Source of the DNA: Anaerolineales bacterium
GTDB lineage: Bacteria > Chloroflexota > Anaerolineae > Anaerolineales > Villigracilaceae
DNA: 64,000 nucleotides
NCBI GenBank assembly: GCA_036846365.1
Contig: DAIUCC010000008.1
Coordinates: 12,922 to 76,921 of the forward strand
Direction of reading: 5' to 3'
Part shown: one piece after another, positions 1 to 64,000 of the stretch
How positions within the stretch are numbered: the first letter of the stretch is position 1
Layout: every line of letters starts with the position of its first letter
Notes under the pieces: generated by a model
Databases searched by the model: none
What the model was told of the DNA's origin: nothing
The model's input: the letters and a program-made list of their open reading frames with translations, nothing else
Made by a program: the position numbers and the translations under genes

Positions 1-453
1 GGTGACCTTGAGACGCTGATCGGGCGTGACCAGCATATTGTGCGGCTTGACGTCGCAGTGGACCAGCCCGGCGCGGTGGGCGTAGCCCAGCCCCGCGCAG
101 GCCTGCACCATGAGCGGAATGGCCTCTTCCACGCGGAAGCGGCCACGTTTGCGGATCAGGGTCTTGAGGTCGGTGCCCGGGACGTTCTCCATCACGATGT
201 AGAGCCGTCCCTCGCTCAGACCGAAATCGTGCACGGTGACGATGTTGGGATGTGAGAGGTTGGCCGCGGCGCGCGCCTCCTGGCGGAAGCGATCCTGGAA
301 GGCCTGGTTCTCGGTGTAATCCTTGCGCAGCACCTTGATCGCCACGTAACGGTCGAGCATCACGTCGCGGGCGCGGAAAACTTCCGCCATTCCGCCCGTG
401 CCGAGACGCTCCAACAACTGATAGCGATTGTTGAGCAGGGTGCCTTCGTTCAT
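1..453 (-). CDS. Ser/Thr protein kinase, N-terminal part (C-terminus runs off window start)
   Basis: Reverse translation gives MNEGTLLNNRYQLLERLGTGGMAEVFRARD...VAIKV (ATP-binding) and ...GYAHRAGLVHCDVKPHNMLV (catalytic loop HxD...K); not in ORF track because truncated at edge. Confidence 0.8.
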   Translation of the reverse strand, partial: MNEGTLLNNRYQLLERLGTGGMAEVFRARDVMLDRYVAIKVLRKDYTENQAFQDRFRQEARAAANLSHPNIVTVHDFGLSEGRLYIVMENVPGTDLKTLIRKRGRFRVEEAIPLMVQACAGLGYAHRAGLVHCDVKPHNMLVTPDQRLKVT

Positions 454-512
454 CGAAAAGATTATAACATGCAGGGTTTGGGAGAGGATGGAGAGACAGG
501 TATAATCATCCC

Positions 513-1070
513 ATGCGGCGGCAAGATCGATGTCCGTCCACACGTGTTGAAAACCCTGATGTCCGCTGGAGCCTTGAGCCTGTTGCAGAGTCCCGTATGA
601 AATTATCTAATTACCTGAACCGTTGGGTGATTCTGGGATCGATCGGAGTCGCCGCCCTGTTGCTGGTCCTGACCCTGGTCCTGATCGGCCTGACCAGTCC
701 GCGTGCCACGCCCGAGGTGGGTTTCGTCCCCGCCGACTTGACCATGCTGCCCGCCCCGACGCACACCCCGCTCGCCACACTGATTCCCACCCTCGACCCG
801 AACGTGACTCCCACCCTGGCGGAGGGCGTCATCGGCATCGGCGGTTACGTGCAAATCACGGGCACCGAGGGCCAGGGGCTGCGCCTGCGCTCCTCGCCCG
901 GCCTGAACGGCGGACAGGCCTTCCTCGGATTCGACGAGGAAGTGTTCGAGGTCCGCGATGGACCGAAGGAAGCCGACGGATACACCTGGTGGTACCTGGT
1001 CGCCCCGTATGATGAAACCCGTGCCGGCTGGGCCGCCGCCGATTTTCTGGCGGTCGTGCCTTCGCCGTAG
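513..1070 (+). CDS. membrane-anchored SH3b-domain protein
   Basis: One TM helix (ILGSIGVAALLLVLTLVLIGL) then bacterial SH3-like C-terminus (GYVQITGTEGQGLRLRSSPG...WWYLVAPYDETRAGWAAADFLAVV). TATAAT at ~503-508 directly upstream of ATG 513 (leaderless-type); alternative start ATG 597. Confidence 0.6.
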   Translation: MRRQDRCPSTRVENPDVRWSLEPVAESRMKLSNYLNRWVILGSIGVAALLLVLTLVLIGLTSPRATPEVGFVPADLTMLPAPTHTPLATLIPTLDPNVTPTLAEGVIGIGGYVQITGTEGQGLRLRSSPGLNGGQAFLGFDEEVFEVRDGPKEADGYTWWYLVAPYDETRAGWAAADFLAVVPSP

Positions 1071-1125
1071 CCCCATAAACCCTCACCCCGTCCCCTCTCC
1101 CAGTGGGAGAGGGGGGAAAGCTGAT

Positions 1126-1470
1126 ATGAACGAAAGACCTACTGGAATCACCGCCAACAAGACCGCCCACGAGTTCACCGTCACATGGAACGACGGGCAT
1201 ATCAGCGTCTATCCATTCGGGCTGCTGCGCGCAGCCTGTCCGTGCGCCACGTGCCGTGGTGGACACGAGAACATGAGCTCCGAGCCCGATGCGGACGTGT
1301 TCAATGTAAAGATGGAAGACTCGCCCGCCACGCGCATCAGCAATGTAGTGGCTGTCGGCTCCTACGCGCTGACGGTCGTCTGGGAAGACGGGCATGACTA
1401 CGGAATCTATAATTGGCATTACCTGCGCGCGCTTTGTCCGTGCGCGGAATGCCGAGCCAAGGCAAAATAG
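1126..1470 (+). CDS. DUF971 (GBBH-like N-terminal domain) family protein
   Basis: 114 aa with paired CPC/CxxC motifs (AACPCATCRGG ... ALCPCAECR); GGAGAGGGGGG RBS-like stretch upstream; start by codon arithmetic from ORF 958..1470. Confidence 0.7.
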   Translation: MNERPTGITANKTAHEFTVTWNDGHISVYPFGLLRAACPCATCRGGHENMSSEPDADVFNVKMEDSPATRISNVVAVGSYALTVVWEDGHDYGIYNWHYLRALCPCAECRAKAK

Positions 1471-1475
1471 GAATC

Positions 1476-1507
1476 AAAAACGGCGCTCCTCGCGCCGTTT
1501 TATTTTG
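1476..1507. terminator. bidirectional rho-independent terminator between convergent DUF971 and ogt
   Basis: aaacggcgc-tcct-gcgccgttt stem followed by tattttgg; reverse strand also gives hairpin + tttttgattcc. Confidence 0.6.
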
Positions 1508-1515
1508 GAGTCATC

Positions 1516-2031
1516 TCAAGCCAGCACAGCTCCTTCGAGTTGCAGCAACCACTCCTTGGTGGGCAGACCATCGCCGCCGCCATAACCGTGGAGTTTGCCG
1601 TCCGCGCCGATGAGGCGGTGACAGGGAATGACCAGCGGCATGGGATTCGTGGCATTGGCCCGTCCCACTCCGCGATAGGCATTGGGGCGTCCGATCTGGG
1701 CGGCGATCTCGGCATAGGTGCTGGTCTCGCCGTAGGGGACAGCACACACCGCCTCCAGCACCGTCCGCTGGAAGGGCCGCAGCACGGACCAGTCGATGGC
1801 GAAGGTGAAGTCACGACGCTGGGCGATCAGATACTCGAAGACTTGCTTCGCGTACGGAGCCACACGCTCCTGATCCTCAATCACGGGACGCGCCAGCCGC
1901 CGCAGGAAACGATCCAGATCGGGCTGGGCAGCGGCCCATTCCACGGCGACCAGGCCCAGTTCCGAGACAACAAGGCGCAAGTCTCCCACCGGGGTGCGGT
2001 TCAAACTTCCCAGAGATAGTTCCCGAGTCAT
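1516..2031 (-). CDS. ogt: methylated-DNA--protein-cysteine methyltransferase
   Basis: C-terminal DNA-binding/active-site region with IPCHRLIG (PCHR motif), YGETSTYAEIA; AAGGAGG RBS upstream on minus strand. Confidence 0.85.
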   Translation of the reverse strand: MTRELSLGSLNRTPVGDLRLVVSELGLVAVEWAAAQPDLDRFLRRLARPVIEDQERVAPYAKQVFEYLIAQRRDFTFAIDWSVLRPFQRTVLEAVCAVPYGETSTYAEIAAQIGRPNAYRGVGRANATNPMPLVIPCHRLIGADGKLHGYGGGDGLPTKEWLLQLEGAVLA

Positions 2032-2267
2032 CCTGCCTCCTTTTATCGAGCGCCAAAACTTACACTGCTGTTAGTTGTCGAACAATCGTAGGGGAAACGT
2101 AGGTCTCTCGTCAAGTACTATTCGGACAAGCATGATAAATTAGGGAGCGTAAGGTGATTTCTCTTCTCCTCCTTTCAAGGGAACCGCGGTCGGCGTCCGC
2201 GGTTCTCGAACTTTAACGGGGGGAGTGTTGGCAGTATAATCCCATCATCTCAAGTTGTGAGGATGAA

Positions 2268-3254
2268 ATGGCGATACAGATCACAATCATCGGACTTGGA
2301 CAAATCGGCGGCTCGATTGGCCTGGCGCTGGCAGGACAAAAAGCCGCGCTCAAGCGTGTGGGTCACGACAAGAAAGTGGATGTGGAGCGCGCCGCGCAAA
2401 GCAAGGGCGCCGTGGATGAAGTAAAACACAACCTGCCCTCGGCCGTGCGCGATGCCGACCTAGTGCTGTTGTGCCTGCCCGTCAGCCAGGTGCGCGAGAC
2501 GCTGGAATTCATCGCGCCCGACCTGAAGGAAGGCGCGGTGGTGATGGACACCTCCCCCGTCAAGAGCGGCGTCCTCGAATGGGCGCAGAGCATCCTGCCG
2601 CCCAAGCGTTACTTCGTCGGGCTGGTGCCGTCAGTGAATCCCGATGCGCTGCACGAGATCAAGTTCGGGCTGGCAGCGGCCCGTGCGGACCTGTTCCAAA
2701 AGGGCGTGATGATCATCGACGCCCCGCGTGGGACGCCGGGTGAGGTGGTCCAACTGGCCTCGGACCTGGCGCGCCTGCTGGGATCCGAACCGATGCTGGC
2801 AGACCCGCTCGAGTCGGACGGGCTGATGGCCCGCATGCACCTGTTGCCGCAACTGGCGGCAGCGGCCCTGCTCAACGCCACCGTGGACCAGCCCGGCTGG
2901 ATGGAAGCCCGCAAGATGGGCGGCCGCGCCTTCGCGGCGGTCACGGCAGGGCTGGCCTACCAGGACGAGATCGACTCGTTGCGCATATCTGCCATGCAGA
3001 ACCGTACCAGCACCGTCTACGCCCTGGACGTGATGATCGCCGCCCTGCAAGGCATCCGCAACGACCTGGAGTCGGGCAACGATGACGGCATCGCCGTCCG
3101 CCTGGAGCAGGCGCTCGAAGGCCGCAACGACTGGATGAACGACCGTCTCAAGGCGGAATGGGCCACGGGCATCGAACGCAAACCCATCGACATCCCGAGC
3201 TTTGCCGAGCGTTTCTTTGGCAGCACCTTCTACAAGCGCGAACAGGATCAATGA
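2268..3254 (+). CDS. tyrA: prephenate/arogenate dehydrogenase-like NAD(P)-binding protein
   Basis: N-terminal Rossmann IIGLGQIGGSIGLAL typical of TyrA family; GAGGA RBS; TATAAT at ~2235. Confidence 0.6.
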   Translation: MAIQITIIGLGQIGGSIGLALAGQKAALKRVGHDKKVDVERAAQSKGAVDEVKHNLPSAVRDADLVLLCLPVSQVRETLEFIAPDLKEGAVVMDTSPVKSGVLEWAQSILPPKRYFVGLVPSVNPDALHEIKFGLAAARADLFQKGVMIIDAPRGTPGEVVQLASDLARLLGSEPMLADPLESDGLMARMHLLPQLAAAALLNATVDQPGWMEARKMGGRAFAAVTAGLAYQDEIDSLRISAMQNRTSTVYALDVMIAALQGIRNDLESGNDDGIAVRLEQALEGRNDWMNDRLKAEWATGIERKPIDIPSFAERFFGSTFYKREQDQ

Positions 3255-3496
3255 CCTGTTATTGTTACATCGTCGAGTGCTCCGACGGGACCTTCTACAC
3301 CGGCTGGACCACCGACCCCGAGCGGCGGGTGAAGACACACAACGCGGGCCGCGGCGCCAAGTACACCCGCACCCGCCGCCCCGTCCATCTGGTCTACGTG
3401 GAGGAGCAACCCGACCGCACGACCGCCATGAAACGAGAGAGGGCCATCAGGGCCCTCCCGCGAGAAAAGAAAATGAAGTTGACGAAAAGACCCTAA
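3251..3496 (+). CDS. GIY-YIG nuclease family protein (UPF0213-like)
   Basis: MTCYCYIVECSDGTFYTGWTTDPERRVKTHNAG... matches GIY-YIG small-protein family; ATGA start/stop overlap with upstream gene. Confidence 0.75.
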   Translation: MTCYCYIVECSDGTFYTGWTTDPERRVKTHNAGRGAKYTRTRRPVHLVYVEEQPDRTTAMKRERAIRALPREKKMKLTKRP

Positions 3497-3520
3497 AGGT
3501 TTTGAAAACCTTTAGGGTCT
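3488..3520. terminator. bidirectional terminator (perfect hairpin) between GIY-YIG gene and convergent PRTase gene
   Basis: agaccctaaaggtttt-gaaaacctttagggtct perfect inverted repeat + cgtttt; hairpin includes the TAA stop. Confidence 0.65.
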
Positions 3521-3524
3521 CGTT

Positions 3525-4076
3525 TTAGTCTTTGAAGACCGGCAAATGTCCGAGCGCGGTAATGTGCATCCACTGGGCGCGGTCGCCTTCGGTGAAGATG
3601 GCGGCCTCGGCGGCCACGCTGGCCCCGGTCTTGTCGAGGATCAGGCGCATGCCTTGCAGCGTCGAGCCGGTGCTGATGACGTCGTCCAACACGACCACCT
3701 TCTTCCCCTGGATGACCTCGCGGTCCTTCTCGTCGAGGATCAGGGTCTGCGGCTGCCCCGTGGTAATGGACAAGGTCTCAGTCTGGATGGCGTCGCCCAT
3801 GTACGGCTTGTAGGACTTGCGCAGCACGATGTAGGGCTTGTTCATCTCCGCGGAAAGCGCGTACGCCAACGGGATGGATTTGGCTTCGGCGGTCATGAAC
3901 AGGTCGAAGTCCAGGTCCTTCAGCCGTTTGGCTAATTCCTTCGCGCAGGCCTGCACCAGTTCGGTGTCGCCCAGGATATTCAGGATGGCGATGCGCAGCC
4001 CGGGGGCCACTTCGAACAATCGCAAGTTCCGCTTGACGCCCGCCACTTCCACGGGATAGGTATCATATTGCGCCAT
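3525..4076 (-). CDS. type I phosphoribosyltransferase (adenine/xanthine PRTase-like)
   Basis: PRPP-binding motif VVVLDDVISTGSTL; 183 aa. Confidence 0.7.
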   Translation of the reverse strand: MAQYDTYPVEVAGVKRNLRLFEVAPGLRIAILNILGDTELVQACAKELAKRLKDLDFDLFMTAEAKSIPLAYALSAEMNKPYIVLRKSYKPYMGDAIQTETLSITTGQPQTLILDEKDREVIQGKKVVVLDDVISTGSTLQGMRLILDKTGASVAAEAAIFTEGDRAQWMHITALGHLPVFKD

Positions 4077-4155
4077 GACTTCCTCCAGAAATATGTATAG
4101 ACGGGGCGAAGTTTATCACAACCTTTTTGAAAAACCAACGCGGTATAATCCTTTC

Positions 4156-4371
4156 GTGCTTCCCGACCTGCAACTCAACGATCACTTGCGCCTGCGAAAG
4201 CCCCATCCCTGCGGCTCCTACGAGTGGACCGTCATCCGCCTCGGCGCGGATATCGGCCTGGAGTGCAAGGGCTGCGGTCGGCGCGTGATGCTCACCCGCC
4301 GCGAGTTGACGCGGCGGCTCAAGACCAACCTCACCCCCCACGAGCCCAAACCCAATGACAACTCCCAATAA
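4156..4371 (+). CDS. DUF951 family small protein
   Basis: KPHPCGSYEWTVIRLGADIGLECKGCGRRVM core of DUF951; likely GTG start at 4156 sited 6 nt after TATAAT (4144-4149, leaderless-type); ORF-track ATG at 4075 would overlap divergent PRTase start and is rejected. Confidence 0.5.
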   Translation: MLPDLQLNDHLRLRKPHPCGSYEWTVIRLGADIGLECKGCGRRVMLTRRELTRRLKTNLTPHEPKPNDNSQ

Positions 4372-5485
4372 GCGACCGCACATCCTGTTCCTTTTTTCCG
4401 ATACGGGCGGGGGACACCGCTCCGCGACCGAAGCCATCATCGAGGCCCTGAGCCTGGAATATGGCGACGCCGTCTCCACCGAGATGGTGGACTTCTTCAA
4501 GGATTACGCCCCCCTGCCGTTCAACAAAATGCCCAATTGGTACCCGGAGATGGTCAAAGCCCCGCGTTTGTGGAGCGCCTCCTTCTACGCCACGGACGGG
4601 CGCGCCCGCGCACGGGCCATCACCACAGCCATGTGGCCGGTGGCCCGCCAACCCGCACGCGAGATGATCAAAGGCCACCCCGCAGACCTGATCGTCACGG
4701 TCCACCCGTTCTCCAACACCTTTGCGTTGAAGGCCCTGCCCAAGAACCGCCCGCCCTTCATCACCGTCGTGACCGACATGGTCACCACCCACGCTCTATG
4801 GTTCGACAAGCGCGCCGACCGCATCCTCGTCCCCACCGAAAGCGCCCGCCAAAACGCTGTCCGCTATCACATGGACCCACAGCAAGTACGCGTGGTGGGC
4901 CTGCCCGTCGCAGACCGCTACTGTCAGCCGGTCGGCGACAAGCGCGCCCTGCGCGAAAAACTCGGCTGGCCGCAGGACAAGTCCATCGTCTTGATGGTCG
5001 GCGGCGGCGAGGGGATGGGGCCGCTCGGCAAGATGGCCCTCGCCGTGGATGAATGCGGCCTGGACCTGGGCCTGGTCGTCGTGGCCGGGCGGAATCAGCG
5101 CCTGAAAGAATCGCTGGGGGAACACGCCTGGGAGAATCCCACCTTCGTCTATGGCTTCACGCGCGACATGCCCGACTTCATGCGCGCCGCCGACTTCATC
5201 ATCACCAAGGCTGGCCCGGGCACGATTGCCGAAGCCATCAACGCCCACCTGCCCATCATCCTCTATGCCAAGCTACCCGGACAGGAAGACGGCAACGTCA
5301 CCTTCGTGGAAGAGGAGGGAGTCGGCGTCTGGGCGCCCACACCGCAACTGGTGGTGCGCGCGCTCACGCGCTGGACCAGTCGTCCGCAGGAGAAAGCCGC
5401 CGTGGTGGAGAGTTGTCGCCGCGTGGCGCGGCCCGACGCGGCCCGTCAGATCGCGCGCGAGATCATGAAATTCTTCGAGGGGTAA
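4355..5485 (+). CDS. GT28-family glycosyltransferase (MGDG synthase / processive diacylglycerol glycosyltransferase-like)
   Basis: N-terminal ILFLFSDTGGGHRSATEAI (MGDG-synthase-type motif), C-terminal GT-B fold residues (ITKAGPGTIAEA). Confidence 0.75.
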   Translation: MTTPNKRPHILFLFSDTGGGHRSATEAIIEALSLEYGDAVSTEMVDFFKDYAPLPFNKMPNWYPEMVKAPRLWSASFYATDGRARARAITTAMWPVARQPAREMIKGHPADLIVTVHPFSNTFALKALPKNRPPFITVVTDMVTTHALWFDKRADRILVPTESARQNAVRYHMDPQQVRVVGLPVADRYCQPVGDKRALREKLGWPQDKSIVLMVGGGEGMGPLGKMALAVDECGLDLGLVVVAGRNQRLKESLGEHAWENPTFVYGFTRDMPDFMRAADFIITKAGPGTIAEAINAHLPIILYAKLPGQEDGNVTFVEEEGVGVWAPTPQLVVRALTRWTSRPQEKAAVVESCRRVARPDAARQIAREIMKFFEG

Positions 5486-5488
5486 AGT

Positions 5489-5512
5489 GAGCGGCGGGCA
5501 ATGCCCGCCGCT
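5489..5512 (+). terminator. hairpin after GT28 gene
   Basis: agcggcgggca-atg-cccgccgct palindrome immediately after stop. Confidence 0.45.
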
Positions 5513-5518
5513 GTCGTT

Positions 5519-6001
5519 TCAATCTGATAACGTGAGTCCCTTATATTGCTCTTCTGTAACAAAATATAGAACAAAACGTAAATATGCACTGATATCTTCA
5601 GTTTCCGACATTTTCTGGAGCACCTCAAATTTTTCTTTTCCAAGTTTTACAAAATCTGTTGTCATACACAGACGATTAAAATTAGTAATGCATTCATGTG
5701 CACTTCGCACCACATAATCTTGCCAGATTTCAGAATCCGATTTGTCATCGGGATTGAAATTTAACCAATACAATTCACAGGTACCACCAGGTATTCGAAA
5801 CTGCACTTCTCCACCTTGCGTAGCTAAGTTTTGTTTCTTGGCTGCCAGAATTGCTTCTTCAACGTCATCTTTTCGCCAGGCATATTCTTTTCCTCGCAAT
5901 GATGCTTTCGACAACACGGTTTGGGGTAATAATTCTTCGGGGTCCATAACTTTTCTCAACTGATCCAGGTAGGAATTTCTATTTTCCAAACACCTTATCA
6001 A
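5519..6001 (-). CDS. hypothetical protein, strongly AT-rich singleton (likely horizontally acquired)
   Basis: 160-aa ORF in a visibly AT-rich ~0.5 kb patch embedded between GC-rich genes; overlaps 3' end region of upstream hydrolase gene by 23 nt; no recognisable motif. Confidence 0.5.
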   Translation of the reverse strand: MIRCLENRNSYLDQLRKVMDPEELLPQTVLSKASLRGKEYAWRKDDVEEAILAAKKQNLATQGGEVQFRIPGGTCELYWLNFNPDDKSDSEIWQDYVVRSAHECITNFNRLCMTTDFVKLGKEKFEVLQKMSETEDISAYLRFVLYFVTEEQYKGLTLSD

Positions 6002-6860
6002 AAAAATCGATGACCCGTGATTCGTATTTCTCAGGGAATTTTGCGTGCATGTTCAGGTGATACGCCTTCGGCTCGGTCCAGAGCAGGCGCGGCTCGCCTG
6101 CAGCATCATAGAGCTGCTGCGCTGACTCAACGGGAATGTTGTCGTCGCTCATGCCCTGGATAATGAAGATAGGCCGTGGACTGATTTTGCCGATATCGTC
6201 CACGGCGCGCACCGAGTTTACACTGATGCCTGTTTGCAGTTGAGCCCACATACGGACCAACTCACGCAAGCCGGGGATTGGCACGCGCAGATTCAGTTCA
6301 TCGCTCAGGGTGTTGAAGGCGCTGTCTGCCACGACTGCCTCGATCTGCGAATACTGTGCCGCCGCACGGATCATGGTGACCGCGCCCATCGATCCGCCCC
6401 AACCCGCCACGTGTTCTACTTCGGGTTGCACCAGGGCAAAATCCAGTGCGGCCTTTACATCACGCACCTCATAATACCCCAGTGACGTGAACTCTCCTTC
6501 GCTCTCACCGTGCGCGCGGAAATCCCAGGCCAGCACACCGTAGCCATGTCTGGCGAACAACGCATACATGTCGGTGGCGATCGATGAGCCATGTCCATGC
6601 GCCACTAGAATGACCACGCCGTTTTGCGGCGGCGTGTACCACGCGTGAAGTTTTAAGCCGTCTTCTGTGGTGAGCGTCACCGTTTGAAAATCGATTCCCT
6701 GCTCTTGAAGCGGGAGAGGCGAGGCAATCCAACGGGCAGGATGCAAATAAAGCTGTGTTTGATGGTAACTCAACGCCAAGGCTCCTCCCAAGCCAAGCAG
6801 GAGCAGGAATACGATCACCACCATCAACAGGTTGAACCAGTAGCGCCACCCTCGTTTCAT
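5979..6860 (-). CDS. membrane-anchored alpha/beta hydrolase
   Basis: N-terminal TM helix; nucleophile elbow GWGGSMG (GxSxG); HGHGSS oxyanion region. Confidence 0.75.
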   Translation of the reverse strand: MKRGWRYWFNLLMVVIVFLLLLGLGGALALSYHQTQLYLHPARWIASPLPLQEQGIDFQTVTLTTEDGLKLHAWYTPPQNGVVILVAHGHGSSIATDMYALFARHGYGVLAWDFRAHGESEGEFTSLGYYEVRDVKAALDFALVQPEVEHVAGWGGSMGAVTMIRAAAQYSQIEAVVADSAFNTLSDELNLRVPIPGLRELVRMWAQLQTGISVNSVRAVDDIGKISPRPIFIIQGMSDDNIPVESAQQLYDAAGEPRLLWTEPKAYHLNMHAKFPEKYESRVIDFFDKVFGK

Positions 6861-6862
6861 GG

Positions 6863-7696
6863 CTACTCCAGCACCAAATTATCGATCAGGCGAGTCCTGC
6901 CGATCAGCACGGCCATCGAGAGCAGGGTCTTGCCTGCGACGGTTTTCAACTCGGCCAGCGTGTCGTAGTCCGCGCAGGAGACGTATTGTATCTGTGCGCG
7001 CGGCTCGACGGCGATGACCTCCTTCATTTTGGCGCGCAACGTCTCGGCATCCCGTTCGCCCGCATCGTACAGGTCCTTCGCGGCGGTCAGCGCACGCGAA
7101 AGCACCAGCGCAGCCTGACGGTCGGTGCCTTCCAGATATTTGTTGCGGCTCGACATGGCCAACCCGTCCGCTTCACGCACGATGGGGCAGACCACGACCT
7201 CGATGGGGTAGCTCAGGTCGCGCGTCATCTGGCGGATGACCGCCGCCTGCTGGGCGTCCTTCTGCCCGAAATAAGCCTTGTGCGGCTGGACGGCGTTGAA
7301 CAACTTGGCGACCACCGTGGTCACACCGCGGAAATGGCTCGGGCGCATGGCCCCTTCGAGTGGTTTCGTCAACATCTCCACCTCGACCCAGGTCTGGTAC
7401 CCGCTCGGATACATGATCTCAGGGGTGGGATTCCACACCAGGTCCACGCCGAGTGGCTCGATCAGGCTCAGGTCACGCTCCAGGTCGCGTGGATACTTCG
7501 AGAGATCCTCGGTGGGAGCGAACTGTGTCGGGTTGACGAAGATACTGACGGCCACGTGGTCGCACTCCGCTTTGGCGCGGCGGATAAGGGAGAGATGTCC
7601 CTCATGGAGATACCCCATGGTCGGGACCAGGCCCCAAGTCCCAGGCAGGGCGGAGCGGATGCTCCATAATTTGTCTAGACCAATCGCAATTTCCAT
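6863..7696 (-). CDS. panC: pantoate--beta-alanine ligase
   Basis: PTMGYLHEGHLSLI (HIGH-like), QMTRDLSYPIEVVVCPIVREADGLAMSSRN; 277 aa. Confidence 0.9.
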   Translation of the reverse strand: MEIAIGLDKLWSIRSALPGTWGLVPTMGYLHEGHLSLIRRAKAECDHVAVSIFVNPTQFAPTEDLSKYPRDLERDLSLIEPLGVDLVWNPTPEIMYPSGYQTWVEVEMLTKPLEGAMRPSHFRGVTTVVAKLFNAVQPHKAYFGQKDAQQAAVIRQMTRDLSYPIEVVVCPIVREADGLAMSSRNKYLEGTDRQAALVLSRALTAAKDLYDAGERDAETLRAKMKEVIAVEPRAQIQYVSCADYDTLAELKTVAGKTLLSMAVLIGRTRLIDNLVLE

Positions 7697-7765
7697 GACT
7701 TTATCCTCGTTGACAGTTAGAAAAGATGTGCTAGAATGACGCCACCAATTAGAAAAGGAGATCGA

Positions 7766-7957
7766 ATGGCATACAGTTTCACCAACTCAAAGGGAACCAC
7801 CTATTACCTGCATGCAAAGAAGACCGGCGAAGCGGGCAAGGAACGCACCCTCTACTTCTTCTCCAAGGAGATCAAGGAAGGCGCGATCGATGCAGTGCCC
7901 GCGGGCTACACCGTGGCTGAAATGAAGACGGGCTTGCCCGTTTTGAAGAAAGTATAA
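7766..7957 (+). CDS. small hypothetical protein (63 aa)
   Basis: AAAGGAG RBS 6 nt upstream of ATG 7766; followed by strong terminator. Confidence 0.5.
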   Translation: MAYSFTNSKGTTYYLHAKKTGEAGKERTLYFFSKEIKEGAIDAVPAGYTVAEMKTGLPVLKKV

Positions 7958-7975
7958 CCCCGAACAACATCGAAG

Positions 7976-8006
7976 AAAAATCCAGCATACGCTGGATTTT
8001 TTTGTT
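7976..8006. terminator. bidirectional terminator
   Basis: aaaaatccagcatacgctggatttttttg: hairpin flanked by A-run and T-run. Confidence 0.65.
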
Positions 8007-8009
8007 TGG

Positions 8010-9050
8010 CTAATTGACAGGTGTAGGCGGCGGCGTAGGGCACCTGGGCTCGGGACGTGAGGCGGAGTCGGGCATGCCAAAGGCCTCCAGAACAGGGCGT
8101 CCGTCCCACTCGGGCGGGATGGGCAGGCCCAGGGCCCAAGCGGCGGTGGCGGCCGTGTCGGTGGTGTTGACCGCGCTGGTAAGGACCCTCGGCTGGATGC
8201 CCGGGCCTACGGCAATCCACGGGATGGTCATGTCGGACGGAATGTCATAGCCGTGCGTGGTGCCGTGCCCGCCGTGGTCAGCGGTGACGATGATGAGGGT
8301 GTGCTCGCGCATGTTCGCCTTGTCGAGCGCGTCAAGGACGATCTGCAGAGCCGAGTCAGTACGGCGCAGGGTCATCAGTTGGGTCAGCGACATCCAGCCG
8401 TAGGAGTGTCCGTCAAGGTCGGGATCGGGAAAGTGGGCGAACAATAGGCTGAATCCGTTGGGGATGACCTGCGCCGCGCGTTTCGCCAGGATGGGATCCA
8501 GGTCGTTGACATGGATGAACACATCGGTGCTCTCAGGTTCGGTGATCTGGCGCAGTTTTTCCTTGCCGACCACCATAACCGTGCGCAGCCCCGCCGCGTG
8601 AGCCAGGTCGAACAGGTCGGTGCCCTGGGCATATCCATTTTCAGGCAGGTATTCGTTCCAGGTCACGCCATGCACCGACGGGCACAGCCCGGTCAACATG
8701 GAGGTATGCGATGGCAGGGTGGAACTGGGAAAGATGGTCTGCGCGTTGTAGGTATAGGCGCCCTGGGCAATCAAAGCCTGCAAATGCGGCATGGGGGCGT
8801 AGTCGATGGCGTCGGGGCGCAGACCGTCGATGCTGATGATGACCACGCGGGTGATGTCGGGGTGCGGGACCTCGGTGGGGGTGGCGGTCGGTTCGAGGGT
8901 GGGAGTCTCGGACGGGGGCGGGGTGACCGTTTCGGTGGGGAGGGGTGGCGGAGTCAGCGTGGGCGCAGGGGCAACCGCCGACAGCCCGGGCAGGCAGGAG
9001 GTCAGCGCCAGGACGAGCAGGAGCATTACAGAAATGTGAAGCCGCTTCAT
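8010..9050 (-). CDS. nucleotide pyrophosphatase/phosphodiesterase (alkaline-phosphatase superfamily) lipoprotein
   Basis: Lipobox LALTSC; Pro/Thr-rich linker; VVIISIDGLRPD metal-site motif; TADHGGHG. Confidence 0.75.
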   Translation of the reverse strand: MKRLHISVMLLLVLALTSCLPGLSAVAPAPTLTPPPLPTETVTPPPSETPTLEPTATPTEVPHPDITRVVIISIDGLRPDAIDYAPMPHLQALIAQGAYTYNAQTIFPSSTLPSHTSMLTGLCPSVHGVTWNEYLPENGYAQGTDLFDLAHAAGLRTVMVVGKEKLRQITEPESTDVFIHVNDLDPILAKRAAQVIPNGFSLLFAHFPDPDLDGHSYGWMSLTQLMTLRRTDSALQIVLDALDKANMREHTLIIVTADHGGHGTTHGYDIPSDMTIPWIAVGPGIQPRVLTSAVNTTDTAATAAWALGLPIPPEWDGRPVLEAFGMPDSASRPEPRCPTPPPTPVN

Positions 9051-9061
9051 TCCAAATCCTA

Positions 9062-9090
9062 TTGACGAGTAGAATATTTGTGCTAAAATC
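9062..9090 (+). promoter_or_regulatory. sigma70-like promoter upstream of ssb
   Basis: TTGACG -16 nt- TAAAAT. Confidence 0.4.
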
Positions 9091-9137
9091 TTATTACAAT
9101 TGAATATCTTGCTCTTTTAGAGAAAAGGAGACTAATC

Positions 9138-9209
9138 ATGACACGTACACATTTGGCCTCTAAAAGTATAACCGAAGGCGCTGAGAGGAGGATAACATGC
9201 CAGCACTAA
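9138..9209 (+). other. 23-codon upstream ORF overlapping ssb start
   Basis: AAAGGAG RBS + ATG; MTRTHLASKSITEGAERRITCQH; its 3' end contains the ssb RBS (GAGAGGAGG) and overlaps ssb ATG out of frame. Confidence 0.25.
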
Positions 9210-9577
9210 ACCGCGTTCAACTCATCGGAAGACTCGGCAAGGACCCCGAAGGCCGCTTCACGCCCACCGGCAAACAGGTGACGTCGTTCAACGTGGCCAT
9301 CTCGAACCGCTGGAAGAGCGGCGGCGAGACCAAGGAATACACCGAGTGGGTGCATGTCGAGGCCTGGGGACGGCTGGGTGAGGTGTGCCAGGAGTATCTG
9401 CACAAGGGCAGTCTGGTGTACATCGAAGGCCGCTTGAAGACCGAGCGCTACGAGGACAAGGGTGAGACCAAGTACTTCACCAAGGTCGTCGCACTGGCGC
9501 TGCAATTCCTGGACAAGAAACCCGCCGAGGAACCCATGATGCAGGTCGACGAGGAAGTCGGCGAGTACGAGGTCTAG
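9197..9577 (+). CDS. ssb: single-stranded DNA-binding protein
   Basis: OB-fold MPALNRVQLIGRLGKDPE...WHVEAWGRL; acidic C-terminal tail DEEVGEYEV. Confidence 0.9.
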   Translation: MPALNRVQLIGRLGKDPEGRFTPTGKQVTSFNVAISNRWKSGGETKEYTEWVHVEAWGRLGEVCQEYLHKGSLVYIEGRLKTERYEDKGETKYFTKVVALALQFLDKKPAEEPMMQVDEEVGEYEV

Positions 9578-9620
9578 CCACGGAATCAACTGGGGGAGAT
9601 CGAGGAATACAAGTGAATCA

Positions 9621-9668
9621 AAAAGGCGCAGCCACGAGAAGAGTGACTGCGCCTTTTGTGTTTTTGGT
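9621..9668. terminator. bidirectional terminator between ssb and cysS
   Basis: aaggcgcag...ctgcgcctt stem then ttgtgtttttgg. Confidence 0.6.
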
Positions 9669-9673
9669 TTCGA

Positions 9674-11071
<1,398 letters not shown>

Positions 11072-11107
11072 GAATACCTGCCTTGCTTTTCGCGCACTAA
11101 TCGAAAC

Positions 11108-12184
11108 TTATTTCCGCTTCTTGCCGTTGCGTTCCTCTTCTACACGGGCGAAGATCATGCGGCCCGCGGCGGTCTGAAGGACCTTGGTGACCGAAACGTC
11201 CATGTACTCGCCGATGTATTCCTTGCCGTTCTCCACGACAACCATTGTGCCATCGTCCATGTAGCCGACGCCCTGCCCCATTTCCTTGCCTTCCTGGATG
11301 ATATTGATGCGCAACAACTCACCCGGCAACACCACCGACTTGACCGCATTGGCCAGTTCGTTGATGTTGAGCACGGTCACACCCTGCAACTCAGCGATGC
11401 GATTAAGGTTGTAGTCATTGGTCAGCACGGGACTCTTGAGCTGCTTGCCGAGGACGATCAGTTTGTCGTCCACTTCGCGGACGCCCTCCACGTCGATGTC
11501 GCTGATACGGACGAGGATATTGGGCAGCTTTTGCAACTCGGCCAGCACTTCCATGCCGCGGCGTCCGCGCTGACGGCGCAGGCCATCGGGCGAGTCGGCG
11601 ATGTATTGCAGTTCGTTCAAGACGAAACGCGGGATGAGCAGCGTACCGGGCAGGAAGCCGGTCTTGGCGATGTCGGACACGCGCCCGTCGATGATGACGC
11701 TGGTATCGAGCAGGATGTTACGGTTGAGGTTGGTCCACGAGGAGGACGAACCGCTTTCGTTGCGTCCACTCAGGGCGCTGAGCAGGCCCATGATGTCGCC
11801 CTGGCGCATGACGAACAACGAGACGCCCAGGTAGGCGAAGATCAACACCCCGATGAAGGGCAGGATGCTCCCAAACGGGCTGGGCAGCATGGAAAGCGGA
11901 AAAGCCAGCAGGGCGGCCGTCAGCAGGCCCATCACCAGCCCGGTCAGGCCGGCAAAAAGCGTCTCGGCGGCCAGCCGTCCCAGCAGGGACCGCAGGGCGC
12001 GCGCGGGACGCGTGGTCAGATAAGGGGCGAAAAGTAACCCGGTCAGGGCCCCCAGCATGGAAAATCCCAGAGTGTAGCCAGTAACATCGGCTGCGGTGGC
12101 GTTCGAAAAATTGTATCCCCAATAACCGGCTGCGCTGCCAAAAACAATCATGAAAACGATGCGCAAAATGAATTCTACGCTCAT
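11108..12184 (-). CDS. PIN/TRAM-domain membrane protein (YacL-like)
   Basis: Four N-terminal TM helices, PIN domain (ILLDTSVIIDGRV...), C-terminal TRAM-like domain; sits immediately upstream of cysS as yacL does in Firmicutes. Confidence 0.8.
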   Translation of the reverse strand: MSVEFILRIVFMIVFGSAAGYWGYNFSNATAADVTGYTLGFSMLGALTGLLFAPYLTTRPARALRSLLGRLAAETLFAGLTGLVMGLLTAALLAFPLSMLPSPFGSILPFIGVLIFAYLGVSLFVMRQGDIMGLLSALSGRNESGSSSSWTNLNRNILLDTSVIIDGRVSDIAKTGFLPGTLLIPRFVLNELQYIADSPDGLRRQRGRRGMEVLAELQKLPNILVRISDIDVEGVREVDDKLIVLGKQLKSPVLTNDYNLNRIAELQGVTVLNINELANAVKSVVLPGELLRINIIQEGKEMGQGVGYMDDGTMVVVENGKEYIGEYMDVSVTKVLQTAAGRMIFARVEEERNGKKRK

Positions 12185-12318
12185 AAAAATACTCCTTTGG
12201 ATTTAAAAGTGCGGAATAAGGACAAAATGAACAGGTTTCAGCATGATAGCACGCATGAAAGATAACGTCAATTACCAACGTCGAAGCTCTGATAATATTG
12301 TTATAATCCATCGGTACC

Positions 12319-13299
12319 ATGGCCATCGACCGCTTCGGAAGAAAAATCACTTATTTGCGTATCAGCCTGACTGATCACTGCAATCTGCGCTGCGTGTACT
12401 GCATGCCCGAGGACATGACCTTCCGTCCGACCGCAGAGATGATGCAGGATGAAGAGGTATTTACGCTCACCCGCCTGTTTGCCAGCCTCGGGTTCACGAA
12501 AGTGCGCCTGACGGGCGGCGAACCGACTGTACGCGCCCACATCGTGGACATCGTGCGGGGAATCGCTTCCACCGAGGGCATAAAATCCGTTTCCATGACG
12601 ACCAACGGAGTCCTGCTCTCGAAACTGGCTCAGCCCCTGGCGGAGGCGGGACTCCAACGGGTCAATGTCTCGATTGACACCCTCAACCCCGAGAAATTCC
12701 ACCGCCTCACCCGTTGGGGCAAATTGCAGGATGTTTGGGATGGCATCCTGGCCGCCGAGCGAGCTGGATTGGCGCCCATCAAGCTCAACGCAGTGGTGGT
12801 GCGCGGCTACAACGAGGATGACGTGGTCGATCTGGCCCGCCTGACCCTCGACCACCCCTGGCAGATACGCTTCATCGAGATGATGCCCTTTGCAGGAGCC
12901 ACCGATCTGCAGACCAGCCAGGTTGTCACCATGGCCGAAATTCAGGAACGCATCGAAGACTCGCTGGGCGACTTGCAAGTGGCCAATGACGGCAAACTGG
13001 ACGGCGAGGCGCGTATCTTCCAACTACCGAAAGCTACAGGCAATGTGGGCTTCATCTCGTCGGTCACAGCGCCGTTCTGCGCTTCATGCAACCGCGCCCG
13101 CCTCACCTCAGACGGTCGCCTGCGCCTGTGCCTGCTGCGGGAAAAAGAGGTGGACCTGCTCACTCCACTGCGGGCGGGAGCCTCTCTCGAAGACCTGCGC
13201 CAGATCATCATCAGCGGCGTGTGGGACAAGCCCTGGGGCCACGGTCTGGCCGATGGCATCATCCCCCTCAACCGCGTGATGAGCGAAATCGGCGGCTGA
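12319..13299 (+). CDS. moaA: GTP 3',8-cyclase (molybdenum cofactor biosynthesis protein A)
   Basis: Radical-SAM CNLRCVYCMPED; C-terminal second cluster CASCNRARLTSDGRLRLCL. Confidence 0.9.
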   Translation: MAIDRFGRKITYLRISLTDHCNLRCVYCMPEDMTFRPTAEMMQDEEVFTLTRLFASLGFTKVRLTGGEPTVRAHIVDIVRGIASTEGIKSVSMTTNGVLLSKLAQPLAEAGLQRVNVSIDTLNPEKFHRLTRWGKLQDVWDGILAAERAGLAPIKLNAVVVRGYNEDDVVDLARLTLDHPWQIRFIEMMPFAGATDLQTSQVVTMAEIQERIEDSLGDLQVANDGKLDGEARIFQLPKATGNVGFISSVTAPFCASCNRARLTSDGRLRLCLLREKEVDLLTPLRAGASLEDLRQIIISGVWDKPWGHGLADGIIPLNRVMSEIGG

Positions 13300-13326
13300 C
13301 GCCACATCCCAAACACAGGACGGACC

Positions 13327-14046
13327 ATGTTCTCACCCAATGGCACCCAGGCCATTCTTTTCGACCTTGACGGCACCCTACGCCACACCCAACCCAACGG
13401 CGGCGAGGTTTTCGTCGAACAGGCCCGCGCACTCGGTCTGCGCATCAGCGAAGAAGACCGCCTGCTTGGCATCCGCTGGGAGCATTACTACTGGGCCAAT
13501 TCCATCGATCTGCGCAAGGACTTCGCCACCTATCCAGAATCCGAGCCAGGCTTCTGGGTAAATTACAGCCGTCGACAACTGGTGGCGCTCGGCGCTCATC
13601 CCACACATGCCGCCGAACTTGCGCCGGTCCTGTCGGCGCACATGGACAAGAACTTCAAACCGCTGGGCGTGTTGGACGGCGATGCGTTCGAGGTGCTCAC
13701 CCAACTCAAGGGAGCGGGATACAGGCTCGGGGTCGTATCGAACCGTGAGAAGCCCTTCCACGGCGATCTCGAAAGCCTGGGCATTCAATCCTTCTTTGAC
13801 CTGTCGCTGGCAGCCGGCGAGGTGAAATCCTACAAACCCGACCCGGGCATCTTCCAGATTGCCCTCGGGCGGATGGGTATTCCCGCCGAAGCCGCCGTGT
13901 ACGTGGGCGACAACTACTTTGCAGACGTGGTCGGGTCCCGCCGCGCCGGACTTCGGCCTGTGCTGTACGACCCGCGCGGAATCTTCCCCGATGCGGACTG
14001 CGAGGTGATCGAGTCCTTCGGAGAATTCCTGAACCTGTTGAAATGA
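13327..14046 (+). CDS. HAD-IA family hydrolase
   Basis: ILFDLDGTL motif I; ...VGDNYFADVVG motif IV. Confidence 0.8.
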   Translation: MFSPNGTQAILFDLDGTLRHTQPNGGEVFVEQARALGLRISEEDRLLGIRWEHYYWANSIDLRKDFATYPESEPGFWVNYSRRQLVALGAHPTHAAELAPVLSAHMDKNFKPLGVLDGDAFEVLTQLKGAGYRLGVVSNREKPFHGDLESLGIQSFFDLSLAAGEVKSYKPDPGIFQIALGRMGIPAEAAVYVGDNYFADVVGSRRAGLRPVLYDPRGIFPDADCEVIESFGEFLNLLK

Positions 14047-14096
14047 CCTTGCGAAGGGCCGACCCTTCGCAAGGTTTTTTACTCAAGGAGAGTATC

Positions 14097-15446
14097 ATGG
14101 CCTGGGAACGAAAGATCATGCGCACGGTACGCGTGCGTAACTCGCAAGCCAGCGGCGTGCTGGCGCGCCTGCTGACCGCTATCTCGGACGAGGGCGGCAG
14201 CATCGGCAGCATTGAGATGCTAACCGAGACCTCGAAACACGTGGTCCGCGACATTACCATCTATGCCGAGGATCAGGCACACATGGATCGCATCCTCCAG
14301 GCAATCCAGGGCAACGAAGATTCACACGTCATCCAGGTGCGCGACGAGGTGCTGGAACTGCACGAGAAGGGCAAGATCGCCATCCGCTCGCGCTACCCCA
14401 TCGACTCGATGACCACCCTGCGGCGCGTGTACACGCCGGGTGTGGCGGAGGTCTGCCGCAAGATCGCCGCGGACCCGTCGCTGGCCTGGGCCTACACGAG
14501 CATCAGCCACATGGTGGCCATCGTCACCGACGGGACGGCCGTGCTCGGCCTGGGTGACATCGGTCCACTGGCGGGCATGCCCGTCATGGAAGGCAAGGCC
14601 ATGCTGATGGAAACGCTGGTGGGGCTTTCCGGCGTGCCGATCCTGCTCGACACCAAGGACACCGATGAAATCATCGCTGCGGTCAAGGCCATCGCACCGA
14701 CCTTTGCTGCCATCCAATTGGAGGACATCTCGGCCCCGCGCTGCTTCGAGATCGAGAAACGGCTGCAGGAGGCGCTCGACATCCCCGTGATGCACGACGA
14801 CCAGCACGGCACAGCCGTGGTTAGCACCGCCGCGCTGATGGTGGCCGCGCGCGAGACCGGCCGCGAATTGAGGAAGTCGGTCATCGGGCAGATCGGCCTG
14901 GGGGCGGCGGGCAATGCCATCGGTCAGATGTTGATGCGGCTGACGGGGAATCCCGTGTACGGGACCGACCTGAACGTCGAGGCGGTGAAACGCTTCGAGC
15001 GCCAGGGCGGACGCGGGTCCACTCTGCAGGAGATCATGGCCGAGTGCGACATCGTCATCGCCACCACGGGCGCGCCCGGGCTAATCAAGCCCGAGATGGT
15101 CCGCCCGGGGCAGATCATCCTGGCGCTCTCCAACCCCAACGCGGAGATCGATCCCGACCTGGCGCTGGAACGCGGCGCGGCCTTCGCCGCCGACGGGAAG
15201 TCCGTCAACAATGTACTGGGGTTCCCGGGCATCTTCCGCGGTGCCGTGGACGCTCATGCCCCGCGCATCACACACGAGATGTTGGTGGCCGCCGCCGAGA
15301 CCATCGCCTCGATGACCCCGCCCGGCGAGCTGGTACCGAATCCGCTGGATAAGAAGGTCCATCATGCGGTGGCGCGCGCCGTGGCTGAGATGGCCTTCAA
15401 ACAGGGCCTCGCCCGCGCGGATTATGTCCCCTACGTGGAAGAATAG
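14097..15446 (+). CDS. NAD(P)-dependent malic enzyme with N-terminal ACT-like domain
   Basis: Malic-enzyme signature VYTPGVA, NAD-binding GLGAAGNAIG; AAGGAGAG RBS before ATG 14097 (ORF-track start 14043 overlaps upstream gene). Confidence 0.8.
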   Translation: MAWERKIMRTVRVRNSQASGVLARLLTAISDEGGSIGSIEMLTETSKHVVRDITIYAEDQAHMDRILQAIQGNEDSHVIQVRDEVLELHEKGKIAIRSRYPIDSMTTLRRVYTPGVAEVCRKIAADPSLAWAYTSISHMVAIVTDGTAVLGLGDIGPLAGMPVMEGKAMLMETLVGLSGVPILLDTKDTDEIIAAVKAIAPTFAAIQLEDISAPRCFEIEKRLQEALDIPVMHDDQHGTAVVSTAALMVAARETGRELRKSVIGQIGLGAAGNAIGQMLMRLTGNPVYGTDLNVEAVKRFERQGGRGSTLQEIMAECDIVIATTGAPGLIKPEMVRPGQIILALSNPNAEIDPDLALERGAAFAADGKSVNNVLGFPGIFRGAVDAHAPRITHEMLVAAAETIASMTPPGELVPNPLDKKVHHAVARAVAEMAFKQGLARADYVPYVEE

Positions 15447-15470
15447 ACAGTTAACCGTAAACGACAAAGA

Positions 15471-15498
15471 AACGGCCTCTTCGCTTGAAGAGGCCGTT
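15471..15498. terminator. bidirectional terminator between malic enzyme and convergent aminotransferase
   Basis: aacggcctcttc-gc-ttgaagaggccgtt. Confidence 0.6.
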
Positions 15499-15505
15499 AT
15501 GATTC

Positions 15506-16762
15506 TTATCGGTCGTAGGACCAGGTGGGTCGATGTCCGTTCTTGTGTAACACTTCCTTCAGCGTGGCACCGAGGCGGGTGATGCCCTCGCGGATGGTCT
15601 CCGGCGAGGAATACGAGAAGTTGAGGCGCATGGTGTTTTTCCCGCCGCCGTTGGGGTGGAAGGCTGCCCCGGGGACAAAAGCTACCTTACGGTCGATGGC
15701 AATCTTCAGTACCTCGGCTGCATCGATTTCCTCGGGCATGATACCCCACAGGAACATGCCGCCCTGCGGATGCGTCCAGCGCATTTCAGATGGGAACATC
15801 TCGTCCATCATCTCAAGCATCACGTCGCGGCGTTCCTTGTACGTGGCACGGATGGTCTTGACATGCTCGTCGAGGAATCCGCCCTTGGCGACCTCATAGG
15901 CCACAAATTGATTGAACGACGAAGTGTGCAGGTCGGCAGCCTGTTTGGTCATGACCAACTTCTTGATGACCTCCGGCGGGGCGATGACCCAGGCCAGGCG
16001 CAGGCCAGGCGCAAGCAACTTCGAGAAGGTGCTGAGATAAATCACATTGCCAGTGTATTCGCCATCGTGCTCGTCGCGGAACTGGCTGTCGAGCATCATC
16101 ACCGAGGGGATGTGCTCGCCCTCGTAGCGTAACTGACCGTAGGGATCGTCCTCCACAATCGGGACCCCGTACTTGTCGGCCAGCTCGACCAGTTTCTTGC
16201 GGCGATCCAGGCTGAGGGTCGAACCAGACGGGTTCTGGAAGTTTGGCAGGACGTAGATGAACTTGGGCCCCACGCGCAAGGCAGCTTCCAATTCATCCAC
16301 GATCATGCCGTTCTCGTCCGCACGGACCGAGATGTACTGTGCGCCGTAGGCGTTCCAGGCCTGGAGCGCGCCCAGATAGGTGGGCGACTCGACCACGATG
16401 TAATCCCCGCGATTAATGAACAACCGCCCGATGAAATCCAAGGCCTGCTGGGACCCCGAGGTGATGAGGATATTATCGGCGGAAACCTGCACGCTGTAGC
16501 GCGCGGTGTGGCGGGCAATCATCTCGCGCAGGGGACGATGGCCCTCGGTAGTGCTGTATTGCAAAGCCTGCGCTCCGTCCTTTTGCAGGACCGTGTTACA
16601 GGCCTCCTGAAATTCCTTGAGCGGGAACACTTCGGGGGCGGGCAGGCCGCCGGCGAAGGAGATGATGTCGGGCTGTTCGGTGAACTTCAGCAGTTCACGG
16701 ATGACCGAGCTTCCCATTTTCTGCGTGCGGTGGGCGTAACGATACTCCCAGGGTGTTTGCAT
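15506..16762 (-). CDS. PLP-dependent aminotransferase (class I; 2-aminoadipate/aromatic LysN/ARO8-like)
   Basis: 418 aa; ...STFSKLLAPGLRLAWV (PLP-Lys region); AAGGAG RBS. Confidence 0.85.
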   Translation of the reverse strand: MQTPWEYRYAHRTQKMGSSVIRELLKFTEQPDIISFAGGLPAPEVFPLKEFQEACNTVLQKDGAQALQYSTTEGHRPLREMIARHTARYSVQVSADNILITSGSQQALDFIGRLFINRGDYIVVESPTYLGALQAWNAYGAQYISVRADENGMIVDELEAALRVGPKFIYVLPNFQNPSGSTLSLDRRKKLVELADKYGVPIVEDDPYGQLRYEGEHIPSVMMLDSQFRDEHDGEYTGNVIYLSTFSKLLAPGLRLAWVIAPPEVIKKLVMTKQAADLHTSSFNQFVAYEVAKGGFLDEHVKTIRATYKERRDVMLEMMDEMFPSEMRWTHPQGGMFLWGIMPEEIDAAEVLKIAIDRKVAFVPGAAFHPNGGGKNTMRLNFSYSSPETIREGITRLGATLKEVLHKNGHRPTWSYDR

Positions 16763-16784
16763 TCAATCTCCTTGGTATAAGAAT

Positions 16785-16823
16785 GAAAAAAGCCTGACAG
16801 GTACGAAGTGACCCGTCAGGCTT
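16785..16823 (-). terminator. intrinsic terminator/attenuator hairpin 23 nt upstream of aminotransferase start
   Basis: minus strand: aagcctgacgggtcacttcgtacctgtcaggctt + TTTTTTC. Confidence 0.5.
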
Positions 16824-16892
16824 GCTGACTCACGGCATCGAAATGCCTAAAAGGAGGAAACCAGGAACCAGAACGATCTCCATGGCTTCTTT

Positions 16893-16920
16893 ATATTACC
16901 AAATTTTGAATTTTATGCAA
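16893..16920 (-). promoter_or_regulatory. candidate sigma70 promoter for aminotransferase leader
   Basis: minus strand TTGCAT -16 nt- TAATAT. Confidence 0.35.
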
Positions 16921-16965
16921 ACGACAAATGACCTATAAAAGCCATGCGGCTTGTCAGTTTTTACT

Positions 16966-17547
16966 TCAAACGGCCTCAGTCGCGAACTGGTTCAAGTTGA
17001 CGGCCACCAGCGGCAGGGCCTCATCCACGTAGGTTTCCAGGGCGGGACGATTCTTGCTCGCGCTCCAGTAGGAGGCCAGCCCATAGATGGCCCAGGTGGC
17101 GGCTGTGGCGGGCATCTCCGCCGAAACGGGGATATTCATCTTGCGCAGCCAGACCAGCAGCAATTCGTAGACCTGTTCCTTGATCTGCTTTTCAACCAGC
17201 GGGGAGAACTGTTTTTGTGATTGCGCGCAACTGGTGTTGAGCTTTACCTGAAATTCACACACGGTCAGGATCAGCATGCGCAAATTCTCGGGCGTGTAAT
17301 GACAGGCGTTCAGCACACGGCTCTCGATTTCCTGACGGAACTTTTGGCGGATGCTGTGGTCGAGCAGGGCATACTTGTCCTCGAAATGCGCGTAGAACGT
17401 GGCGCGGTTGATCTGAGCCTTCTCGGTCACATCCTGCACGGTGATGGTGTCGAAGTTTTTTTCGGCCAGCAGTTCATCAAAGGATCGTTCGATCAATTGT
17501 CGGGTACGACGCACGCGCGGATCCTGATCATTTAGTTTGGACAACAT
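16966..17547 (-). CDS. TetR/AcrR family transcriptional regulator
   Basis: HTH TITVQDVTEKAQINRATFYAHF. Confidence 0.85.
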   Translation of the reverse strand: MLSKLNDQDPRVRRTRQLIERSFDELLAEKNFDTITVQDVTEKAQINRATFYAHFEDKYALLDHSIRQKFRQEIESRVLNACHYTPENLRMLILTVCEFQVKLNTSCAQSQKQFSPLVEKQIKEQVYELLLVWLRKMNIPVSAEMPATAATWAIYGLASYWSASKNRPALETYVDEALPLVAVNLNQFATEAV

Positions 17548-17725
17548 TTCTTCTCCTATGTTGCTTAGTCAACAAAAGTTTCGTTTTGGTGGTTGACCTG
17601 AGCTAACGGGTGCGGTCTAATATAGCAACATTTGTTGTTTATGCAACGAATGTATAAAATATATCACACGAAGGGTAGCAAGTCAAGGAGCCTCTCCAAA
17701 ACCACCGCCCTTCAAGGAGATTTAC

Positions 17726-18358
17726 ATGACCACCCCTGAAATTGAACTGACCTCTTTTGCCCAGGCCGCCGCGGACGACCAGATCGAGCGCGCCGCCCAG
17801 GCCCTGACCGCCAACGGATTCGGCGTGCTGGTAGCCGCCAACGGCGCAGAAGCCAGCAAGCTGTTCTTCGACCACCTGCCCGAAGGTGCGCAAATCCATA
17901 CCGGGGCCTCAGCCACGCTTGAGACGCTTGGCATCACGGAAATCATCGAAAAGTCGGGCCGCTTCAACGCTGTCCGCCCACAGATTTGGAAGATGGACCG
18001 TGCCACCCAGGCCGACGACATGCGCCGCCTCGGCGCTGCTCCCGATTACATGGCGGGCAGCGTCCACGCGGTGACCGAAGATGGGCACGTGCTCATCGCC
18101 TCGCGCAGCGGCAGCCAGCTCGGTCCGTACGTATTCGGCGCAGGCCACGTCATCTGGGTCGTCGGTGCCCAGAAGATCGTCCGTGATATGGCTGAAGGCA
18201 TGCGCCGCGTGGAAGAGCACGTCTTCCCCCTGGAAGATGCACGCGCCCTGAAGACTTACGGTGTCCACAGCGATATTTCCAAACTGGTGATCTACAACCG
18301 CGAGCCTGTCCCAGGCCGCACCACCATCATCCTTGTCAAAGAAGAGTTGGGTTTCTAA
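17726..18358 (+). CDS. LUD-domain (LutC-like / DUF162) protein
   Basis: 210 aa; divergent from TetR gene; AAGGAG RBS. Confidence 0.7.
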   Translation: MTTPEIELTSFAQAAADDQIERAAQALTANGFGVLVAANGAEASKLFFDHLPEGAQIHTGASATLETLGITEIIEKSGRFNAVRPQIWKMDRATQADDMRRLGAAPDYMAGSVHAVTEDGHVLIASRSGSQLGPYVFGAGHVIWVVGAQKIVRDMAEGMRRVEEHVFPLEDARALKTYGVHSDISKLVIYNREPVPGRTTIILVKEELGF

Positions 18359-18405
18359 CCCGCTTCACCTTTCATAAATCAACCTATTCAGAAGGAGAAA
18401 ATAAA

Positions 18406-19044
18406 ATGAACGTAACCATTATCGGCGCTGGAAATATGGGACGCGGAATCGCCACCCGTCTGCTGAGCGGCGGTCACAGCGTGACCCTGATCGACCAGAA
18501 CGAGGCACAAGCCACCGAGCTGGCCAAGCAGTTGCAGGCTTCCGCCAAGGGCGGAGCAACCATCGCCACCGCCCCTTCGGGCAGCGCGCTCAAGGACGAG
18601 GTTGTGGTGCTGGCCGTGTACTATCCCGTCGTGGCCGCCGTCATCGAGCAGTACGGCAAGCAGTTCGACGGCAAGGTGGTGGTCGACATCACCAACACCC
18701 TGAACGACACCTTCACCGAGCCGCGCTTCGACAACACCTCGGGTGCGGAGGAGATCGCCAAACTCCTGCCGAACTCGAAGGTGGTCAAAGCCTTCAACAC
18801 CACCTTTGCGGGGACCCTCGTCAGCGGACAGGTGGCGGGGCAGCCGCTGGATGTGCTGATCGCGGGTGACGACTCGGCCGCCAAGGCCCTGGTCGCGGAC
18901 CTGGCGCAGGCAGGCGGCATGCGTCCCGTGGACGTGGGTCCGCTGCGCCGCGCCCGCCAATTGGAAGGCGTGGGTTTCCTGCACATCACCTTGCAGGGCG
19001 CGCTCGGCACCAACTGGGGTAGCGCGGTCAAATTCATCAGCTAA
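18406..19044 (+). CDS. NADP oxidoreductase, F420-dependent family (Npd-like)
   Basis: MNVTIIGAGNMGRGIA Rossmann; family-typical length 212 aa; GAAGGAG RBS. Confidence 0.75.
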   Translation: MNVTIIGAGNMGRGIATRLLSGGHSVTLIDQNEAQATELAKQLQASAKGGATIATAPSGSALKDEVVVLAVYYPVVAAVIEQYGKQFDGKVVVDITNTLNDTFTEPRFDNTSGAEEIAKLLPNSKVVKAFNTTFAGTLVSGQVAGQPLDVLIAGDDSAAKALVADLAQAGGMRPVDVGPLRRARQLEGVGFLHITLQGALGTNWGSAVKFIS

Positions 19045-19171
19045 CCCAGGTAGTGACTTCTTGATTTCTTAACGCAAAATCGCCAAGACGCCGGGATACA
19101 ATATTTTCTTCACGGCTCTGCACCTTTGTGTTAAATCAGTCAACATCGACTTGCGTGCAATAAAACAGCCC

Positions 19172-19198
19172 CCGTTTGTGACGGGGGCTGTCGTTCTT
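19172..19198 (-). terminator. terminator after exonuclease-WYL gene
   Basis: acagcccccgt-ttgtg-acgggggctgt; minus strand followed by tttta. Confidence 0.55.
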
Positions 19199-19207
19199 CA
19201 TGCAGAC

Positions 19208-20011
19208 TTACTTCTCCACTTTTACGTCGATGATACGGTCGAGGCGGAAACTGCGCTCGGCGTTGCGCAGGTGACAATATCCCATCAGGTAGATGTAATC
19301 GGCCAGGCCCATCACCTGTTTGGGCGTGACCCAGCGCTCCGAGCGCTCGCCGTCGCCGTCCACGTAGGTGATGTGGATGCGGTGTCCGCTGTAGATGGCT
19401 TCGCCCAATTCGGTCGGCAGTTGGATGCCGTCATTCGGCCAGACGGGCGAGTTATAGATGCCGATGTACTCGTCCAGCGGACGGTTCTCGGGTTTGAGCG
19501 CATCCATCATCTGGAAGAAGATAGCCCGCAGGGTCATGGCGTCGGCAAGGGCGCGATGTTCCTTCTCCTGCTTGACGTGCAGCGCATCGGCGATGGAGGC
19601 CAGGGTGTTCGACGGAAACTCGAACCAGGTCCGCGCGAGGTGCAGGGTGTCCACCAGGTTGGGGATCTGGACCTCCCGCCCGAGGCGGCGGAACTCGTTA
19701 TCAAGGAATTGCAGGTCGAACTGGGCATTGTGACAGACCACCACCGCGTCCCGCAGGTGAGACTCCACCGACTCCGCCACCGCGGGGAACAGGGGCGCGG
19801 TGACCAGCTCACGGTCCGAGAGGCCGTTGGTGCTGGCGGCCCCGAAGGACAATTCCCGCTCGGGGTTGACCAACGTCTGATAGGTGGACTTGATCCGCCG
19901 CCCTTCGGTCAGGACGATCCCCACCTCACAGATACGGTCTCCAAACCAGGGCGAAAGGCCCGTCGTTTCCAGGTCCAAAAAGGCAAAGCGCGCATTGGCG
20001 AGATCAAACAT
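19208..20011 (-). CDS. DnaQ-like 3'-5' exonuclease (DEDDh) fused to C-terminal WYL domain
   Basis: Exo I FLDLETTGL, Exo II VVCHNAQFDLQFL, Exo III HRALADAMT; C-terminal ...ERWVTPKQVMGLADYIYLMGYCHLRNAERSFRLDRI (W..YL..RxFRLDRI). Confidence 0.75.
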   Translation of the reverse strand: MFDLANARFAFLDLETTGLSPWFGDRICEVGIVLTEGRRIKSTYQTLVNPERELSFGAASTNGLSDRELVTAPLFPAVAESVESHLRDAVVVCHNAQFDLQFLDNEFRRLGREVQIPNLVDTLHLARTWFEFPSNTLASIADALHVKQEKEHRALADAMTLRAIFFQMMDALKPENRPLDEYIGIYNSPVWPNDGIQLPTELGEAIYSGHRIHITYVDGDGERSERWVTPKQVMGLADYIYLMGYCHLRNAERSFRLDRIIDVKVEK

Positions 20012-20145
20012 GCGGCGATGTTACCCCGTTTTTCGACGGAGGGCAACCGCAAAGAAAAATCCGCCAGGTGTCTGGCGGATTAATTCGTCCTGAGCGGAGC
20101 CGCATGTTTTTCGCGGCGTAGTCGAAGGACAGATTATGACCAATC

Positions 20146-20547
20146 TTATCTCAGCAGCAGTCCGACCTTATCGGGATGGGTCGGGTTGGACATATCCACC
20201 ATGACGGGTACCACGGCCCCGACCTGAATCTGCGAGAGGCGGATCATCGGGATGGTAGCCACCTTCTGGACCTGATACGGGGCCAGGTTCCCCACGCGGA
20301 TTTCCAGCAGCATGCTGACGCGCGGATTGTTATTGATGAACATGCCCGTATCCTGCAAAGCCAGCACGGTGGCTTCTCCCTGCGTGCCGACGGACATGAG
20401 TTCCTGTGCGCGCTTCTGGTTGTTGCGCATGAGGATGAAGGGCACGGCAATGGAAGCGGCCACGATCACGAACGTACACAACAGTGAAATCACGACCAGG
20501 ACAACCGTAAGAATCATGCTCGAACCGAATAAGAAATTGGGATTCAT
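20146..20547 (-). CDS. small membrane protein (one N-terminal TM + beta-rich domain; DUF3592-like guess)
   Basis: GAGGAG RBS before ATG 20547. Confidence 0.5.
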   Translation of the reverse strand: MNPNFLFGSSMILTVVLVVISLLCTFVIVAASIAVPFILMRNNQKRAQELMSVGTQGEATVLALQDTGMFINNNPRVSMLLEIRVGNLAPYQVQKVATIPMIRLSQIQVGAVVPVMVDMSNPTHPDKVGLLLR

Positions 20548-20625
20548 GAAAAGCTCCTCGTTTGGCGAATACACACAGTATAAGGATTCCCCCGCATCTG
20601 TCAGTAGTGCATTGTTCTTATCGCG

Positions 20626-21051
20626 TCACCAGCCGAACTCGTCGAAGCAGACACCGCTGGCATGGTTTTCGAGGGCACGCTTCACATAAGGGATGAGGTT
20701 TTCGGGCAGCGCGTCGAGCGGAGTCCAGCGCAGTTCGTCGCACTTGTCGGGCTCGGCGTTGACGGGTTCGCCCTCCCAGGCATGGACGTGGACAAAGAAG
20801 TCGATGCGCTCCTCGCCTTCGTTGCGATGCATCACACTGGAGAAGGTCAACGCCGCGAGGTCGATTTCCACCCCAACCTCCTCCCGCGCCTCACGGACGG
20901 CGGCCGCCAGGACCGTCTCGCCGCCATCCAGATGCCCGGCCGGGACACTGTACCAGCCGTCGCGGTAACCCGTGTTGAAGCGGCGCAGCAACAGAACCTT
21001 GTCGCCGCGAAAGAAGAAAAGATGGACAGTGGTTGGAAATTTTGCGCGCAT
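20626..21051 (-). CDS. NUDIX hydrolase
   Basis: Nudix box GHLDGGETVLAAAVREAREEVGV. Confidence 0.85.
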   Translation of the reverse strand: MRAKFPTTVHLFFFRGDKVLLLRRFNTGYRDGWYSVPAGHLDGGETVLAAAVREAREEVGVEIDLAALTFSSVMHRNEGEERIDFFVHVHAWEGEPVNAEPDKCDELRWTPLDALPENLIPYVKRALENHASGVCFDEFGW

Positions 21052-21107
21052 GTTTTGATTATAAGCGCAAAAAAATCGGCTCCCACGCGGGGAGCCGATT
21101 GTCTATT

Positions 21108-21512
21108 CTATTGTTTGAACACTTTGCGGACTTTGGCGGCGATCTGCCGCTCGGTCATGCGATCTGCGGTCTCGACCGCTACGATGGGCGGGGCGGTCTT
21201 CTGGCGGGTGAGCCTCCGTTCCAATTCCAGTTTGGCCTCACCGGGGCCGAAGATGAACACGGAAGCCGCGTCGCGCAGGGAGGTGCTAATAGTCTCATAG
21301 TATTGGTTGAGTTTTTCGAGGAACTGCCTGTCCTTTCGATCTTCGGCGGGCAGGGGCTGCGTTCCGTTGGGATTCTTGGAGCGCACCTTCCTGTCCGTTT
21401 GAACGCGTTTGCTTGCCCCCGATACCAGCCGCCTGATCTGCTCCCCCTTTTCGTCGAGGATGACCATCACTGCCTGCTTGCGGTCGATCCAGATACCAAT
21501 ATGGTTTGCCAT
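21108..21512 (-). CDS. hypothetical protein, possible eRF1/Pelota-like fold
   Basis: AAAGGAGAAACC RBS before ATG 21512; VFIFGPGEAKLEL resembles Pelota/eRF1 central-domain GPGxxK motif (weak). Confidence 0.45.
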   Translation of the reverse strand: MANHIGIWIDRKQAVMVILDEKGEQIRRLVSGASKRVQTDRKVRSKNPNGTQPLPAEDRKDRQFLEKLNQYYETISTSLRDAASVFIFGPGEAKLELERRLTRQKTAPPIVAVETADRMTERQIAAKVRKVFKQ

Positions 21513-21742
21513 GGTTTCTCCTTTCTGGAATGGCTGCAGCTTGCACATTCAGTATACCGAGTCCATGACCAGAATTTCAATGGCAAAAAGGCAAGACTAA
21601 ACAAACTGTTATGCTGCTCTCATCCGCAGTCCAAAAACGGGACGGAATCCGCATTTTCGCGTTGACTAAACGAAATCCCGCCCGCGAAAGATTAATTTCG
21701 GGGCGGGAAATTTTGGAGAAACTGTGATTTTTTTACGCAGAA

Positions 21743-22759
21743 TCAGGCCGCAAAGTACTTGTCCCAGATGCGCTGCTTCTGCGCCTCGGGGATGAACGAG
21801 GCCTCGAAGGCGGTGCGATTGCAGGCGGCGATCTCGTCCATGCTCATGCCAAGCACCTCGTGCGCGATGCGGTACTCGTTGTTGACATTGGTCTCCAGCA
21901 CCTCGGGGTCATCCGAGTTGATCGTGACGCGCACACCCAGGTCGAATAATTGTTTGAGCGGATGCTCTTCGATGGTCGGCACGGCATTGGTCAGGTAGTT
22001 GCTCCACGGGTTGACCTCGAGCGTGATTCCGTTTTCCCTGACCAGGTCCACGGCGCGCATGTCCTCGATGATGTGGATTCCATGCCCGATGCGGTCGGGC
22101 TGGACGGTCTGGATCGTGTCCACCACATAACGGGCGGGCGTGTCCTCGCCCGAATGGATCGTGACCTTCAAGCCTGCATCCCGCGCCTTGAGGATCGGTT
22201 TGGCGAAATCCTTGATCGGATATTGGGTCTCGCTGTCGGCCAGGTCCACGGCGACGAAATGTTCGCGGTGACGGATGGCCCAGTCCACGGTGCGGACGCA
22301 CGAGTCCACGCCCATGCCGCGCGAGGTGATGACGATGTAGCCGATGGCCATGTCGAACTCGCGCTCGGCGCGTTCCCTGGCGCGCAACAGTCCGTCGAGA
22401 CAGGCATCCCAATCCAGGTTATGACCGTGAAAGGCCCAATCGGGCGAGAAGCGCACCTCGAAGAGTTTGATGTTCTGGGCGGCGGCATCCTCGAATAATT
22501 CCCAGGCGATGCGCTCCACCACTTCAGGTGCGGTGATGCTTTTCTGGAAGATGCCGAAGGCCTCCAGCACCGTGTCCAGATTCTGCATCTGGTCATAGAC
22601 CTTGACATGCTTGTCCAGTTCGGCGGCATCGTAGGTCGGCAGGCTCAGGCCGTACTGCTGTGCCACGTCGATGATGGTCCGGGTGCGGATGGCGCCTTCG
22701 AGGTGGATGTGCAGTTCGGTTTTGGGGAGGTCGTTATAGCGCGGGTCAAAGTTTTTCAT
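21743..22759 (-). CDS. add: adenosine deaminase
   Basis: ELHIHLEG metal site, SGEDTPARYV, VTINSDDP; start taken at MKNFDP (M26 of the ORF-track translation, which begins at a TTG). Confidence 0.85.
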   Translation of the reverse strand: MKNFDPRYNDLPKTELHIHLEGAIRTRTIIDVAQQYGLSLPTYDAAELDKHVKVYDQMQNLDTVLEAFGIFQKSITAPEVVERIAWELFEDAAAQNIKLFEVRFSPDWAFHGHNLDWDACLDGLLRARERAEREFDMAIGYIVITSRGMGVDSCVRTVDWAIRHREHFVAVDLADSETQYPIKDFAKPILKARDAGLKVTIHSGEDTPARYVVDTIQTVQPDRIGHGIHIIEDMRAVDLVRENGITLEVNPWSNYLTNAVPTIEEHPLKQLFDLGVRVTINSDDPEVLETNVNNEYRIAHEVLGMSMDEIAACNRTAFEASFIPEAQKQRIWDKYFAA

Positions 22760-22962
22760 GGGAACCTGCCGTGAAAAGATTTGCATTATTTTACTCCCAA
22801 GACGCATGGGTGCTGGAAACCTACCCATCTTCAAGACAACACTACCTGGTTTCTGTCGCTTATCCTACAAATGTCGCGCTTTGATGGTTGACGATGGGAC
22901 ACAAAAAATGTAAATTTCACACCAGCCATGTTGTCCATGATGTACCCCGAAAGGCTTTAGAA

Positions 22963-23889
22963 ATGTCCACTCAAAAACAAATGCAAGTTCAAACTGAATT
23001 TTCCATCCATCCCGAGACCCGCATCGGCCATGTCGCGTTGAGCGTAGCCAGCCTCGATAACGAGATCGCCTTTTATCAGCAGGCGCTCGGCTTCGTATTG
23101 CGCCACCGCGAGGGGAATATCGCCACGCTCGGCTCGGAGCAGACCGGGATTCTGCGTCTGGTCGAGCAACCTGGGTATCGCCGCTATCGCCGCGTGACAG
23201 GACTGTATCACTTTGCCACGCTGTTCCCCAACCAGCGCGAACTGGCGCGCGCCATCGCCCGTCTGTTCGTGTTGAAATATCCCAACGCGCCCACCGACCA
23301 CATCATGACCAAGACCACCTACCTCGACGACCTCGAAGGCAACGGCATCGAACTGTATGCCGAGTCGCCTGAAGATGGGACCTGGTCGCTCAAGGACGGT
23401 CAGTACATCACCCGCCGAACGGACGGCAGCCTGAGCGACGGGCGCGAACCGCTCGACCTGGACGCTCTGTTCAGCCACCTCAAGCAGGATGACAAGCTGG
23501 ACCTGACCGTCCCGCCCGAAACACGCATCGGCCACATGCACCTGCATGTCCGCGACCTGCACGAAGCCGTGGATTTCTATCACGGCGTGCTCGGCTTCGA
23601 CGTCATGGGCGTGGTGGACGAGTTCCGCATGGCCTTTGTCTCGGCGGGCGGCTACCATCACCACATCGGATTGAACACCTGGCAGGGCGAGGGCGCTCCG
23701 CCGCCTCCGCCTGATGCCGTGGGTCTACGCTACTTCAGCGTGGAACTGCCGAACCAGTCCGCGCTGGACGAGGTCATCGCCCGCGTGGACGCGGCGGGCA
23801 TCCCCGCCAACCAGACCGAGCATGGATTGTTGATCCACGACCCCTCGCAGAACGGCGTGATGCTTTCTCTACGCTCCACCTCACTCTGA
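22963..23889 (+). CDS. two-domain VOC-family protein (glyoxalase/extradiol dioxygenase-like)
   Basis: Duplicated RIGHVALSV... and RIGHMHLHVRDL VOC modules. Confidence 0.7.
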   Translation: MSTQKQMQVQTEFSIHPETRIGHVALSVASLDNEIAFYQQALGFVLRHREGNIATLGSEQTGILRLVEQPGYRRYRRVTGLYHFATLFPNQRELARAIARLFVLKYPNAPTDHIMTKTTYLDDLEGNGIELYAESPEDGTWSLKDGQYITRRTDGSLSDGREPLDLDALFSHLKQDDKLDLTVPPETRIGHMHLHVRDLHEAVDFYHGVLGFDVMGVVDEFRMAFVSAGGYHHHIGLNTWQGEGAPPPPPDAVGLRYFSVELPNQSALDEVIARVDAAGIPANQTEHGLLIHDPSQNGVMLSLRSTSL

Positions 23890-23914
23890 ACCGAAAGCTG
23901 GTCCCGTTAAATTC

Positions 23915-24529
23915 ATGGAATACACACTGACGATCTTCTCCGATTACATCTGACCGTGGTGCTACGTCGGCCAGGGTGTGGTCGCAAAGTTACAAGCTGA
24001 ATACAACGTCGAAGTCGACTGGCGTCCGTACTATCTGCGCCCCGATACGCCGCCCGAAGGCATGGACCTGCCCGATTACATCCAGCGGGCGCGTGCCAAC
24101 GGCTCGGAGGAACGTCTCGCCCAGATGGCGGCTGCCAACGGCATGAAGTTCAAGTCCACGGAGCGCATCTACAACACGCGTCTCGCGCACGAAGCTACCG
24201 AGTACGCACGCGAACATGGCAGGCTGCTCGAATTCCATCACGCCGTGTTCCAGAAGGTCTACGGCGAAGGCCTCGACATCAGCAGTTGGGACATCCTGCG
24301 TCAGGCCGCCCAGGAAGCGGGTCTTGACGCTGACGAGATGCAGACGGAAGTCGAAAGCGGCACCTACACCGAAGCCGTCAGGATGCAGGTCGATCAGGCG
24401 CAACGTATCGGCGTGCAAGGCGTTCCCACCTACGTGATGAACAACCGCTACGCGGTGGTCGGCGCACAACCATACGAGGTGTTCCTGCAAGCCATCGAGC
24501 GCATTCAACAGGATGCGGAGAAACGATAA
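23915..24529 (+). CDS. DsbA/FrnE-family thiol:disulfide oxidoreductase with in-frame TGA at the first active-site Cys (U/stop-PWC); selenoprotein candidate or pseudogene
   Basis: ATG 23915 MEYTLTIFSDYI-[TGA 23951-23953]-PWCYVGQGVVAKL... exactly mirrors family start MxIxxxSDxxCPWCYxG; all in one frame; downstream ORF in track starts at GTG 23978. Confidence 0.6.
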
Positions 24530-24532
24530 CGA

Positions 24533-24560
24533 ACACGGCGGACCTTTTGGTCCGCCGTGT
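24533..24560 (+). terminator. terminator after dsbA-like gene
   Basis: acacggcggacc-tttt-ggtccgccgtgt + tattttctc. Confidence 0.5.
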
Positions 24561-24639
24561 TATTTTCTCCACTTTTTCTTTTTCTCCGTCTTGGGGTATC
24601 ATCCACGGGAACCAATTCGCCGACAGCGAAGGAGACGCG

Positions 24640-25413
24640 ATGACCTATACCCACATCCTGACCGAAACCCGCGGACGCGTGGGCTTGCTTACCCTCAACC
24701 GTCCGCAAGCCCTCAACGCCCTGAACCACGCCTTGCTGACCGAACTGATGGACGCGCTCTCCGCCTTCGACGCGGACGAGCAGGTCCGTGTCATGGTCAT
24801 CGCAGGGAGTCAGCGGGCATTCGCCGCGGGAGCCGACATCCGCGAGATGGCCGACAAAACCGTCCAGCAAATGATGGACAGCGATCCGACCGCCGTCTTC
24901 GGGCGCATTCGCTCGATCCGCAAACCGGTCATCGCGGCGGTCTCGGGCTGGGCGTTGGGCGGCGGATTTGAGCTGGCCCTGTCCTGTGACATGATCGTGG
25001 CGTCCGAGTCGGCCCGCTTCGGCCTGCCCGAGGTGACCATCGGGGTGATGCCCGGCGCAGGCGGGACCCAGCGCCTGCCGCGTGCAGTGGGCAAGGTCCT
25101 CGCGATGGAGATGGTCCTCAACAACCGCAGCCTGTCGGCGCAGGAAGCGCTCCAGCTTGGGCTGGTCAACCGCGTCGTCCCGCCCGAAAGATTCCTCGAC
25201 GAAGCCTTATCCCTCGCCGCGCAGATCGCAGAACGTGCTCCGCTGGCGGCACAAGCCGCCAAACAGATGATCCTGCAAGCCTACGAACGTCGGCTGGGCG
25301 AAGGGCTTGAGGAAGAGCGTCAGGTCTTCTACAATCTCTTCGCCAGCGAGGATCAAAAAGAAGGCATGGCAGCCTTCCTCGAAAAACGCACGCCCACCTG
25401 GAAGGGACGATGA
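24640..25413 (+). CDS. enoyl-CoA hydratase (crotonase family)
   Basis: AAGADIREM, oxyanion GWALGGGFELALSCDM; GAAGGAGA RBS. Confidence 0.85.
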   Translation: MTYTHILTETRGRVGLLTLNRPQALNALNHALLTELMDALSAFDADEQVRVMVIAGSQRAFAAGADIREMADKTVQQMMDSDPTAVFGRIRSIRKPVIAAVSGWALGGGFELALSCDMIVASESARFGLPEVTIGVMPGAGGTQRLPRAVGKVLAMEMVLNNRSLSAQEALQLGLVNRVVPPERFLDEALSLAAQIAERAPLAAQAAKQMILQAYERRLGEGLEEERQVFYNLFASEDQKEGMAAFLEKRTPTWKGR

Positions 25414-26201
25414 CCGAACTGACCTTCGCCCGCCTGCGCGCCTGCTTCCGTGACCTGGGCCTGCACGGACAACCCATCATCGCGCACACTTCGCTAACCG
25501 CGTTCGGTCCCATCCACGGCGGAGCAAGCACGCTATTAGGCGCCCTGTTGGCCAATGCCAGCGCGCTGCTGGTTCCCACCTTCACCTACAAGACGATGGT
25601 CACACCCGGGGTCGGTCTGCCGCACAACGGATTGACCTACGGCAGCGACCTGAGCCATAACCTGATGGCCGAGTTCTTTCACGCAGACATGCCCGCCGAC
25701 CGCATGATGGGCTGGTTCCCCGAAGTCGTGCGGCGGCATCCCGCCGCGCGCCGCAGCCTGCATCCGATCCTCTCGTTTGCGGGCATCCATGCCGACGAGG
25801 CGCTCGACGCGCAGACACTCTTCAACCCGCTGGCACCCATCGGCGTGCTGGCCGAACAGGGCGGATGGGTCGTGCTGCTGGGCGTGGATCAAACCGTCAA
25901 CACCAGCATCCACTTCGCCGAGAAACTGGCCGGCCGCCGACAGTTCACCCGCTGGGCGCTGACCAGGAAACGCATCGTGGAATGCTCAGGCTTCCCCGGC
26001 GATTCGAGCGGCTTCGACTCGCTCGCCGCCGATCTCGAAGCCAACACGCGCAGCGCGGTGATCGGGCCTGCAGTGGTGCGGGCCATTCCGCTTCAACGAC
26101 TCTTCGAGACGGTGCAGAAGCGGCTCCAGCACAATCCACTCGACCTGTTATGCGAGCGGGACGATTGCGAACGCTGCAACGCCGTCCGCGACTCGGTATA
26201 A
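25410..26201 (+). CDS. AAC(3)-family aminoglycoside N3-acetyltransferase-like protein
   Basis: N-terminal IIAHTSLTAFGPIHGGASTLLGAL....LLVPTFTY mirrors AAC(3) (LLVHSSLSSLG.V.GGA...A.......GTLVMPT); 4-nt overlap with crotonase gene. Confidence 0.65.
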   Translation: MTELTFARLRACFRDLGLHGQPIIAHTSLTAFGPIHGGASTLLGALLANASALLVPTFTYKTMVTPGVGLPHNGLTYGSDLSHNLMAEFFHADMPADRMMGWFPEVVRRHPAARRSLHPILSFAGIHADEALDAQTLFNPLAPIGVLAEQGGWVVLLGVDQTVNTSIHFAEKLAGRRQFTRWALTRKRIVECSGFPGDSSGFDSLAADLEANTRSAVIGPAVVRAIPLQRLFETVQKRLQHNPLDLLCERDDCERCNAVRDSV

Positions 26202-26239
26202 AAAAGAGACGGTCACCTTGAAGGTGACCGTCTCTTTTT
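26201..26239. terminator. strong bidirectional terminator
   Basis: aaaaagagacggtcacc-ttgaa-ggtgaccgtctcttttt. Confidence 0.7.
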
Positions 26240-26635
26240 CTAGTGTAACTCGGGTTTCTTCCCCGTATATTTCTCGATCAACGCGCCGATCCCGTCCAGC
26301 AGCGCCAGGATGGGAGTATCCTGGAGTGCCTGGCTGGTCCACAATTGCACGTTGAGCAGGGATTCCTGGGCCGAGAGAGCAAAGCCCAGCAGGGACTCCT
26401 CGGGCATGCCGGGACCGGGCGGCAAAGTCCGCTGCTCGAAGGCGGCGCCCGCAATCAGGTCCCAGAGCGCGGCGGATTCATCCTCCGAGAGTTGGAAGGG
26501 CCCAAAACGGGTCACCGCTCCAAAGATATCATGCTCCACCGATAAATTTCCATCGTCGTCTGCACGCATTTTCCACTCGCCCCCGCCCTGAAAATGATAT
26601 GCGCCTCCGCTCGAAAAGGCAAAGTATTTATTCAT
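26240..26635 (-). CDS. hypothetical protein
   Basis: 131-aa ORF, GC-rich codon usage consistent with host; no motif recognised. Confidence 0.45.
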   Translation of the reverse strand: MNKYFAFSSGGAYHFQGGGEWKMRADDDGNLSVEHDIFGAVTRFGPFQLSEDESAALWDLIAGAAFEQRTLPPGPGMPEESLLGFALSAQESLLNVQLWTSQALQDTPILALLDGIGALIEKYTGKKPELH

Positions 26636-26679
26636 AAATTGGAGTCTATCCGCAAAATTCAGGCGGTAAAATAGCCAAT

Positions 26680-27501
26680 ATGTCTTATCCCTCCACCTGG
26701 CGTCTGATTCGGACCGCCCCCGCCCCCGGGGCCTGGAATATGGCCCTCGACGAATCGATCCTCGAACATATCCACCGCGGCGAATCCATCCCGACCCTGC
26801 GCCTGTATGCGTGGACCCCGGCCTGTCTCTCGCTCGGGCATGCCCAAGCCTTCGCCGACGTGGACGTGGCCCGTCTGCGCGCGCACGGCTGGGACGCGGT
26901 GCGCCGTCTGACGGGCGGCCGCGCCATTCTGCACACCGACGAGTTGACCTACTCCGTCACCGCTCCTACCGACGAGCCGCGCGTGGCAGGCACCGTGCTC
27001 GAATCCTATAATCGGCTGGCTGGGGCTTTGATGCGCGCCGTGTACGACCTGGGCCTGCCCGTGGAGATGAAGGAGCATAACGGGCCCATCGGTCCCTCGC
27101 TCAACCCGGTCTGTTTCGAGGTACCGTCCACGTACGAGATCACGGTCCACGGCAAAAAACTGATCGGCTCGGCTCAGGCGCGCAAGAAGGAAGGCGTGTT
27201 GCAGCACGGCTCCCTGCCCCTGCACGGCGACCTGACGCGCATCTGCCAGGCGCTGGTCTTCGCCGACGAAGGCGCCCGTGAGCAAGCCGCAGTCCGTCTG
27301 CTGGAACGCGCCACCACGGTCGAGTCGGTGCTGGGCCGCATCGTGGATTGGGAGACCGCCGCGCAGGCCTTCGTCCACGCCTTCGAGAGCGAGTTGGGAT
27401 TGACGTTCGAGGAGGGAGAAGTATCCGCGTCTGAACAAGCGCGCGCCGAGGAATTGGTCAAGGATAAATACGCGCATCCGTCGTGGACGGAGAGGTCGTA
27501 G
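26680..27501 (+). CDS. lipoate--protein ligase / octanoyltransferase family (BPL/LPL catalytic domain)
   Basis: RRLTGGRAILH, KKLIGSAQARKKEGVLQHGSL (lipoyl-AMP binding lysine region). Confidence 0.8.
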   Translation: MSYPSTWRLIRTAPAPGAWNMALDESILEHIHRGESIPTLRLYAWTPACLSLGHAQAFADVDVARLRAHGWDAVRRLTGGRAILHTDELTYSVTAPTDEPRVAGTVLESYNRLAGALMRAVYDLGLPVEMKEHNGPIGPSLNPVCFEVPSTYEITVHGKKLIGSAQARKKEGVLQHGSLPLHGDLTRICQALVFADEGAREQAAVRLLERATTVESVLGRIVDWETAAQAFVHAFESELGLTFEEGEVSASEQARAEELVKDKYAHPSWTERS

Positions 27502-27555
27502 ATATTCACCAGGGATGAACAAAGATGTTTTATCCCTGTTCCATTTCCACAAACA

Positions 27556-27590
27556 AAAAAGGGTTGCAGGCAAGCCTGCAACCCTTCGAC
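27556..27590 (-). terminator. terminator for minus-strand DUF4230 gene
   Basis: minus strand gggttgcaggcttgcctgcaaccc + ttttttgtttg. Confidence 0.55.
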
Positions 27591-27626
27591 AAGCTCAGGG
27601 CAACGCCTTCAAACTTTCAATCTTGG

Positions 27627-28307
27627 TTAGTGCACGAAGATCACGGTCTTGTATCCGAGCGCATTGAAGAACTTAACCAGGTACGCCTCTGCATTGATCT
27701 GCGCCTGCTGCAAAATACCATCCTCCAGCGCAGCGTTGCGGATCTCGTTCTCGGCGGATTGACGCGCCAGGGTTTCGAGGTCCACGGTCTGCTTGGTGAG
27801 GATGCCCGTCTCGCGGGTGTATACGTAGGATTTCTGGTTGTCGATGGTCGCCACGAAGACCTCCGCCGAAGGCAGGCGCACGTTCAACACACCGTTGACC
27901 AGCGCCATGTCCCCGGGCTGGAGCTTGTCCATGTCGATGCCCGCGATGACCGTCCCGTGCGCCACGAACAACATGCGGTCGCCAAACAGGAAATCGAACG
28001 TGCCCTGATTCTGCTCGGCCGTGATGACCTTCTCCACGCTATACTGGATCGTCTCAAGGCGGGCCAGCGCGCGGATGTCATAGATGTACGTGACCGGGTC
28101 GGGGATGATGGTGGGCGTGGGATTCATCAACTGCGAGACCTGGGTCTGCATGGCCTGGTTGGCCTGGCTCACCTGCTGGAAGGGCGCCGAGGCCTGCTGG
28201 GCCACCTGTGACGTCATGTCACGCACGGTCTGCACGATAAAGTACACTCCCGCCACCAACACGACCAGGATCAAAGCCGAGAACAGCGTATTACCGTTGT
28301 TTTTCAT
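27627..28307 (-). CDS. DUF4230-family membrane-anchored protein
   Basis: N-terminal TM then conserved DUF4230-like region; start chosen at MKNNGNT (M14). Confidence 0.6.
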   Translation of the reverse strand: MKNNGNTLFSALILVVLVAGVYFIVQTVRDMTSQVAQQASAPFQQVSQANQAMQTQVSQLMNPTPTIIPDPVTYIYDIRALARLETIQYSVEKVITAEQNQGTFDFLFGDRMLFVAHGTVIAGIDMDKLQPGDMALVNGVLNVRLPSAEVFVATIDNQKSYVYTRETGILTKQTVDLETLARQSAENEIRNAALEDGILQQAQINAEAYLVKFFNALGYKTVIFVH

Positions 28308-28422
28308 GTGTGCTCCTTCTGATATAGAGAACCCCCATCGGGCCAAAAGGCTTTCAAGGGCGAAAAATAACTTGTCCTATTATAGCAACCTAAAGTATCA
28401 TTACAGCCGACAAACCTGCAAG

Positions 28423-29433
28423 ATGAAAAAACTCCTATTCCTCTCCCTGCTCCTGCTCACGGCCTGCAGCCTGCCTCTGGCTGGCCTGACGGCGCCCACC
28501 CCCACGGCGACCAGCGCCCCCACCCCGCAAGCCACCATCCAGGTCCAGCCCACGGCAGAACCGGGCACCGAGGCCAATCCGCTCATCCTGGCGCTGGCGC
28601 CCTCGCCCAACCCGTCCGAGACGGCCATCGCGGCGGCGGGCAGCCTGGCGCAGAAATTGCAGGATGCCACCGGGCTAAAGATCGTCACCGTGGCCCCCGC
28701 CTACGAAGCGGACCTGGTCAAGGCCTTTGCCGTCGGCAATGCCCACATCGGGCTGCTCTCGCCGTACGGGTACTTCCTAGCCCACGAGAACGGCGATGTG
28801 AACGCCATGCTCGCTAACCTGCGCAACGGACAGTCGCTGTATGGGGCGCAATTCCTGGCCCGCAGCGACTCGGGCTTCAAGCGCTATTACGACCCCGCGC
28901 GCGACGAGAACACCGCCGAGGTCAAAGAGGCGCTGGCCCAGTTCAACGACAAGAAGCCCTGCTGGAGCGACCCGCTCTCACCCTCCGGGTATGTGGTCCC
29001 GTTGGGGGCGTTGAAGCAGGCCGGGGTCCAGACCGCCAGCCCGGCCTTCGTCGAGGGACAGGGCACGGTGGTCCGCGCCATCTACAGCAAGGGCATCTGC
29101 GACTTTGGCGCCACCTACGTCGATGCGCGCGACCTGCCCATCCTCGAACAGGATTATCCCGACGTGAAGGAAAAGGTGATGGTCATCTGGCGAATCCCGG
29201 CCATCATCCCCTACGAGCAGATCGTGGTGGCCGCGCGGCTCAACCCGCAGGTCAAGCAAAGCCTGCTGCGCGCCTTCATCGACATCATGGGCACCGACGA
29301 GGGTCGCGCGCTGATCCAGACCGTGTACGGCATCGACACCTTCCAGCCTGCCGACGAGACCCAATACAGCGATTTCAGCGACTTCCTCAGGGCTTCTGGG
29401 TTGGACACAAACAGCCTGCTCAAACTTCCCTGA
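28423..29433 (+). CDS. PhnD/SsuA/transferrin-type substrate-binding lipoprotein (orphan, no transporter partners adjacent)
   Basis: Lipobox LLTACS; Pro/Thr/Ala linker; PhnD-like SBP body. Confidence 0.65.
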   Translation: MKKLLFLSLLLLTACSLPLAGLTAPTPTATSAPTPQATIQVQPTAEPGTEANPLILALAPSPNPSETAIAAAGSLAQKLQDATGLKIVTVAPAYEADLVKAFAVGNAHIGLLSPYGYFLAHENGDVNAMLANLRNGQSLYGAQFLARSDSGFKRYYDPARDENTAEVKEALAQFNDKKPCWSDPLSPSGYVVPLGALKQAGVQTASPAFVEGQGTVVRAIYSKGICDFGATYVDARDLPILEQDYPDVKEKVMVIWRIPAIIPYEQIVVAARLNPQVKQSLLRAFIDIMGTDEGRALIQTVYGIDTFQPADETQYSDFSDFLRASGLDTNSLLKLP

Positions 29434-29455
29434 CGATATTAGAGTTTTTTCAGGA

Positions 29456-29487
29456 AACGGGACGGCCGATGACCGTCCCGTTTTTTT
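29456..29487 (+). terminator. terminator after SBP gene
   Basis: aacgggacggcc-gat-gaccgtcccgtt + ttttttg. Confidence 0.65.
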
Positions 29488-29504
29488 GTTGTAGAATCCC
29501 GCTC

Positions 29505-30182
29505 ATGCGAAAAAGGATTTGGAAAGCATTGGGGCTTCTCACCCGAGCCTTTGTCCGCTTCAGCCTGACCCTCGGCCTGCTCAGCCTCATTGGTCTGCTT
29601 CTCCCGCGCCTGGTGACCGCCGTCTATGCCGCCGCCCGCGTCCTGCCCGTGGAGGCGGTCCCCGCCGAGCGGGTGGCCATCGTCTTCGGTGCGGGGCTGA
29701 CGCGCAGCGGCACTCCCACCGCCGTGCTGCGTGACCGCGTGGAGACCGCCGCGCAGTTATATTTGAGCGGCAAGACCGAGAAGTTGCTGATGAGCGGCGA
29801 CAATCGTTTTGTGGAGTACAACGAACCCGAGGCCATGCGCCAGTACGCCATCAGCCTGGGCGTGCCCGACGAGGACATCGTGCTTGATTACGCCGGCCGC
29901 CGCACCTACGACACCTGCTACCGCGCCAAGGCCATCTTCGGCGTGGACCGCGCCATCCTGGTCACCCAGGACTTTCACCTGCCGCGCGCGCTCTACCTGT
30001 GTAACGCGCTGGGCGTGGAGGCCGTGGGCGTGAAAGCCGACAACATCTACTACCGAAAACTCTCGCGCGCCTACTGGCAGGTCCGCGAATTATTCGCCAC
30101 CTTCGGCGCCGTTGTGGATGTACAATTTGCCAAACCCCTGCCCGTCCTCGGCGACCCCGAGCCCATCTTTGCGAAGAAATGA
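29505..30182 (+). CDS. SanA/YdcF (DUF218) family membrane protein
   Basis: TM then DUF218 core AIVFGAGL...GDNRFVEYNEPEAMRQYAISLGV. Confidence 0.7.
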   Translation: MRKRIWKALGLLTRAFVRFSLTLGLLSLIGLLLPRLVTAVYAAARVLPVEAVPAERVAIVFGAGLTRSGTPTAVLRDRVETAAQLYLSGKTEKLLMSGDNRFVEYNEPEAMRQYAISLGVPDEDIVLDYAGRRTYDTCYRAKAIFGVDRAILVTQDFHLPRALYLCNALGVEAVGVKADNIYYRKLSRAYWQVRELFATFGAVVDVQFAKPLPVLGDPEPIFAKK

Positions 30183-30197
30183 TCGAGAGGAGACTCC

Positions 30198-30770
30198 ATG
30201 ACCCGCGACGAAGCCCTTACCCTGGTCCGCGAATACGTGAAAAGTGAAAGCCTGGTGCGCCACATGCTCTCGGTGGAGGCGGCCATGCGCTTCTACGCTG
30301 AGAAGTTCGGCGAGGATGTGGAGACCTGGGGCCTGCTCGGCCTGATCCACGATTTCGACTGGGAGATCCACCCGACGCTGGAGGAGCACCCGACGGCGGG
30401 CGCGCCCATGCTGCGCGAGCGCGGTGTGCCCGAGGACCTCATTCAGGATATCCTCAGCCATGCCGACCACACCGGCGTGCCGCGCGACACGCTGCGCCGC
30501 AAGGCCCTCTATGCCTGCGACGAGATCACGGGTTTCGTCACCGCCGTGGCACTGGTGCGTCCCTCGCGCTCGCTGTACGACCTGGAACCCAGCTCGGTCA
30601 AGAAGAAATGGAAGGACAAGGCTTTCGCCGCGGGCGCCGAGCGCGCCAACATCGAAGCCGCCACCCAAGAGTTCGGCATCGACCAGTGGGAACACGTCGG
30701 CAACGTCATCGCCGCCATGCGGCGCATCGCCCCCGAGTTGGGGCTGGTGGGAAATATTCCCGCGCCGTGA
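30198..30770 (+). CDS. HD-domain (HDIG-type) phosphohydrolase
   Basis: H..HDFDWE and HADH motifs; GAGAGGAG RBS. Confidence 0.8.
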   Translation: MTRDEALTLVREYVKSESLVRHMLSVEAAMRFYAEKFGEDVETWGLLGLIHDFDWEIHPTLEEHPTAGAPMLRERGVPEDLIQDILSHADHTGVPRDTLRRKALYACDEITGFVTAVALVRPSRSLYDLEPSSVKKKWKDKAFAAGAERANIEAATQEFGIDQWEHVGNVIAAMRRIAPELGLVGNIPAP

Positions 30771-30787
30771 TCCAGACAACCATATTC

Positions 30788-30820
30788 ATCTCCCGCAGTT
30801 GAACTGCGGGAGATTTTTTT
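30788..30820 (+). terminator. terminator
   Basis: atctcccgcagtt-gaactgcgggagat + ttttttt. Confidence 0.65.
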
Positions 30821-30995
30821 AACGGGACCCGGCTCAGGTCCAGACCATTAGGCTATTCCCCACCGGGAAAATTGGTGCTATCCTTGCCGCCATGTTCACT
30901 TCACGATGACTTTCCGGGGGACGGTTCGCAACTCCCCAATTCTGACATCGTAGATATGATAGTGCACCCAGAGCAAAATGCACAAAGGAGGCAGA

Positions 30996-33005
30996 ATGTC
31001 TTTTCTGGGTATTCCGTTTTTAGCTTGGGCTTGTCTGGTTGTCCCAGGCGCGATCCTGGTCCTGTTTTTCCTATCCGGGATTCGTTTCATCCCGAACAAC
31101 CGCATCGGTATCGTGGAAAAGCGCTTCAGCGGCAAGGGCTCGGTAAAATCGGGCCTGATCGCGCTGAACGGCGAAGCCGGCTTCCAGCCCAAGGTGCTGC
31201 GCGGCGGTCTGCATTATCTGATGCCGATCCAGTACGTGGTCCACGCCATGCCGCTCATCACCATCTCGCAGGGCAAGATCGGCTACGTGTTCGCCCGTGA
31301 CGGCAAGCCGTTGGAGCCGACCCAAACCCTGGCGAGCAACGTGACCGCTCATGATTTTCAGGATGTGGAATCCTTCCTGAAGAACGGCGGTCAGCGCGGA
31401 CCCCAGCGCCTGATCCTGCGTGAAGGTACCTACGCCTTCAACTTGGTCCAGTTCGTGGTCATCACCGAAGGCCGCATCTACACCCTGCCGCTCAGCCGTG
31501 AAGAGAACGAGACCATCCAGAAGATGGCCGAGGTCATCAACGAGCGCAAAGGCTTCCGTCCGGTCATCATCAAGGACACCGATGACCTGGTCGGCATCGT
31601 AACCGTACACGACGGCCCGTCGCTGCGCCAGGGCGAGATCATCGCCCCCACCGTCGGCGACGACCCCGCCGTGGCCGATACCTATCACAACAAATTCCAG
31701 GATTCGGACCGCTTCTTGAAGGCGGGCGGCTTCCGCGGACGTCAGTTGCAGGTGCTGGTCGAAGGCACGTATTACGTCAACCGCTTGTTCGCCACAGTCG
31801 AAATGATCCAGAAGACGATCATCGAGGTGGGCAGTGTGGGCGTGGTGGTATCCTACACAGGTGAGACCGGCACAGACCTGTCTGGCATGGAATATCGCCA
31901 CGGAGAGCTCGTCTCGACCGGCAATCGTGGTGTGTGGAGCGAGCCGCTCCTGCCCGGCAAATATGCCTTCAACACGTATGCCGGCAAGGTCGCCATCGTC
32001 CCGACCACCAACTTCATCCTGAAGTGGATTCGCAACCAAATCGGCGCTCATAAGTTTGACGAGAACTTGAGCGAGGTCTCGCTGATTACCAAGGACGCCT
32101 TCGAGCCGTCACTGCCCCTTTCGGTGGTGGTTCACATCGACTACAAGAAGGCCCCGCTGGTCATCCAACGCTTCGGCGACATCAAGAAGCTAGTCGAGCA
32201 GACCCTCGACCCGATGGTCTCAGCGTATTTCAAAAACGTCGGGCAGACCCGCACGTTGATCCAACTCCTGCAAGATCGCTCGGCCATTCAACAGCAGGCC
32301 AGCGTGGAAATGAAGGAGAAGTTTGCTCACTACAACCTGGAACTGGAAGAGGTTCTGATCGGTACGCCCTCTTCGGCGGAAGGCGACACGCAGATCGAGA
32401 CCATCCTGATGCAATTGCGCTCGCGTCAGGTGGCCGTCGAACAAGTGGAAACCTATAATCAGCAGGAGAAGGCTGCCGTCAAGGAACGCGAACTGCGCGA
32501 GGCCCAGTCCCGGGCCCAGATGCAGACCAAGATGACGGAAGCCGAACTAAGCATCAACATCCAGAGCAACCAGGGTAAGGCCGAGTATCAGCGCTCCATT
32601 CAGCAGGCGGCCCAGATCCGCGCGCTGGCCGAGGCCGAAGCGGAAAAGATCGCCCGCATCGGTATCGCCAACGCCCTGGCCACCGAGGAACAGGTCCGCG
32701 CGTATGGCGGCCCGCAGTTCCAGGTGACCCAGCAGGTGCTCCAGCGCTTCGCGGATGCCATCCAGCAGTCGGGCGTGGACATCGTGCCGCGCATCCTGAT
32801 CAAGGGCAAGAGCGAAGGCGAAGACAGCGGCACCGGCAGCGTGATCGAAGGCCTGATGGCGATGCTGCTCTCCGAGAAGATGGGCGTGGCCGTGAACGAA
32901 CAGGCCCCGCGCTCCCCCGAGATCGAGGCCCTGCGCCAGCAGATCCGCGAGAGCATGAGCAAACCCACAGATGGCTCTGCACCCAAGCCTGCAGAGAAGA
33001 AGTAA
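30996..33005 (+). CDS. flotillin-like SPFH/Band-7 protein
   Basis: N-terminal TM, SPFH domain, long Ala/Glu/Gln-rich coiled-coil (EAEAEKIARIGIANALATEEQ) typical of flotillins. Confidence 0.8.
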   Translation: MSFLGIPFLAWACLVVPGAILVLFFLSGIRFIPNNRIGIVEKRFSGKGSVKSGLIALNGEAGFQPKVLRGGLHYLMPIQYVVHAMPLITISQGKIGYVFARDGKPLEPTQTLASNVTAHDFQDVESFLKNGGQRGPQRLILREGTYAFNLVQFVVITEGRIYTLPLSREENETIQKMAEVINERKGFRPVIIKDTDDLVGIVTVHDGPSLRQGEIIAPTVGDDPAVADTYHNKFQDSDRFLKAGGFRGRQLQVLVEGTYYVNRLFATVEMIQKTIIEVGSVGVVVSYTGETGTDLSGMEYRHGELVSTGNRGVWSEPLLPGKYAFNTYAGKVAIVPTTNFILKWIRNQIGAHKFDENLSEVSLITKDAFEPSLPLSVVVHIDYKKAPLVIQRFGDIKKLVEQTLDPMVSAYFKNVGQTRTLIQLLQDRSAIQQQASVEMKEKFAHYNLELEEVLIGTPSSAEGDTQIETILMQLRSRQVAVEQVETYNQQEKAAVKERELREAQSRAQMQTKMTEAELSINIQSNQGKAEYQRSIQQAAQIRALAEAEAEKIARIGIANALATEEQVRAYGGPQFQVTQQVLQRFADAIQQSGVDIVPRILIKGKSEGEDSGTGSVIEGLMAMLLSEKMGVAVNEQAPRSPEIEALRQQIRESMSKPTDGSAPKPAEKK

Positions 33006-33071
33006 ACGCTCTCAAGAGACCTCCGAGTTTCGGAGGTCTCTTCTTTTCCCTGCTTATGCTATACTGCGGAC

Positions 33072-33476
33072 ATGGCAACCAAAAATGTATTTCTCAACTG
33101 GGACCCCGAAGAGAGTTTCATTCTCAAGGACAACGACGATCATCGCATCGTCATGAAGAAACCGAAGGGCGTGAGCGCTTCCGACCTGCTGCCGATGTCG
33201 CTGATCGGCTGCGCCTCGCACGATGTGGTGGAGATTCTGACCAAGCAGCGCCAGGATTTGCAGCAGCTCAGGGTTAGCGCCGAAGCCACCCAGGACGACG
33301 ACCCGCCCTGGCGCTTCCGCAAGATCCACATCCATTACCAGGCCGTCGGCAAAGGTATCGACCCCGAGAAACTGAGCAAGGCCATCCTGTTGAGCGAAGA
33401 GAAGTATTGTTCCGTCTACGCCACTTTGAAGGACGCCATCGAAATCACGCACGATTCGGAAGTGGTGGAGGCGTAG
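33072..33476 (+). CDS. OsmC/Ohr family peroxiredoxin-like protein
   Basis: GCASHDVVEIL and KYCSVYATL Cys motifs. Confidence 0.85.
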   Translation: MATKNVFLNWDPEESFILKDNDDHRIVMKKPKGVSASDLLPMSLIGCASHDVVEILTKQRQDLQQLRVSAEATQDDDPPWRFRKIHIHYQAVGKGIDPEKLSKAILLSEEKYCSVYATLKDAIEITHDSEVVEA

Positions 33477-33493
33477 CTCTGCCTGCAATATCA

Positions 33494-33525
33494 AGACGCT
33501 GACCGGACCGGTCAGCGTCTTTTTG
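33494..33525 (+). terminator. terminator
   Basis: agacgctgaccgg-accggtcagcgtct + ttttg. Confidence 0.65.
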
Positions 33526-33563
33526 TATCCATTGTGTATAATCCCCGTTCGGAGGAACGTCCC

Positions 33564-34412
33564 ATGTTGAACAAGAGAATCGCATTTATCGGTCCCGGCG
33601 TGATGGCCGAGGCCATGATCGCCGGGTTGTTGAACCAGAAATTGTCCAAACCCCAAAACCTGACCGCCTCGGGTCCACGCGCGGAACGCGGCGAGGAATT
33701 ACGCAAGAAGTACGGCATCCACGTTACCACCGATAACGCTGCCGCCGTCCAGGAAGCGGACGTGGTGGTGCTGTCAGTCAAGCCACAGCGACTGACGGAG
33801 GTGATGAAGGGTCTGAAAGGGATTCGCCCGGATGCGCTGGTGCTATCGATCATCGCAGGCGCCAGCATGAAGAAGATCAGCGCGGGGCTGAAACATAAAG
33901 CCATCGTGCGGTCCATGCCGAATACGCCGGGGCAGATCGGCGAAGGCATCACGGTCTGGGCCGCCTCGAAGGAAGTCAGCGAGGAGCAACGCGGATTGGC
34001 ACAAACCATCCTCGGGGCGCTGGGGGCGGAGGTGTACGTCGAGGACGAGAGTTACCTCGATATGGCGACCGCGCTCTCGGGATCGGGCCCTGCGTACGTG
34101 TTCCTCTTCACCGAGGCGCTGATCGACGCGGGCGTCCACATGGGATTCCCGCGCCGCATCGCCGAGCAGCTCGTGCTGCAAACCATCAAAGGCTCGGCCG
34201 ATTTCTACGAGCAGGCAGGACGTCATCCGGCCACGCTGCGCAACCAGGTCACCTCGCCGGGCGGCACGTCGGCAGAGGCGTTGTATTACCTCGAAAAGGC
34301 AGGTTTCCGCACCGCCATCTCGCGCGCGGTGTGGGCAGCTTATCAACGCTCGCTGGAGTTGGGCAAGGAAAAGCCCGGGCACGGACCCGACGGTCACGCG
34401 GAGGAAGAATGA
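33564..34412 (+). CDS. proC: pyrroline-5-carboxylate reductase
   Basis: RIAFIGPGVMAEAMIAGL Rossmann; SPGGTSAEAL C-terminal signature. Confidence 0.9.
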   Translation: MLNKRIAFIGPGVMAEAMIAGLLNQKLSKPQNLTASGPRAERGEELRKKYGIHVTTDNAAAVQEADVVVLSVKPQRLTEVMKGLKGIRPDALVLSIIAGASMKKISAGLKHKAIVRSMPNTPGQIGEGITVWAASKEVSEEQRGLAQTILGALGAEVYVEDESYLDMATALSGSGPAYVFLFTEALIDAGVHMGFPRRIAEQLVLQTIKGSADFYEQAGRHPATLRNQVTSPGGTSAEALYYLEKAGFRTAISRAVWAAYQRSLELGKEKPGHGPDGHAEEE

Positions 34413-34948
34413 AGCCACCGACCCTGATCGAAACCGAGCGCCTGTTGCTGCGCGTCCCGCGGCTGGAGGATGCTCCCGCCGTCTTCGAAGGTTGGGCTCG
34501 TCACCCTGAGGTGACCCGCTTTCTGACCTGGCGCGCGCACACGAGCGTGACCCAGAGCGAAGAACTGTTGCGCAAGTCCATCGAAGCCTGGAATGGGGAT
34601 ACCAAGTTCCGCTATCTGATGGAGATCAAAGGAAGCGGCGAACTGGCAGGGATGATCGAGTTACGGCTGGAGGCAGAGACCTTCAAGGTGAGTTTTGGCT
34701 ACACCGGAGCGCGTGCTCAATGGGGCAAGGGATACATGACCGAGGCGGCACGTGCCCTGATCGACTGGTCCTTCCAACAACCGGGCATCTATCGCGTCTA
34801 TGCCACCGCCGACGTGGAGAATATCCCGTCGCAGCGGGTGCTGGAGAAGGCAGGCATGCAGCGCGAAGGATTGTTGCGACGCGAAGCCATGCATCCCAAC
34901 TCCAGTCCCGAGCCGCGCGACTGTTACCTGTACGCGATCGTGAGATAA
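34409..34948 (+). CDS. GNAT N-acetyltransferase (RimJ/RimL-like)
   Basis: TERLLLR start typical of RimJ/L family; ATGA overlap with proC stop. Confidence 0.8.
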   Translation: MKPPTLIETERLLLRVPRLEDAPAVFEGWARHPEVTRFLTWRAHTSVTQSEELLRKSIEAWNGDTKFRYLMEIKGSGELAGMIELRLEAETFKVSFGYTGARAQWGKGYMTEAARALIDWSFQQPGIYRVYATADVENIPSQRVLEKAGMQREGLLRREAMHPNSSPEPRDCYLYAIVR

Positions 34949-35027
34949 ACTGCAGGGAGACCTTCATCCATTTTCGAACAAGTAGGCGTAATCGCTCAAT
35001 CCGCAAAAGGATTCCACCGCTGCCCGA

Positions 35028-35396
35028 TCAAAACAGATAGGCTGCCATCGCAGAGACGATGATCAGAAAGATCCCGCTCAACACGCCCAGGATTACGGTG
35101 CTTACAGAACTGCTGGTATCGATGATGAATCTGGCCTGCTCACTGCGGCTCATTCCACGGAAACTTTCCGCGTGGAACTGCTGAAAAACATTCCAACCCT
35201 GACCAGCGTTATAGCGGGACGACGCCCCGGCAATGATCAACAAGCAGCCCGCCAGGAAGAACGCATTGCTATATGCATACTGCCCATCCCATTTGTTGAC
35301 GTAACCGATTACGCCGACGATGGCTCCGACCACAGCCGCGAGCAAGGCGGCTTTCGCACACATCTTGAGGAGTGCTTGGGCGACCATTCGGTCCAT
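35028..35396 (-). CDS. small membrane protein, hypothetical
   Basis: 3 predicted TM segments; no motif. Confidence 0.45.
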   Translation of the reverse strand: MDRMVAQALLKMCAKAALLAAVVGAIVGVIGYVNKWDGQYAYSNAFFLAGCLLIIAGASSRYNAGQGWNVFQQFHAESFRGMSRSEQARFIIDTSSSVSTVILGVLSGIFLIIVSAMAAYLF

Positions 35397-35712
35397 GTTA
35401 ACTCCATCAACTCTTTTCGAATAATCCAGATCGCCTCCCTCCTGCCGACATTAAGTGTAGGCCAAATCCAGCCGAATTTCAACTCCCTCGATGTCTCCCC
35501 ACTTAGCCGTCGAACCTATTGGGGCGGGTATTTGCGCATTTGATGGTACACGGGATAAGGGCGCTGATCTCGCATGTCCCGTTGTCGTCACTCAACATTG
35601 CACCAGCTGACGAGGTGAGGATTCCTGACTGGAGAGGGGAACCTTGTGTCATTTGTCTCCTGCGTAGGATATGGGTTTCGGAAAACGAATCGATCCGAGA
35701 ATTCTTTTTCAA

Positions 35713-36492
35713 TCAGGTGGTTGCGATCAAGTAGCGAAAGTTATTGGTTAGATAATACCCACCTGAACTTGTCTTGAAAGGCGCGATGACTCGTAAAATG
35801 AGATCCCGCACCACGTCCTCGCCTTTGGCCTGGATCGCCCGTATGGCCGGGCCCGACGACAGCAACCCGCGCAGGGCGGTCTGTTCGTCGGGATAGTTCC
35901 ACGGGCATTCGACCTTCTTCACACCCGTAGGGGTCAGCCCTGCCTTGACGGCGAGGGCCTCCAACGCCCCATCCGCCGAAAGCGCAAATGGACCGGGGGC
36001 ATCCGGTGGCGGCGGGGGCAATAATGAACCCATTGCCTTGATATAGGCCGTGGCCTCGCTTTCTTCCGGCTTCCCAAAGACAGCGATCACCACTGTTCCA
36101 GTCCGCGAAACGCGACTGGCTTCCCGCAGCGCGTGGACGGGGTTGGCGGCGAACTGAAACGAACTAAAGCCCGTGACCACGTCGAAGGTGCGGTCGTCGT
36201 AGGGCAATTCCTCCATTTCGCCCGTGCGGAAATCCCCATCACGCACACGCTCGCGGGCAAATGCCAACAACGGCTCGGACGCATCCAGCCCGCTGACCCG
36301 CGCGCCGCGTCGGGCCGCCATCTCACAAAAGATGCCCGACCCACACCCAATGTCCAACACGGATGTATTCGCGCCCACGGCGGTTTCCTGCAAAACCGCC
36401 TCGAAGAGCGGCACAGCCACGCTTTCCTGCACATCTGCCCAATCTTTGGCCCGCGCGCCCCAAATCTGTCCCTGCACGTTTGCTGTACCCAT
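35713..36492 (-). CDS. class I SAM-dependent methyltransferase
   Basis: Motif I VLDIGCGSG. Confidence 0.8.
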   Translation of the reverse strand: MGTANVQGQIWGARAKDWADVQESVAVPLFEAVLQETAVGANTSVLDIGCGSGIFCEMAARRGARVSGLDASEPLLAFARERVRDGDFRTGEMEELPYDDRTFDVVTGFSSFQFAANPVHALREASRVSRTGTVVIAVFGKPEESEATAYIKAMGSLLPPPPPDAPGPFALSADGALEALAVKAGLTPTGVKKVECPWNYPDEQTALRGLLSSGPAIRAIQAKGEDVVRDLILRVIAPFKTSSGGYYLTNNFRYLIATT

Positions 36493-36553
36493 AAAATTTC
36501 TCCTTTTAAAACCAATATTTTTGTTCCATGGCTCAATTATGATTCAAAGTCAT

Positions 36554-37147
36554 CTACAGTCGCTTTCGGCGATGCCGCAGAAACAAGATCAATCCTGGAA
36601 CGGCGAGAACAACCAGACTCAACCATAAAAAATCATATGTTCCATCGGGACCTCTTGGTTCTTGTCCAGTGAAACCTTTGACGCTGGCTACGACATCATC
36701 TTGAACATCGAACCAGGTTCGGATTTGCAAGGGTCCTGCCGAGAATGGGTCTCCATTGACAAAGAATATGGCGCGGGAACCTTCGCTAAAGGCAAAATTG
36801 GGTGCACAGACCCAAAAATATCCTGAAATCTTAACTATCTTGGGACCGCGTCCCTTCAAGTATCGCTCAACTTGCACAGTGAGGATGCTGTTCCCGTCAG
36901 AATCAGGAACCCAAGTCTTCACGGTTCCTTCAAGCACGATTTGCGCGTCCTGAATGACACCAGCAACTTGCGTTCCAACTGGGATTGGAGTGGGCGGCAC
37001 ATAACCGGGCGGGACCAGGGTCGGCTCACAAGCCAGTGCTGACCGAGGTGCGGATCCAAAGACAAGCATGAGCGCCAGAAGGATGGTACCCAAAAAACAA
37101 TACGCGATGAGGTAAGTCTTGGATCTCATAATGGATTTGGCATTCAC
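36554..37147 (-). CDS. hypothetical secreted protein with C-terminal TM anchor (island gene)
   Basis: Signal peptide, C-terminal hydrophobic stretch + RHRRKRL. Confidence 0.45.
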   Translation of the reverse strand: MNAKSIMRSKTYLIAYCFLGTILLALMLVFGSAPRSALACEPTLVPPGYVPPTPIPVGTQVAGVIQDAQIVLEGTVKTWVPDSDGNSILTVQVERYLKGRGPKIVKISGYFWVCAPNFAFSEGSRAIFFVNGDPFSAGPLQIRTWFDVQDDVVASVKGFTGQEPRGPDGTYDFLWLSLVVLAVPGLILFLRHRRKRL

Positions 37148-37209
37148 TCCGTAAGCGCAGCAAGGATGGGACGTACGTTTTGTCGGGCAACGACATATGA
37201 GTGTGCTGG

Positions 37210-37770
37210 TTATTTGCGTTGCAGCTCGTAATTAAGAACAACAATCCCGCAGTCAAAAGATGTGGATTTCACCAATACCAGATTTTGTCTGCTGTCCAGT
37301 TCTTTGAAAATTGACATTCCATTACCAATCGCAACTGGATTGATAAACAGATGAAACTCATCGATCAATCCGTGCTTGATGAGAACCGATACAAATGCCA
37401 CGCCACCATAAGCAATGATGTCTTTACCGTCTTGTTTTTTTAGTCTTGCGATTTCTTCAACCAGGTCGCCTTTTGCCAAAACAGTATGATCCCATTCTGA
37501 CTTCTCAAGCGTTTTGGTAAAAATAATTTTTTTCGTGCTATTGAATTTATCAGCGCCTTCTTGTTCTGGATGAGAAGCCCAATATGGGATAAAACCTTGA
37601 GCAAGTTTCCGCCCAAGAAGGATGCAGTCAACTGGCTCCATTATTTCTCCCACATGTTTTTTAAGATTATCGTCCCAATCTTGCGCCGTCCAATCCATTT
37701 CCCCGTTCTTTCCTGCAATGTAACCATCAACAGTCATCTGGACTTGGAGTTTTAGTTTTCTCATTATCAT
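37210..37770 (-). CDS. dihydrofolate reductase-like (RibD C-terminal domain) family protein, cassette-like
   Basis: LQVQMTVDGYIAG...ILLGRKL...AYGGVAFVSVLI pattern of RibD_C/DHFR-like family; AT-rich. Confidence 0.7.
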   Translation of the reverse strand: MIMRKLKLQVQMTVDGYIAGKNGEMDWTAQDWDDNLKKHVGEIMEPVDCILLGRKLAQGFIPYWASHPEQEGADKFNSTKKIIFTKTLEKSEWDHTVLAKGDLVEEIARLKKQDGKDIIAYGGVAFVSVLIKHGLIDEFHLFINPVAIGNGMSIFKELDSRQNLVLVKSTSFDCGIVVLNYELQRK

Positions 37771-37799
37771 TTTCCTTTTGTAAAATTATTTTACTTTTA

Positions 37800-37914
37800 A
37801 GTTATTTTTGCGAAGCCTTTTAATCTCAAAAAGGCCGAGGTTTAAAAACACTGTATATAATGGCGCCGATTGGACGTCGTCCATGACAAGCGTCCAGTGC
37901 ACGCTGTGTTGAGC
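37800..37914 (-). repeat. degenerate attC-like repeat (only R''/L'' half conserved)
   Basis: plus strand ...gtgcacgctgtgttgagc (GTTGAGC = GTTRRRY) matches conserved end of the other copies; other half diverged. Confidence 0.4.
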
Positions 37915-37942
37915 GGTTTGTCCCTACGATGATCGCGCATTC

Positions 37943-38743
37943 TCACTCTGTGCTTTTACGGGCGATTTGGTCAACGATTCCTGGTGCAATAAGTCTCAGC
38001 CAGAGCCCAAACTTACCTTGTAAAGTCATCACAACTTCTCGTTTGCGCTTTTGAACTGCTTGAATGATCTGATAAGCGCAGGTTTCCACTGGCATCGCTT
38101 CCTTTTCATGCACTGAGATTTGACCGGTTGGATCACCATCCAGTTTGAGCCCTCGGCTGCTAATCCCTGTTCTGACCCACCCTGGGTAGATCATCGTTAC
38201 ACTTACACCCGTATCTATCAATTCAACCCGTAGCGAGTCAAAGAAACCCGCCATCGCATGTTTACTTTCTCCATAGCCATCGGCAGTTGCTGACGGAAAT
38301 TTTCCGCGCAGGCTAGATATACCGACTAACCGTCCCTGTGTCCTTTTCAAATAGGGCAGTGCATAATGTGTGCAATAAACACTCCCGAAAAAGTTAACCT
38401 GTGTCACCTGCTCGAATAGAGCAAGATCTTGCATTTCGTCAAACCTTGACTCTACCCCAAAACCAGCATTGTTGATCAGCGTATCTACCCTTCCATATTC
38501 TGCAACGGTTTCTTCAATGAGGGTTTGGCATTGTGCTTTGATGCCAACATCGGTGGGGATTACGATGACTTTTCCACCCAATTGTGTACATTGCTGCGAA
38601 ACTTCTTCTAGCCGCTCAACATTTCGTGCCCCCAAAGCAAGCCAAGCTCCTTTTCTCGCCAGTTGCAATGCCAATTCCTGCCCGATTCCATAGGATGCTC
38701 CTGTAATAACCACGACATTTTCTCGAAAGGTAGTATCTTTCAC
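37943..38743 (-). CDS. SDR-family oxidoreductase (cassette 5)
   Basis: TGASYGIG, YGESK catalytic motif; GTG start with AGGAG RBS. Confidence 0.85.
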   Translation of the reverse strand: MKDTTFRENVVVITGASYGIGQELALQLARKGAWLALGARNVERLEEVSQQCTQLGGKVIVIPTDVGIKAQCQTLIEETVAEYGRVDTLINNAGFGVESRFDEMQDLALFEQVTQVNFFGSVYCTHYALPYLKRTQGRLVGISSLRGKFPSATADGYGESKHAMAGFFDSLRVELIDTGVSVTMIYPGWVRTGISSRGLKLDGDPTGQISVHEKEAMPVETCAYQIIQAVQKRKREVVMTLQGKFGLWLRLIAPGIVDQIARKSTE

Positions 38744-38763
38744 TTGTTACTCCTATTGTGGCT

Positions 38764-38893
38764 GCCTAACGGTTTGCGTTACTTGCGGGCGGGCAGGACG
38801 TGAACAGCACTCAAAAACGGAATCCTGCCGAGGCATTGAAAACTGCCTGAAATCGCACAGACTCCCACTTGTCGGCTGCACGCTGTGTTGGGC
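38764..38893 (-). repeat. attC-like recombination site (130 bp)
   Basis: plus strand GCCTAAC...GTTGGGC (RYYYAAC ... GTTRRRY), conserved GGTTTGCGTTAC and TGCTGCACGCTGTGTT boxes, internal palindromes; 5 nt after stop of epimerase gene. Confidence 0.7.
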
Positions 38894-38898
38894 CTATT

Positions 38899-39888
38899 CT
38901 AAGCTGATTTCATATACCCATTCTCTTCGAACCAATTTATAGCCTTTCTAATGGTCATCTCGATTGGTGTCTGTGGTAGGCCGAGTTCATTCACTGCCTT
39001 GGAGCAGTCATACCATTCTGTCATTTTGCCGATCCTGACTTCGCTAGCTGTTACAACAGGTGTTTTTTTTGTTATGGAAGCAGCAACTTCGAAGATGTGT
39101 CCTAGCGCAAGTGCTATATGATAAGGTAATTTGACGGCCGGTGGCTTTACGCCAGCAATATCCGCAATAAGCTTTAAATAATCTTGAACCGTGAAGTTCC
39201 TATTTCCCAAAAGATATCTTTCGCCTACTCTGCCCTTTTTTGCAGCAAGGATATGGCCACGGGCCACATCCTCGACATCGACGATATTTATTCCTCCATC
39301 AATATAGCCGGGCATTTTTTGCTTGATGACATCAATAATCATTTGTCCTGATGGCGTTGGCTTTATATCATTCGTACCGATAACAAGAGTAGGATTGACC
39401 ATTACAACTGGCAATCCCCGTGTAACAAAAATTCTTGCCTCATTTTCGGCAATATATTTGGACATGGAATAGTGATCGCCGGATTCCCAATAATTAAAAG
39501 CCTTCTCTTCATTAGCAGGCACAGAACCACTCGCAGCAATTGCATTGTTGGTGCTGGTGTAGATGACTTTCTCCACTCCAACTTCAAGAGCTGCTTGGAG
39601 GGAAGCCTTCGTACCGCCGACATTGATATCATAGAGTAATTTGGGATCCGGGGCCCAGTGAGCAAAATATGCAGCCGTGAAATAGAGTGTGTCACAACCG
39701 CTAAGAGCCCTTTTCATAGAATCGCCATCGCGAATATCTCCATATACTCTCTCAACATCGAGCTTGTCGATGTTGAGCGTATCACTGGTTTTTCTGATTA
39801 AGACCTTTACCTCTTCCCCATTTTTGATTAGTTCTCTCGTGATTGCTGAGCCTATAAATCCTGTTGAGCCAGTAACAAGTTTCTTCAT
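38899..39888 (-). CDS. NAD-dependent epimerase/dehydratase family protein (cassette 4)
   Basis: KKLVTGSTGFIGS Rossmann; YSMSKY catalytic YxxxK; GAGG RBS before ATG 39888. Confidence 0.85.
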   Translation of the reverse strand: MKKLVTGSTGFIGSAITRELIKNGEEVKVLIRKTSDTLNIDKLDVERVYGDIRDGDSMKRALSGCDTLYFTAAYFAHWAPDPKLLYDINVGGTKASLQAALEVGVEKVIYTSTNNAIAASGSVPANEEKAFNYWESGDHYSMSKYIAENEARIFVTRGLPVVMVNPTLVIGTNDIKPTPSGQMIIDVIKQKMPGYIDGGINIVDVEDVARGHILAAKKGRVGERYLLGNRNFTVQDYLKLIADIAGVKPPAVKLPYHIALALGHIFEVAASITKKTPVVTASEVRIGKMTEWYDCSKAVNELGLPQTPIEMTIRKAINWFEENGYMKSA

Positions 39889-39916
39889 TTTTTGATGCCT
39901 CACTTTATGTGTATAA

Positions 39917-40047
39917 GCCTAATGGTTTGCGTTACCTGCGCTGGGGCCGTGGACGGCGAAGCCGTCCAGCCAGAAAAATGCTGAGGCGTGGAAAAATGCT
40001 TGAAAACGGCGCAGAATCCCCGCCGTCTGCTGCACGCTGTGTTGGGC
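39917..40047 (-). repeat. attC-like recombination site (131 bp)
   Basis: GCCTAAT...GTTGGGC; internal hairpin ggacggcgaagccgtcc; near-identical left half to copy at 41908. Confidence 0.7.
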
Positions 40048-40068
40048 GGCGTTTCGTATCTAACAGGC

Positions 40069-41001
40069 TCATTGGTTCATCTTTCCTACCTTGTAGGCAA
40101 AGTAATATGGATTATTTTTCAACTCGTTTGCCTCACGTATCAACCCAACAGCATTTTCAGCGGTTGAGAATAGGCTAACAGAACCTGCGATTTTCATAAT
40201 CTCTGATGCAATTTCAGGTGGGAATAAATATGAAAACCCTGCTAATGAAAACCCGAAAACAGCACTTGTTGCCAACCAAGAACGCTTTTTTGAAAGTTGT
40301 TGAAACTTTAAATTCAATTCTCGCGTTTTTTCGTCAACCCTGACCATTAATTCTAGTAATTTATCTTCTGGTGCAATTTGGCGATTCCGAATATTCAAAT
40401 CGTTTAAAGCGTTGTGATATTCTGAAAAGATTTCTTCATCTAACGAAAGCCTTATTAAATCAGATAATGAGATATTATCTGCGTTGGGAAGGAACATCTT
40501 GAAATTAAGGTTTTTTGTCTGACTACCGCCTGACTGAAATTTCTCTGATACCGCGGCGCAGCCATAATCACTTGCGTTGAATTCATCTAAAGTGTCCACT
40601 CCTTGAGAACTTATTTGTTCATAGTGGTAAGGAATAACATAGCATAGCCCTCTTCTAATTACTTCGTGGTATTCGCTAATCCACTCAATATATTCATTTG
40701 GAATATCAACTCCATAAAAATCATCCGTTACTGTCCCATCCCCATGAATAACGAGCGAAGACGAATACAGAACCGATTTTTTCACCACATCGTTGTTTGG
40801 AAAAGCAATTGAAAGAGGTAAAGTGTTCATGTTGGCAGCAGTATTAGTAAATATATTACGCCATTCTTTCAGCGCTTCAAGGACTGCAAGATTACCCTTC
40901 CATTCATGCTTTGTAGCCTTGAACTTATTTGCAAAGTTACTATCGATTTTGTATCCAAGATTTTCTTCTAAAGAATTCAATACGGATGCATGAGATTTCA
41001 T
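40069..41001 (-). CDS. hypothetical protein, very AT-rich (cassette 3)
   Basis: 310 aa, no recognisable motif; flanked by attC-like sites. Confidence 0.5.
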   Translation of the reverse strand: MKSHASVLNSLEENLGYKIDSNFANKFKATKHEWKGNLAVLEALKEWRNIFTNTAANMNTLPLSIAFPNNDVVKKSVLYSSSLVIHGDGTVTDDFYGVDIPNEYIEWISEYHEVIRRGLCYVIPYHYEQISSQGVDTLDEFNASDYGCAAVSEKFQSGGSQTKNLNFKMFLPNADNISLSDLIRLSLDEEIFSEYHNALNDLNIRNRQIAPEDKLLELMVRVDEKTRELNLKFQQLSKKRSWLATSAVFGFSLAGFSYLFPPEIASEIMKIAGSVSLFSTAENAVGLIREANELKNNPYYFAYKVGKMNQ

Positions 41002-41028
41002 TACAAGTCTCCAAACTTCACGTAAGCC

Positions 41029-41158
41029 GCCTAACGGCTTGCGTTACTTGCAAGTGGGCGGGACGCGGCGAAGGCTCGAAAACAGAAACCTGCTGAGGCT
41101 TTGAAAACCACCAAAAAATGCGGCGACTCCTACTTGTCGGCTGCACACTGTGTTGGGC
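41029..41158 (-). repeat. attC-like recombination site (130 bp)
   Basis: GCCTAAC...GTTGGGC with same conserved boxes. Confidence 0.7.
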
Positions 41159-41189
41159 CGCTCGCTGGAGAAGTCGCGTTTCACTTGAC

Positions 41190-41873
41190 TTATACCTTTG
41201 CCATTATCTGATCATAGTATTGGACAGCCGCTTCGATATCGTCTCGACTAACATCAGGCCAGTATGCCTGGGTAACATAAACGCAGGCATCGGCACTTTG
41301 CCACAACAGAAAATTACTTAATCGCTGCTCACCACTGGTACGAAGCACCAAGTCAACATCAGGCAATCCAGTTGTCCATAAATAATGTTCAATAGTAGAC
41401 TCGGAAATTGTTTCCATCCTTGCGCTTTCTGCTAACAACTTACGCGTCACATTTACCAATTCAGCCCGCCCTCCATAATTGAAAACAAAATTGAAGATTT
41501 CAGGGCCATTATGTTGGGTTAGAGCGACTGCATCATCCAGGGCTTGTAATGCTTTTGGCGTAAGTTCATCTCTTCGACCGCAATGCACAAAGCGAACACC
41601 ACTTTGATGTAATTTGCTTACAAACTCAGGCAAATGTTTTTCCAGAGAACTCATGATATAGCCTACCTCAGCTTTAGGCCGATTCCAATTCTCTGTGGAC
41701 CAGGCATAAGCCGATACGATTTGAATACCAAGCGCATGGCAAATCTCTAATACATGGGGAATATGTTCAAATCCGGCTTTGTGTCCGGCACTTCTTGAGA
41801 GACCCCGTTGTTGTGCCCAACGTCCGTTGCCATCCATAATCAGCCCAATATGTCTCGGTATGATCATAAGCAT
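41190..41873 (-). CDS. cis-prenyltransferase (undecaprenyl-diphosphate synthase family) (cassette 2)
   Basis: IPRHIGLIMDGNGRWA and RTSGEQRLSNFLLWQ signatures of UppS family; low GC unlike a core uppS. Confidence 0.85.
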   Translation of the reverse strand: MLMIIPRHIGLIMDGNGRWAQQRGLSRSAGHKAGFEHIPHVLEICHALGIQIVSAYAWSTENWNRPKAEVGYIMSSLEKHLPEFVSKLHQSGVRFVHCGRRDELTPKALQALDDAVALTQHNGPEIFNFVFNYGGRAELVNVTRKLLAESARMETISESTIEHYLWTTGLPDVDLVLRTSGEQRLSNFLLWQSADACVYVTQAYWPDVSRDDIEAAVQYYDQIMAKV

Positions 41874-41907
41874 CCACTTTCAAACTAGATCGGTTAGTTA
41901 TCTAGCG

Positions 41908-42014
41908 GCCCAACGGTTTGCGTTACCTGCGCTGGGGCTGGGACGGCGAAGCCGTCCAACCAGAAAAAGGCTCAGGCGTAGAATCCAACCCGTCAAGTGC
42001 ACGCTTTGTTGGGC
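41908..42014 (-). repeat. attC-like recombination site (107 bp, shorter variant)
   Basis: GCCCAAC...GTTGGGC; shares left half with copy at 39917. Confidence 0.65.
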
Positions 42015-42103
42015 ACACTTTGGGTATGCAAGACTCACGCCGGGAAAAGGATTATGAAACAATTTGTAATAACTTATGCTGTTGCTATAAGTGTCTATCT
42101 GCA

Positions 42104-42640
42104 TCACAATTTTTCTTTCAAAACGAACTTTCTGTAACTTAGTAATTTTTGAATATCGTCAGGATGAGGAAGAATTTTCCACTTTTCAGTAAGGGCATAT
42201 GCTTGCGGCTCTGCTGTTTCTTCAACAAATTTCTTCTCCTTATCAATTCCTAACTCAAACCCAATGCGGGGGTGGTTGTAATAGACATGAGAAAATTCGT
42301 GAGCCAAAATATGTATTTTTGTTTTATGTTCAATGAAATTAGAAAAAGGATTGAAAATTACAAAACAACGTAAGTTAATTTTATTAAGTAAGGCACATGC
42401 AGGTGTATCGAATTGCCATAAGTCATTAACTTGTTTACACAGAATAAAATCAAGATTTTCGAGAATTTTATCTCGGCTATCTTTGGGAATACTATCCCAG
42501 GTTTCTACAAATAAATCTTCGTAAACCCTTTTTCGTTCGGCTGAATCATCATTGGAAAAATACAGTAAATTATTCATGACAGGTAAGTACAATTTTCTGA
42601 TCTCCATAATAACCATGCCTACAGCCCTTATTGAATGCAT
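42104..42640 (-). CDS. HExxH-motif protein, putative ImmA/IrrE-like metallopeptidase (cassette 1), very AT-rich
   Basis: HEFSHVYYNH; start codon overlaps a core-site-like GTTAGAT (minus strand GTTAG|ATG). Confidence 0.55.
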   Translation of the reverse strand: MHSIRAVGMVIMEIRKLYLPVMNNLLYFSNDDSAERKRVYEDLFVETWDSIPKDSRDKILENLDFILCKQVNDLWQFDTPACALLNKINLRCFVIFNPFSNFIEHKTKIHILAHEFSHVYYNHPRIGFELGIDKEKKFVEETAEPQAYALTEKWKILPHPDDIQKLLSYRKFVLKEKL

Positions 42641-42649
42641 CTAACTATG

Positions 42650-42679
42650 GTGTTATACAGCAATTCTGCTGTATAACAC
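42650..42679. promoter_or_regulatory. perfect 12-bp inverted repeat with 6-nt spacer, candidate operator
   Basis: GTGTTATACAGC-aattct-GCTGTATAACAC, between candidate promoter and first cassette ATG. Confidence 0.4.
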
Positions 42680-42696
42680 CCTTTATCTTTCAAAAA

Positions 42697-42704
42697 TTAT
42701 ACAT
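42697..42704 (-). promoter_or_regulatory. extended -10 promoter element reading into cassette array
   Basis: minus strand TGTATAAT. Confidence 0.35.
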
Positions 42705-42724
42705 CCGATTCCCAGGCGAATTTC

Positions 42725-43321
42725 TCACGGCCGATATGGCTCCTCGCGCACGAGATGACCATAGATGATCTTGAGGAACAGGGCGGGGATCAGCCACTCG
42801 AATCCCCAGACGGGCGGCAGCACATACAGATTCAGCAGGATGGCAATCAGGATGATGCCCAAGGCGGTGGGACGCTGCAAATAGAGCGGCATTTGTAGCA
42901 ACATCCACGCGGAGAACAGCAGGGCCAGGTACCAGAACAGGCCATAGGTCCAGTTGCCGCCGAAGAGCAGGGCCGCCAGCAGCGGGTGGACGTGAAAAGC
43001 CGTGAAGGCTAGATGATTCTTCGCCAGCCGCGTTAGGCCTGTCTCTTCGGGCTGGAGCGGGGCATGGTAGAAACGTTTGCAACTGTTGAGCGCGTTCGCC
43101 GCCACGCCGCCAAACACATCCAACGCCATCAGCCCCGCCACAAGATACTGCCAGATCGTCCACGGGATGGACTTGGTCCACACTACCCAGGCCAGGATGC
43201 CCGTGGCGAACAGGCCCACGGTCCACACCAGGGTGCGCTCGGCGGTCGTCGCGCCCGTGCCGAAGAATTCGTCGGGCTTGCCTGAGTAGTTCCAATCGAT
43301 CACAACGCGGTCGGGTTTCAT
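42725..43321 (-). CDS. polytopic membrane protein, hypothetical (GC-rich flank)
   Basis: 198 aa, ~5 TM segments. Confidence 0.55.
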   Translation of the reverse strand: MKPDRVVIDWNYSGKPDEFFGTGATTAERTLVWTVGLFATGILAWVVWTKSIPWTIWQYLVAGLMALDVFGGVAANALNSCKRFYHAPLQPEETGLTRLAKNHLAFTAFHVHPLLAALLFGGNWTYGLFWYLALLFSAWMLLQMPLYLQRPTALGIILIAILLNLYVLPPVWGFEWLIPALFLKIIYGHLVREEPYRP

Positions 43322-43471
43322 GGGATTCTCCTATTGCAATCATACAACAGTTTGATATACTCGCCCAAACCTTTCCCCGTCCATCGTCAACCAAAACGCA
43401 GAGGCTTTATCTTCTCCATCCGCCTGCCTTTGTGCCCATTGTGTCCTTTGTGTTAAAGTCTGGATACCCCC

Positions 43472-46177
43472 ATGGACCTCTCCCATAACATCCACCTGCT
43501 GGGCGACCTGCTCGGCAAAGTCATCTCGGAGCTCGAGTCGCCGGAGTTATTCGAGACCGAGGAACGCATCCGCACGCTGGCCAAGGCGCGGCGGAACGGG
43601 GATTCGGTCGCGGCGGAACAGTTGCAGGCGGAGGTTTCCTCGCTGCAAAATGAAGATGCGCGCGTGGTGGCGGCCGCCTTCACCGCCTACTTCGACCTGG
43701 TCAACCTGGCCGAGGAGCAGCAGCGTGTGCGGCTGCTCCGTCAGCGGGAGGACGCCTTTTTCCCCGAGCCCATCCGCGAGTCGATTGGCGAAACGGTGGC
43801 GACCCTCAAAGAAAACGGAATCAGCCCCGAGCGGATGTCGGCCCTGCTGGAGAATCTGTCCATCGAACTGGTGCTGACCGCTCATCCCACCGAGGCGCGC
43901 CGCCGCACGGTCCTCTCCAAGACCGAGCACATCGCCTCACTGCTGCGCCAACTCAACAGCGACGCTCTCTCGCAGCGCGAACGCCAGGAGACGGTCTCCG
44001 CCCTGCGCGCCGCCATCTCCGCCCTGTGGCTGACCGACCGCTCGCGCTCCGACAAGTTGACCGTGGCCGACGAGGTGCGCACGGGCCTGTATTTCGTCGA
44101 CTCGTTCTTCTGGAACATCCTGCCCATCCTATACCGCGACCTGGAAGCCGCGCTCGAAAAATATTACCCCGGGGTGAAACCTCCCGAGAACTGGCTGCGC
44201 CTGGCCTCGTGGATCGGCGGCGACCGCGACGGGAATCCCTTCGTCACCACCCCTGTCACCGCCGAGGCGCTGCGTCTGCATCGCGGCCTGGCGGTGGAGA
44301 ATCACCGCCGCGCCTTTCAAGAGTTGGGACGCCGCCTGAGCGTGAGCGCCAGCCGCATCCCGCCGCCGCCCGCCCTGCTGGCATGGATCGAGGCGCGCAG
44401 GCCCTTCCCTCCGCACGTGGCCTACATCGAGCAGCGTTACGCCAATGAACCCTATCGTCTGGTGTTGGCCCTGCTGGCTAACGACCTGGCCGAAGCCTCG
44501 CGCGACGACATGGCCAGGCACCTGCTCGGGCAATACCCGCACCAGGCTTTGATCGATGCACAACGGCTGCTCGAACCGCTGCTGCTGATCGCCTCGGCCA
44601 TGCCGCCCAGCCTCGCGCAGGACGAACTCAAGACCGTGCTCCGCAAAATGCGCGTCTTCGGCCTGCACGTCGCACGGCTTGACATCCGCGAGGACTCGGG
44701 ACGGTTGAATGCCGCCCTGGGTGAAATTCTGCGCGCCTTGAAGATCGAAGCAGATTTCGAGAATCTGCCCGACGAGACCCGCGCCTCATTGTTGATCCGT
44801 CTGCTGGCGAATCCCGCCCCGAGCCTGTCCAGCCACCCGGGCGTGACGGCCGCCGCCGCCGAGACCTGGTCGCTATTCCAGTTGATCGCGCGCGTGCAGG
44901 ACATCTACGGCGACGAGCTGCTCGGCCCGATCGTCATCTCGATGACCCATGCCGCCGCCGACGTACTGACCGTCATGCTGCTGTCCAAGTGGGCGGGCTG
45001 TCGGCGCATGCCCGCCATTGCGCCACTCTTCGAGTCGATCCAGGACCTGCAAGACGCCTCCAAGATTCTGACCCTGCTGTTCGAGTCGTACCTGTACCGC
45101 GCCCACCTGGCCACGCACGGCGACGAGCAGATGGTCATGATCGGCTACTCCGACAGCAACAAGGACGGCGGCTACCTGATGGCGAACTGGTCGCTCTATC
45201 AGGCGCAGGAGGACATCACCCGCACCGCGCACGAATATGGCATCAAGCTGACCATCTTCCACGGACGCGGCGGCACCATCGCGCGCGGCGGTGGACCCGC
45301 CAACCAGGCCATCCGCGCCCAGCCCGCGGGCAGTGTCAACGGCCGTTTCCGCGTCACCGAGCAGGGCGAGATCATCGCCTCGCGCTACGCCGACCCCGGC
45401 CTGGCGCATCGTCACCTCGAACAGATTGCCAGCGCGGTCATCCTGGCTTCCGCGCCGCACAATGAGGACCCCGTCCCCGCGAAGTGGCGAGAGGTGCTGC
45501 AAGCCATGTCCGAAATCGGGCTGCACACGTATCGCTCGCTGGTGTACGAGACTCCGGGCTTCATCCAATTCTGGGAATCGGCCACCCCGCTGGACGAGAT
45601 CAAGCGGTTGCAGATCGGCTCGCGGCCCGTCTCGCGCGCCAAGGCGGGCGCCGTGAATCAGATCCGCGCCATCCCGTGGGTCTTCTCGTGGATGCAAAGC
45701 CGCTTCAACCTGCCGGGCTGGTACAGCCTCGGCTCAGGCCTCGACTGCGCGCACAACGACCTGCCCATGCTGCAGGAGATGTACGACGGCTGGCCGTTCT
45801 TCAAGGCTCTGCTGGATAACACCGAAATGTCGCTGCTCAAGGCCGACATGGACATCTCCGCCCTGTACGTGAGCCTGGTCCGCAATCAAAAACTCGCGGA
45901 CGGAATCTTCGGCTCCATCCGTGCCGAATACGAACGCACCCGCGATTGCGTGTTGAGCATCACCCGCCATTCCGTCCTGCTCGAAACGGAACCCGTTACC
46001 CGTCAGGCGATCCAGCTCCGCAACCCTTACGTCGACCCGTTGAACTACATCCAGGTCGAGACCCTGCGCCGCCTGCGCAACCTGTCCGACCCTGACGGCG
46101 CGGAGGCCAAGCCCCTGCGCGAGATCATGGCACTGACCATCAACGGCATCGCCGCGGGTTTGAGGAATACGGGATAA
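43472..46177 (+). CDS. ppc: phosphoenolpyruvate carboxylase
   Basis: VLTAHPTE, GYSDSNKDGG, FHGRGGTIARGGGP signatures; 901 aa. Confidence 0.95.
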   Translation: MDLSHNIHLLGDLLGKVISELESPELFETEERIRTLAKARRNGDSVAAEQLQAEVSSLQNEDARVVAAAFTAYFDLVNLAEEQQRVRLLRQREDAFFPEPIRESIGETVATLKENGISPERMSALLENLSIELVLTAHPTEARRRTVLSKTEHIASLLRQLNSDALSQRERQETVSALRAAISALWLTDRSRSDKLTVADEVRTGLYFVDSFFWNILPILYRDLEAALEKYYPGVKPPENWLRLASWIGGDRDGNPFVTTPVTAEALRLHRGLAVENHRRAFQELGRRLSVSASRIPPPPALLAWIEARRPFPPHVAYIEQRYANEPYRLVLALLANDLAEASRDDMARHLLGQYPHQALIDAQRLLEPLLLIASAMPPSLAQDELKTVLRKMRVFGLHVARLDIREDSGRLNAALGEILRALKIEADFENLPDETRASLLIRLLANPAPSLSSHPGVTAAAAETWSLFQLIARVQDIYGDELLGPIVISMTHAAADVLTVMLLSKWAGCRRMPAIAPLFESIQDLQDASKILTLLFESYLYRAHLATHGDEQMVMIGYSDSNKDGGYLMANWSLYQAQEDITRTAHEYGIKLTIFHGRGGTIARGGGPANQAIRAQPAGSVNGRFRVTEQGEIIASRYADPGLAHRHLEQIASAVILASAPHNEDPVPAKWREVLQAMSEIGLHTYRSLVYETPGFIQFWESATPLDEIKRLQIGSRPVSRAKAGAVNQIRAIPWVFSWMQSRFNLPGWYSLGSGLDCAHNDLPMLQEMYDGWPFFKALLDNTEMSLLKADMDISALYVSLVRNQKLADGIFGSIRAEYERTRDCVLSITRHSVLLETEPVTRQAIQLRNPYVDPLNYIQVETLRRLRNLSDPDGAEAKPLREIMALTINGIAAGLRNTG

Positions 46178-46180
46178 AAG

Positions 46181-46214
46181 AAAGCGGGGTGGACCTCGGA
46201 GGTCCACCCCGCTT
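46181..46214. repeat. palindromic element / terminator (family GGTGGACCT-n5-AGGTCCACC)
   Basis: aaagcggggtggacctcggaggtccaccccgctt between convergent ppc and yeiH. Confidence 0.5.
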
Positions 46215-46218
46215 CTAT

Positions 46219-47208
46219 CTATAAAATCCCCGATAAATACTGCGCCGCCAGCGATGAGACGGCCACCAGCACCCAGGTCAACGCGCCGAGGTAAATGGCG
46301 CGCGGCCCCGCCTGGACGAACTTCCGCAGGTTGGTGTTCAAGCCGATGGCCGACATGGCCGCGATGATCAGGAACTTGCCCGTCCAGGCCAGGGATGTAC
46401 TGACCGTCAACGGGATCAGGCCCAGGCTGCGGAGGATGGCCGCCAGGATAAATCCCAGAATGAACCAGGGAAAGACGCGCGCCAGGTTGAACTTCGTCCC
46501 GCTTTCCTTATCTTTTGCAAAGACCAAAGCCAGCGCCAGCGTGACAGGCACGATCATCAGGCTGCGCGTCAACTTGACGATGGTGGCAAAGCTGCCGGCC
46601 GCGTCGCTGTAGGAATATCCCGCCGCGACCACCGAAGAGGTATCGTTAATGGCCGTGCCCGCCCACATACCGAAACCCGTATCCGAAAGGTGCAGCAAAT
46701 GGCCGATGAGCGGGAAGAGAAAGACCGCGATCACGTTGAACAGGAAGATGGTGGAAATGGCGTAGGAGATGTCCTGATCCTCGGCATCGATGGCGGTGGA
46801 TGCCGCCGCGATGGCCGACCCGCCGCAGATGGCCGTCCCCACGCCGATCAGGGCCGAGAGCTTGCGCTCGATCTGGAAATAGCGCCCCGCGAAATAAGCG
46901 GTCACAAATGCGACACTCAACGTCACCACCAGAATCAACAGCGAAGCCTGTCCCACGCGGATGACGTTGGCCATGTTCATCTCGAAGCCCAGCAGGATGA
47001 CCGCCAGTTGCAACACATACTTGGACGTAAACTTGATCCCGTCATTCAGCGTGGATGGCAGCTGCAGGACAGAAGCCACGAGAATGCCGAGCGTGATCCC
47101 GAAGACGGGTCCGCCCACCACGGGCAGGAGTTTTCCCAATTGATAGGCACCCAGAGCCAGCGCAAAGGCCAGCAGCAATCCAGGCAAAATGTTCTTCCAT
47201 GATTTCAT
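46219..47208 (-). CDS. yeiH: YeiH-family putative sulfate exporter (UPF0324 membrane protein)
   Basis: Polytopic; divergent to a LysR regulator exactly as yeiE-yeiH in enterobacteria. Confidence 0.75.
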   Translation of the reverse strand: MKSWKNILPGLLLAFALALGAYQLGKLLPVVGGPVFGITLGILVASVLQLPSTLNDGIKFTSKYVLQLAVILLGFEMNMANVIRVGQASLLILVVTLSVAFVTAYFAGRYFQIERKLSALIGVGTAICGGSAIAAASTAIDAEDQDISYAISTIFLFNVIAVFLFPLIGHLLHLSDTGFGMWAGTAINDTSSVVAAGYSYSDAAGSFATIVKLTRSLMIVPVTLALALVFAKDKESGTKFNLARVFPWFILGFILAAILRSLGLIPLTVSTSLAWTGKFLIIAAMSAIGLNTNLRKFVQAGPRAIYLGALTWVLVAVSSLAAQYLSGIL

Positions 47209-47308
47209 CGCTGTGTTCTCTTTTCAGATGAATTTTCACAAGGACTATATCAGGCAGGCGGGTATCTGTAAAATAGTATAATTTTATGGTGTCCATAGGC
47301 ATTTCCTT

Positions 47309-48184
47309 ATGAATCTCCGCCACCTGAAGATCTTCCTGGTCGTGTATGAACACCGCAATATGACCCACGCCGCGAGGGCGCTGTATCTCAGCCAACCTTC
47401 GGTCAGCCAGGTGATCTCTGAGCTGGAAGAGCATTATCACGTGCGGCTGTTCGAGCGCATGAATCGTCGGCTGTTTCCCACGCCCGCGGGAGAGCAACTG
47501 GCCGTCCGCGCCAGGGAGATCCTCTCCCTGCTCGATCAGACTCAACAGGAACTGTCCGACTTGAGCGGGGGCAGCAGTCTGCGCATCGGCGTCAGCCTGA
47601 CGATCGGCACCCACATCCTGCCAGGCTTGATCTCGAACTTCAGCCAGCGCATGCCAGGTGTGGAGGTCTTTTCGCTGGTGGACAACACCCACGTCGTCGA
47701 ACAACTCCTGCTGGAGAATCGCATTGACCTGGGGTTGGTCGAGGGCAGCGTGCAATCGCCCGACATACTGGAACGCCCCATCAGCGAGGATCAGCTCGTG
47801 ATCGTGGCGGCGCCCACTCATCCGCTCAGCAGCAAGAAAAACGTCACCCTGGCGGACCTGGAGAATGGCCGCTTCATCATCCGCGAGGAAGGCAGCGGCA
47901 CACGCGCCACCTTCGAGAATGCCATGCAGGCCGCAGGCGTGACCTGGCAAATCGCGGGCGTGTACAACAACATCGACGCGATCAAGCAGGCGGCGCAATC
48001 CAATCTGGGGCTGGCCATCGTACCGCGCATCTCCATCGAAAAGGAGCTGCGCCAGGGGCGTGTGCGCCTGATCAAGGTGCAGGGGCTGAGTCTCTCACGC
48101 AAGTTCAGTTTCATCTTTCATCGCCAGAAACAGATTACACAGATCATGCAGACTCTGATGGATTGTTATCCCGCAGATGTGTGA
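47309..48184 (+). CDS. LysR-family transcriptional regulator (YeiE-like)
   Basis: HTH ...MTHAARALYLSQPSVSQVISELE; intergenic has TATAAT and ATAG-N9-TAT. Confidence 0.85.
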   Translation: MNLRHLKIFLVVYEHRNMTHAARALYLSQPSVSQVISELEEHYHVRLFERMNRRLFPTPAGEQLAVRAREILSLLDQTQQELSDLSGGSSLRIGVSLTIGTHILPGLISNFSQRMPGVEVFSLVDNTHVVEQLLLENRIDLGLVEGSVQSPDILERPISEDQLVIVAAPTHPLSSKKNVTLADLENGRFIIREEGSGTRATFENAMQAAGVTWQIAGVYNNIDAIKQAAQSNLGLAIVPRISIEKELRQGRVRLIKVQGLSLSRKFSFIFHRQKQITQIMQTLMDCYPADV

Positions 48185-48199
48185 ACGTTAAACAAGCAG

Positions 48200-48225
48200 G
48201 GTGGACCTTACAGGTCCACCTCACT
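48200..48225. repeat. second copy of GGTGGACCT-n5-AGGTCCACC palindromic element
   Basis: aagcagggtggaccttacaggtccacctcactt. Confidence 0.45.
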
Positions 48226-48227
48226 TT

Positions 48228-48884
48228 TCATCCAACCTTGGGCGTATCGCCGATGATCTCCCAGCCGCGCTCCAGCGCGACCGACTTCAACCTCTTATCG
48301 GGATACACCGCCACGGGATGCTCGGCATGTTCGAGCAGTGGAATGTCCAACACCGTGTCGCCGTAGGCGTAGTCCACACGCGAGACGCCCAGTCTGGCGA
48401 GGATCTGCTCCAGCTTCTTCTCGTCAGCCACCAGGCCGCCCGTCATGCGCAGACGCCCGTCCCTGATCTCCACAGGCGTCCCGCTGACCTGGGCTCCAAT
48501 GCGCCGCGCGAACGGCTCGATGAACGGCTCGACCACACTGCTGGCGATGTACACCTCCGCGCCCGCCTCGCGATGCGCTGTCAGCCGCGCCACCACGTCC
48601 TCGCGGCGCTGCTTCCACAGGTTATGCTCCACGACCCACTCCGAGGCGTGACGCACCTTGGCCTCGTCCGCGTCCTGGATGTAAGCCAGGCTGTCGACCA
48701 TCAGCTTCTGTCCCCAAGCCTGCCAGTCGATGACACCATTCTTTGCCAGCAAATACGACGGCGTGATCGCTGCCATATAAAAATTGGCGCGCCACTTGCT
48801 TTGATTATGCTTGACCCAATCCACCAAGCCCAGGAACGGCGAGCCCGTGGTCAGGGTCCCCATCATGTCCGAAACGACGATCAT
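48228..48884 (-). CDS. HAD-IB family hydrolase
   Basis: GGAGGA RBS before ATG 48884 (MIVVSDMMGTLT); DYAYGDTVLDIPLL motif IV region. Confidence 0.7.
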   Translation of the reverse strand: MIVVSDMMGTLTTGSPFLGLVDWVKHNQSKWRANFYMAAITPSYLLAKNGVIDWQAWGQKLMVDSLAYIQDADEAKVRHASEWVVEHNLWKQRREDVVARLTAHREAGAEVYIASSVVEPFIEPFARRIGAQVSGTPVEIRDGRLRMTGGLVADEKKLEQILARLGVSRVDYAYGDTVLDIPLLEHAEHPVAVYPDKRLKSVALERGWEIIGDTPKVG

Positions 48885-48979
48885 GTGAAATCCTCCGAGC
48901 AACGATAATATCGCCGCATTATAATCCGCCCTGACCAACATCTCATCCGCACGCAAGACCCAGATGATACAATTCTCGC

Positions 48980-49801
48980 ATGGGCATTCTCTATCTTGTC
49001 GCCACCCCCATTGGGAATCTCGAAGACCTCTCGCCACGCGCCGTGCGCGTGCTGCGCGAATCCGTGCTGATCGCCGCCGAAGACACGCGTCACACGGGTT
49101 CGCTGCTCAAGCATTTCGGCATCAAAACGCCCCTCACCAGTTATTTTGAACATAACAAACTGACCAAGCAGGAGACCATCCTCGGGAAGCTGGCCGAAGG
49201 CGACGTGGCCCTCGTCTCGGATGCGGGCACGCCCGCCATCAACGATCCGGGCTACGAGTTGGTGCGCGCCGCCCTGGTGGCCGGCTTCGACGTTCGGCCT
49301 GTCCCCGGACCCTCGGCTCCCATCTCCGCCCTGACCGTTTCCGGCCTGCCTACAGACGCCTTCCTGTACCTTGGCTATCTTCCGCATAAATCGGGGGAAC
49401 GCCGCAAGGACCTGGCCCAGGTCGCAGACCTGCGCTACACGCTGATCTTCCTCGAAACCCCACACCGCCTGCTCGACTCCCTCGCGGACCTGTTGTCCGT
49501 GTTCGGTGACCGTCGCATCTCCGTCTCGCGCGAACTGACCAAACTCTACGAAGAGACCTGGCGCGGAAGGATCAGCGGCGCCATCGAATATTTCACCGCC
49601 AAAGAGCCGCGCGGAGAGTTTACGCTGGTGATCGAAGGACGTCAGACCGTGGACGGCGGGCGGTGGACCGAGGAGCAGTTGTTGACCGCGATTCAGGCGG
49701 AACTGCAAAGCGGCAAGTCGGCATCACAACTGGCGGGTGAACTGGCCGACCAGTCGGGTTGGAAGAAGAAGGAAGTCTACAACCTGATCCTCCAGCAATA
49801 G
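48980..49801 (+). CDS. rsmI: 16S rRNA (cytidine1402-2'-O)-methyltransferase
   Basis: MGILYLVATPIGNLEDLSPRA...IAAEDTRHTGSLL tetrapyrrole-methylase fold. Confidence 0.9.
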   Translation: MGILYLVATPIGNLEDLSPRAVRVLRESVLIAAEDTRHTGSLLKHFGIKTPLTSYFEHNKLTKQETILGKLAEGDVALVSDAGTPAINDPGYELVRAALVAGFDVRPVPGPSAPISALTVSGLPTDAFLYLGYLPHKSGERRKDLAQVADLRYTLIFLETPHRLLDSLADLLSVFGDRRISVSRELTKLYEETWRGRISGAIEYFTAKEPRGEFTLVIEGRQTVDGGRWTEEQLLTAIQAELQSGKSASQLAGELADQSGWKKKEVYNLILQQ

Positions 49802-49857
49802 CGGAACCAATTCGCATCCGCGCACGTTTCTCGGGTATCTTCTTCAAGGACAAGCTC

Positions 49858-50979
49858 ATGGAAACTCCAATCGTCTCACCCGAACCTCAAGCCACACCTC
49901 CCCTGCCCGTTCCCCAGTCCCTCTTCTGGCGTCTGTTTCAGGGCTTCGTAATCACCGTTCTAACTCTGAGTGCATTCTTGGTCATTTCCATCTTCGAACC
50001 CGAGTGGCAGGATGGACGGTTTCAATCCTATGTTACATTGCTGCTTTCTACAAAAACTTCCTGGATCTTCGCGCCACTGCTCGGATACTCCTCGCTCGCC
50101 TTGTTGTTCTTGTTATCCGCCCCAATGAAATGGGTACAGCAATTCTGGGTGCGTCTGGGAATCTACACGGGCGCGCTCCTCGGATTGCAATTTACCGTCC
50201 TGGCCTTGCTGGCATTGGGAGATCCCACCTGGTTGGTGCTGTTGATCTGGATCGCCCCGCTGCTCGCCTGGCCGATCCTGCGCTGGCTGGCGAAAAAGAT
50301 CGGCGTCAAGTGGACCGTTCTGGGCGTGTTGGTTCTCGCGGCCTTTTTCTATTTCGGCTACCTGCTGGTCGAGGCCATTCGTGCCCGTTCTTTTCCGCCC
50401 GCGTATGCCTTCTCCACTCCGTTCCTGTTCGTGATTGGATTCCTGATCGCCTCCGCCCCGTTCTGGACGCTGCTCATCATGTCCACCACCAGCTATCGCC
50501 TGCTTAAGTATTACGAGACGCGCCTCACCCTCCCGCGCGGACTCGGCGTCCTGGCCTGGCTGGGCGGATTCGCCGCCTCGTGGAGTCTGGCCATCCTGCG
50601 CACGCTGCAACTGTACTCCGAACTGCCCACCTACCCGCCTGATTGTTACATTGCCACCGCCGCCGCAAACGGACATCCGCGTTTCGTCGGCTCGCAGGAG
50701 GTGACCCTCGCCAGCGGCACGCACATGCGGGTCAACGCGCAATTACAACGTCTCAAGTGCGCGGAACTGGCGCTGAAAGCCGTTGCCCCGCGCCTGCATA
50801 GACTCCTCCGCGCTGCCTACGACGCGCTCGGTCGTCCCCTGGCTCGCCGCATGACCAATCCTTTCGTGGCGGATGCGGCCTATCTATTGCTCAAACCCTT
50901 CGAATGGATTTCGTTTTTTGTCTTGCGCCGGATCGTACCAGAGATTAACATCCACGCACAGAAGTTATATCGCTCGTAA
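49858..50979 (+). CDS. polytopic membrane protein, hypothetical
   Basis: ~8 TM segments; start chosen at METPIVS. Confidence 0.5.
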   Translation: METPIVSPEPQATPPLPVPQSLFWRLFQGFVITVLTLSAFLVISIFEPEWQDGRFQSYVTLLLSTKTSWIFAPLLGYSSLALLFLLSAPMKWVQQFWVRLGIYTGALLGLQFTVLALLALGDPTWLVLLIWIAPLLAWPILRWLAKKIGVKWTVLGVLVLAAFFYFGYLLVEAIRARSFPPAYAFSTPFLFVIGFLIASAPFWTLLIMSTTSYRLLKYYETRLTLPRGLGVLAWLGGFAASWSLAILRTLQLYSELPTYPPDCYIATAAANGHPRFVGSQEVTLASGTHMRVNAQLQRLKCAELALKAVAPRLHRLLRAAYDALGRPLARRMTNPFVADAAYLLLKPFEWISFFVLRRIVPEINIHAQKLYRS

Positions 50980-51003
50980 TTGTTTTTACCAACAGGAGCC
51001 CTC

Positions 51004-52473
51004 ATGTCCGAAGAAAAACCTGAAGTCAAAAAGGAAGACAAGCCCACCCCCGCGGACAACCTCGTCCAAACCCAGCACAGCGTCACCATCGGCGGCAAAG
51101 AGATCAGGTACACCGTCACCGCGGGGACGATGGTCGTCAAGGAAGAGACAGCCGACCGTGAGAAGGAAGCCGACGGCGAGAAGCCCAAGGCGCAGGTCTT
51201 CTTCGTCGCCTACACCAAAGACGACGTGGAGGACAAATCCAAGTGGCCGATCACCTTCTCGTTCAACGGCGGACCCGGCTCCTCGTCGGTCTGGTTGCAC
51301 CTCGGCACGCTTGGTCCGCGCCGCGTGGTGCTCGAATTCGACGGAAACTTGCCCAAGCCGCCCTTCCAACTGGTCGACAACGAGTTCTCGCTCCTCGACC
51401 AGACCGACCTGGTCTTCATCGACCCCGTCAGTACGGGCTACTCGCGCCCCGTCGAGGGACAGAAGCCCAAGGAATGGCACGGCTTCAAGAAGGACATCGA
51501 GTCGGTCGGCGACTTTATCCGCTTGTATACCACGCGCTACGGACGCTGGCTCTCGCCCAAATTCCTGGCGGGCGAAAGCTACGGCACCACCCGCGCAGCG
51601 GGACTCTCGGGCTACTTGCAGGAGCGTCATGGCATGTACCTCAACGGCCTGATGCTCATCTCGGCCGTGCTCGACTTCACCACCATCGACTTCTACGTCA
51701 ACAACGACCTGCCCTACGTACTCTTCCTGCCCGCTTATGCGGCTACGGCCTGGTATCACGGCGCGCTGCGCGTCCGCAAACCGCTGCAAAAACTGCTGGC
51801 CGAGGTGGAGAAATTCGCGCAGGGCGAGTACGCCGCGGCTCTGCTCAAAGGCGACAGCCTGTCAAAACGGGAGCGGACCACAGTCGTCGAAAAGCTGGCG
51901 CGCTATACGGGTCTCTCGGCTGATTTCATCGAGCGCTCGAACCTGCGCATCAACGACCAGCATTTCTTCAAGGAATTACTGCGCTCCCGCGGACAGACCG
52001 TCGGCCGCCTCGACAGCCGCTTCACCGGCCTCGACCGGCTGGGCGTCACCCAGCAGCCCGAATACGATCCGCTGCTGACCAATGTGCTCGGCCCGTACAC
52101 TGCCGCCTTCTACGATTACATCCGCACCGAGTTGAAGTTCGAGACCGACCTGCCCTACGAAATCCTGAGCGGATTCGTCCACCCGTGGAGCTACGCCGAG
52201 TTCGAGAATCACTTCGTGCATGTGGGCGAGACCCTGCGTTCGGCCATGACTTATAATCCGCACCTCAAGGTCTTCATAGCCAACGGCTACTACGACCTGG
52301 GCACGCCCTACTTCGCGACCGAATACACCTTCAATCACCTCGGCCTGCACGAGTCGCTGCGTGGTAACGTCAGCATGGAATACTACGAGGCAGGCCACAT
52401 GATGTACATTCACATGCCTTCACTCGAAGCGCTCAAGCGCGATTTGGCCGAATTCATCCAAAGGTCAAAATGA
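51004..52473 (+). CDS. S10-family serine carboxypeptidase-like protein
   Basis: NGGPGSSS and GESYG motifs; AGGAG RBS before ATG 51004. Confidence 0.75.
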   Translation: MSEEKPEVKKEDKPTPADNLVQTQHSVTIGGKEIRYTVTAGTMVVKEETADREKEADGEKPKAQVFFVAYTKDDVEDKSKWPITFSFNGGPGSSSVWLHLGTLGPRRVVLEFDGNLPKPPFQLVDNEFSLLDQTDLVFIDPVSTGYSRPVEGQKPKEWHGFKKDIESVGDFIRLYTTRYGRWLSPKFLAGESYGTTRAAGLSGYLQERHGMYLNGLMLISAVLDFTTIDFYVNNDLPYVLFLPAYAATAWYHGALRVRKPLQKLLAEVEKFAQGEYAAALLKGDSLSKRERTTVVEKLARYTGLSADFIERSNLRINDQHFFKELLRSRGQTVGRLDSRFTGLDRLGVTQQPEYDPLLTNVLGPYTAAFYDYIRTELKFETDLPYEILSGFVHPWSYAEFENHFVHVGETLRSAMTYNPHLKVFIANGYYDLGTPYFATEYTFNHLGLHESLRGNVSMEYYEAGHMMYIHMPSLEALKRDLAEFIQRSK

Positions 52474-53537
52474 ACCTCGATGAACTCGACCAGGTCAGTC
52501 AACTCGACTCGCAGGATATGCACGTCCAGATCGAATCCTTGCCCGACCAGCTCGCACTCGCGTATGAACTTGGTCTTGCCCAGGCCCTCCCCGATTGGAA
52601 AAACGTTCGCCATCTGCTGATTGCAGGCATGGGCGTCTCAGCTTTGTGTGGCGACCTGCTGGCGGCCTACCTGCAACCCTTCGCCCCCGCACCTGTCACC
52701 GTTCATCGGGATTATGGTCTGCCTTTCTGGGTGCGCAGCGAAGACGTGCTGGTGGTGGTTTCTTCACATTCGGGCAACACCGAGGAAGTGCTGGAAGCCT
52801 TCGAAACAGCGCGCTCCAACGGCTGTCGTGTCCTCGCCATTTCCACGGGCGGAGAACTGGCTAAACGCGCCACCCAAGCCAACATCCCACTATGGATCTT
52901 TCCGCATCGTGGACCATCCCGCCCGTCGCTGGGTTATTCGTTCGGATTCCTGCTCGCGCTGGCCGAACGCATCGGGCTGATCCCCTCACAGGCGCACGAT
53001 ATTTCCATCGCCATCGAAGCGATGAATCACATACAGGAGCATCTACGCATCGATGTGCCTATTGTGCAAAATCCTGCCAAGCGGGAAGCCGGGCAACTCA
53101 TGGGCCGTTGGGTGACCGTGGTCGGTACGGGCATCCTGGCGCCTGTGGCACTGCGGATCAAGAACCAGATCAACACGCTGGCCCGTGCCAGCGCCAATGT
53201 GGAGATTCTGCCCGAGGCCAATCACAACGCCATTGCAGGCCTGGTCCAGCCCACAGACGTGCTCATGCCGCACACGATGACGCTCTTCCTGCGTGCCTCA
53301 GCCTCATCCCTGCACCCGCGGAATCTTGTCCGCACCGAGATGACCAAGATGGGCTTGATGATGGAAGGCTTGAACACTGACTTCCTCGACGCGCGCGGTG
53401 ATACGCCCCTGGCCCAGATATGGACCATGATTCTGTTTGGCGATTATCTGGCCTACTATCTGGCCCTTGCCTACGACATCGACCCCTCAGGCGTGGGTCC
53501 TGTCGACGATTTCAAGCAGATGTTGCCTCCCCGCTAA
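52470..53537 (+). CDS. bifunctional phosphoglucose/phosphomannose isomerase (SIS domain)
   Basis: SIS-domain VVVSSHSGNTEE; PGI/PMI family length 355 aa; 4-nt overlap with upstream gene. Confidence 0.8.
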   Translation: MNLDELDQVSQLDSQDMHVQIESLPDQLALAYELGLAQALPDWKNVRHLLIAGMGVSALCGDLLAAYLQPFAPAPVTVHRDYGLPFWVRSEDVLVVVSSHSGNTEEVLEAFETARSNGCRVLAISTGGELAKRATQANIPLWIFPHRGPSRPSLGYSFGFLLALAERIGLIPSQAHDISIAIEAMNHIQEHLRIDVPIVQNPAKREAGQLMGRWVTVVGTGILAPVALRIKNQINTLARASANVEILPEANHNAIAGLVQPTDVLMPHTMTLFLRASASSLHPRNLVRTEMTKMGLMMEGLNTDFLDARGDTPLAQIWTMILFGDYLAYYLALAYDIDPSGVGPVDDFKQMLPPR

Positions 53538-53546
53538 AGCCACAAC

Positions 53547-53590
53547 AAAAAAGAGCCTCATCAAATGATGAGGCTCTTTTCATTTCCCTT
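53547..53590. terminator. bidirectional terminator
   Basis: aaaaaagagcctcatc-aaat-gatgaggctctttt + cattt. Confidence 0.65.
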
Positions 53591-55615
53591 TTATTTGATC
53601 TCGATCTGATAACCCGCCTGTTCACGGGTGAAACGCGTGGTGCCCGAAACCACCAGGATGGCGCGCTCACCGCTCTTCAGCGACAGCGGGATGCTGGCGG
53701 ACTGATTCTCATCGAGCGCGATGGTCTGCACCGTAGTACCGTCGTTGCCTTCGATGATCAGCGACACGCGGAAGGTCTGCGGCAGGACGTTCTGCACGCG
53801 GGCGAAACCTTCGCTCACCCAGCCGCCATCGTCAGTCTCGAAGTCGGTGGAGTAGCCGAGGGCGTCCACGCGGACGTCGTCGAGCAGGAAGCCCTCGCCG
53901 TTGACGGCCGCATCGGTGACATACTCGAAGCGGACCTGTATCTTCTTGCCCGCGTAGGCCGAGAGGTCCACGGTCTCTTCCTTCCAGCTATCCGAGACGC
54001 CGTTGTAACCCCAGCCGTAGGAATTACCCGAAGGGTCTTCACCCGTGCCCAAAGGCGTGGTGATGATGGACCAGGTTTGGCCGCCATCCTCGGAGACTTC
54101 GAGGTACACGTAATCGTAATCGGTCTCGACGTCGTACCAGGTGTTGAAGGTCAAATCGATTGGCCCCGTCACGCTGCTAAAATCGAACTCGTGCGTCAAA
54201 GTCATATCCGACTCGTCGCCCTTGTTCGACCAGAAGGCATAGGAGCCCGAATTCGGGTCGGCGGGCAGCAGGCGCGTCACCGTGGAGCCGTTGAAGGTCA
54301 GGGTGTAGTCACCCGAGCAGGTGATGGCAATGTAGTCCACGCCATACTGATGCACCGAATAATCCTGCGCGGATTGCGGACAGGTATCGATCTGATCGGT
54401 AGGACGGGCCTGATGAGCATCGGTGTAATTGTGATAGACGTAGCGGCCGTCGCCCACTTTGCCATCCAGCAGGAAGTTGGTCACGGCCCAATCGCCGAAC
54501 ACATCGTCGGCGCTGATGGGCTGACCCGTCTGCGGGTCGGTGGCATTGATGGCGCGCAGGGCATTGTCGATGCTGTCGAAGCCGTTGGCAGGATCCTTGA
54601 CCACGGCTTTGGTGGCGTCCTCGCCGAAGCGGTCGAGGAAATAGGCCAGGTACAGGAAGCTCGCACCGTAATGTGGTGAGGTGGCATCCGAGTCGTTGGG
54701 CCAGTCGTTCAGTTGCAGATCGGGGTTGCCGATGTACAGCCAGTCAAAACCACCGGGATCGTATCCATTCAGGAAGGCCGCTACTTCGGAAAAGCCCTCG
54801 TTCATCCACGAGGTCTCGTTGCGGTCCTGATACCAGTGGATCATGTGCTGGAATTCGTGCGCCAACACGCCGTAGGTGAACTCGTCGCCGAGATTGGTAT
54901 TGTCGGCGTTGAAGACGAACATCTCATGCGCGTTGGAATATTCGTGCGCCAGCGGGTTGAGCGAATCAGCCGAGGAGAAATATCCCGCAATCGACATACC
55001 GATGCCGCGCGCATACAGGATGTAGATGTGTGCGTCACCGTCGATGCCGGGCGTCCATTCGCTGCCGAAGAACTCGCGGTCGGTGGGGTAGATATGATTC
55101 TCGAACGCATCCACCAGTGCCTTCATGTCGCGCTCGTTGACATCCACGCCATCCTCGACCCAAAAATACACATGCGGTGTAATGTACCGCAGGCTGGCAT
55201 CCACCTGAAAATTCTTGTTGGTGCCCATGTCGGTGGCCCAGAAGGTATTTTTGTCGCCCACCTGACGCGGTGCGGCGCTGGTCGCCATCACTTCGGGGAT
55301 GTTGCACACCCCCTTCAGGCGGCAGGCCAGCACGCTCGGGTCGTTGAACGGCACAACGGTCGTCTCAAGAGTTGTGACCGTGTCGGTCGAGATCTGATTC
55401 GCCGGCGGACGGGTCACCACCACCACGGGAGTCGCCGTGGCGGGCACAAACGGGTCCTCGATGGGCAGGCCGATGTCCTGCGCGGCCTGGACGGAATAGG
55501 TGTAAAGGATGTATCCGCCCACGCCGAGCACGATCAGGCAGATGCAGCACAACAGCACAACGATGCCAGCGATGATCGCGGCTGTGGAGCCTGACTTGTT
55601 GGATTCCATGAACAA
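53591..55615 (-). CDS. M6-family (immune inhibitor A-like) secreted metalloprotease, membrane-anchored
   Basis: HEFQHMIHW zinc motif, N-terminal TM, 674 aa. Confidence 0.8.
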   Translation of the reverse strand: MFMESNKSGSTAAIIAGIVVLLCCICLIVLGVGGYILYTYSVQAAQDIGLPIEDPFVPATATPVVVVTRPPANQISTDTVTTLETTVVPFNDPSVLACRLKGVCNIPEVMATSAAPRQVGDKNTFWATDMGTNKNFQVDASLRYITPHVYFWVEDGVDVNERDMKALVDAFENHIYPTDREFFGSEWTPGIDGDAHIYILYARGIGMSIAGYFSSADSLNPLAHEYSNAHEMFVFNADNTNLGDEFTYGVLAHEFQHMIHWYQDRNETSWMNEGFSEVAAFLNGYDPGGFDWLYIGNPDLQLNDWPNDSDATSPHYGASFLYLAYFLDRFGEDATKAVVKDPANGFDSIDNALRAINATDPQTGQPISADDVFGDWAVTNFLLDGKVGDGRYVYHNYTDAHQARPTDQIDTCPQSAQDYSVHQYGVDYIAITCSGDYTLTFNGSTVTRLLPADPNSGSYAFWSNKGDESDMTLTHEFDFSSVTGPIDLTFNTWYDVETDYDYVYLEVSEDGGQTWSIITTPLGTGEDPSGNSYGWGYNGVSDSWKEETVDLSAYAGKKIQVRFEYVTDAAVNGEGFLLDDVRVDALGYSTDFETDDGGWVSEGFARVQNVLPQTFRVSLIIEGNDGTTVQTIALDENQSASIPLSLKSGERAILVVSGTTRFTREQAGYQIEIK

Positions 55616-55767
55616 ACCCTTTCTGTGGAAAAGATTGGCCCATGATACTTGATATAACTAAAAAAGGGATTAGGAATTCGGTAGGATGGGCGGGAAGCCC
55701 GCACTCGATGAGAGAATGAGGAAGGCAAAACAAAAAAAGGACGGCAGGGTCTCTGCCGTCCTTTGGG

Positions 55768-58230
55768 TTAAGCCTCCACAGGCTGTTGTTGTTTGACCGC
55801 CTCGCTGGGATGGAAGACGATCTTCTCGTTCTCCACATCTACCAGCACGGTGGCACCCGGCTTGAACCGGTGCGCCAGCAGTTCGACCGAGAGCGGACTC
55901 TCGATGTACTTCTGAATGGCGCGGCGCAGCGGGCGCGCGCCGAAGGCGGGGTCGTAGCCTTCCTTTGCCAGCCACTTGCGGGCCGCGTCGGTCAACTCGA
56001 CCGTGATGTGATACTCGCCCAGGCGTTCCTGTACTTCCTTCATCTGCAAGTCCACGATCTGCGCCATCTCGTCCAGCGAGAGCGGCGAGAACATGATGAT
56101 CTCGTCGATGCGGTTGAGGAACTCGGGACGGAAGGCGCCCTTAAGGGCCTTCTCGACCTTGTCGTGCGCCTCGCGCTCGTCGTCGTTCGCGGTCTTTTGC
56201 AGGAAGCCGAGCGTGCCGCCCTTGCGGACATACTCAGTGCCCAGGTTCGAGGTCATGATCAGGATCGTGTTGCGGAAGTCCACCACGTTGCCCTGACCGT
56301 CGGTCATGCGGCCGTCGTCGAGGATTTGCAGCAACGCGTTCCAGACCTCGGGGTGGGCCTTTTCGATCTCGTCGAACAACACCACGCGATACGGGCGACG
56401 GCGGACGGCCTCGGTTAACTGGCCGCCTTCCTCATAGCCGACATATCCTGGCGGCGCGCCAAACAGGCGGCTGACGGTGTGCTGCTCGCGGTACTCAGAC
56501 ATGTCGATGCGCACCAGGGCTTCCTCGTCGTCGAACATGAACCAGGCCAGCGCCTTGGCCAGCTCGGTCTTGCCGACACCCGAGGGGCCGATGAAGATGA
56601 ACGAACCGATCGGGCGCGAAGGATCCTTGAGGCCCGAGCGGGCGCGGCGGATGGCATCCGAAATGGCGTGGATGGCCTCCTCCTGGCCAATAATGCGCTC
56701 GTGCAGGCGATCCTCCATTTGCAGCAACTTCTCGGACTCGGTCTCCATCATCTGTGTGACGGGGATGCCCGTCCACTGGTGGACGACCTCGGCGATATCG
56801 TTCACGTCCACGACCTCGTCGAGCTTGTGGTCCACTTCCCAGCGGTCACGTTTCTCGGTGTATTCCTGTTCGAGGCGCAGACGTTCGGCCTTCTTCTGGG
56901 CGGCGCGTTCGTAATCGCGTTCCAGGCCCGCCTGCTCCTCTTCGGCGCGCAACTTGTCCACCTCACTCTTCATGGTCTTGAGTTCAGGCGGCATGGAGTA
57001 GAGCGCCACGCGCAGCTTGGCGGCGGCTTCGTCCATCAGGTCGATGGCCTTGTCGGGCAGGTGACGGTCGGTGACATAGCGATCCGCCAGGCGGGCAGCC
57101 GCCACCAGAGCCTCGTCCGAGAAGTGGACCTTGTGATGGGCTTCGTAGCGGTCGCGCAGTCCGCCCAGCATCTTGATGGTATCTTCCACGGTCGGCTCTT
57201 CGACGTAGATCGGGGCGAAGCGGCGCTCGAGCGCAGCGTCCTTTTCGATATATTTGTGGAACTCGTCCAGCGTGGTCGCGCCGATGCACTGCAACTCGCC
57301 GCGTGCCAGGGCAGGCTTGAGCATGTTCGAGGCATCCATGGCGCCCTGGGCCGCACCCGCGCCGACCACGGTGTGCAGTTCGTCGATCATCAGGATGATG
57401 TCGCCCTGCGAACGCTGGACCTCTTCCATGACGGCCTTGAGGCGCTCCTCGAATTCACCGCGGAAGCGCGAACCCGCGATCATCGAACCGAGGTCGAGGG
57501 CCACCACCTTCTTGCCCGCCAAAATTTCAGGGACATCGTTATTGGCGATTTTCTGGGCCAGGCCTTCGGCAATGGCGGTCTTGCCAACGCCAGCCTCGCC
57601 GATTAGGACAGGGTTGTTCTTGGTGCGGCGCGAGAGGATCTGGATCAGCCGCAAAATCTCGTTGTCGCGTCCGATGACGGGGTCGAGTTTGCCCTCGCGG
57701 GCGAGTTGGGTCAGGTCGCGGGAGTATTTCTCCAGCGTGCGGTAACGGGACTCAGCTTGGGGGTCCGTGACGCGCTGTCCACCGCGCAGATCCTGAATCG
57801 CGTCGTAGACACGGTCACGCGTCAGGCCGGCCGATTCCAAAATGCGGGCGGCGGGCGTGTTGCGCTCGGTCAGGATGGCGAGGAAGATATGCTCGGTGGA
57901 GATGTACTCGTCCTTGAGGCGGTTGGCCTCCTCGTTCGCAAGGTCGATGATACGCTTCACGCGTGGAGTAATAAAGATCTGTCCCGCGCCACCACCGAAG
58001 ATGTTGGCCTTCGGGCTGGCGCGCAGGGTGGCGTCCAGGCGCTCGGTAAGCGCCTCGGCACTGACGTTGAGTTTTTCGAGAATTTGGGGAATCACCCCGC
58101 CGGGTTGTTCGATAAGCGCCAGCAGGATGTGTTCGGTATCGATCTGGTTATGGCCGTAGCGCTGGATGATCTCCGCGGCGCGCTGGGCGGCTTCCTGGGC
58201 TCGTTCGGTAAATCGATCAAATCGCATCAT
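55768..58230 (-). CDS. clpC: Clp/Hsp100 AAA+ chaperone, ClpC-type
   Basis: Clp_N repeats, two Walker A ([16 protein letters not shown]), short middle domain, LGF ClpP-docking loop, 820 aa. Confidence 0.9.
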
Positions 58231-58474
58231 AGAGGAAAATTCTCCTGTAGGAGCACGACAGGACGGTTTTCCGCCCGAGTCTCGTGGCGACTTGCCGCGC
58301 CTCTACTATATGCGGGCATTATAACAAAACCGCGCTGGCGGTTTGTCTACGGGGCATAAGAGAAGTGTTAGATTTGGCGGGAACGCCACAAAAATGCGGC
58401 CATCCAGATTCTTCTAACAGTAGCAAACTGCCCACAATTGTGTCAAAATATACATAGATATTTATCCACGAACC

Positions 58475-61400
58475 ATGTCTCGACAGGATGACGAAGCGAT
58501 GCCCTCCAATTCCAAGACATCCCGTAAGAATGCCAGACAGGGTAACATCCTCCATCAGCATTACCTCGAAAAAATGGACCTGGTCAACCGGGCCATGCAG
58601 GGGAAGAGCGATTTGGGACAGGTAATGCAGGATGTGCTCGACAGCCTGCTCGTGGTCTTTGAGTGTGACCGCGCCTGGCTGGTCTATCCGTGCGACCCGG
58701 AGTCTCCCACCTGGCAGGTGCCCATGGAACGGACCCGCCCGGAGTACCCGGGCGTGCTCCCCATCGGAGTGGAGTTGCCGCTTGACCCGGTCGGAGCCGA
58801 GGTCTATCGCATCCTGCGCGAGACAGACGGCCCGGTCCAATTCAGCCCGGGCGGGGAACATCCCGTCCCACGCGAGATGGCCGAGGGGTTCCAGGTGCAA
58901 TCCTTCCTTGCCATGGCGTTCTACCCAAGGATCGGAAAGCCCTGGTCGTTCGGGTTGCATCAATGTTCATACGCACGAATCTGGGACGAGGAGGATAAAC
59001 GGCTGTTTCAGGAAATTGGCAGACGTCTCTCCGACGTTCTGACCAGCCTGCTCGCTTATCAGAATCTTGAAGCGAGCGAGCAAGAGCTCAAGCACCTGAT
59101 CGATTCTTCGCCCGTTGCCATGCTGGTGTCCTCAGGCGCGGATGAACATGTCGAATGGATCAATAACAAATTCGTCGAACTGTTTGGCTACACCATCGAG
59201 GACATGCCTGATGTGGAACATTGGTGGCCGCTGGCCTATCCCGACCCGGAATATCGAAAGATGCTGGAGGCCGAGTGGCATGACAGGGTCACAAAAGCCA
59301 TCGAAGGACGGGGACAGATCGACCCGGTGGAGGCGGATGTCACCTGCAAGGATGGTTCCCTGCGGCACATCGAATTCCGCATGTCTTCCATCGGAGAGAA
59401 ACATCTCATCACTTTCATGGACCTTACTGAACACAAGCGCATGGAGGAGGCGGTACGGGCATCCGAGGCGGAATTGCGCACCCTGATCAGCGCGATGACG
59501 GATGTCATCTTCGTGGGAAATTCGGAGGGGCGTTACCTGAAAATCATCGAAACCAATCCGTCGCTTTTATATAAACCATCGCAGGACCTGCTGGGGAAAA
59601 CACTGCACGAGGTTTTCCCAAAAGACCAGGCGGATTTCTTTCTCAACCACCTGAGAGAGGCGCTTGCCACCCAAAAATCGGTCAATTTCGAATACAGCTT
59701 ATCGATTGACGATAAAAAAATGTGGTTCTACGCCACTGCCACGCCAATATCAGATGATCAAACCTTGATGGTGGCCAGGGACATTACGTCTCGCAAACTT
59801 GCCGAAGAGGCATTGCAAGAACGGGAGCGTCATTCACAATCCTTGCTGCGGCTCTCCAAGCGGCTGGAACAGGCTCAAACATACACGGAGGTATTGAACG
59901 CAGCGCACGACGAAGTGCGATCTATCATCGGATATCAGAACTTGTGGGTATACCTGCTGACGGAGGATAGGAAATACGCGCACGCTCTGGTTTCCGATGG
60001 AGTGATCCCGGATACTGTGATGTCTGAGGAATGGGCAGCCACGCTATCCATCCAGGGAGATCGGATGCTCGAAGAGATTGCAGAAGCAAAGGATATCGTC
60101 GTAGTCGAGGATGCGCGAACCGACGAGCGAACCAACAAGGAGATCGTTGCGCAAATCGGGAATCGCACCATCGTCAATGTTCCTATTTTTTTCTTTGAAA
60201 AACACCTGGGCTCGGTTGGCATGGGCACCTTCGGTAGTGAGGGCGTGCGTGTTCCTAGTGAGTCAGAAAAGGAATACCTTAAAGCCATGGCCAGCCACAT
60301 GGCGGTTTCGCTGGATCGGGTCCATCTCCTCAACGAGCGCAAGCGGGCCGAGGAATCGCTAAGGGATAGTGAGGAAAAATATCGTCTATTACATGAACAT
60401 GCCGGGGTTGGGATCGGATACTACAAACCCAATGGAGAGATCATTTCATTTAATCAGATGGCCGCCCGCCACATGGGCGGGAGCCCTGAAGATTTCAATG
60501 AGAAATCCATTTATGATATCTTTCCAAAACAGGAAGCTGATTTCTACATGGATAGAATCAAGCAGTCCCTGACATCTGAGACGGCGTTTGAATATGAGGA
60601 CCACTTAACTCTGCCATCAGGCGAAAAATGGTTTCTGAGTCTTTTTGCGAAGATAAGCGATATACAAGGGAATATCGTCGGTGTGCAGATTATCAGCCAG
60701 GACATCACCGAGCGCAAACGGGCCGAGGAGGAGGAACATCGTTTGAACCGGGAACTGCGCGCCATCAGCAACTGCAACCAGACCTTGATGCGGGCAGTGG
60801 ATGAACAAACGCTCCTGAACGATATTTGCAGGATCGTCTGCGACGAGGCTGGGTATCGCCTAGCCTGGGTGGGCTACGCAGAACACGATGAGGCCAGGTC
60901 CATCCGCCCGGTCGCCTGGGATGGGGCGAATAGCGATTTCATCTCCGACATCCAGCTCTCCTGGGCAGACAACACGGAGAATGGCAGTGGAGCGACCGGG
61001 GTCGCGATACGCAGCGGAGAGGCCGTCTACATTCAGGACATTTCCACTGACCCGCGCACGGCCCCATGGCGTGAACTTCTCCTGGGATACGGATACCGCT
61101 CCAACATCGCATTGCCTCTCAAGGACGATAAAGCGAATGTCTTCGGGGTTATGGGAATCTACTCCGAAGAGGTCAATGCCTTCACACCGGGCGAAATCCG
61201 CCTGCTGGAGGAATTGGCCGGCGACCTGGCCTTTGGCATCACCACCCTGCGCACCCGCGCCAGGCGCAGACAGGCGGAGGCGGAACTTCGGGCCAGCGAA
61301 GAACGTTTCCGTACCTTTGTGGAGAAAGCCAACGACATCGTATACACCATTTCCCCAGATGGCGTTTTCACCTACATCTCTCCCAATTGGAAAGAAATCC

Positions 61401-64000
61401 TGGGGCATGAAACCAGCGAAGTGGAAGGTCAATTATTTGAAGCCTTTATCCACCCCGATGACCTTGCTGCATGTCGGGATGTCTTGAGACGGGCCATTCA
61501 CAACAGCGAAAAAATCTCGGGCATCGAATATCGGGTCAAGCACAAGGATGGAAGCTGGCGCTGGCACACGTCGAATGCCTCGGTCCTCCGCGATGCAGAC
61601 AATAACATGGTGTCTTATCTTGGCATTGCGCGTGATATCACCGAGAAGAAGCGGGTGGAAGAGGCGTTATGGAAATCATCGCAGATGTGGAAGCTGGCCC
61701 TGGAAAATATGCCTGCCTTCGTGTTTTGGAAGGACCGCCATAGCGTCTATCTGGGCTGCAACTATTTATTTGCGGCAAATGCAGGCTTGGAATCCATCGA
61801 GGACATTGTTGGGCTGACCGACTTCGATCTGCCGTGGAAAAATACAGAGGCGGAGAGTTACCGGGCTGACGACCGCCTGGTCATGGAAACCGGCCTTCCG
61901 AAGCTCAATTATGAAGAGACGCAACTGACGGCGGATGGCCGCGTCACCAATGTGCGCACCAGCAAGATCCCACTCCGGGGGCTCGACGGAGAGATCATTG
62001 GAGTGCTGGGCACGTTCGAGGATATCACCGAACGAAAGCAGATGGAGCAGGACTTGATTGCTCGCGAACGGGAATACCGGGTCTTGCTCGAAAACATCCC
62101 GGATTTGATCGTACGCTATGACAAGGATTTACGCCGAATCTATGTGAATCCTGCCTGGGAAAAAGCAAGCGGCCTGTCAGCCGATGAGGTAATCGGCATC
62201 CATCCACGCGACGTACCCAGGGTCCCTGCTCCAATGAACAATCAATATTTCAAAAAACTTCAGCAGGCCTTAAGCGATGGAATTGTTCAGACCGTGGAAT
62301 TCACCTGGGTGAATGCTTACGGAGCGGCTCTTTCCCTGGAATATATTATCGTGCCGGAATTCGATCAGCACGGGAACATCAACGGGGCCTTGTCAGTAGG
62401 ACGCGATATTACCGAGCGAAAGCACCACGAACGCGAACGCGAGGTCATCGTCGTTGTCAGCGCCGCCCTGCGCAAGGCCACTACCCGTACCGAAATCCTG
62501 AACGTAATTCTCGACCAGTTGGTCAGTCTGTTCGATGCAGATGGCGCCACCCTTGTCCTGCCCAATGCCAGGACGGGCGGTTACGTCGACGAGATGGGGC
62601 GTGGAATCATTGGGGAACGAATGATCGGGCTGAGCATCCCGCCGGGCAAGGGCGTCTGCAACTGGGTCATCCAGAACAGGCAACCCTACATGACCAACCA
62701 TGCCGACCAGGATGAGCACTTCTACCGTCCCGATTTGCTGGGCGACTCGCGCTGCATTGCGGCGGTTCCGCTCATCGCCCGCGATCTGGTCATCGGGGCA
62801 CTCTGGATCGCCCGCCAGGCCGAAATCACCGAACAGGATTTGCGTCTGCTGAATGCCATCGCCGACATTGCGGCCAACGCCATTCACCGCGTCATCCTCA
62901 ACGAGCAGACCGAGCAACAACTACATCACCTGACCGCCCTGCATCAGATCGACGTGGCCATCACCACCAACTTCGACCTGAACGTCACGCTCAATCTCAT
63001 TCTTTCCAATGTACGGGAGGAATTGGAGGTCGACGCAGCCAGCGTCCTGCTGCTGGACCCCGTGACCCACACGCTCGATTACGCCTCCGGGCTGGGATTC
63101 CACACCCGCAACATCGAGCGTTCCCACGTCGGAATCGGGGTCGGTTGTGCCGGGCGCGCCGCACTCGAATACCGCACCATCTGCTGCCGCGACCTGACCG
63201 ATCAAAGCGGACCCTTCAGCCGGTCCTCGCTTTTAGCGGGGGAAGGCTTCGAGGTACATTACGCCACCCCGTTGGTCGTCAAGGGGCAGGTCAAAGGTGT
63301 GCTGGAGGTCTTCCACCGCAGGGGTTTCGATCCCAACACGGAATGGATCGATTATTTCGAAACCCTTGCCACCCAGGCTGCCATCGCCATCGAGAGCGCG
63401 TCCCTCATGGAGAATCTGCAACGCTCCAACTCCGAATTGATGCTGGCCTACGACGCCACCATCGAGGGCTGGTCCCGCGCCCTCGACCTGCGCGACCGGG
63501 AAACGGAGGGTCACACCCAACGCGTGGCGGACATGGCCTTGAAACTGGCCGAACGCATGGGCATGAGCAACGGCGAAAAACAGGATTTGTGGCGCGGCGC
63601 TCTGCTGCACGACATCGGAAAGATGGGCATACCCGACGCGATCCTGCACAAACCTGGGAAACTCACCGACCCTGAATGGGAGATCATGCGGCAACATCCC
63701 GTGTATGCCTACAACATGCTGGCCCCCATCACCTATCTGCGACATGCCCTGGACATCTCCTATTGTCATCACGAAAAATGGGACGGCAGCGGATATCCGC
63801 GCGGGCTGAAAGGCGAAGAGATTCCGCTGACCGCGCGTGTGTTCGCCGTGGTGGATGTCTTCGATGCGCTCACCTCCGACCGTCCTTATCGCAAGGCCTG
63901 GTCGAAGGAAAAGGTGTATGAATACATTCGGGAACAGGCGGGGAAACAATTCGACCCGAAAATTGTGAGCGTCTTCCTCGAAAGCAAGTTGGCGGAATAA
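58475..64000 (+). CDS. multi-PAS/GAF sensor with C-terminal HD-GYP phosphodiesterase domain (1841 aa)
   Basis: Repeated PAS modules (ITERK/ITSRK/ITEKK boundaries), GAF domains, C-terminal HDIGKMGIP...HHEKWDGSGYPRGL. Confidence 0.85.
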   Translation: MSRQDDEAMPSNSKTSRKNARQGNILHQHYLEKMDLVNRAMQGKSDLGQVMQDVLDSLLVVFECDRAWLVYPCDPESPTWQVPMERTRPEYPGVLPIGVELPLDPVGAEVYRILRETDGPVQFSPGGEHPVPREMAEGFQVQSFLAMAFYPRIGKPWSFGLHQCSYARIWDEEDKRLFQEIGRRLSDVLTSLLAYQNLEASEQELKHLIDSSPVAMLVSSGADEHVEWINNKFVELFGYTIEDMPDVEHWWPLAYPDPEYRKMLEAEWHDRVTKAIEGRGQIDPVEADVTCKDGSLRHIEFRMSSIGEKHLITFMDLTEHKRMEEAVRASEAELRTLISAMTDVIFVGNSEGRYLKIIETNPSLLYKPSQDLLGKTLHEVFPKDQADFFLNHLREALATQKSVNFEYSLSIDDKKMWFYATATPISDDQTLMVARDITSRKLAEEALQERERHSQSLLRLSKRLEQAQTYTEVLNAAHDEVRSIIGYQNLWVYLLTEDRKYAHALVSDGVIPDTVMSEEWAATLSIQGDRMLEEIAEAKDIVVVEDARTDERTNKEIVAQIGNRTIVNVPIFFFEKHLGSVGMGTFGSEGVRVPSESEKEYLKAMASHMAVSLDRVHLLNERKRAEESLRDSEEKYRLLHEHAGVGIGYYKPNGEIISFNQMAARHMGGSPEDFNEKSIYDIFPKQEADFYMDRIKQSLTSETAFEYEDHLTLPSGEKWFLSLFAKISDIQGNIVGVQIISQDITERKRAEEEEHRLNRELRAISNCNQTLMRAVDEQTLLNDICRIVCDEAGYRLAWVGYAEHDEARSIRPVAWDGANSDFISDIQLSWADNTENGSGATGVAIRSGEAVYIQDISTDPRTAPWRELLLGYGYRSNIALPLKDDKANVFGVMGIYSEEVNAFTPGEIRLLEELAGDLAFGITTLRTRARRRQAEAELRASEERFRTFVEKANDIVYTISPDGVFTYISPNWKEILGHETSEVEGQLFEAFIHPDDLAACRDVLRRAIHNSEKISGIEYRVKHKDGSWRWHTSNASVLRDADNNMVSYLGIARDITEKKRVEEALWKSSQMWKLALENMPAFVFWKDRHSVYLGCNYLFAANAGLESIEDIVGLTDFDLPWKNTEAESYRADDRLVMETGLPKLNYEETQLTADGRVTNVRTSKIPLRGLDGEIIGVLGTFEDITERKQMEQDLIAREREYRVLLENIPDLIVRYDKDLRRIYVNPAWEKASGLSADEVIGIHPRDVPRVPAPMNNQYFKKLQQALSDGIVQTVEFTWVNAYGAALSLEYIIVPEFDQHGNINGALSVGRDITERKHHEREREVIVVVSAALRKATTRTEILNVILDQLVSLFDADGATLVLPNARTGGYVDEMGRGIIGERMIGLSIPPGKGVCNWVIQNRQPYMTNHADQDEHFYRPDLLGDSRCIAAVPLIARDLVIGALWIARQAEITEQDLRLLNAIADIAANAIHRVILNEQTEQQLHHLTALHQIDVAITTNFDLNVTLNLILSNVREELEVDAASVLLLDPVTHTLDYASGLGFHTRNIERSHVGIGVGCAGRAALEYRTICCRDLTDQSGPFSRSSLLAGEGFEVHYATPLVVKGQVKGVLEVFHRRGFDPNTEWIDYFETLATQAAIAIESASLMENLQRSNSELMLAYDATIEGWSRALDLRDRETEGHTQRVADMALKLAERMGMSNGEKQDLWRGALLHDIGKMGIPDAILHKPGKLTDPEWEIMRQHPVYAYNMLAPITYLRHALDISYCHHEKWDGSGYPRGLKGEEIPLTARVFAVVDVFDALTSDRPYRKAWSKEKVYEYIREQAGKQFDPKIVSVFLESKLAE

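Follow-up and report, generated by a model that had tools for sequence, protein, structure and literature searches.

The window, a stretch of 64,000 nucleotides from an Anaerolineales bacterium, carries on its forward strand a complete gene predicted to code for a DsbA/FrnE-like selenoprotein (positions 23915 to 24529; 204 residues including selenocysteine U13). The gene starts at an ATG (23915-23917, + strand), 12 codons 5' of an in-frame UGA (23951-23953, +) that occupies the place of the N-terminal nucleophilic cysteine of a CPWC active site, and ends at a TAA (24527-24529, +). It is preceded on the same strand by a gene coding for a two-domain protein of the VOC/glyoxalase family (22888-23889; PF00903, E=2.6e-20), which stops at a TGA 25 nt 5' of the selenoprotein ATG. 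The 25-nt gap shows no promoter-like site, and the two genes are probably co-transcribed. Their adjacency is kept in 11 of 80 related loci; the VOC/glyoxalase gene is context, outside the recoding device described below. A hairpin resembling an intrinsic terminator (24532-24568, +) begins 3 nt past the selenoprotein stop codon and has a 13-bp stem with 9 G-C pairs and a TTTT loop, followed by ATTTTCT. The gene directly downstream (24640-25413) codes for a crotonase. This neighbour is present only in the two closest relatives among the 80 loci (L001 and L002) and is therefore not a conserved partner.

Translation from ATG 23915 gives MEYTLTIFSDYI, the TGA and then PWCYVGQGVV... in one frame down to the TAA. 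Most of the 80 related loci have M at the position of the ATG, with amino termini such as MDFKLTIFSDYI or MEYTLTIFSDYI. With Cys placed at the TGA, the Pfam family DSBA (PF01323) spans the protein with 144.9 bits (cut-off 25.6; E=3.2e-42), residues 4-194 being matched to positions 1-190 of the 191 of the profile. In the alignment with Deinococcus FrnE the TGA falls on the first Cys of CPWC, so that the redox motif UxxC is formed by U13-P14-W15-C16. U13 and C16 are the only Cys/Sec residues of the protein and its sole redox pair. Translation, Pfam match and FrnE alignment thus confirm the proposal of the initial annotation, made from the letters of the window, that a DsbA/FrnE-family frame has TGA at the first Cys of its CxxC motif. 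The remark made there that the ORF track sees only a GTG-initiated fragment without CxxC also agrees with the mechanical ORF list, where the gene appears solely as 23978-24529. Strand beta-1 begins at residue 3 and the active site lies at residue 13, which leaves no room for a leader (signal peptide or lipobox); judged from its sequence, the protein is cytoplasmic and has neither of the two.

By sequence and by fold the closest solved relative is D. radiodurans FrnE (DR_0659; PDB 5CNW, 5CP1 and 5CO3), found with E=5.6e-31 and an identity of about 31-32%. The structural model of a Cys homologue that is 75% identical to the window protein (P0006; pLDDT 89.5) features a strand at residues 3-9, a helix at 14-29 and a helical insertion at 54-164. 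It superposes on the FrnE structures with a TM score of 0.85-0.86 and an rmsd of 2.4 Å, residue 13 directly preceding helix 14-29. The window protein would share with FrnE, a cytoplasmic disulfide oxidoreductase of the FrnE subfamily (cd03024), the C/U-P-W-C site and the DsbA-type fold predicted by the model. Neither protein has a signal peptide, and a GVP motif situated before strand beta-3 is aligned between them. This motif is presumably the cis-Pro loop of DsbA-type folds. The window protein differs from FrnE by its length (204 aa against 260 aa in the crystallised chains), by the absence of the C-terminal CxxxxC tail through which Deinococcus FrnE is regenerated, and by Sec instead of Cys22 (numbering of PMC8945050). 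Lacking this tail, it must be regenerated by a route other than that of FrnE. The CxxxxC motif is found in many members of the FrnE subfamily, not in all, and is not strictly defining; the FrnE proteins of S. roseofulvus and D. maricopensis are also devoid of it (PMC8945050). FrnE is reported to act in vitro as a disulfide isomerase and in insulin reduction and to carry out TrxR/NADPH-dependent DTNB reduction, and the FrnE mutant is sensitive to cadmium and diamide (PMC8945050).

The gene was compared with the 80 most similar loci of species-representative genomes, almost all of them MAGs of Anaerolineales/Chloroflexota, whose proteins have 64-95% amino acid identity to that of the window. Codon 13 is TGC or TGT in 10 loci and TGA in the other 70, a proportion that exaggerates the share of Sec in the family at large because the loci were picked by their similarity to a TGA-form query; among the 120 best protein clusters 47 have TGA and 72 have Cys. 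The 12 codons 5' of codon 13 and the entire downstream ORF are intact in 80/80 loci. All 81 ORFs have 197-204 codons from position -10 to the stop, with a single one of 231, and no frameshift or second stop was found in them. Little or no amino acid variation is found at residues -8 to -1 and +1 to +10. The amino acids upstream of the TGA are kept while the synonymous sites of codons -8 to -1 vary (1.61 bits for Leu, 1.19 for Thr and 1.16 for Ser), which shows that the stretch before the TGA is translated in this frame and that translation continues across the TGA. The base after the TGA is always C (codon CCN). The presence of the same TGA in so many related species-level loci places it far beyond chance and bears out the earlier argument that a random nonsense mutation was an improbable cause of a stop on the nucleophile codon; the comparison of orthologues for Cys versus TGA that had been proposed as a check gave the distribution reported above, with intact ORFs. 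The same data leave a practically negligible probability to a sequencing or assembly error, in which the A at 23953 would stand for C or T. Conceivable a priori and on no other ground, such an error would have to be repeated identically in 70 assemblies obtained independently, in many projects and with many technologies; ENA and Logan contigs encoding the identical protein also carry the TGA.

Downstream of the UGA, within the coding sequence, a SECIS-like hairpin (23966-23985, +) was delineated by local folding, by the criteria for bacterial SECIS elements (bSECIS) and by synonymous constraint. Its 5' arm CGGCCA (23968-23973, +) and 3' arm UGGUCG (23979-23984, +) enclose the loop GGGUG (23974-23978, +), and an extra pair G23966-C23985 is formed across the bulged U23967. 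The element has thus a 6-bp stem and a 5-nt loop that begins 20 nt after the UGA, with a dG of -8.3 to -9.0 kcal/mol. The initial annotation had recognised a hairpin here and called it suggestive but weak as a bacterial SECIS, a fair assessment for one sequence; its register, cggcc-AGGGUGU-ggucg, is replaced by CGGCCA/GGGUG/UGGUCG. Taken alone the window hairpin is no better than shuffled sequence (z = -0.76) and a 76-nt fold around the UGA revealed no significant structure relative to shuffles (z = +1.0). With 6 bp and -8.3 kcal/mol the window hairpin is also weaker than any other of the set. On its own it is statistically unremarkable, and it owes its significance solely to the comparison with the relatives. 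A scan of the window at Rfam gathering thresholds gave no match and is uninformative for short bacterial SECIS elements.

In the TGA sequences codons +5 to +10 are frozen at their synonymous sites, and their RNA forms the hairpin stem UCGGCCA/UGGUCGA with the loop GGGUG. The six codons are GTC in 70/71 sequences, GGC in 71/71, CAG in 70/71, GGT in 69/69, GTG in 71/71 and, at the last position, GTC in 63 and GTT in 8. Synonymous variation at the same six codons amounts to 0.7-1.85 bits in the Cys forms, and four-fold sites elsewhere in the TGA sequences show 1.1-2.2 bits. The four published bSECIS criteria (loop of 3-9 nt with G in its first two positions, stem of 4 bp or more, distance of 16-37 nt from the UGA and dG of -7.5 kcal/mol or lower; PMC13188914) fit the hairpin in all 71 TGA sequences, as against 3 of the 10 Cys sequences. 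All six core pairs are formed in 100% of the 47 distinct sequences, the substitutions in the stem being exclusively G-C to G-U (6 cases) and C-G to U-G (1 case). Across the 71 TGA sequences 28 of 42 aligned columns are invariant. Five of the 21 columns of the hairpin (16-36) vary, two of which lie in the stem and are wobble-compatible and two at its outer end. No pair changed on both sides, a number of compensatory double substitutions equal to that obtained with shuffles; the stem hardly varies and so offers no covariation by which the structure could be proved. Only sequence constraint and the restriction of changes to wobble-compatible ones argue for the hairpin as a structure. In comparison with the bSECISearch model of Zhang and Gladyshev (via PMC13188914), the element is alike in its 5-nt loop starting with GG at 20 nt from the UGA and in its upper stem of 6-8 bp with a dG of -8.3 to -13.0 kcal/mol across the 71 sequences, and unlike in being unusually invariant in sequence.

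Viewed as a single sequence, the locus would be compatible with a pseudogene in which a nonsense mutation killed an FrnE-like gene of the Cys type, so that 23915-24529 yields no functional product. One substitution converts TGC into TGA, the gene callers and the public annotation take the TGA as a stop, and the Sec machinery is not seen within the window. This history becomes hardly credible when the same TGA is found in 70/80 species-level genomes of 64-95% protein identity whose ORFs are all intact, a divergence that excludes a single recent clone of TGA forms. On both sides of the TGA the amino acids are kept and the synonymous sites free, and the additional nucleotide constraint is exerted exactly on the hairpin 20 nt downstream and in TGA forms only. 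Of the two options left by the initial annotation, a UxxC selenoprotein or a pseudogene, the former, already preferred there, is thus favoured by the recurrence of the TGA, the intact ORFs and the TGA-specific constraint on the hairpin. The occurrence of Cys in the remaining orthologues and the existence of a documented UXXC family, COG2761 (PMC1088965), support it further.

The GTG codon 23978-23980 (+), Val22 of the full-length protein, is the start chosen by gene callers and leads to a 183-aa product without the active site. Every pipeline calls this product, and DsbA folds devoid of CxxC exist, such as the kappa-class GST and HCCA isomerase found among the structural neighbours. That the annotated polypeptide is the real one, the upstream 12-codon ORF being irrelevant, is nevertheless very improbable. 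It would lose strand beta-1 and the first half of helix alpha-1 (residues 3-9 and 14-29 in the model), while the 12 upstream codons and PWCYVGQG are conserved in frame as amino acids in 80/80 loci. Moreover, the GTG lies inside the conserved hairpin and codes for an invariant Val shared by the full-length Cys forms. The public records checked hold only the amino-terminally truncated product, in which the active site is missing. The start lies exactly at the GTG inside the SECIS-like hairpin in 43 of the 120 best protein clusters, and in 4 more the TGA is translated as Trp; MBI3173656.1, MCB0102721.1, MBK6795073.1 and MBI5840213.1 are NCBI entries without the catalytic motif. The full-length protein, looked up with either X or W as residue 13, had no exact match in the protein collection searched, and no NCBIfam model covers the DsbA/FrnE-like selenoprotein. 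The truncation is a concrete annotation error, many times repeated, and a family model including the Sec position would correct the entries.

TGA closes 26 of 61 crude gene calls in the window, including the gene directly upstream, and is therefore not generally reassigned in this genome. Apart from the selenoprotein gene the window uses TGA as an ordinary stop, and genome-wide reassignment was rejected. Genes interrupted by a single in-frame TGA were looked for throughout the window; of the 22 candidates obtained, the DsbA-like gene is the only one with a redox motif. The most plausible of the others (21051-20146, - strand) was rejected as it is a complete NUDIX hydrolase gene that ends in an ordinary TGA stop, a distinct ORF coming after it. 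Components of the Sec machinery were searched in the sequences at hand. No tRNA-Sec was identified by ARAGORN among 18 tRNAs of the 64-kb window and the 80 loci of about 20 kb, Pfam annotation revealed no selA, selB, selD or other selenium gene among the about 50 ORFs of the window, and tblastn of the window and the 80 loci with approximate E. coli SelA, SelB and SelD queries gave nothing, which is a weak negative. Anaerolinea thermophila UNI-1 has SelD, SelA and SelB together with four selenoproteins (PMC5029168, Tables S1/S2), an occurrence of SelA/B/D that would support the Sec machinery at lineage level only. In this genome selA, selB, selD and selC are presumed to be present.

The absence of a machinery gene from the available sequence, window and 80 loci, might be read in favour of another decoding event, in which a near-cognate tRNA inserts Trp, Cys or Arg and the hairpin is a generic stimulator of readthrough. 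A UGA followed by C is a weak termination context. Such a C follows the UGA here, and the stem shows no covariation. Decoding by a standard amino acid is still quite unlikely, although a little less so than the use of the GTG start. The catalytic nucleophile alternates only with Cys codons, the classical Sec/Cys signature, and the hairpin fits in loop, spacing and stability a SelB-type bSECIS in 71/71 sequences. Furthermore, the family is already catalogued as a selenoprotein and the class Anaerolineae has SelA/B/D. A nucleophile replaced by Trp or Arg would yield a dead enzyme, hard to reconcile with purifying selection.

It is very probable, on the comparative evidence of sequence, that TGA 23951-23953 is a conserved selenocysteine codon provided with its own RNA signal. 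In the proposed mechanism the mRNA would fold 20 nt 3' of the UGA into the CGGCCA/UGGUCG hairpin with loop GGGUG, which would act as the bacterial SECIS. The hairpin would bind SelB and thereby deliver SelB·GTP·Sec-tRNA(Sec) to a ribosome pausing on UGA 23951-23953, which would then be decoded as Sec. The selenolate of U13, at the amino terminus of helix alpha-1 in the thioredoxin fold, would attack substrate disulfides and C16 would resolve the mixed selenenylsulfide, leaving an Se-S bond that a cellular reductant would then re-reduce. The substrates and the reductant of the enzyme are, like this sequence of events, presumed.

The selenoprotein family is already known, and neither a new family nor a new mechanism is described here. 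JGI names of close homologues are 'predicted DsbA family dithiol-disulfide isomerase' and 'Predicted dithiol-disulfide isomerase involved in polyketide biosynthesis', which we take to be the names attached to COG2761. The DsbA-like selenoprotein family (COG2761, UxxC) dates back to 2005 and to the selenoproteome of the Sargasso Sea, where it was first reported (PMC1088965). Peng et al. (2016) counted 45 such proteins in 41 bacteria (PMC5029168), and a 2026 review enters the family as 'DsbA-like protein form 1' (PMC13188914). The window protein agrees with it in the PF01323 domain, in the UxxC motif with Sec for the amino-terminal Cys, in a SECIS placed immediately downstream within the CDS and in the wide distribution of Cys homologues. 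It would belong to the same subfamily as the exemplar NIP15863.1, judging only by Pfam, motif and COG-style names. The DsbA-like selenoprotein 'form 2' has a DxxUP motif and an exemplar annotated as crotonase (MDP6049977.1). The sequence D10-Y-I-U13-P14 of the window literally fits DxxUP, but the window protein has the resolving Cys of UxxC, the defining feature of form 1. The gene directly downstream of the selenoprotein gene codes for a crotonase, coincidence or not.

Chloroflexi and Anaerolinea are not mentioned for the DsbA-like selenoprotein family in PMC13188914 or in the main text of PMC5029168, and the at least 70 species-level genomes of the Anaerolineales set outnumber the 41 organisms recorded in 2016 for the entire family. 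Anaerolineales may well constitute a large reservoir of the DsbA/FrnE-like selenoprotein that has not yet been catalogued. If so, these bacteria, very common in wastewater, sediment and groundwater metagenomes, would routinely use Sec in a cytoplasmic thiol-disulfide oxidoreductase, and selenium use would be under-counted in a group abundant in sludge, sediment and groundwater. Among the most similar species-level genomes Sec appears to be the majority state in Anaerolineales (70/80), and it is probably the ancestral one; the SECIS would have stayed nearly unchanged in its nucleotides throughout the clade. The Cys forms would have arisen at least five separate times, each by a single change of TGA to TGC or TGT. 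The clade would then offer a natural and well-sampled series of Sec-to-Cys replacement, and a relic of the SECIS would persist in L023, L049 and L060, three Cys loci that form one related group.

The reading frame opened by the ATG at 23915 (+ strand) codes MEYTLTIFSDYI, reaches a TGA at 23951-23953 and proceeds with PWCYVGQGVVAKL... uninterrupted up to the TAA at 24527-24529, as reported in the initial annotation. Once a cysteine is placed at the TGA, the 204-residue protein matches the Pfam family DSBA (PF01323) over its full length (E=3.2e-42). Its best relative of solved structure is the cytoplasmic disulfide oxidoreductase FrnE from Deinococcus radiodurans (5CNW/5CP1; E=5.6e-31), whose sequence SDIACPWCYIGK aligns with SDYI[TGA]PWCYVGQ. 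The alignment confirms that the TGA takes exactly the place of the nucleophilic cysteine, the N-terminal one in CxxC. The sole ORF listed here by a mechanical ORF call is, as stated initially, the GTG-started fragment 23978-24529. The gene is a real feature that codes for a selenocysteine (Sec)-containing FrnE-type oxidoreductase of the DsbA family with a conserved in-frame SECIS, the RNA hairpin located 3' of the Sec UGA (bSECIS in bacteria), and there is little doubt that the UGA at 23951-23953 encodes Sec.

Scanning the GTDB representative genomes, one per species, yielded 233 related places, of which the best 80 were used. They are nearly all from Anaerolineales/Chloroflexota MAGs and their products are 64-95% identical to the window protein. 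The active-site codon, whose state in orthologues had been singled out as a check, is TGA in 70/80 loci (Sec forms) and TGC or TGT in 10/80 (Cys forms), a proportion that describes this clade rather than the whole family because the loci were picked by similarity to a TGA-form query. The broader split among the 120 best protein clusters is 47 TGA versus 72 Cys. The 72 clusters are full length with DY[IV]CPWCY, 43 have 178-185 residues and all start at the same V/M codon right after CYVGQG, four feature DYIWPWCY (P0028, P0034, P0057 and P0067) and one is a fragment. A tryptophan variant of the active site was rejected as an annotation artefact on a short contig, based on the one of the four clusters that was checked: the fetched locus of P0028 has TGA at the active site (L084, 147-149), showing that its product was translated under a TGA=Trp gene model. 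Two typical Anaerolineales-type TGA-form genes come from MAGs titled 'Herpetosiphon sp.' (L016, DYDH01000112.1) and 'Taishania sp.' (L068, DATGOZ010000144.1), the latter named after a genus of Bacteroidota. Mis-binning of the contigs or mislabelling of the bins is the probable cause.

A stop codon within an active site could also denote a pseudogene or a sequencing error. The ~12 codons 5' of the site (M-D/E-F/Y-K/T-L-T-I-F-S-D-Y-I) are in frame and conserved in 80/80 loci, and all 81 reading frames are intact, terminating 197-204 codons past position -10 with one exception at 231. On the 5' side of the TGA the encoded residues do not change although synonymous sites do (Leu 1.61 bits, Thr 1.19, Ser 1.16), which is the signature of translation in this frame. 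This coding constraint, the intact frames and the presence of TGA in 70 species rule out a pseudogene. The occurrence of this TGA in 70 assemblies of independent origin, and also in contigs from ENA and Logan that encode the identical protein, rules out a sequencing error.

Codons +5 to +10 after the TGA (V-G-Q-G-V-V) hardly vary even in their nucleotides among the 71 TGA sequences (70 loci and the window): GTC in 70/71, GGC in 71/71, CAG in 70/71, GGT in 69/69, GTG in 71/71, and GTC in 63 or GTT in 8. Synonymous entropy is 1.1-2.2 bits at four-fold-degenerate codons elsewhere in these sequences, and 0.7-1.85 bits at codons +5 to +10 of the ten Cys-form loci. This nearly invariant segment of the TGA forms folds into a hairpin whose stem, (G)UCGGCCA / UGGUCGA(C), is closed by a GGGUG loop that starts 20 nt past the UGA. 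The bSECIS model requires an apical loop of 3-9 nt, an upper stem of at least 4 bp, a G within the first two loop positions, a UGA-loop spacing of 16-37 nt and a dG of at most -7.5 kcal/mol (PMC13188914). All these constraints are satisfied in 71/71 TGA sequences (dG -8.3 to -13.0) and in only 3/10 Cys sequences (L023, L049 and L060). In the window the hairpin spans 23966-23985, with the 5' arm at 23968-23973, the loop at 23974-23978, the 3' arm at 23979-23984 and an extra pair G23966-C23985 across the bulged U23967. The hairpin of the initial annotation was nearly correct. Its register was one pair out, as the A and the final U assigned to its loop pair together.

Of the whole set, the window has the weakest hairpin (6 contiguous pairs, -8.3 to -9.0 kcal/mol), owing to a GCA (Ala) at codon +11 of its subclade in place of the GAx of most relatives; taken alone, this hairpin is no better than shuffled sequence (z = -0.76). 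A formal pair count over 47 distinct sequences gave no compensatory double substitutions in the stem, since the stem hardly varies. Its six core pairs form in 100% of these sequences, the stem varies only in ways that keep the pairs (G-C to G-U in 6 sequences, C-G to U-G in one), and shifting the partner by 1-3 columns reduces pairing from 90% to 18-50%. The case for a SECIS lies therefore in the synonymous constraint specific to TGA forms and in the fit to the model, and not in covariation. Together with the prevalence of TGA and the intact frames, this constraint bears out the initial preference for a UxxC selenoprotein over a pseudogene.

TGA is otherwise an ordinary stop codon in the window. 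It terminates 26/61 ORFs of a crude gene call, many with strong third-position GC bias, including the gene directly upstream (TGA at 23887-23889). Of 22 candidates in the window for a gene split by a single in-frame TGA, the DsbA-like gene alone shows a redox motif at that codon; one further pair looked plausible but proved to be a complete NUDIX hydrolase ending in an ordinary stop codon. The 64-kb window has no tRNA gene and no Rfam match, and Pfam annotation of ~50 of its ORFs gave no SelA, SelB or SelD. The 80 related loci (~1.2 Mb) yielded no tRNA-Sec and no match to E. coli SelA/B/D, the latter being a weak negative. Anaerolinea thermophila UNI-1 is SelD+, SelA+ and SelB+ (Table S1, Peng et al. 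2016, PMC5029168) with four selenoproteins (Table S2, PMC5029168), and Caldilinea aerophila is also SelD+, SelA+, SelB+ (PMC5029168). It is difficult to see why 70 species would maintain both TGA and the SECIS if their genomes did not decode Sec, and the window's own genome presumably does so too.

Neighbour joining of the 81 proteins gives a tree dominated by Sec forms, in which the ten Cys forms are scattered over at least five positions (L020; L023/L049/L060; L063/L069/L073; L053/L080; L077). The number and direction of switches are tentative, since this quick distance-based tree has no support values and is built on a short protein. The hairpin (codons +5 to +11 after TGC) of L049 and L060 is identical to that of Sec forms, that of L023 differs by one wobble-compatible change (dG -8.5 to -10.6 for the three), and it is lost in the other seven Cys forms. 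In L023, L049 and L060, Sec was probably converted to Cys recently, leaving the SECIS as a relic. The pattern fits repeated Sec-to-Cys replacement by one base change followed by SECIS decay, in agreement with the dynamic evolution of bacterial selenoproteins (PMC1794560).

A structure model of P0006, which at 75% identity is the nearest natural Cys homologue of the window protein, is confident (pLDDT 89.5). The model superposes best on D. radiodurans FrnE structures (TM 0.85-0.86, rmsd 2.4-2.5 A), followed by S. coelicolor SCO1869 and, at a greater distance, by kappa-class GST, HCCA isomerase and classical DsbA. Strand beta-1 comprises residues 3-9 and the C/U residue 13 directly precedes helix 14-29, its predicted location being the canonical nucleophile position of the thioredoxin fold, where the helix dipole lowers the nucleophile pKa. 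A conserved GVP motif (residues 169-171), aligned with the FrnE GVP, is presumably the cis-Pro loop of DsbA-type folds. The protein has no space for a signal peptide, which indicates a cytoplasmic location. U13 and C16 are its sole Cys/Sec residues. By homology to related oxidoreductases, the U13 selenolate would attack a substrate disulfide, C16 would resolve the mixed selenenylsulfide, and an external partner (the thioredoxin system or a low-molecular-weight thiol) would return the Se-S form to its reduced state. FrnE has disulfide isomerase and insulin-reducing activities in vitro, its DTNB reduction is driven by thioredoxin reductase and NADPH, and its mutant is sensitive to cadmium and diamide (PMC8945050). 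The D. radiodurans protein features a C-terminal CxxxxC tail proposed to regenerate the active site, which the window protein lacks, as reported for FrnE of S. roseofulvus and D. maricopensis (PMC8945050).

A 'DsbA-like protein' selenoprotein family of COG2761 (the FrnE COG) with a UXXC redox motif was reported in 2005 (PMC1088965) and later recognised in several Deltaproteobacteria and Clostridia (PMC1794560). A 2016 count gave 45 proteins from 41 organisms (PMC5029168), and a 2026 review lists the family as 'DsbA-like protein form 1, PF01323, UxxC' (PMC13188914). The window gene shares PF01323, UxxC, Sec/Cys pairing and the bSECIS, and is thus a new member of a known selenoprotein kind. For form 2 the review gives DxxUP as the defining motif, and the window protein has this motif too; on a comparison of the forms by description only, its resolving cysteine argues for form 1. 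The prevalence of the family in Anaerolineales and its systematic mis-annotation appear uncatalogued so far. Every TGA-form orthologue checked in NCBI, JGI and ENA is on record as an N-terminally truncated 'DsbA family oxidoreductase' of 178-185 aa, its start placed at the GTG within the SECIS (e.g. MBI3173656.1, MCB0102721.1, MBK6795073.1, MBI5840213.1), and the window's own product in NCBI is also truncated. No NCBIfam model for the selenoprotein family reaches its cut-off, which may explain why the Sec codon is left unannotated. The value of the finding is an annotation correction and a clade-wide comparative data set.

The selenoprotein gene is preceded, after a 25-nt gap without a promoter-like site, by a gene of the two-domain VOC/glyoxalase/extradiol-dioxygenase family (22888-23889), and its stop codon is followed by a strong terminator-like hairpin (24532-24561; 13 bp, then ATTTTCT). 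The two genes may be co-transcribed; their adjacency in 11/80 loci makes a two-gene unit plausible but not universal. A functional link in thiol-dependent detoxification is pure speculation. Past the terminator lies an enoyl-CoA hydratase/crotonase gene (24640-25413), a neighbour found among the 80 loci only in the two closest relatives (L001 and L002). The crotonase label that the 2026 review attaches to 'DsbA-like selenoprotein form 2' (PMC13188914) is probably a meaningless coincidence, unrelated to this neighbour. Further downstream, a low-GC island at 36500-43400 (GC 0.43-0.51 versus ~0.59 in the rest of the window; third-position GC 0.30-0.49 versus 0.7-0.85) has all its ORFs on the minus strand and looks like horizontally acquired DNA. 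It codes for a RibD_C-like reductase (37210-37770), a short-chain dehydrogenase (37943-38743), an NAD-dependent epimerase/dehydratase (38899-39903) and an undecaprenyl-diphosphate-synthase-like prenyltransferase (41190-41873), perhaps acting in cell-envelope or polyprenyl-sugar metabolism; several other ORFs of the island have no Pfam match. A very long ORF of ~1,840 codons (58475-64000, + strand) runs to the window end.

Follow-up and report, generated by a model that had tools for sequence, protein, structure and literature searches.

The window, the whole 64-kb stretch of Anaerolineales DNA analysed here, contains an island of 6.2 kb with a GC content of 0.434, against 0.595 in the rest of the window, and with a GC3 of 0.30-0.49 in its genes, against 0.68-0.86 in the flanking genes. 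The island has seven genes, all of them on the minus strand. Confined to the island are four full copies of a ~107-131-nt repeat (38764-38893, 39917-40047, 41029-41158 and 41908-42014, in window coordinates) and one half copy (37810-37917, with a GTTGAGC end at 37914), each with a minus-strand gene upstream and with 5-89 nt between stop codon and repeat. The full copies begin with GCCTAAC, GCCTAAT or GCCCAAC and end with GTTGGGC, matching the R″ (RYYYAAC) and R′ (GTTRRRY) core sites of attC. A 17-nt 3′ box occurs five times in the 64 kb (0.26 expected) and a 19-nt 5′ box four times (0.00 expected), with zero copies of either beyond the island. An earlier, sequence-only reading had described the locus as an AT-rich block between GC-rich core genes, with minus-strand genes followed a few to ~90 nt after their stops by repeats with conserved inner boxes, and our coordinates, termini, box counts and compositional comparison agree with it. 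Its description of each unit as a gene and then a repeat holds for five cassettes, but not for the two leftmost genes (36554-37770), which have no recognisable attC.

The five cassettes are all read on the minus strand. Cassette 1 (41914-42644) has a short attC of 107 nt (41908-42014) and an ORF of 170-178 aa (42104-42616/42640) with an HExxH motif and no family match in the profile search. Cassette 2 (41035-41913) combines a UppS-like polyprenyl diphosphate synthase (41190-41873; PF01255, 235 bits; TIGR00055, 227 bits with a cutoff of 110) with the attC at 41029-41158, and its ends show 10 contiguous bp of pairing across the ORF. Nine contiguous bp pair at the ends of cassette 3 (39923-41034), which encodes a 310-aa protein of unknown function (40069-41001) and carries the attC at 39917-40047. 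Cassette 4 (38770-39922) encodes an HpnA-like NAD-dependent sugar epimerase (38899-39903; TIGR03466, 381 bits with a cutoff of 368; also PF01370) and carries the attC at 38764-38893. Cassette 5 (37810-38769) encodes an SDR oxidoreductase (37943-38743; NF004825, 337 bits), followed by the half-degenerate attC at 37810-37917 (nhmmer E=6.5e-9, HMM positions 45-138), which keeps its R″/L″ half and has lost the R′ crossover side.

Beyond cassette 5, still on the minus strand, lie a RibD_C-family reductase (37210-37770) and a 197-aa protein with a hydrophobic segment at its N-terminus (36554-37147). Homologues of the RibD_C protein are cassette cargo in several other loci (L074, L029, L020 and others), and the two distal low-GC genes are probably fossil cassettes. 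A search for attC remnants to the left of 37810 and to the right of 42016 found none. PADLOC returned no defence-system match for the cassettes, and the array holds no antibiotic-resistance cassettes. The adjoining methyltransferase gene (35713-36492) was considered as a possible part of the insertion because an empty-site relative lacks it; this idea was rejected as unsupported, since its GC3 of 0.70 is core-like and relatives with other cassettes, or with almost none, have the gene.

An attC family of Anaerolineales

The repeats are an attC family specific to Anaerolineales/Chloroflexota. At least 491 copies of this ~130-nt family occur in 119 Anaerolineales/Chloroflexota MAG loci. All belong to arrays whose repeats share one orientation and lie a median of 809 bp apart, and each unit has one ORF on the opposite strand; the longest ORF runs opposite to the repeat strand in 321 of 340 intervals, as it does in the window. 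In relatives, the chromosomal arrays reach at least 10 cassettes per 8 kb. In L012, L024, L027, L057, L085, L102 and L107 the arrays adjoin full-length IntI homologues, which score 409-463 bits on TIGR02249 (cutoff 265; six neighbours over the full profile) and are 47-51% identical to IntI1, and the geometry of these intI-linked arrays is the same as that of aadA1/intI1 of R100. Physical association of the attC family with an integron integrase is thus seen in relatives, not in the window.

Across the family the consensus reads GCCYAAC...GTTRGGC, and conservation of AAC and of GTT exceeds 98%. Minimum free energy folding of single copies, on either strand, was no better than for shuffles (z -2.1 to +0.5), and RNAalifold recovered the L-stem only in part; both were replaced by mutual information and explicit pair counting. 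Counted across the family, a 24-pair structure has 93.7% of its cells paired, against 83.2% in shuffles, and compensatory changes at 15 of the 24 pairs, 13 of them in a 17-bp L-stem. The observed pairing and covariation values were reached by 0 of 500 shuffles, and slid controls gave 34-45%. The copies thus share an imperfect hairpin of R box, spacer and L box that is maintained as structure rather than as sequence, and since single-copy folding energies are not significant, this hairpin rests on family-wide covariation and not on the energy of any one copy. The bottom-strand fold that had been suggested as a check is supported by covariation, with an R box, an L-stem and conserved bulges, and not by folding single copies. 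Conservation exceeds 99% for T111 and for G117/C118, the latter opposite T20, which bulge from the 3′ arm of the strand identified as bottom by gene orientation and intI position, the arm on which extrahelical bases are expected in a recombinogenic strand. Their spacing, and in part the bases themselves, are not those of the canonical T/G extrahelical bases in VCR and aadA7. A strand-choice test based on the asymmetry of G-T and A-C pairs gave a weak signal in the L-stem and, in the extended R box, 274 G-T against 64 A-C pairs, mostly at positions 10-12, which is supportive only. Searches of Rfam at gathering and E-value thresholds matched no attC-like family; Rfam holds no attC model, so this result is uninformative either way.

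The ends of the repeats pair across the intervening ORF; the contiguous run averages 9.3 of 12 positions, against 4.95 within the same repeat or in random pairs. Over positions 1-8, counted from the crossover, Watson-Crick pairing is at least 93%, and the window cassettes show cross-ORF complementary runs of 6-10 bp. Because the ends pair across the ORF and not within one repeat, the cassettes are cut at AA|C: the recombination point lies inside R′ (G|TT), and each cassette has its own TTRRRY at the 5′ end. Covariation, cross-ORF pairing and the adjacency of the family to integron integrases together support the earlier identification of the repeats as attC sites, and the pairing and the AA|C boundaries support that of ORF-attC cassettes read along the minus strand. 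By gene orientation and intI position, the plus strand of the window is the bottom, recombinogenic strand. Its fold consists of an R box (GCCYAAC/GTTRGGC), a spacer without pairing and a long L-stem, whose 3′ arm has the conserved bulges. Each cassette begins at the C that follows ...YAA in its own attC, ends with the ...YAA of the attC next in the direction of attI, and contains one minus-strand ORF.

The attI remnant and the integrase

On the plus strand at 42645-42724, alignment with L012, L043, L027 and L132 places an attI-like remnant together with the region on the intI-promoter side. The stretch 42639-42724 is homologous to the segment that separates the first cassette from the intI ATG in L012, L043 and L027, and also to L132. 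It includes a core site, ATCTAAC (42639-42645, plus strand; RYYYAAC, or GTTAGAT on the cassette strand), at which we infer crossover between A42644 and C42645, and the junction ...YAAC|TA(T/G)G is common to the window and the intI-linked loci. The remnant holds one 14-bp palindrome, GGTGTTATACAGCA-ATTC-TGCTGTATAACACC (42649-42680), where relatives have two, and a ATTATACA box. By homology, then, a putative attI lies at the integrase-proximal end of the array. The remnant stops at the stop codon of a core 198-aa gene, at the point where one would expect an RBS and ATG of intI; the homology breaks off, beside this GC-rich gene, ~20 nt short of the expected intI start. A promoter scan found nothing above shuffle expectation.

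No integrase gene adjoins the array. Neither tblastn with IntI1 nor hmmsearch with the IntI profile under --max detected IntI, or a remnant of it, in the six-frame translation of the 64-kb window, as the sequence-only reading had held. That reading had also recognised no attI, which proved wrong, and had considered the array a possible distal part of a chromosomal integron. The homology of 42639-42724 to intI-linked attI regions instead makes it the attI-proximal end of an intI-less integron. An intI of the source genome was sought through the closest IntI homologues (P0038-P0040), and these come from other samples.

With at least two attC sites and no integron integrase within 4 kb, the array is a CALIN in IntegronFinder terms. 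It is very probably a chromosomal integron platform that lost its integrase gene and kept a remnant of attI. As a CALIN it is a known kind of element and not a new one, since integrons in Chloroflexi and CALINs have already been described. Deletion of intI would have extended from ~20 nt upstream of its start codon onward, and the cassettes may still come and go by means of an IntI encoded at another place in the genome and acting in trans. The 198-aa core gene, which lies upstream in the same direction, could supply transcription of the cassettes by read-through; a promoter within the attI remnant is the other possibility.

Relatives and the fate of the cassettes

The sister genome GCA_016191845.1 has an empty site at this locus, and another of its contigs (L107) carries an intact intI together with this attC family. 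Strain L132 shares the integrase-less junction of the window but has other cassettes next to attI, and its differences from the window map to AA|C boundaries. At L135-137, a second attI type is joined at the same flank position, which is not explained by a single simple deletion. The empty site, and the same junction with different cassettes, suggest turnover of cassettes through an integrase acting in trans.

The array may instead be a frozen relic, in which cassettes are immobile and IntI had no part in the differences between strains, these having arisen through homologous recombination or ordinary deletion. The window has no intI, its distal attC sites are degenerate or missing, its attI is down one of two palindromes, and the epimerase and SDR genes absent from L132 were removed by a deletion whose ends (37872 and 40043) lie off the AA|C crossover points. 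Against this, the segments in which the window and L132 differ near attI have cassette boundaries at both ends, the first cassette of L132 has cross-ORF complementarity of 10 Watson-Crick and 2 G-T pairs with a non-consensus core, four attC sites of the window are intact including their R′ cores, and the sister genome encodes an intact IntI alongside the same attC family. A relic is a possibility of some weight, though the lesser one. That the window carries the distal segment of a complete integron split by rearrangement, with an intact intI just beyond it, appears improbable. Rearrangement is among the origins of CALINs (Cury et al., 2016; PMC4889954), and the window is only part of a 207-kb contig; it holds, however, the attI-proximal and not the distal end, abutting core genes that are syntenic with relatives, and a break within the 20 nt that separate the intI promoter from the RBS, while possible, would amount to loss of intI from the locus. 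Least credible, to the point of being negligible, is a REP/MITE-like or terminator-like family of intergenic palindromes unrelated to integrons. Such elements would share with the repeats a palindromic form, a position just past stop codons, high similarity between copies and the lack of an Rfam match, but no copy lies outside the island in the 64 kb, and dispersed copies, which the sequence-only reading had named as evidence for this behaviour, were not seen. Copies in other genomes are confined to ordered one-ORF arrays and lie next to integron integrases, and the ends pair over the ORF rather than inside a repeat, a pattern that a self-contained hairpin element would lack.

Within the preferred reading of a platform that lost its integrase, a broader proposal can be made, though a speculative one that we consider rather doubtful: integrase-less, attI-bearing platforms would be a recurrent, maintained state in Anaerolineales, with intI repeatedly deleted and exchange proceeding through an IntI elsewhere. 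The attI and cassettes would be kept downstream of a co-directional host gene, and one integrase would serve several attI platforms as a distributed integron. On this view, the entire platform would have been exchanged where close strains show two unrelated attI types at exactly the same junction on the chromosome.

These results do not alter the present understanding of integron biology. They document one route to a CALIN, deletion of the integrase gene with retention of attI, with an empty site and strain variants for comparison. Very large, homogeneous cassette arrays built on a well-defined ~130-nt attC family are present in the Anaerolineales, a group abundant in groundwater and wastewater, and this family provides a ready covariance model and an attI consensus for cassette mining in Chloroflexota metagenomes. 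If servicing in trans is true, integrase-less arrays count as active parts of the cassette pool and not as relics.

Comparison with known integrons

CALINs are clusters of attC sites lacking an integron-integrase, and intI pseudogenes were found near only 5% of them, with attI not scored (Cury et al., 2016; PMC4889954). The window array resembles them in having four intact attC sites and a partial one with no intI within 4 kb or even 20 kb, and in its ~5 cassettes, a typical CALIN size, among which antibiotic-resistance cassettes are absent. Unlike them, it keeps a recognisable attI/P_int remnant, which is direct evidence of origin by intI loss, and strain comparison suggests continued cassette turnover. 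With sedentary chromosomal integrons such as the Vibrio cholerae superintegron and its VCR, it shares long (~130 nt), highly homogeneous and lineage-specific attC sites and cassettes of mostly unknown or metabolic function with a GC content below that of the host. It differs from the V. cholerae superintegron in its Chloroflexota (Anaerolineales) host, in attC sequence, L-stem and bulges, and in being short and without an integrase. As in the class 1 integron In2 of Tn21/R100 (intI1-attI1-aadA1-attC), transcription of the cassettes runs away from a divergently oriented intI, RYYYAAC and GTTRRRY serve as core sites, and the strand identified as bottom (the plus strand, in the same orientation) has candidate extrahelical bases on the 3′ arm. 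The window element, however, is neither mobile nor transposon-borne, has no resistance genes and has attC sites twice as long as those of In2, and the attI has TTATACAGC...GCTGTATAA palindromes that are absent from attI1.

Cassettes and repeats of the island

The island (36493-42724) has a GC content of 0.434 against 0.595 in the remainder of the window, and its genes have GC3 values of 0.30-0.49 versus 0.68-0.86 in flanking genes. All seven of its ORFs lie on the minus strand. The distance from a gene to the repeat on its 3′ side is 5-89 nt, both for the four full repeats (38764-38893, 39917-40047, 41029-41158 and 41908-42014) and for a half repeat (37810-37917). Rechecking of coordinates, GC, GC3 and ORFs thus found the sequence-only reading accurate as to repeat positions, minus-strand genes and the AT-rich block. 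The 17-nt conserved terminal box occurs five times (0.26 expected) and the 19-nt box four times (0.00 expected), with zero copies outside the island in the 64 kb scanned. An Rfam search with the repeats gave zero matches, Rfam apparently holding no attC model, and the folding energies of individual copies are unremarkable. Cassette products include a UppS-family prenyltransferase, an HpnA-like sugar epimerase, an SDR oxidoreductase and a RibD_C-family reductase, and three further proteins have no family match. A UppS homologue (87% amino acid identity) is also cassette-borne in locus L016, and RibD_C homologues occur in cassettes of six other arrays. The cassette genes had zero matches to defence systems and resistance genes.

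Recombination at G|TT of R′ (AA|C on the plus strand) would place the outer R′ in the neighbouring cassette, so that mutually complementary ends are expected around each ORF. When the 12 nt after G| of one repeat were compared with the 12 nt before |C of the next, across the ORF, the mean contiguous pairing run was 9.3, versus 4.95 within the same repeat and 4.97 for random comparisons. Runs of at least 9 were found in 74% of cross-ORF pairs (9-10% in the same-repeat and random comparisons), and at cross-ORF positions 1-8 Watson-Crick pairing is 93% or higher. In the window, the runs are 10 bp for the UppS cassette, 9 bp for the 310-aa cassette and 6 bp for the epimerase cassette. The two outermost R-box pairs are poorly paired within a single repeat because the outer R′ pairs across the ORF. 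Such end pairing would not be expected of REP, MITE or terminator elements, in which the hairpin is self-contained, and the REP/MITE-like dispersal that would have counted against the sequence-only reading is not seen, as the repeats have no copies elsewhere in the 64 kb and the family occurs in ordered arrays. The proposed ORF-attC cassettes along the minus strand are upheld by the complementary ends and the gene orientation.

Across 415 distinct copies, the consensus begins GCCYAAC-GGTTT-GCGTTACC.GC..., continues with ~70 nt of variable sequence, and ends ...GTC.GG-TGCACGC-TKT-GTTRGGC. Mutual information singles out a long stem. Among 140 copies, drawn from as many loci as possible, 24 pairs (a 7-bp R box and a 17-bp L-stem) are 93.7% paired, versus 83.2% in column shuffles, with double (compensatory) changes at 15 of the 24; none of 500 shuffles reached any observed measure, and sliding the register by 1-3 columns left only 34-45% pairing. 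Two stem interruptions, T111 and G117/C118 opposite T20, are >99% conserved, and in both the plus-strand 3′ arm carries the extra base. The aadA1 attC of R100, in the same orientation, likewise has an extra G and an extra T, both on the bottom-strand 3′ arm. The bulges of VCR and aadA7 are at other positions than in the window family. Given this shared placement in the family and aadA1, the polarities predicted from bulges, gene orientation and integrase position are concordant.

The repeat family and its integron integrases

Scanning GTDB species genomes for both terminal boxes gave at least 119 stretches, which among the matches listed are nearly all from Anaerolineales, Anaerolineae or Chloroflexota MAGs. 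An nhmmer search of these loci, using a profile built from the four copies of the window, found at least 491 repeats in the listed loci, all of them in arrays of uniform orientation in which successive starts are a median of 809 bp apart. As in the window, the longest ORF in 321 of the 340 intervals between repeats is opposite in strand to the repeat's plus orientation. When the IntI1 protein encoded by plasmid R100 was used as tblastn query, full-length homologues (47-51% identity) were found to adjoin repeats in L012, L024, L027, L057, L085, L102 and L107, and further matches are a copy truncated at the end of the locus (L043) and a degenerate copy (L025). All six homologues tested match the whole NCBIfam integron-integrase profile TIGR02249 at 409-463 bits (cutoff 265). 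With the repeat set as plus, the integrase gene is found on its right side, on the plus strand and pointing away, in all intI-linked loci except L107. This exception aside, the layout is that of aadA1(-)/intI1(+) in R100, which indicates that the window's plus strand would be the attC bottom strand, with cassettes read on the minus strand. The comparative evidence is decisive in marking the window repeats as predicted attC sites, and the earlier attC assignment gains support from arrays adjoining integron integrases, the conserved stem and the cross-ORF end pairing.

In L107 (JACPVF010000013.1, 472001-475907), family attC sites begin 26 nt past the stop codon of an intact intI and are oriented as an array pointing towards it, an unusual arrangement at a contig end; only ~60 nt separate the intI ATG from the upstream ORF, with no typical attI. 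Some Anaerolineales MAGs carry ~10 cassettes per 8 kb over contiguous blocks of at least 16-24 kb, with several separate arrays per genome (e.g., L014, L035, L038, L081 and L108), equalling sedentary chromosomal integrons in scale. Adjoining loci of this kind lie on JASGIA010000002.1 (L036+L038; L119+L013) and JABFGC010000002.1 (L030, L122, L103). Family arrays also occur in bins of a Nitrosotenuis archaeon (L034, L092), Saccharibacteria (L059), Draconibacterium (L111), Aequorivita (L120), Pseudomonadota (L127), Bdellovibrionales (L051) and Nitrospirae (L016). These arrays are mostly on short contigs; mis-binning is the likely cause, and cross-phylum transfer is possible.

An attI remnant and the missing integrase

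In L012, L043, L027 and L024, the first cassette has ...GCCCAA|C at its end, followed by TA(T/C)..TTTATACAGC..GCTGTATAAA and a CCCC..GGGG element, then a second palindrome TTATACAGCAATTTCGCTGTATAAT, a ATTATACA box and, beyond it, an RBS and the intI ATG at ~20-25 nt. The right end of the island (42639-42724) reads ...GCATCTAA|C TATGGTG TTATACAGCAATTCTGCTGTATAACACCCTTTATCTTTCAAAAATTATACATCCG... and can be aligned with these attI regions, the homology stopping where the GC-rich 198-aa gene has its stop codon (42725), ~20 nt short of the expected ATG. IntI-like sequence is absent from the entire 64-kb window, also with heuristic filters off, in agreement with the sequence-only reading. That reading had recognized no attI and had entertained the distal part of a chromosomal integron; the alignable remnant contradicts the former, and the presence of the attI end the latter. 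Together, the attI homology and the absence of IntI point not to a distal array fragment but to an integron from which intI and one of the two attI palindromes have been lost.

The two conserved palindromes of this integron group, TTTATACAGC-N0-5-GCTGTATAAA and TTATACAGCAATTTCGCTGTATAAT with the CCCC..GGGG element between them, are located at L012:993-1060, L043:7185-7260 and L132 (reverse strand) ~10620-10700. Only the second is retained in the window (42649-42680). Each contains ACAG-N8-CTGT; a role as accessory sites for IntI, or as an operator through which intI is regulated, is conceivable. A promoter scan for the cassettes gave no signal above chance.

The window attI type also occurs without an intact intI in L020, L070, L032, L060, L064, L067 and L104, where, right of the last repeat, attI is kept and intI deleted or truncated. 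In L020 a 5′ intI stub of ~20 codons remains, and in L070, which has an internal deletion, the box II residues PHTLRRSFVTH are still present. Decay of intI thus appears recurrent in attI-bearing arrays. Considering ORFs only, the next long ORF past the remnant is co-directional with the cassettes in those seven loci and the window, which may be chance.

Locus states and probable cassette turnover

Members of the 90%-identity cluster containing the 198-aa protein show several locus states. The window-type array is found in eight independent assemblies from one study. L132 and L133 have the window's attI/flank junction with both palindromes present, and share its UppS and 310-aa cassettes (97.8% nucleotide identity), but their attI-proximal cassettes encode 265 and 234 aa versus 170 aa. 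Window-L132 identity breaks off directly after ...CGGCCCAA|CGGTTTGCGTTACC, and the first L132 cassette has cross-ORF complementarity of 10 Watson-Crick and 2 G-T pairs, with an unusual GTTGTGC core. Since the two share an integrase-less junction and differ by whole attI-end cassettes, one or more IntI-type insertions or excisions probably took place after intI was lost. Such an event would imply an integrase acting in trans, assuming that the junction is identical by descent.

In L132, the epimerase and SDR cassettes are also missing, as is the attC belonging to the 310-aa cassette (window 37872-40043 versus L132:14439-14449). IntI excision was rejected here: neither end coincides with an AA|C crossover site, and there is a 7-nt filler (CTTATAG), which indicates an ordinary deletion.

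L134 holds a remnant of the window-type attI and one AT-rich ORF, and L135-137 a different, L057-like attI type with one glycosyltransferase gene, likewise with no intI at the locus. The L135 attI is cut off just past a -10-like box, and its 198-aa protein falls in the same cluster. This attI is joined to the same 198-aa stop codon (L135:2645-2863 versus window 42645-42724); two independent, identical deletions behind two attI types at one junction seem unlikely. In GCA_016191845.1, the site is empty (L129), the 198-aa gene lying 228 bp from a 122-aa gene, and another contig (L107) carries the intact IntI with the window's attC family. A short (~75 nt) attC-like element, GCCTAAAGGCTT.TATAAG...GTTTTGTTAGCC, lies directly upstream of the methyltransferase gene in L134 (reverse strand, ~11330-11410) and L135 (reverse strand, ~4040-4150) and is absent from the window. 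The other side of the locus is also variable (window 43322-43471 and 46200-48200 versus L129:8319-9988): in relatives, the PEP carboxylase and 198-aa genes flank a TetR/SDR gene pair, and the window has LysR and PF03601 genes absent from L129.

Integrons in Chloroflexi and the CALIN category have been described, and intI loss has been proposed as one origin of CALINs (Cury et al., 2016; PMC4889954). NCBI labels integrases of this clade 'integron integrase [Anaerolineales bacterium]'. The window element is therefore a well-supported instance of a known integron/CALIN class, to which this locus adds a retained attI, an empty site and strain-level evidence for cassette turnover.

What the first reader, a model, noticed from the sequence alone, without database searches (positions are those of the whole stretch)
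37210..42640. Cassette cargo: UppS-like cis-prenyltransferase, NAD-epimerase, SDR, DHFR-like reductase, HExxH protein and an unknown 310-aa protein
The cassettes carry, in array order, an HExxH (ImmA/IrrE-like) protein, a complete UppS-family cis-prenyltransferase (IMDGNGRWA / RxSGExRxSxFLxWQ motifs) that is clearly not in a core cell-wall context, a 310-aa protein with no recognisable motif, an NAD-dependent sugar epimerase/dehydratase, an SDR and a RibD_C/DHFR-like reductase. An accessory prenyltransferase plus two redox/epimerase enzymes delivered as independent cassettes is unusual cargo. Integron cassettes are more often toxin-antitoxin, resistance or unknown genes. Individual start codons and RBSs (AGGAG/GAGG) are preserved, suggesting the genes are functional rather than decayed.
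Basis: partly seen in the sequence, partly recalled or inferred. Interest (0 to 1): 0.6.

Follow-up and report, generated by a model that had tools for sequence, protein, structure and literature searches.

The report
Integrase-less integron cassette array, Chloroflexota
A foreign, low-GC 5.5-kb block in a Chloroflexota genome is a real integron cassette array that kept its attI site but has no integrase nearby, and it carries six intact genes, at least four of them independently mobile, including an unusual UppS-type prenyltransferase without the RXG tail; this is a known kind of element with moderately unusual cargo.

Summary
The six ORFs are real, intact and all on the minus strand. Four full 107-131-nt attC sites and one truncated attC separate them. 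These sites belong to a large attC family of Anaerolineales/Chloroflexota genomes, with compensatory base-pair changes and a strong sense-strand ORF bias. The same family lies next to IntI1-like integrases in 8-10 other genomes.

The window has no intI in 64 kb. It does keep the family's attI palindrome, a conserved TATAAT box and the GTT crossover just upstream of the first cassette.

A close relative has an empty site. Four cassettes (HExxH, UppS, 310-aa, HpnA-like) occur elsewhere with other neighbours, and for three of them DNA homology to the window stops at or near the cassette boundaries. dN/dS is about 0.1. GC3 is 0.30-0.42 against 0.70-0.86 in host genes.

- The "epimerase" passes the HpnA model, but no hopanoid context was seen.
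- The UppS belongs to a 224-230-aa clade lacking the C-terminal RXG motif.
- The HExxH protein is a small zincin fold, closer to M48 than to ImmA/IrrE.
- The RibD_C gene has no attC of its own.

Verdict: a new member of a known kind (CALIN, an attC cluster without a nearby integrase). The cargo functions are inferred only.

The parts
42649..42738 (-). attI-like platform remnant. It holds a TATAAT box (42701-42696) pointing at the cassettes, a perfect 14-bp palindrome TATACAGC..GCTGTATA (42680-42649), and is followed by the crossover GTTAGAT (42645-42639).
   Evidence: It aligns with the intI-to-first-cassette spacers of complete integrons of the same attC family (L010, L031, L124, L025, L105). 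The palindrome occurs once in the window, with 0 expected by chance. Among 184 loci it is found only in copies of this locus and upstream of arrays in L010, L031 and L036. It is absent from the empty site of relative L182.
41914..42644 (-). Cassette 1: HExxH small zincin-like protein (ORF 42616/42640-42104) plus attC1 (42014-41908, 107 nt).
41035..41913 (-). Cassette 2: UppS-clade cis-prenyltransferase without the RXG motif (ORF 41873-41190) plus attC2 (41158-41029).
   Evidence: Family assignment. C-terminal comparison. The same cassette lies in L017/L125 (87% aa) and, as a solitary copy, in L126/L127 (83% aa).
39923..41034 (-). Cassette 3: orphan 310-aa protein (ORF 41001-40069) plus attC3 (40047-39917). 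The R' of attC3 is mutated to ATTAGGC.
   Evidence: No family hit. Nine close homologues. About 100 remote homologues share residues 165-308. It occurs in other arrays, L136-138, and near CBASS (an anti-phage signalling system) in L131.
38770..39922 (-). Cassette 4: HpnA-family extended SDR (ORF 39903-38899) plus attC4 (38893-38764).
   Evidence: TIGR03466 scores 380.7 bits against a cut-off of 367.65. In L142, homology to the window spans 39931-38766; in L168, L177 and L171 it is cut by a contig end on one side and stops at the cassette boundary on the other, with different flanks beyond.
37790..38769 (-). Cassette 5: classical SDR (ORF 38743-37943) plus a truncated attC5. The 5' half is about 37916-37800, with no L'/R'.
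   Evidence: NF004825 scores 337 bits against a cut-off of 215. Alignment A1 shows the loss of the 3' half. The covariance model finds only fragments of 10.2 and 7.8 bits.
37210..37789 (-). Terminal gene: YyaP-like RibD_C/DHFR-fold reductase (ORF 37770-37210) with no attC of its own.
   Evidence: PF01872 scores 92.5 bits. The closest solved structure is 2gd9, YyaP. RibD_C proteins are bona fide cassettes in the same attC family: L091 at 51% id, plus L022, L033, L044 and L119.

Best explanation
The region is the cassette array of a chromosomal integron of a Chloroflexota (Anaerolineales-type) host that has no integrase gene nearby. IntegronFinder would call it a CALIN, an attC cluster without a nearby integrase.

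Shown:
- About 5.5 kb of low-GC DNA starts directly after the stop codon of a host membrane-protein gene.
- It opens with the family's attI palindrome and a conserved TATAAT box.
- It then carries five attC-delimited cassettes and a sixth gene whose attC sites are degraded.

Inferred mechanism: each cassette was captured as a circular ORF-attC unit. An IntI recombined the folded bottom strand of its attC with attI at the G|TT position. Transcription would run from the attI-proximal promoter through the co-oriented, individually RBS-equipped ORFs.

The array now looks partly frozen. There is no intI in 64 kb, attC3 has a mutated crossover G, attC5 is truncated and the last gene has no attC. An IntI encoded elsewhere in the genome could still act on attC1, attC2 and attC4.

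Cargo, with functions inferred from family membership only:
1. A small stand-alone zincin (HExxH plus a downstream Glu) of unknown substrate.
2. A cis-prenyltransferase from a Chloroflexota-centred paralogue clade. It keeps every N-terminal catalytic motif but lacks the RXG tail. It most likely acts as an accessory or variant polyprenyl-diphosphate synthase.
3. An orphan protein with a variable N-domain and a widely shared helical, weakly hydrophobic C-module. It is a candidate single-gene stress or defence cassette.
4. An HpnA-family NAD(P) extended SDR.
5. A classical SDR.
6. A YyaP-like DHFR-fold reductase.

The genes are independent acquisitions, not an operon.
For: attC identity:
- Four sites run from R'' GCCCAAC to R' GTTRGGC and are 107-131 nt long.
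- A pattern taken from them finds more than 118 loci, nearly all Chloroflexota MAGs. Of 165 sites, 151 are 129-131 nt long.
- RNAalifold on 44 sites gives 22 pairs. Six have compensatory changes, and there are R and L boxes with a bulged base.
- A covariance model finds about 400 sites in those loci and no further complete site in the window.
- 243 attC-bounded cassettes have a median length of 791 bp. The longest ORF is on the sense strand in 234 of 243, and they fall into 232 clusters at 50% identity.

Integrase link: IntI1-like genes lie within 8 kb of these attCs. Eight loci show 46-51% identity over about 320 aa, and two more carry partial matches (37-43% identity over about 180-230 aa).

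attI: the window segment 42738-42649 aligns with the intI-proximal spacers of those integrons.

Insertion: relative L182 (86-91% nt identity in the flanks) has 228 nt where the window has 42725-35489.

Independent mobility:
- The UppS cassette sits in three contexts with the same left junction, GTTGGGCnGCTAGAT.
- Homology to other loci for the HpnA, 310-aa and HExxH cassettes ends at or near cassette boundaries.

Functionality: the ORFs are intact, dN/dS is 0.08-0.15, and the cofactor and catalytic motifs are present.

Foreignness: GC3 is 0.30-0.42 against 0.70-0.86 in host genes.
Against: - No intI or intI pseudogene was found in the 64-kb window, so current mobility is unproven.
- The sigma-70 scan does not call a promoter at the TATAAT box, because the -35 is weak. 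Chloroflexota promoters are poorly known, and there are no expression data.
- The window's attI-like site has only one of the two palindromes seen in L010 and L031.
- The window attCs were part of the covariance model's seed, so their scores are circular.
- The RibD_C gene lacks attC sites, so its cassette status rests on composition, position and cassette-borne relatives.
- The cargo functions are family-level inference. The structure model of the 310-aa protein failed (pLDDT 33).
Confidence: 0.88

Rival explanations
1. The six genes are one horizontally acquired operon for an isoprenoid or glycolipid pathway: UppS makes a polyprenyl carrier, and HpnA, the SDR and the reductase modify a sugar or lipid. 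On this view the intergenic repeats are REP-like or terminator elements, not recombination sites.
For: All six genes are co-oriented and share low GC. UppS and an HpnA-family enzyme both have lipid or isoprenoid-related annotations.
Against: - Each gene is found elsewhere without the others, and homology ends at or near the repeats.
- The repeats show attC architecture with compensatory changes and sit next to intI in other genomes.
- HpnA homologues on long contigs lie in unrelated, non-hopanoid contexts.
- 243 cassettes of the family form 232 unrelated protein clusters.
Confidence: 0.04
2. The array is part of a still active integron whose intI lies outside the 64-kb window, split off by rearrangement or acting in trans. 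The cassettes would then be currently mobile rather than a frozen remnant.
For: Half of the CALINs in Cury et al. 2016 lie in replicons that encode an IntI (PMC4889954). attC1, attC2 and attC4 look intact and score 84-110 bits. The cassettes are compositionally unameliorated, which suggests recent arrival.
Against: - In complete integrons of the family, intI sits directly next to attI. Here a host gene's stop codon lies 25 nt from the TATAAT box.
- attC3 R', attC5 and the last gene show decay.
- Five independent metagenome assemblies show the same cassette order.
Confidence: 0.3
3. The cassettes are silent baggage. They are intact only because they arrived recently, are not expressed and give the host no benefit.
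For: No promoter was called. The GC3 gap shows no amelioration. Distal cassettes in long arrays are often poorly expressed (general integron knowledge).
Against: - dN/dS of about 0.1 across lineages shows the proteins are maintained where they circulate.
- A conserved TATAAT box and per-gene RBSs are retained.
- The array is identical in several samples.
Confidence: 0.25

Closest known systems
CALIN elements (clusters of attC sites lacking an integron integrase; Cury et al. 2016, PMC4889954)
   Same: It has at least two co-oriented attC sites less than 4 kb apart, no intI nearby, about five cassettes, cassettes unlike those of clinical integrons and no resistance genes.
   Different: It keeps an attI-like site and the platform's TATAAT box. 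That points to loss of intI from a once complete integron rather than secondary-site insertion.
Sedentary chromosomal integrons with homogeneous long attC sites (Vibrio VCR arrays, Xanthomonas integrons)
   Same: The attC family is long (about 130 nt), highly homogeneous and lineage-specific. The arrays are chromosomal. The cargo is mostly ORFan, toxin-antitoxin or defence-like.
   Different: The host phylum is Chloroflexota (Anaerolineales). The array here is short, has no integrase nearby and is much lower in GC than its host.
Accessory housekeeping-enzyme cassettes: integron-borne peptide deformylases (PMC12690207) and sul4 derived from a Chloroflexi folP (PMC5732528)
   Same: A paralogue of an essential enzyme family (UppS), nearest to chromosomal Chloroflexota genes (70% id, L129), has been packaged as a mobile cassette.
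   Different: No inhibitor-resistance phenotype is known or tested for UppS cassettes. This clade also lacks the RXG motif, so it may not be a simple replacement for the target enzyme.
RXG-less cis-prenyltransferases: archaeal heteromeric catalytic subunits (MaUPPS-A; bioRxiv 10.1101/139675) and M. mazei MM_0014 (PMC8131916)
   Same: It has a cis-PT fold with intact Asp/Arg catalytic motifs but no C-terminal RXG.
   Different: Its sequence is nearest to bacterial UPPS (42-50% id to solved UPPS/DPPS). No NgBR-like partner is encoded in the cassette, and no TLGG-type tail is present.
Bacteriophage-resistance integron cassettes (BRiCs; bioRxiv 10.1101/2024.07.02.601719)
   Same: The 310-aa and HExxH genes are single-gene cassettes of unknown function. 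Their homologues also occur outside integrons beside CBASS systems (anti-phage signalling systems) and on mobile elements.
   Different: There is no PADLOC hit, no phenotype, and only one defence-island context for each.

Membership tests
Integron cassette array / CALIN | Two or more attC sites, co-oriented and less than 4 kb apart | tested here: met
   Four complete sites at 42014-41908, 41158-41029, 40047-39917 and 38893-38764, spaced 856-1154 bp apart, plus one truncated site.
Integron cassette array / CALIN | attC architecture: R''/R' and L''/L' inverted boxes, an imperfect hairpin with bulged bases, a GTTRRRY R' and a variable loop | tested here: met
   The consensus structure of 44 family members has 22 pairs, 6 of them with compensatory changes, and a bulged base between the L-box pairs. 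R' is GTTRGGC in three of the four window sites. attC3 has ATTAGGC.
Integron cassette array / CALIN | No integron integrase nearby | tested here: met
   tblastn with IntI1 gives no hit better than E=0.15 in 64 kb. The same probe gives full-length matches of 293-327 bits in eight other loci.
Integron cassette array / CALIN | Cassettes are discrete mobile units, found in different arrays | tested here: met
   The UppS, HpnA, 310-aa and HExxH cassettes are each found with different neighbours. This was not tested for the SDR cassette.
Complete integron | intI gene adjacent to attI and divergent from the cassettes | tested here: not met
   The stop codon of a host membrane-protein gene lies 25 nt upstream of the TATAAT box.
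Complete integron | attI recombination site at the head of the array | tested here: met
   The site matches the attI regions of family integrons by sequence similarity, though only one of two palindromes is present. Recombination activity is not testable here.
Complete integron | Pc promoter driving the cassettes | tested here: inconclusive
   A TATAAT box conserved in position across family platforms points at the cassettes, but the sigma-70 scan calls no promoter there.
UppS / homodimeric cis-prenyltransferase (TIGR00055, PF01255) | Profile score above the curated cut-off | tested here: met
   TIGR00055 scores 227.4 bits against a cut-off of 109.55. PF01255 scores 235 bits against 27.
UppS / homodimeric cis-prenyltransferase (TIGR00055, PF01255) | Catalytic and substrate-binding motifs: DGNGRW, (S/T)xENWxRP and RxxGExRxSxFLLWQ | tested here: met
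   All are invariant in alignment A6, including against E. coli UPPS.
UppS / homodimeric cis-prenyltransferase (TIGR00055, PF01255) | C-terminal RXG motif, which binds IPP and Mg2+. EcUPPS G244A is non-functional (bioRxiv 10.1101/139675). | tested here: not met
   The protein ends at ...YYDQIMAKV, about five residues before the RRFGG of canonical enzymes. The whole 224-230-aa clade ends the same way, whereas the 246-258-aa Chloroflexota UppS proteins have RRFG.
UppS / homodimeric cis-prenyltransferase (TIGR00055, PF01255) | Undecaprenyl-diphosphate synthase activity and product chain length | not testable with these tools
   This needs an enzyme assay or complementation.
HpnA, hopanoid-associated sugar epimerase (TIGR03466) | Profile score above the curated cut-off | tested here: met
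   380.7 bits against a cut-off of 367.65, covering the full model length 1-327. The GxxGxxG and YxxxK motifs are present.
HpnA, hopanoid-associated sugar epimerase (TIGR03466) | Genomic association with hopanoid biosynthesis genes (shc, hpnB-H) | tested here: not met
   Here it is a lone cassette. Homologues at 80-84% identity on 100-260-kb contigs sit beside MFS, carboxyltransferase, DHDPS, LuxR, Mur ligase, ICMT and AAC(3) genes.
ImmA/IrrE metallopeptidase (Peptidase_M78, PF06114) | Profile match | tested here: not met
ImmA/IrrE metallopeptidase (Peptidase_M78, PF06114) | Adjacent Xre-type HTH partner gene | tested here: not met
   The cassette holds a single ORF. The neighbours are a membrane-protein gene and the UppS cassette.
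Zincin metallopeptidase fold (HExxH on an active-site helix after a beta-sheet) | HExxH motif conserved, and a fold similar to known zincins | tested here: met
RibD_C / DHFR-fold reductase (PF01872) | Profile score above the cut-off | tested here: met
   92.5 bits against a cut-off of 24.1, over the full length. The nearest solved structure is B. subtilis YyaP, 2gd9. The riboflavin-specific NCBIfam models score far below their cut-offs.
Classical SDR (PF00106; NF004825) | Profile score above the cut-off, plus TGxxxGxG, NNAG and YxxxK motifs | tested here: met
   NF004825 scores 337 bits against a cut-off of 215. The motifs ITGASYGIG, NNAG and YGESK can be read in the translation.

The most novel reading that the evidence does not exclude
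The RXG-less UppS clade may be a functionally distinct cis-prenyltransferase. It could be insensitive to natural inhibitors of lipid-carrier synthesis, or it could make or transfer a different prenyl product. On this reading, Chloroflexota integrons spread it as an adaptive cassette, much as they spread accessory PDF and sul4. The orphan 310-aa and HExxH cassettes would be new single-gene anti-phage or anti-defence modules. More broadly, Anaerolineales would hold a large and barely described reservoir of sedentary integrons built on one family of roughly 130-nt attC sites.
Probability: 0.2. Interest if true: 0.6.

Novelty: new member of a known kind. Interest (0 to 1): 0.38.

Why it matters
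It documents a cassette array in an abundant but rarely cultured wastewater and groundwater phylum. Every level of evidence is present in one locus: attC covariation, a retained attI, an empty site in a relative, and cassette-limited homology.

It shows that Anaerolineales carry a large, homogeneous attC family with extremely diverse cargo. It also flags three testable items.
- A mobile paralogue of an essential cell-envelope enzyme lacks a motif thought indispensable.
- An HpnA-type enzyme is decoupled from hopanoid genes.
- Two ORFan families co-occur elsewhere with CBASS (an anti-phage signalling system).

None of this changes how integrons are understood.

Tried and rejected
- **intI in the window.** tblastn found nothing. 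The weak hit at 17505-17386 lies in a TetR regulator.
- **PADLOC and PHROGs on all six proteins.** Nothing useful came back. PADLOC on 52 remote homologues of the 310-aa protein also found nothing.
- **AlphaFold2 of the 310-aa protein.** With 9 homologues the model failed (pLDDT 33), so no fold search was possible.
- **Profile searches against PDB sequences.** Both the 310-aa and the HExxH families gave no hits.
- **Foldseek of the HExxH model against PDB and BFVD.** No significant match. The afdb50 library was unavailable.
- **A heteromeric partner for the short UppS.** I tested whether the 254-aa ORF overlapping the short UppS in L129 is an NgBR-like partner. hhalign gave probability 0.5%, and it looks like a nucleotidyltransferase. 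Rejected.
- **A hopanoid cluster around HpnA homologues.** Not seen in the three long-contig loci examined.
- **The hairpin at 42649-42680 as the terminator of the upstream gene.** Rejected. It is absent downstream of the orthologous gene in L182, and it matches attI palindromes.
- **The array on a known plasmid.** No match.
- **sigma-70 promoter scan.** Uninformative at the TATAAT box.

Full report
**1. What is at the coordinates**

Six ORFs lie head to tail on the minus strand between 42640 and 37210. The block has GC 0.39-0.48 in a window that otherwise has 0.55-0.66. GC3 of the six genes is 0.30-0.42. The flanking host genes (PEP carboxylase, a membrane protein and a methyltransferase) have 0.70-0.86.

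- UppS: PF01255 scores 235 bits, and TIGR00055 scores 227 against a cut-off of 109.55.
- An NAD-dependent epimerase/3-beta-HSD type protein.
- A classical SDR: NF004825 scores 337 against a cut-off of 215.
- A RibD_C protein: PF01872 scores 92.5.

The HExxH protein and the 310-aa protein hit nothing in Pfam, NCBIfam, PADLOC or PHROGs. Ribosome-binding-site-like sequences precede each start.

**2. The intergenic repeats are attC sites**

Read on the gene strand, each spacer runs from GCCCAAC-ACAGCGTGCA to GTAACGCAAACC-GTTAGGC, which is R''-L'' to L'-R'.

A pattern built from the two ends found more than 118 stretches in the species-representative genome collection. Nearly all are Chloroflexota/Anaerolineales MAGs, including Candidatus Villigracilis, with up to six sites per 8 kb. 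Of 165 pattern matches, 151 are 129-131 nt long.

An alignment of 44 diverse members, taken as the bottom strand, folds into a 22-pair hairpin with R and L boxes and a bulged base. Six pairs show compensatory double changes in 9-23 sequences each.

A covariance model built from that alignment finds about 400 sites in the fetched loci. In the window it finds only the four complete sites plus two fragments of the fifth. The window sites were in the model's seed, so their scores are not independent. The independent support is the family itself.

Between consecutive sites, 243 cassettes have a median length of 791 bp. The longest ORF lies on the sense strand in 234 of 243. The proteins fall into 232 clusters at 50% identity. 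This is the signature of integron cassettes.

**3. Link to an integrase and to attI**

In eight of the attC-bearing loci it finds full-length homologues (46-51% identity over about 320 residues), and in two more it finds partial ones. All are divergent from the cassettes.

The spacers between those intI genes and their first cassette share three features: a TATAAT box, one or two palindromes built on TATACAGC/GCTGTATA, and the sequence ATAGTTGGGC.

The window carries the same arrangement directly upstream of the first cassette: TATAAT at 42701-42696, a perfect 14-bp palindrome at 42680-42649, then ATAGTTAGAT. The palindrome occurs once in the window, with none expected by chance. Among 184 loci it occurs only in copies of this locus and ahead of arrays in L010, L031 and L036.

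The stop codon of a host membrane-protein gene lies 25 nt upstream of the TATAAT box. So the array keeps the integron platform's attI and probable promoter but has no intI beside it. By IntegronFinder's definitions it is a CALIN, an attC cluster without a nearby integrase (PMC4889954). Integrons in Chloroflexi were already noted there.

**4. It is an insertion, and the cassettes move one at a time**

A related Chloroflexi MAG (GCA_016191845.1, L182) matches the window flanks at 86-91% nucleotide identity. It has 228 nt where the window has 42725-35489. A second relative (L184) has yet another arrangement, so the interval is a variable hotspot.

- **UppS cassette.** It recurs at 87% amino-acid identity in a different array, between tkt and rnc, in L017/L125. 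It recurs at 83% as a solitary cassette with a truncated attC, between a YbaK-like gene and malQ, in L126/L127. The left junction is the same in each case: GTTGGGC-nGCTAGAT.
- **HpnA-type cassette.** In L142, nucleotide homology to the window spans 39931-38766, essentially the cassette. In L168, L177 and L171 it stops at a cassette boundary on the side not cut by a contig end, with unrelated flanks beyond.
- **310-aa and HExxH cassettes.** They behave likewise in L136-138 and L139-141.

Pairwise dN/dS is 0.08-0.15 for the UppS, 310-aa, HExxH and RibD_C genes. Neither is met.

**5. Signs of decay**

attC5, after the SDR gene, keeps only its 5' half. The RibD_C gene has no attC of its own. attC3 is the only one of 44 aligned sites whose crossover G is changed, giving ATTAGGC. 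Five metagenome assemblies show the same cassette order. I infer that the array is partly immobilised. An IntI encoded elsewhere in the genome cannot be excluded.

**6. The cargo, corrected**

(a) **HExxH protein.** It has 14 homologues with invariant H-x3-HExxH-x2-Y-x-HP and two Cys.
- AlphaFold2 gives a confident model with pLDDT 82.7. A beta-sheet precedes the HExxH helix.
- Weak Pfam hits across the family favour M48 and DUF2201_N (7 of 14 each) over M78 (3 of 14).
- It is a small zincin, not demonstrably ImmA/IrrE.
- One homologue sits beside a type II CBASS (an anti-phage signalling system) on a ParA/SSB element.

(b) **UppS.** All N-terminal catalytic motifs are present, but the protein ends five residues before the RRFGG of canonical enzymes. 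A whole clade of 224-230-aa proteins, mostly from Chloroflexota, ends the same way.
- That clade includes a chromosomal member inside a moa operon (L129, 70% identity).
- Canonical 246-249-aa UppS with RXG exist in Anaerolineales and Ardenticatena. I could not show both types in one genome.
- The RXG glycine is reported as essential in E. coli UPPS. RXG-less cis-PTs are either subunits that need a partner or atypical enzymes (bioRxiv 10.1101/139675; PMC8131916).
- The overlapping 254-aa ORF in L129 is not a cis-PT-like partner.

(c) **The 310-aa protein.** It has nine close homologues. An exhaustive profile search adds about 100 remote ones. These share only residues 165-308, a helical module with one weakly hydrophobic segment at 242-260. 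Two of them touch DUF6236. One homologue lies in an island with CBASS, a resolvase and an HNH gene. The structure model failed.

(d) **The 'epimerase'.** It passes the HpnA model (380.7 against 367.65). Neither this cassette nor its 80-84% homologues on long contigs sit with hopanoid genes.

(e) **The SDR.** It is a PRK06181-type classical SDR.

(f) **The RibD_C protein.** It is closest to B. subtilis YyaP. RibD_C proteins recur as cassettes in this attC family.

**7. How unusual is the cargo?**

A Pfam census of 150 cassettes from the same attC family shows a few members each of PIN, PemK, AAA kinases, DinB, Mrr, NUDIX, many DUFs and RibD_C. Prenyltransferase and epimerase are not among the top 25 families.

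So the enzymes here are uncommon in this family, but cassette pools are known to be very diverse. Published precedents exist for accessory housekeeping enzymes as cassettes. Integron peptide deformylases confer actinonin resistance (PMC12690207). sul4 was derived from a Chloroflexi folP (PMC5732528). Unknown-function cassettes have also proved to be phage defence systems (bioRxiv 10.1101/2024.07.02.601719). I found no paper describing a UppS cassette, nor one describing integron arrays or attC families in Anaerolineae; the only hit for those terms is a sul4 host study.

**8. Verdict**

This is a genuine integron cassette array with no integrase nearby (a CALIN with retained attI) in a Chloroflexota chromosome. 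It carries intact cargo, of which at least four cassettes are independently mobile. It is a new member of a known kind. The mechanism of capture and expression is inferred from integron biology, and the cargo functions are family-level inferences. The most interesting open points are the RXG-less mobile UppS and the two ORFan families.

Noticed in passing
window 35489-43472; L182, L184: The interval between PEP carboxylase and the acetyltransferase/proC genes differs in every close relative. L182 has TetR, a 357-aa SDR, the membrane protein and the 122-aa gene. L184 has only the methyltransferase. The window has the membrane protein, the array, a 197-aa secreted protein, the methyltransferase and the 122-aa gene. 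It is a local recombination or insertion hotspot.
   Followed up: partly
window 36554-37147 (-): The 197-aa signal-peptide-like protein just after the array has intermediate GC3 (0.49), no family hit, and is absent from both relatives. It may be a further cassette that has lost its attC.
   Followed up: no
L017, L029, L038, L055, L059, L069, L077: The same roughly 130-nt attC family occurs in MAGs labelled Nitrospirae, Verrucomicrobiota, Candidatus Nitrosotenuis (an archaeon), Gammaproteobacteria, Bdellovibrionales, Saccharibacteria and Syntrophales. Most are on short contigs. This reflects either binning contamination by Chloroflexota cassette arrays or real cross-phylum spread.
   Followed up: no
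L126:5930-6760 and L127: A solitary UppS cassette is fixed between a YbaK-like gene and malQ. Its attC is cut after GCCCAACACAGCGTT, and a short attC-like 3' end (..CATCGTTGGGC) lies upstream. This looks like a domesticated single cassette.
   Followed up: partly
L129:5240-6690: A chromosomal member of the short RXG-less UppS clade overlaps the stop of a 254-aa nucleotidyltransferase-like ORF. It sits inside a moaA...moaC-moaD-moaE-moeA operon, an odd context for a lipid-carrier synthase.
   Followed up: partly
L131:1558-3800 and L134:6690-11746: A homologue of the 310-aa protein lies next to a Cap15/CD-NTase CBASS (an anti-phage signalling system), and a homologue of the HExxH protein lies next to a SAVED/CD-NTase/Cap2/Cap3 CBASS. 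There is only one such context for each.
   Followed up: partly
L139:2200-3250 (also L140, L141): The HExxH cassette is again the first cassette of a different array, after thiolase, Rce1-like and ChsH2 genes. Its upstream region has TATAATTTTT followed by GGTTGGGT but no palindrome.
   Followed up: no
L036:1435-1456: The attI-type palindrome lies about 800 nt before the first attC of an array in a 4.9-Mb Anaerolineales contig, yet the IntI1 probe finds no intI in the locus. This may be another delta-intI array.
   Followed up: no
window 39917-39923: The R' of attC3 reads ATTAGGC. It is the only one of 44 aligned family sites with the crossover G (C on the bottom strand) changed. That should block recombination at the junction between the 310-aa and HpnA cassettes.
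   Followed up: partly

Follow-up and report, generated by a model that had tools for sequence, protein, structure and literature searches.

Arrays of attC cassettes without an integrase (CALINs) are common, and both their origin and the expression of their promoterless genes are mostly inferred. The question raised by the present locus is what stands at the head of such an array: the remains of an integron platform with its own recombination site and promoter, or host DNA behind which cassettes came to lie. The interval concerned comprises 86 bp, positions 42639 to 42724 of the window, which is the whole 64-kb stretch of DNA analysed. A step in base composition falls exactly at this interval, a block of 39-47% GC extending from ~37.0 to 42.7 kb within surroundings of ~60% GC. 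Here, in the chromosome of a member of the Anaerolineales (Chloroflexota), host DNA meets the head of a CALIN.

The low-GC block holds a genuine cassette array, located on the minus strand from 42.7 to 37.2 kb of the window, with four canonical attC sites and a truncated one. Six co-oriented ORFs of that strand are separated by repeats of 107-131 nt, which start with GCCCAAC and end with GTTRGGC. A consensus fold was calculated with RNAalifold from the attC repeats of the window and two copies from an unrelated metagenomic contig (L093), in which the same attC family occurs. In this fold R'' pairs with R' (GCC.AAC with GTT.GGC), the L''/L' stem is formed by GCGT and ACGC, and an asymmetric unpaired spacer and a variable centre are also present, which makes up the canonical architecture of an attC. 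The covariance model built from 6 sites gave 97-133 bits for the four full sites of the window and, when run over 35.5-44.5 kb with filters off, found beyond them only fragments of the fifth. The sites are as follows, with the scores given by the model.

41908-42014, minus strand: attC 1 (GCCCAAC...GTTGGGC), 96.8 bits.
41029-41158, minus strand: attC 2, 126.7 bits.
39917-40047, minus strand: attC 3, with R' mutated to ATTAGGC, 132.9 bits.
38764-38893, minus strand: attC 4, 128.5 bits.
37801-37914, minus strand: truncated fifth attC, retaining R''-L'' and the centre and missing L'-R'; model fragments of 9.2 and 11.8 bits.

An earlier note on this DNA had placed the proximal boundary of an attC cassette array in this interval, and both the attC architecture and the covariance model bear this out. 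The ORFs encode a 170-aa protein with an HExxH motif, an UppS-type prenyltransferase, an unknown protein of 310 aa, an NAD-dependent epimerase-like protein, a short-chain dehydrogenase and a RibD_C-type reductase. A sigma-70 scan of the array strand gave no convincing internal promoter-like site 5' of cassettes 1-5. As in a CALIN, at least two attC sites lie on one strand less than 4 kb apart. Neither an integron integrase nor a tyrosine recombinase was found by tblastn in the 64 kb with IntI1 and XerC as probes (best E = 0.15), the IntI1 probe itself being confirmed as an integron integrase over its full length (NF011946, 799 bits), and no intI-like coding remnant was detected anywhere in the same 64 kb. 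Since no integron integrase lies within the 64 kb, the array is assigned to the CALINs; an integrase may be encoded elsewhere in the genome, beyond the window. The definition of CALINs and their origins, including the loss of intI, have been described, and integrons of Chloroflexi are on record (PMC4889954).

Read on the minus strand from 42730, the junction runs ccgTGA gaaattcgcctgggaatcgga TGTATAAT ttttgaaagataaag GGTGTTATACAGCA gaat TGCTGTATAACACC ata GTTAGAT Gcattcaataagggctgtaggc ATG gtt..., and is made up of the following elements.

42725-43321, minus strand: host gene for a 198-aa membrane protein without a family match; stop codon TGA at 42727-42725.
42696-42703, minus strand: TGTATAAT, containing TATAAT (42701-42696), a conserved host -10 box older than the island.
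42681-42695, minus strand: spacer, a TTTTTGAAAGATAAAG-type leader that is probably still host-derived (TTGAAAgAT against TTGAAAtAT in empty sites, allowing a 3-nt indel).
42649-42680, no strand assigned: perfect inverted repeat GGTGTTATACAGCA gaat TGCTGTATAACACC, with 14-nt arms (42680-42667 and 42662-42649) and a 4-nt loop.
42639-42645, minus strand: GTTAGAT, an R'-type core (GTTRRRY) and the presumed 5' edge of cassette 1, where the crossover would fall between G42645 and T42644.
42104-42616, minus strand: ORF of cassette 1, 170 aa, with a conserved HExxH and no family match; true start ATG at 42616-42614.

The stop codon is followed after 21 nt by the TGTATAAT box and, after 15 nt more, by the hairpin; 3 nt separate the hairpin from G|TTAGAT and 22 nt the latter from the true ATG of the 170-aa protein. 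Hence the distance from the host stop codon to GTTAGAT is only 79 nt. The 198-aa membrane protein assigns the window to Anaerolineales (Chloroflexota) lineages known from MAGs, and in relatives the synteny of its gene with that of PEP carboxylase is conserved. Two close relatives, L001 and L003 (86-94% amino-acid identity), are homologous to the window along PEP carboxylase and the membrane gene up to window position 42724 and, after 144 nt, again from position 37131. Both are natural empty sites without the whole 5.6-kb island.

The empty sites identify the promoter-like box at the head of the array. Eight intergenic regions were aligned (those of the window, L102, L001, L003, L004, L005, L009 and L012), which represent four lineages and have different downstream genes, and TATAAT was the sole invariant block past the gene end. 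The empty sites L001 and L003 have the same TGA-(24 nt)-gaTGTATAAT as the window, and the hexamer is also found in the relatives that carry different insertions (L004, L005, L009 and L012). In the island-free genomes the box faces the next host gene, from which the island separates it in the window. Being invariant in relatives that include island-free ones, TATAAT is a -10 box of the host, now directed into the array. The earlier note had taken TGTATAAT, which it placed at 42697-42704, for an extended -10 box and a plausible Pc-like outward promoter. The actual position is 42703-42696, one base off. The TG, at -14/-13, directly abuts TATAAT, whereas an extended -10 (TGnTATAAT) needs it at -15/-14; lying one base off, it does not form a canonical extended -10. 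TATAAT itself is a perfect -10. In the window, however, the region 16-18 nt upstream of it offers no hexamer that agrees with TTGACA at four or more of its six positions, and for lack of this -35 the sigma-70 consensus scan does not call the box. Better promoters occupy this position in L004 and L005 (TTGATT-17-TATAAT) and in L009 and L012 (a true extended TGcTATAAT). A Pc belongs to the integron platform, lying within intI or attI, whereas the TATAAT box is host intergenic sequence present in island-free L001 and L003. Its orientation was correctly read, and it is well placed to transcribe the array. Thus this putative promoter, as far as the alignment tells, can serve the array as a Pc would, and it is not an integron component.

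Downstream of TATAAT, the leader of the window is identical to that of the empty sites at 19 of 40 positions at offset -3, compared with ~11 at other offsets; in a free local alignment shuffled sequences do equally well. In the fixed register, with a 3-nt indel, host similarity extends ~15-20 nt beyond TATAAT, to roughly 42681, and is ambiguous further on. The left breakpoint would therefore lie between 42681 and 42645, which is where the palindrome is located; the latter may thus be host DNA peculiar to this lineage or may have come in with the island. The possibility that the junction is merely core sequence independent of the island, which the earlier note had named as fatal to its own reading, holds true for ~42724-42681, conserved in the island-free relatives; it does not for 42680-42639, as the palindrome and GTTAGAT are both absent from the empty sites.

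GTTAGAT had been described as a core site on the minus strand, fitting GTTRRRY and overlapping the start codon of the first cassette. The heptamer is there, at 42645-42639, and it fits, but the ATG that it overlaps (42640-42638) is not a start codon, and the overlap is coincidental. The start at ATG 42616 is that of 14 out of 14 database homologs (166-197 aa) and is also chosen by the gene callers; the eight extra residues gained from ATG 42640 have no counterpart in any homolog, and the 170-aa product is recorded on nine contigs, the 178-aa reading not being on record. With all 14 homologs starting at 42616, the heptamer is located upstream of the real ATG, at 29-23 nt from it. In the window the motif shows no enrichment (109 matches of GTTRRRY against 91 ± 10 expected), and the chance of finding one on the right strand in a leader of ~80 nt is roughly 7%. 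GTTAGAT is still a plausible 5' boundary of the cassette, since a similar heptamer precedes homologs located elsewhere, with unrelated DNA upstream.

Further contexts of ORF1, the gene of cassette 1, were sought by a metagenome scan with the alignment of its family, which yielded three loci only. In other contexts the ORF1 homologs are preceded by a (G/A)TTRRRY heptamer 29-37 nt before the ATG. In L103 (72% identity) it is GTTGGGC, 36 nt before the ATG, and the DNA upstream is unrelated. In L098 (56% identity) attC-like direct repeats flank the gene, and the upstream one ends with ...ATTAG|TCGTATGAAG, the heptamer being ATTAGTC. The closest independent context is that of L093 (81% identity), where the ORF1 homolog heads an array of the same attC family behind different host genes; there the aligned heptamer is degenerate (GGTGGAG) and ATTAGTCGG is found 20 nt further up. 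After the heptamer, TTAG..G.AT..A is common to the ORF1 leaders, and upstream of it the leaders are unrelated. The homology between the L093 leader and the junction of the window is convincing only from ~25 nt upstream of the ATG. A similarity of the L093 leader to the junction over TATAATTTTT was dropped, since MAFFT does not align it, and so was a match between GGTGTCGGGATTAGAGCATGG of L004/L005 and GGTGT...GTTAGATGCAT of the window, to which the multiple alignment gave no support. The homology of cassette starts with L098 and L093 is, at the level of sequence, suggestive. On balance we lean slightly towards G42645|T42644 as the probable cassette edge. G|TT thus stands as a reasonable 5' limit of cassette 1, and what falls from the former reading is the attI/intI platform, given that no IntI homolog was found in the 64 kb and that the host synteny is intact as far as the stop codon of the upstream gene.

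How would cassettes have reached this position? Genomic attG sites, for which little more than 5'-GWT-3' is required, can receive cassettes through IntI; such cassettes are expressed if a resident promoter lies nearby, and this may be an origin of small CALINs (bioRxiv 10.1101/2022.09.11.507474); earlier work on secondary sites is cited in PMC4889954. We consider it reasonably probable that, as in the published attG scenario, a resident host promoter drives cassettes that were inserted outside any attI. The cassettes would have entered, or the array would have been founded, through IntI-type recombination at G|TT, by the attG or secondary-site route, and the array would be transcribed from the resident promoter, which would stand in for Pc although it belongs to no integron. 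The resulting leader would contain the hairpin at ~+10 to +41; on the array strand it would serve as a leader stem-loop or operator, or else it would be an intrinsic terminator for antisense (plus-strand) transcripts that leave the array. The founder cassette would have remained in first place, later ones being added at its attC, and such an order would fit the presence of the ORF1 cassette at the head of arrays in two unrelated contexts. At the junction, ...CATAG|TTAGAT, the 5'-GWT-3' is present, with the TTRRRY of the cassette following a host G. On the 5' side of this G, host homology is supported as far as ~42681, and the palindrome is without counterpart in the empty sites.

The distal end of the island is less regular and comprises two features.

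37174-37190, minus strand: distal end of the island, with an attC-left-half-like remnant GCCCGACAAAACGTACG, where host homology resumes.
36554-37129, minus strand: host gene, 191 aa, which in the empty-site relatives lies 144 nt downstream of the membrane gene, behind TATAAT.

Upstream of ATG 37129 the window and L001 are identical at 26 of 55 positions in fixed register (none of 5000 shuffles was as good), and this similarity vanishes above ~37189. This stretch contains GCCCGACAAAACGTACG, to which GTCTGACACAGCGTACA corresponds in the empty sites, and both resemble the R''-L'' half of the attC consensus, the empty-site copy reaching only 8 bits with the attC model. The last gene of the array has no attC, and a complete distal attC whose R' is finished by a host WT sequence is not present. 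The half-site, the truncated fifth attC and the last gene without attC speak against a clean product of attC x attG recombination in one step. An older array, or other attC DNA, may have occupied the locus before.

The variability of the spot bears on another origin, in which the island arrived without integron recombination, by homologous replacement from another strain or illegitimate insertion, GTTAGAT being a chance match and the palindrome a terminator or insulator belonging to the upstream gene or to the incoming DNA. This origin is unlikely, though it keeps some weight. The spot is an insertion hotspot, as different DNA is found there in L002, L004 and L005: L004 has another low-GC island, L002 differs again, and in L005 a gene is bordered by 70 nt that repeat the 3' end of the membrane gene, a target duplication that speaks for such an arrival. 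Strain comparison adds to this. Twelve independent assemblies of this population have one and the same 171-nt junction. Between the window and the diverged strain L102, 27 differences are counted in the host gene (4.5%, mostly with third-codon-position spacing), none in the stretch 42712-42521 and 7 in 42520-41850, the island block differing by 0.8%; from this pattern the junction, from just upstream of TATAAT onward, has the younger history of the island. Island and junction are thus ~5-fold less diverged than the host gene, which fits a passage of the island from strain to strain, with homologous recombination taking place in the flanks; such a spread is nevertheless compatible with an earlier founding mediated by IntI. 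The lack of enrichment of GTTRRRY favours a chance match, whereas the recurrence of a GTTRRRY-type heptamer at the 5' edge of ORF1 homologs elsewhere opposes it.

The part played by the palindrome in that origin depends on its likeness to terminators. This genome employs long perfect hairpins as terminators, and the palindrome shares with them a perfect 14-bp stem, a short loop and, on the plus strand, a T-rich tail (CTTTATCTTT), the scan listing it as terminator-like on that strand. The earlier statement that no T-run is present holds for the array strand and not for the plus strand. However, both neighbouring genes lie on the minus strand, where the palindrome has no T-run, and no plus-strand gene is located here for it to terminate. 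The genome has several other perfect hairpins of equal length, which are GC-rich, flanked by A- and T-runs and placed at gene ends, whereas the palindrome is AT-rich (6 of 14 pairs are GC) and stands downstream of the conserved -10 box, neither directly after the stop codon nor between it and the promoter.

The inverted repeat had been noticed before as a perfect one of 12 nt with a 6-nt loop; it is perfect, and its arms are of 14 nt with a 4-nt loop. The RNA fold has -22.6 kcal/mol (z = -5.0) and the DNA fold -14.7 kcal/mol (z = -6.3), and in neither case did any of 200 shuffles fold as well. The earlier note set it apart from the attC copies, and the covariance model agrees, giving no match at E<=10 with filters off over 42600-42724; the other proposal, a remnant of the integration site, loses ground by the same absence of attC character. 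A degenerate attC or attI was likewise rejected, the arms being ordered GTT...AAC, the reverse of the attC order. The right arm together with GTTAGAT is only ~48% identical to the 3' end of the L098 repeat (MAFFT), a lead only. No Rfam match was found in the leader at E<=1. The hairpin most likely acts at the level of RNA or transcription, as a leader stem or operator or as a terminator of plus-strand antisense transcripts; this is favoured over a function as a recombination site, which is unlikely.

Within that level, the 32-bp palindrome could be the operator of a dimeric transcription factor that represses or activates the TATAAT promoter, centred ~25 nt past the expected start. Its perfect dyad of 14-bp half-sites spaced by 4 bp, immediately downstream of the conserved -10, has the appearance of such a site. 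It is also strictly conserved in 13 assemblies, the diverged strain included, a conservation that is uninformative because the whole block is nearly identical. Against an operator, the 64-kb window has no other copy of the half-site or of the palindrome beyond chance, none was found in 80 related loci, viral contigs or plasmids, and none of the ORF1 homolog contexts has it. Moreover, no regulator gene lies in or beside the island, the nearest being a LysR gene ~4.6 kb away that is paired with its own divergent target. We judge this operator improbable.

It is a long shot that the hairpin, 3 nt from G|TT, represents a new type of structured site next to the array, for example an element of folded DNA for docking or recombination, or a dedicated regulatory switch. 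If true, such a site would let integrase-less arrays of Chloroflexota acquire or express cassettes without an attI, and it would also explain why the palindrome accompanies the island and is missing where the site is empty.

A decayed complete integron, with GTTAGAT as the attI core, the palindrome as an attI or operator remnant, TGTATAAT as Pc and intI lost, is very improbable: a GTTRRRY core does head the co-oriented attC array at the crossover with the first cassette, a TATAAT box points in and CALINs can come from intI loss (PMC4889954), but the core is a motif not above chance, no IntI-like coding remnant was found in the 64 kb, the 79 nt available adjoin the membrane-protein gene and PEP carboxylase, syntenic in all close relatives, and not an intI, TATAAT exists in island-free relatives, the palindrome has no attC-model score, and no attI-type direct repeats were seen in 42646-42724. 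The comparison with the empty sites already largely refutes it.

Therefore the attG-type insertion behind a resident promoter is retained as the preferred reading. The value of the locus is that it pairs an array-bearing genome with natural empty sites, and in this way the promoter at the head is recognized as a pre-existing host element. It fits the recently proposed landing at G|TT with expression from a resident promoter, and brings an uncultured Anaerolineales lineage into this picture. As a natural example the locus is well documented and useful for illustration; it is of a known kind, without a new principle, and apart from the hairpin it is ordinary.

Compared with a class 1-type platform of attI and Pc, the locus has in common a GTTRRRY core at the array head and an outward -10 upstream of the first cassette. 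It differs in that no intI is adjacent, the promoter is host DNA predating the array, no IntI-binding direct repeats are seen and the host stop codon is just 79 nt from the core. The resemblance to the CALINs described in PMC4889954 is closer: at least two canonical attC sites spaced ~0.9-1.2 kb apart, each attC accompanied by one co-oriented ORF, neither intI nor a pseudogene of it in the vicinity, cassette functions mostly uncharacterised or metabolic, and a small array, five sites being a typical size. What sets this array apart is that relatives with empty sites allow a comparison of both its ends, which is seldom undertaken; a conserved host promoter adjoins it proximally, and distally it ends in degenerate sequence, namely a truncated attC and an attC-like half-site shared with the empty sites. 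With respect to attG insertion (bioRxiv 10.1101/2022.09.11.507474), the likeness is drawn from sequence only and in a member of the Chloroflexota; the palindrome on the host side is not in the empty-site relatives, and the right-hand junction is not the clean product of an attC and host DNA. Nonetheless G|TT fits 5'-GWT-3', the upstream side has neither attI nor attC character, and the cassette is oriented for read-in from a resident promoter ~50 nt upstream.

The island, the low-GC array of attC cassettes lying without a local integrase between two host genes, differs from its surroundings in how far it has diverged between strains. When window 43321-41850 was compared with the diverged strain that also carries the island (L102), divergence was 4.5% in the host membrane gene upstream of the array and fell sharply to 0.8% from 42712 onward. 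This drop, seen between two strains, indicates that the island, compared with the backbone, has recently been exchanged or has undergone a sweep.

The same intergenic spot is occupied by unrelated insertions in sister lineages (L005, L004 10600-11556 and L002 10585-10810). In L005 a duplicated 70-nt stretch of the membrane gene 3' end lies on both sides of a 216-aa gene, an arrangement suggesting that a different integrative element targets this gene end. A sequence resembling an attC left half (GCCCGACAAAACGTACG / GTCTGACACAGCGTACA), located before the downstream host gene, is common to the island-bearing genome and its 'empty' relatives L001 and L003, and attC DNA may have been present at the locus in earlier times. 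The sites concerned, with those of the array, are:

L005 10513-10582 and 11403-11472, 70-nt duplication of the membrane gene 3' end
Window 37174-37190, L001 6292-6308 and L003 928-944, attC-left-half-like sequence
Window 39917-39923, minus strand, attC 3 R' box, ATTAGGC replacing GTTAGGC
Window 37801-37914, fifth attC, R''-L'' and centre retained, L'-R' gone
Window 42104-42616, L093 2518-3030, L103 339-845, L098 6001-6528 and L096 6001-6513, gene of the 170-aa protein

In the attC 3 R' box the crossover triplet has lost its G to mutation, a change that should prevent recombination here and leave cassettes 3 and 4 fused. The RibD_C gene following the fifth attC (window 37210-37770) lacks an attC of its own and has its own promoter-like site (TTCGCA-18-AATAAT, window 37814-37785), so that this final unit departs from the form of a normal cassette.

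The 170-aa protein, with its invariant HILAHExxHxxYxHP motif, had no match in Pfam or NCBIfam. Its gene is first in attC arrays of two unrelated host contexts, stands alone in a third and is internal in a fourth. In L096 and L097, where the contig resembles a plasmid or phage, it adjoins a CBASS operon (SMODS, SAVED, Cap2-like, JAB). It may therefore be a mobile gene, either associated with defence or directed against it.

Gene ends of the host genome carry unusually long perfect palindromes, whose stems of 13-18 bp lie between A- and T-runs (window 26201-26239, 53549-53580, 46182-46214, 3488-3520 and 33014-33042), apparently bidirectional intrinsic terminators.

In a more distant Anaerolinea relative (L022), an attC of the window's family (59.7 bits) lies 2 kb upstream of its homolog of the membrane gene, and directly after that homolog comes a weak attC-like start (1474-1595 and 4142-4202). 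Members of this attC family occur widely in Anaerolineae.
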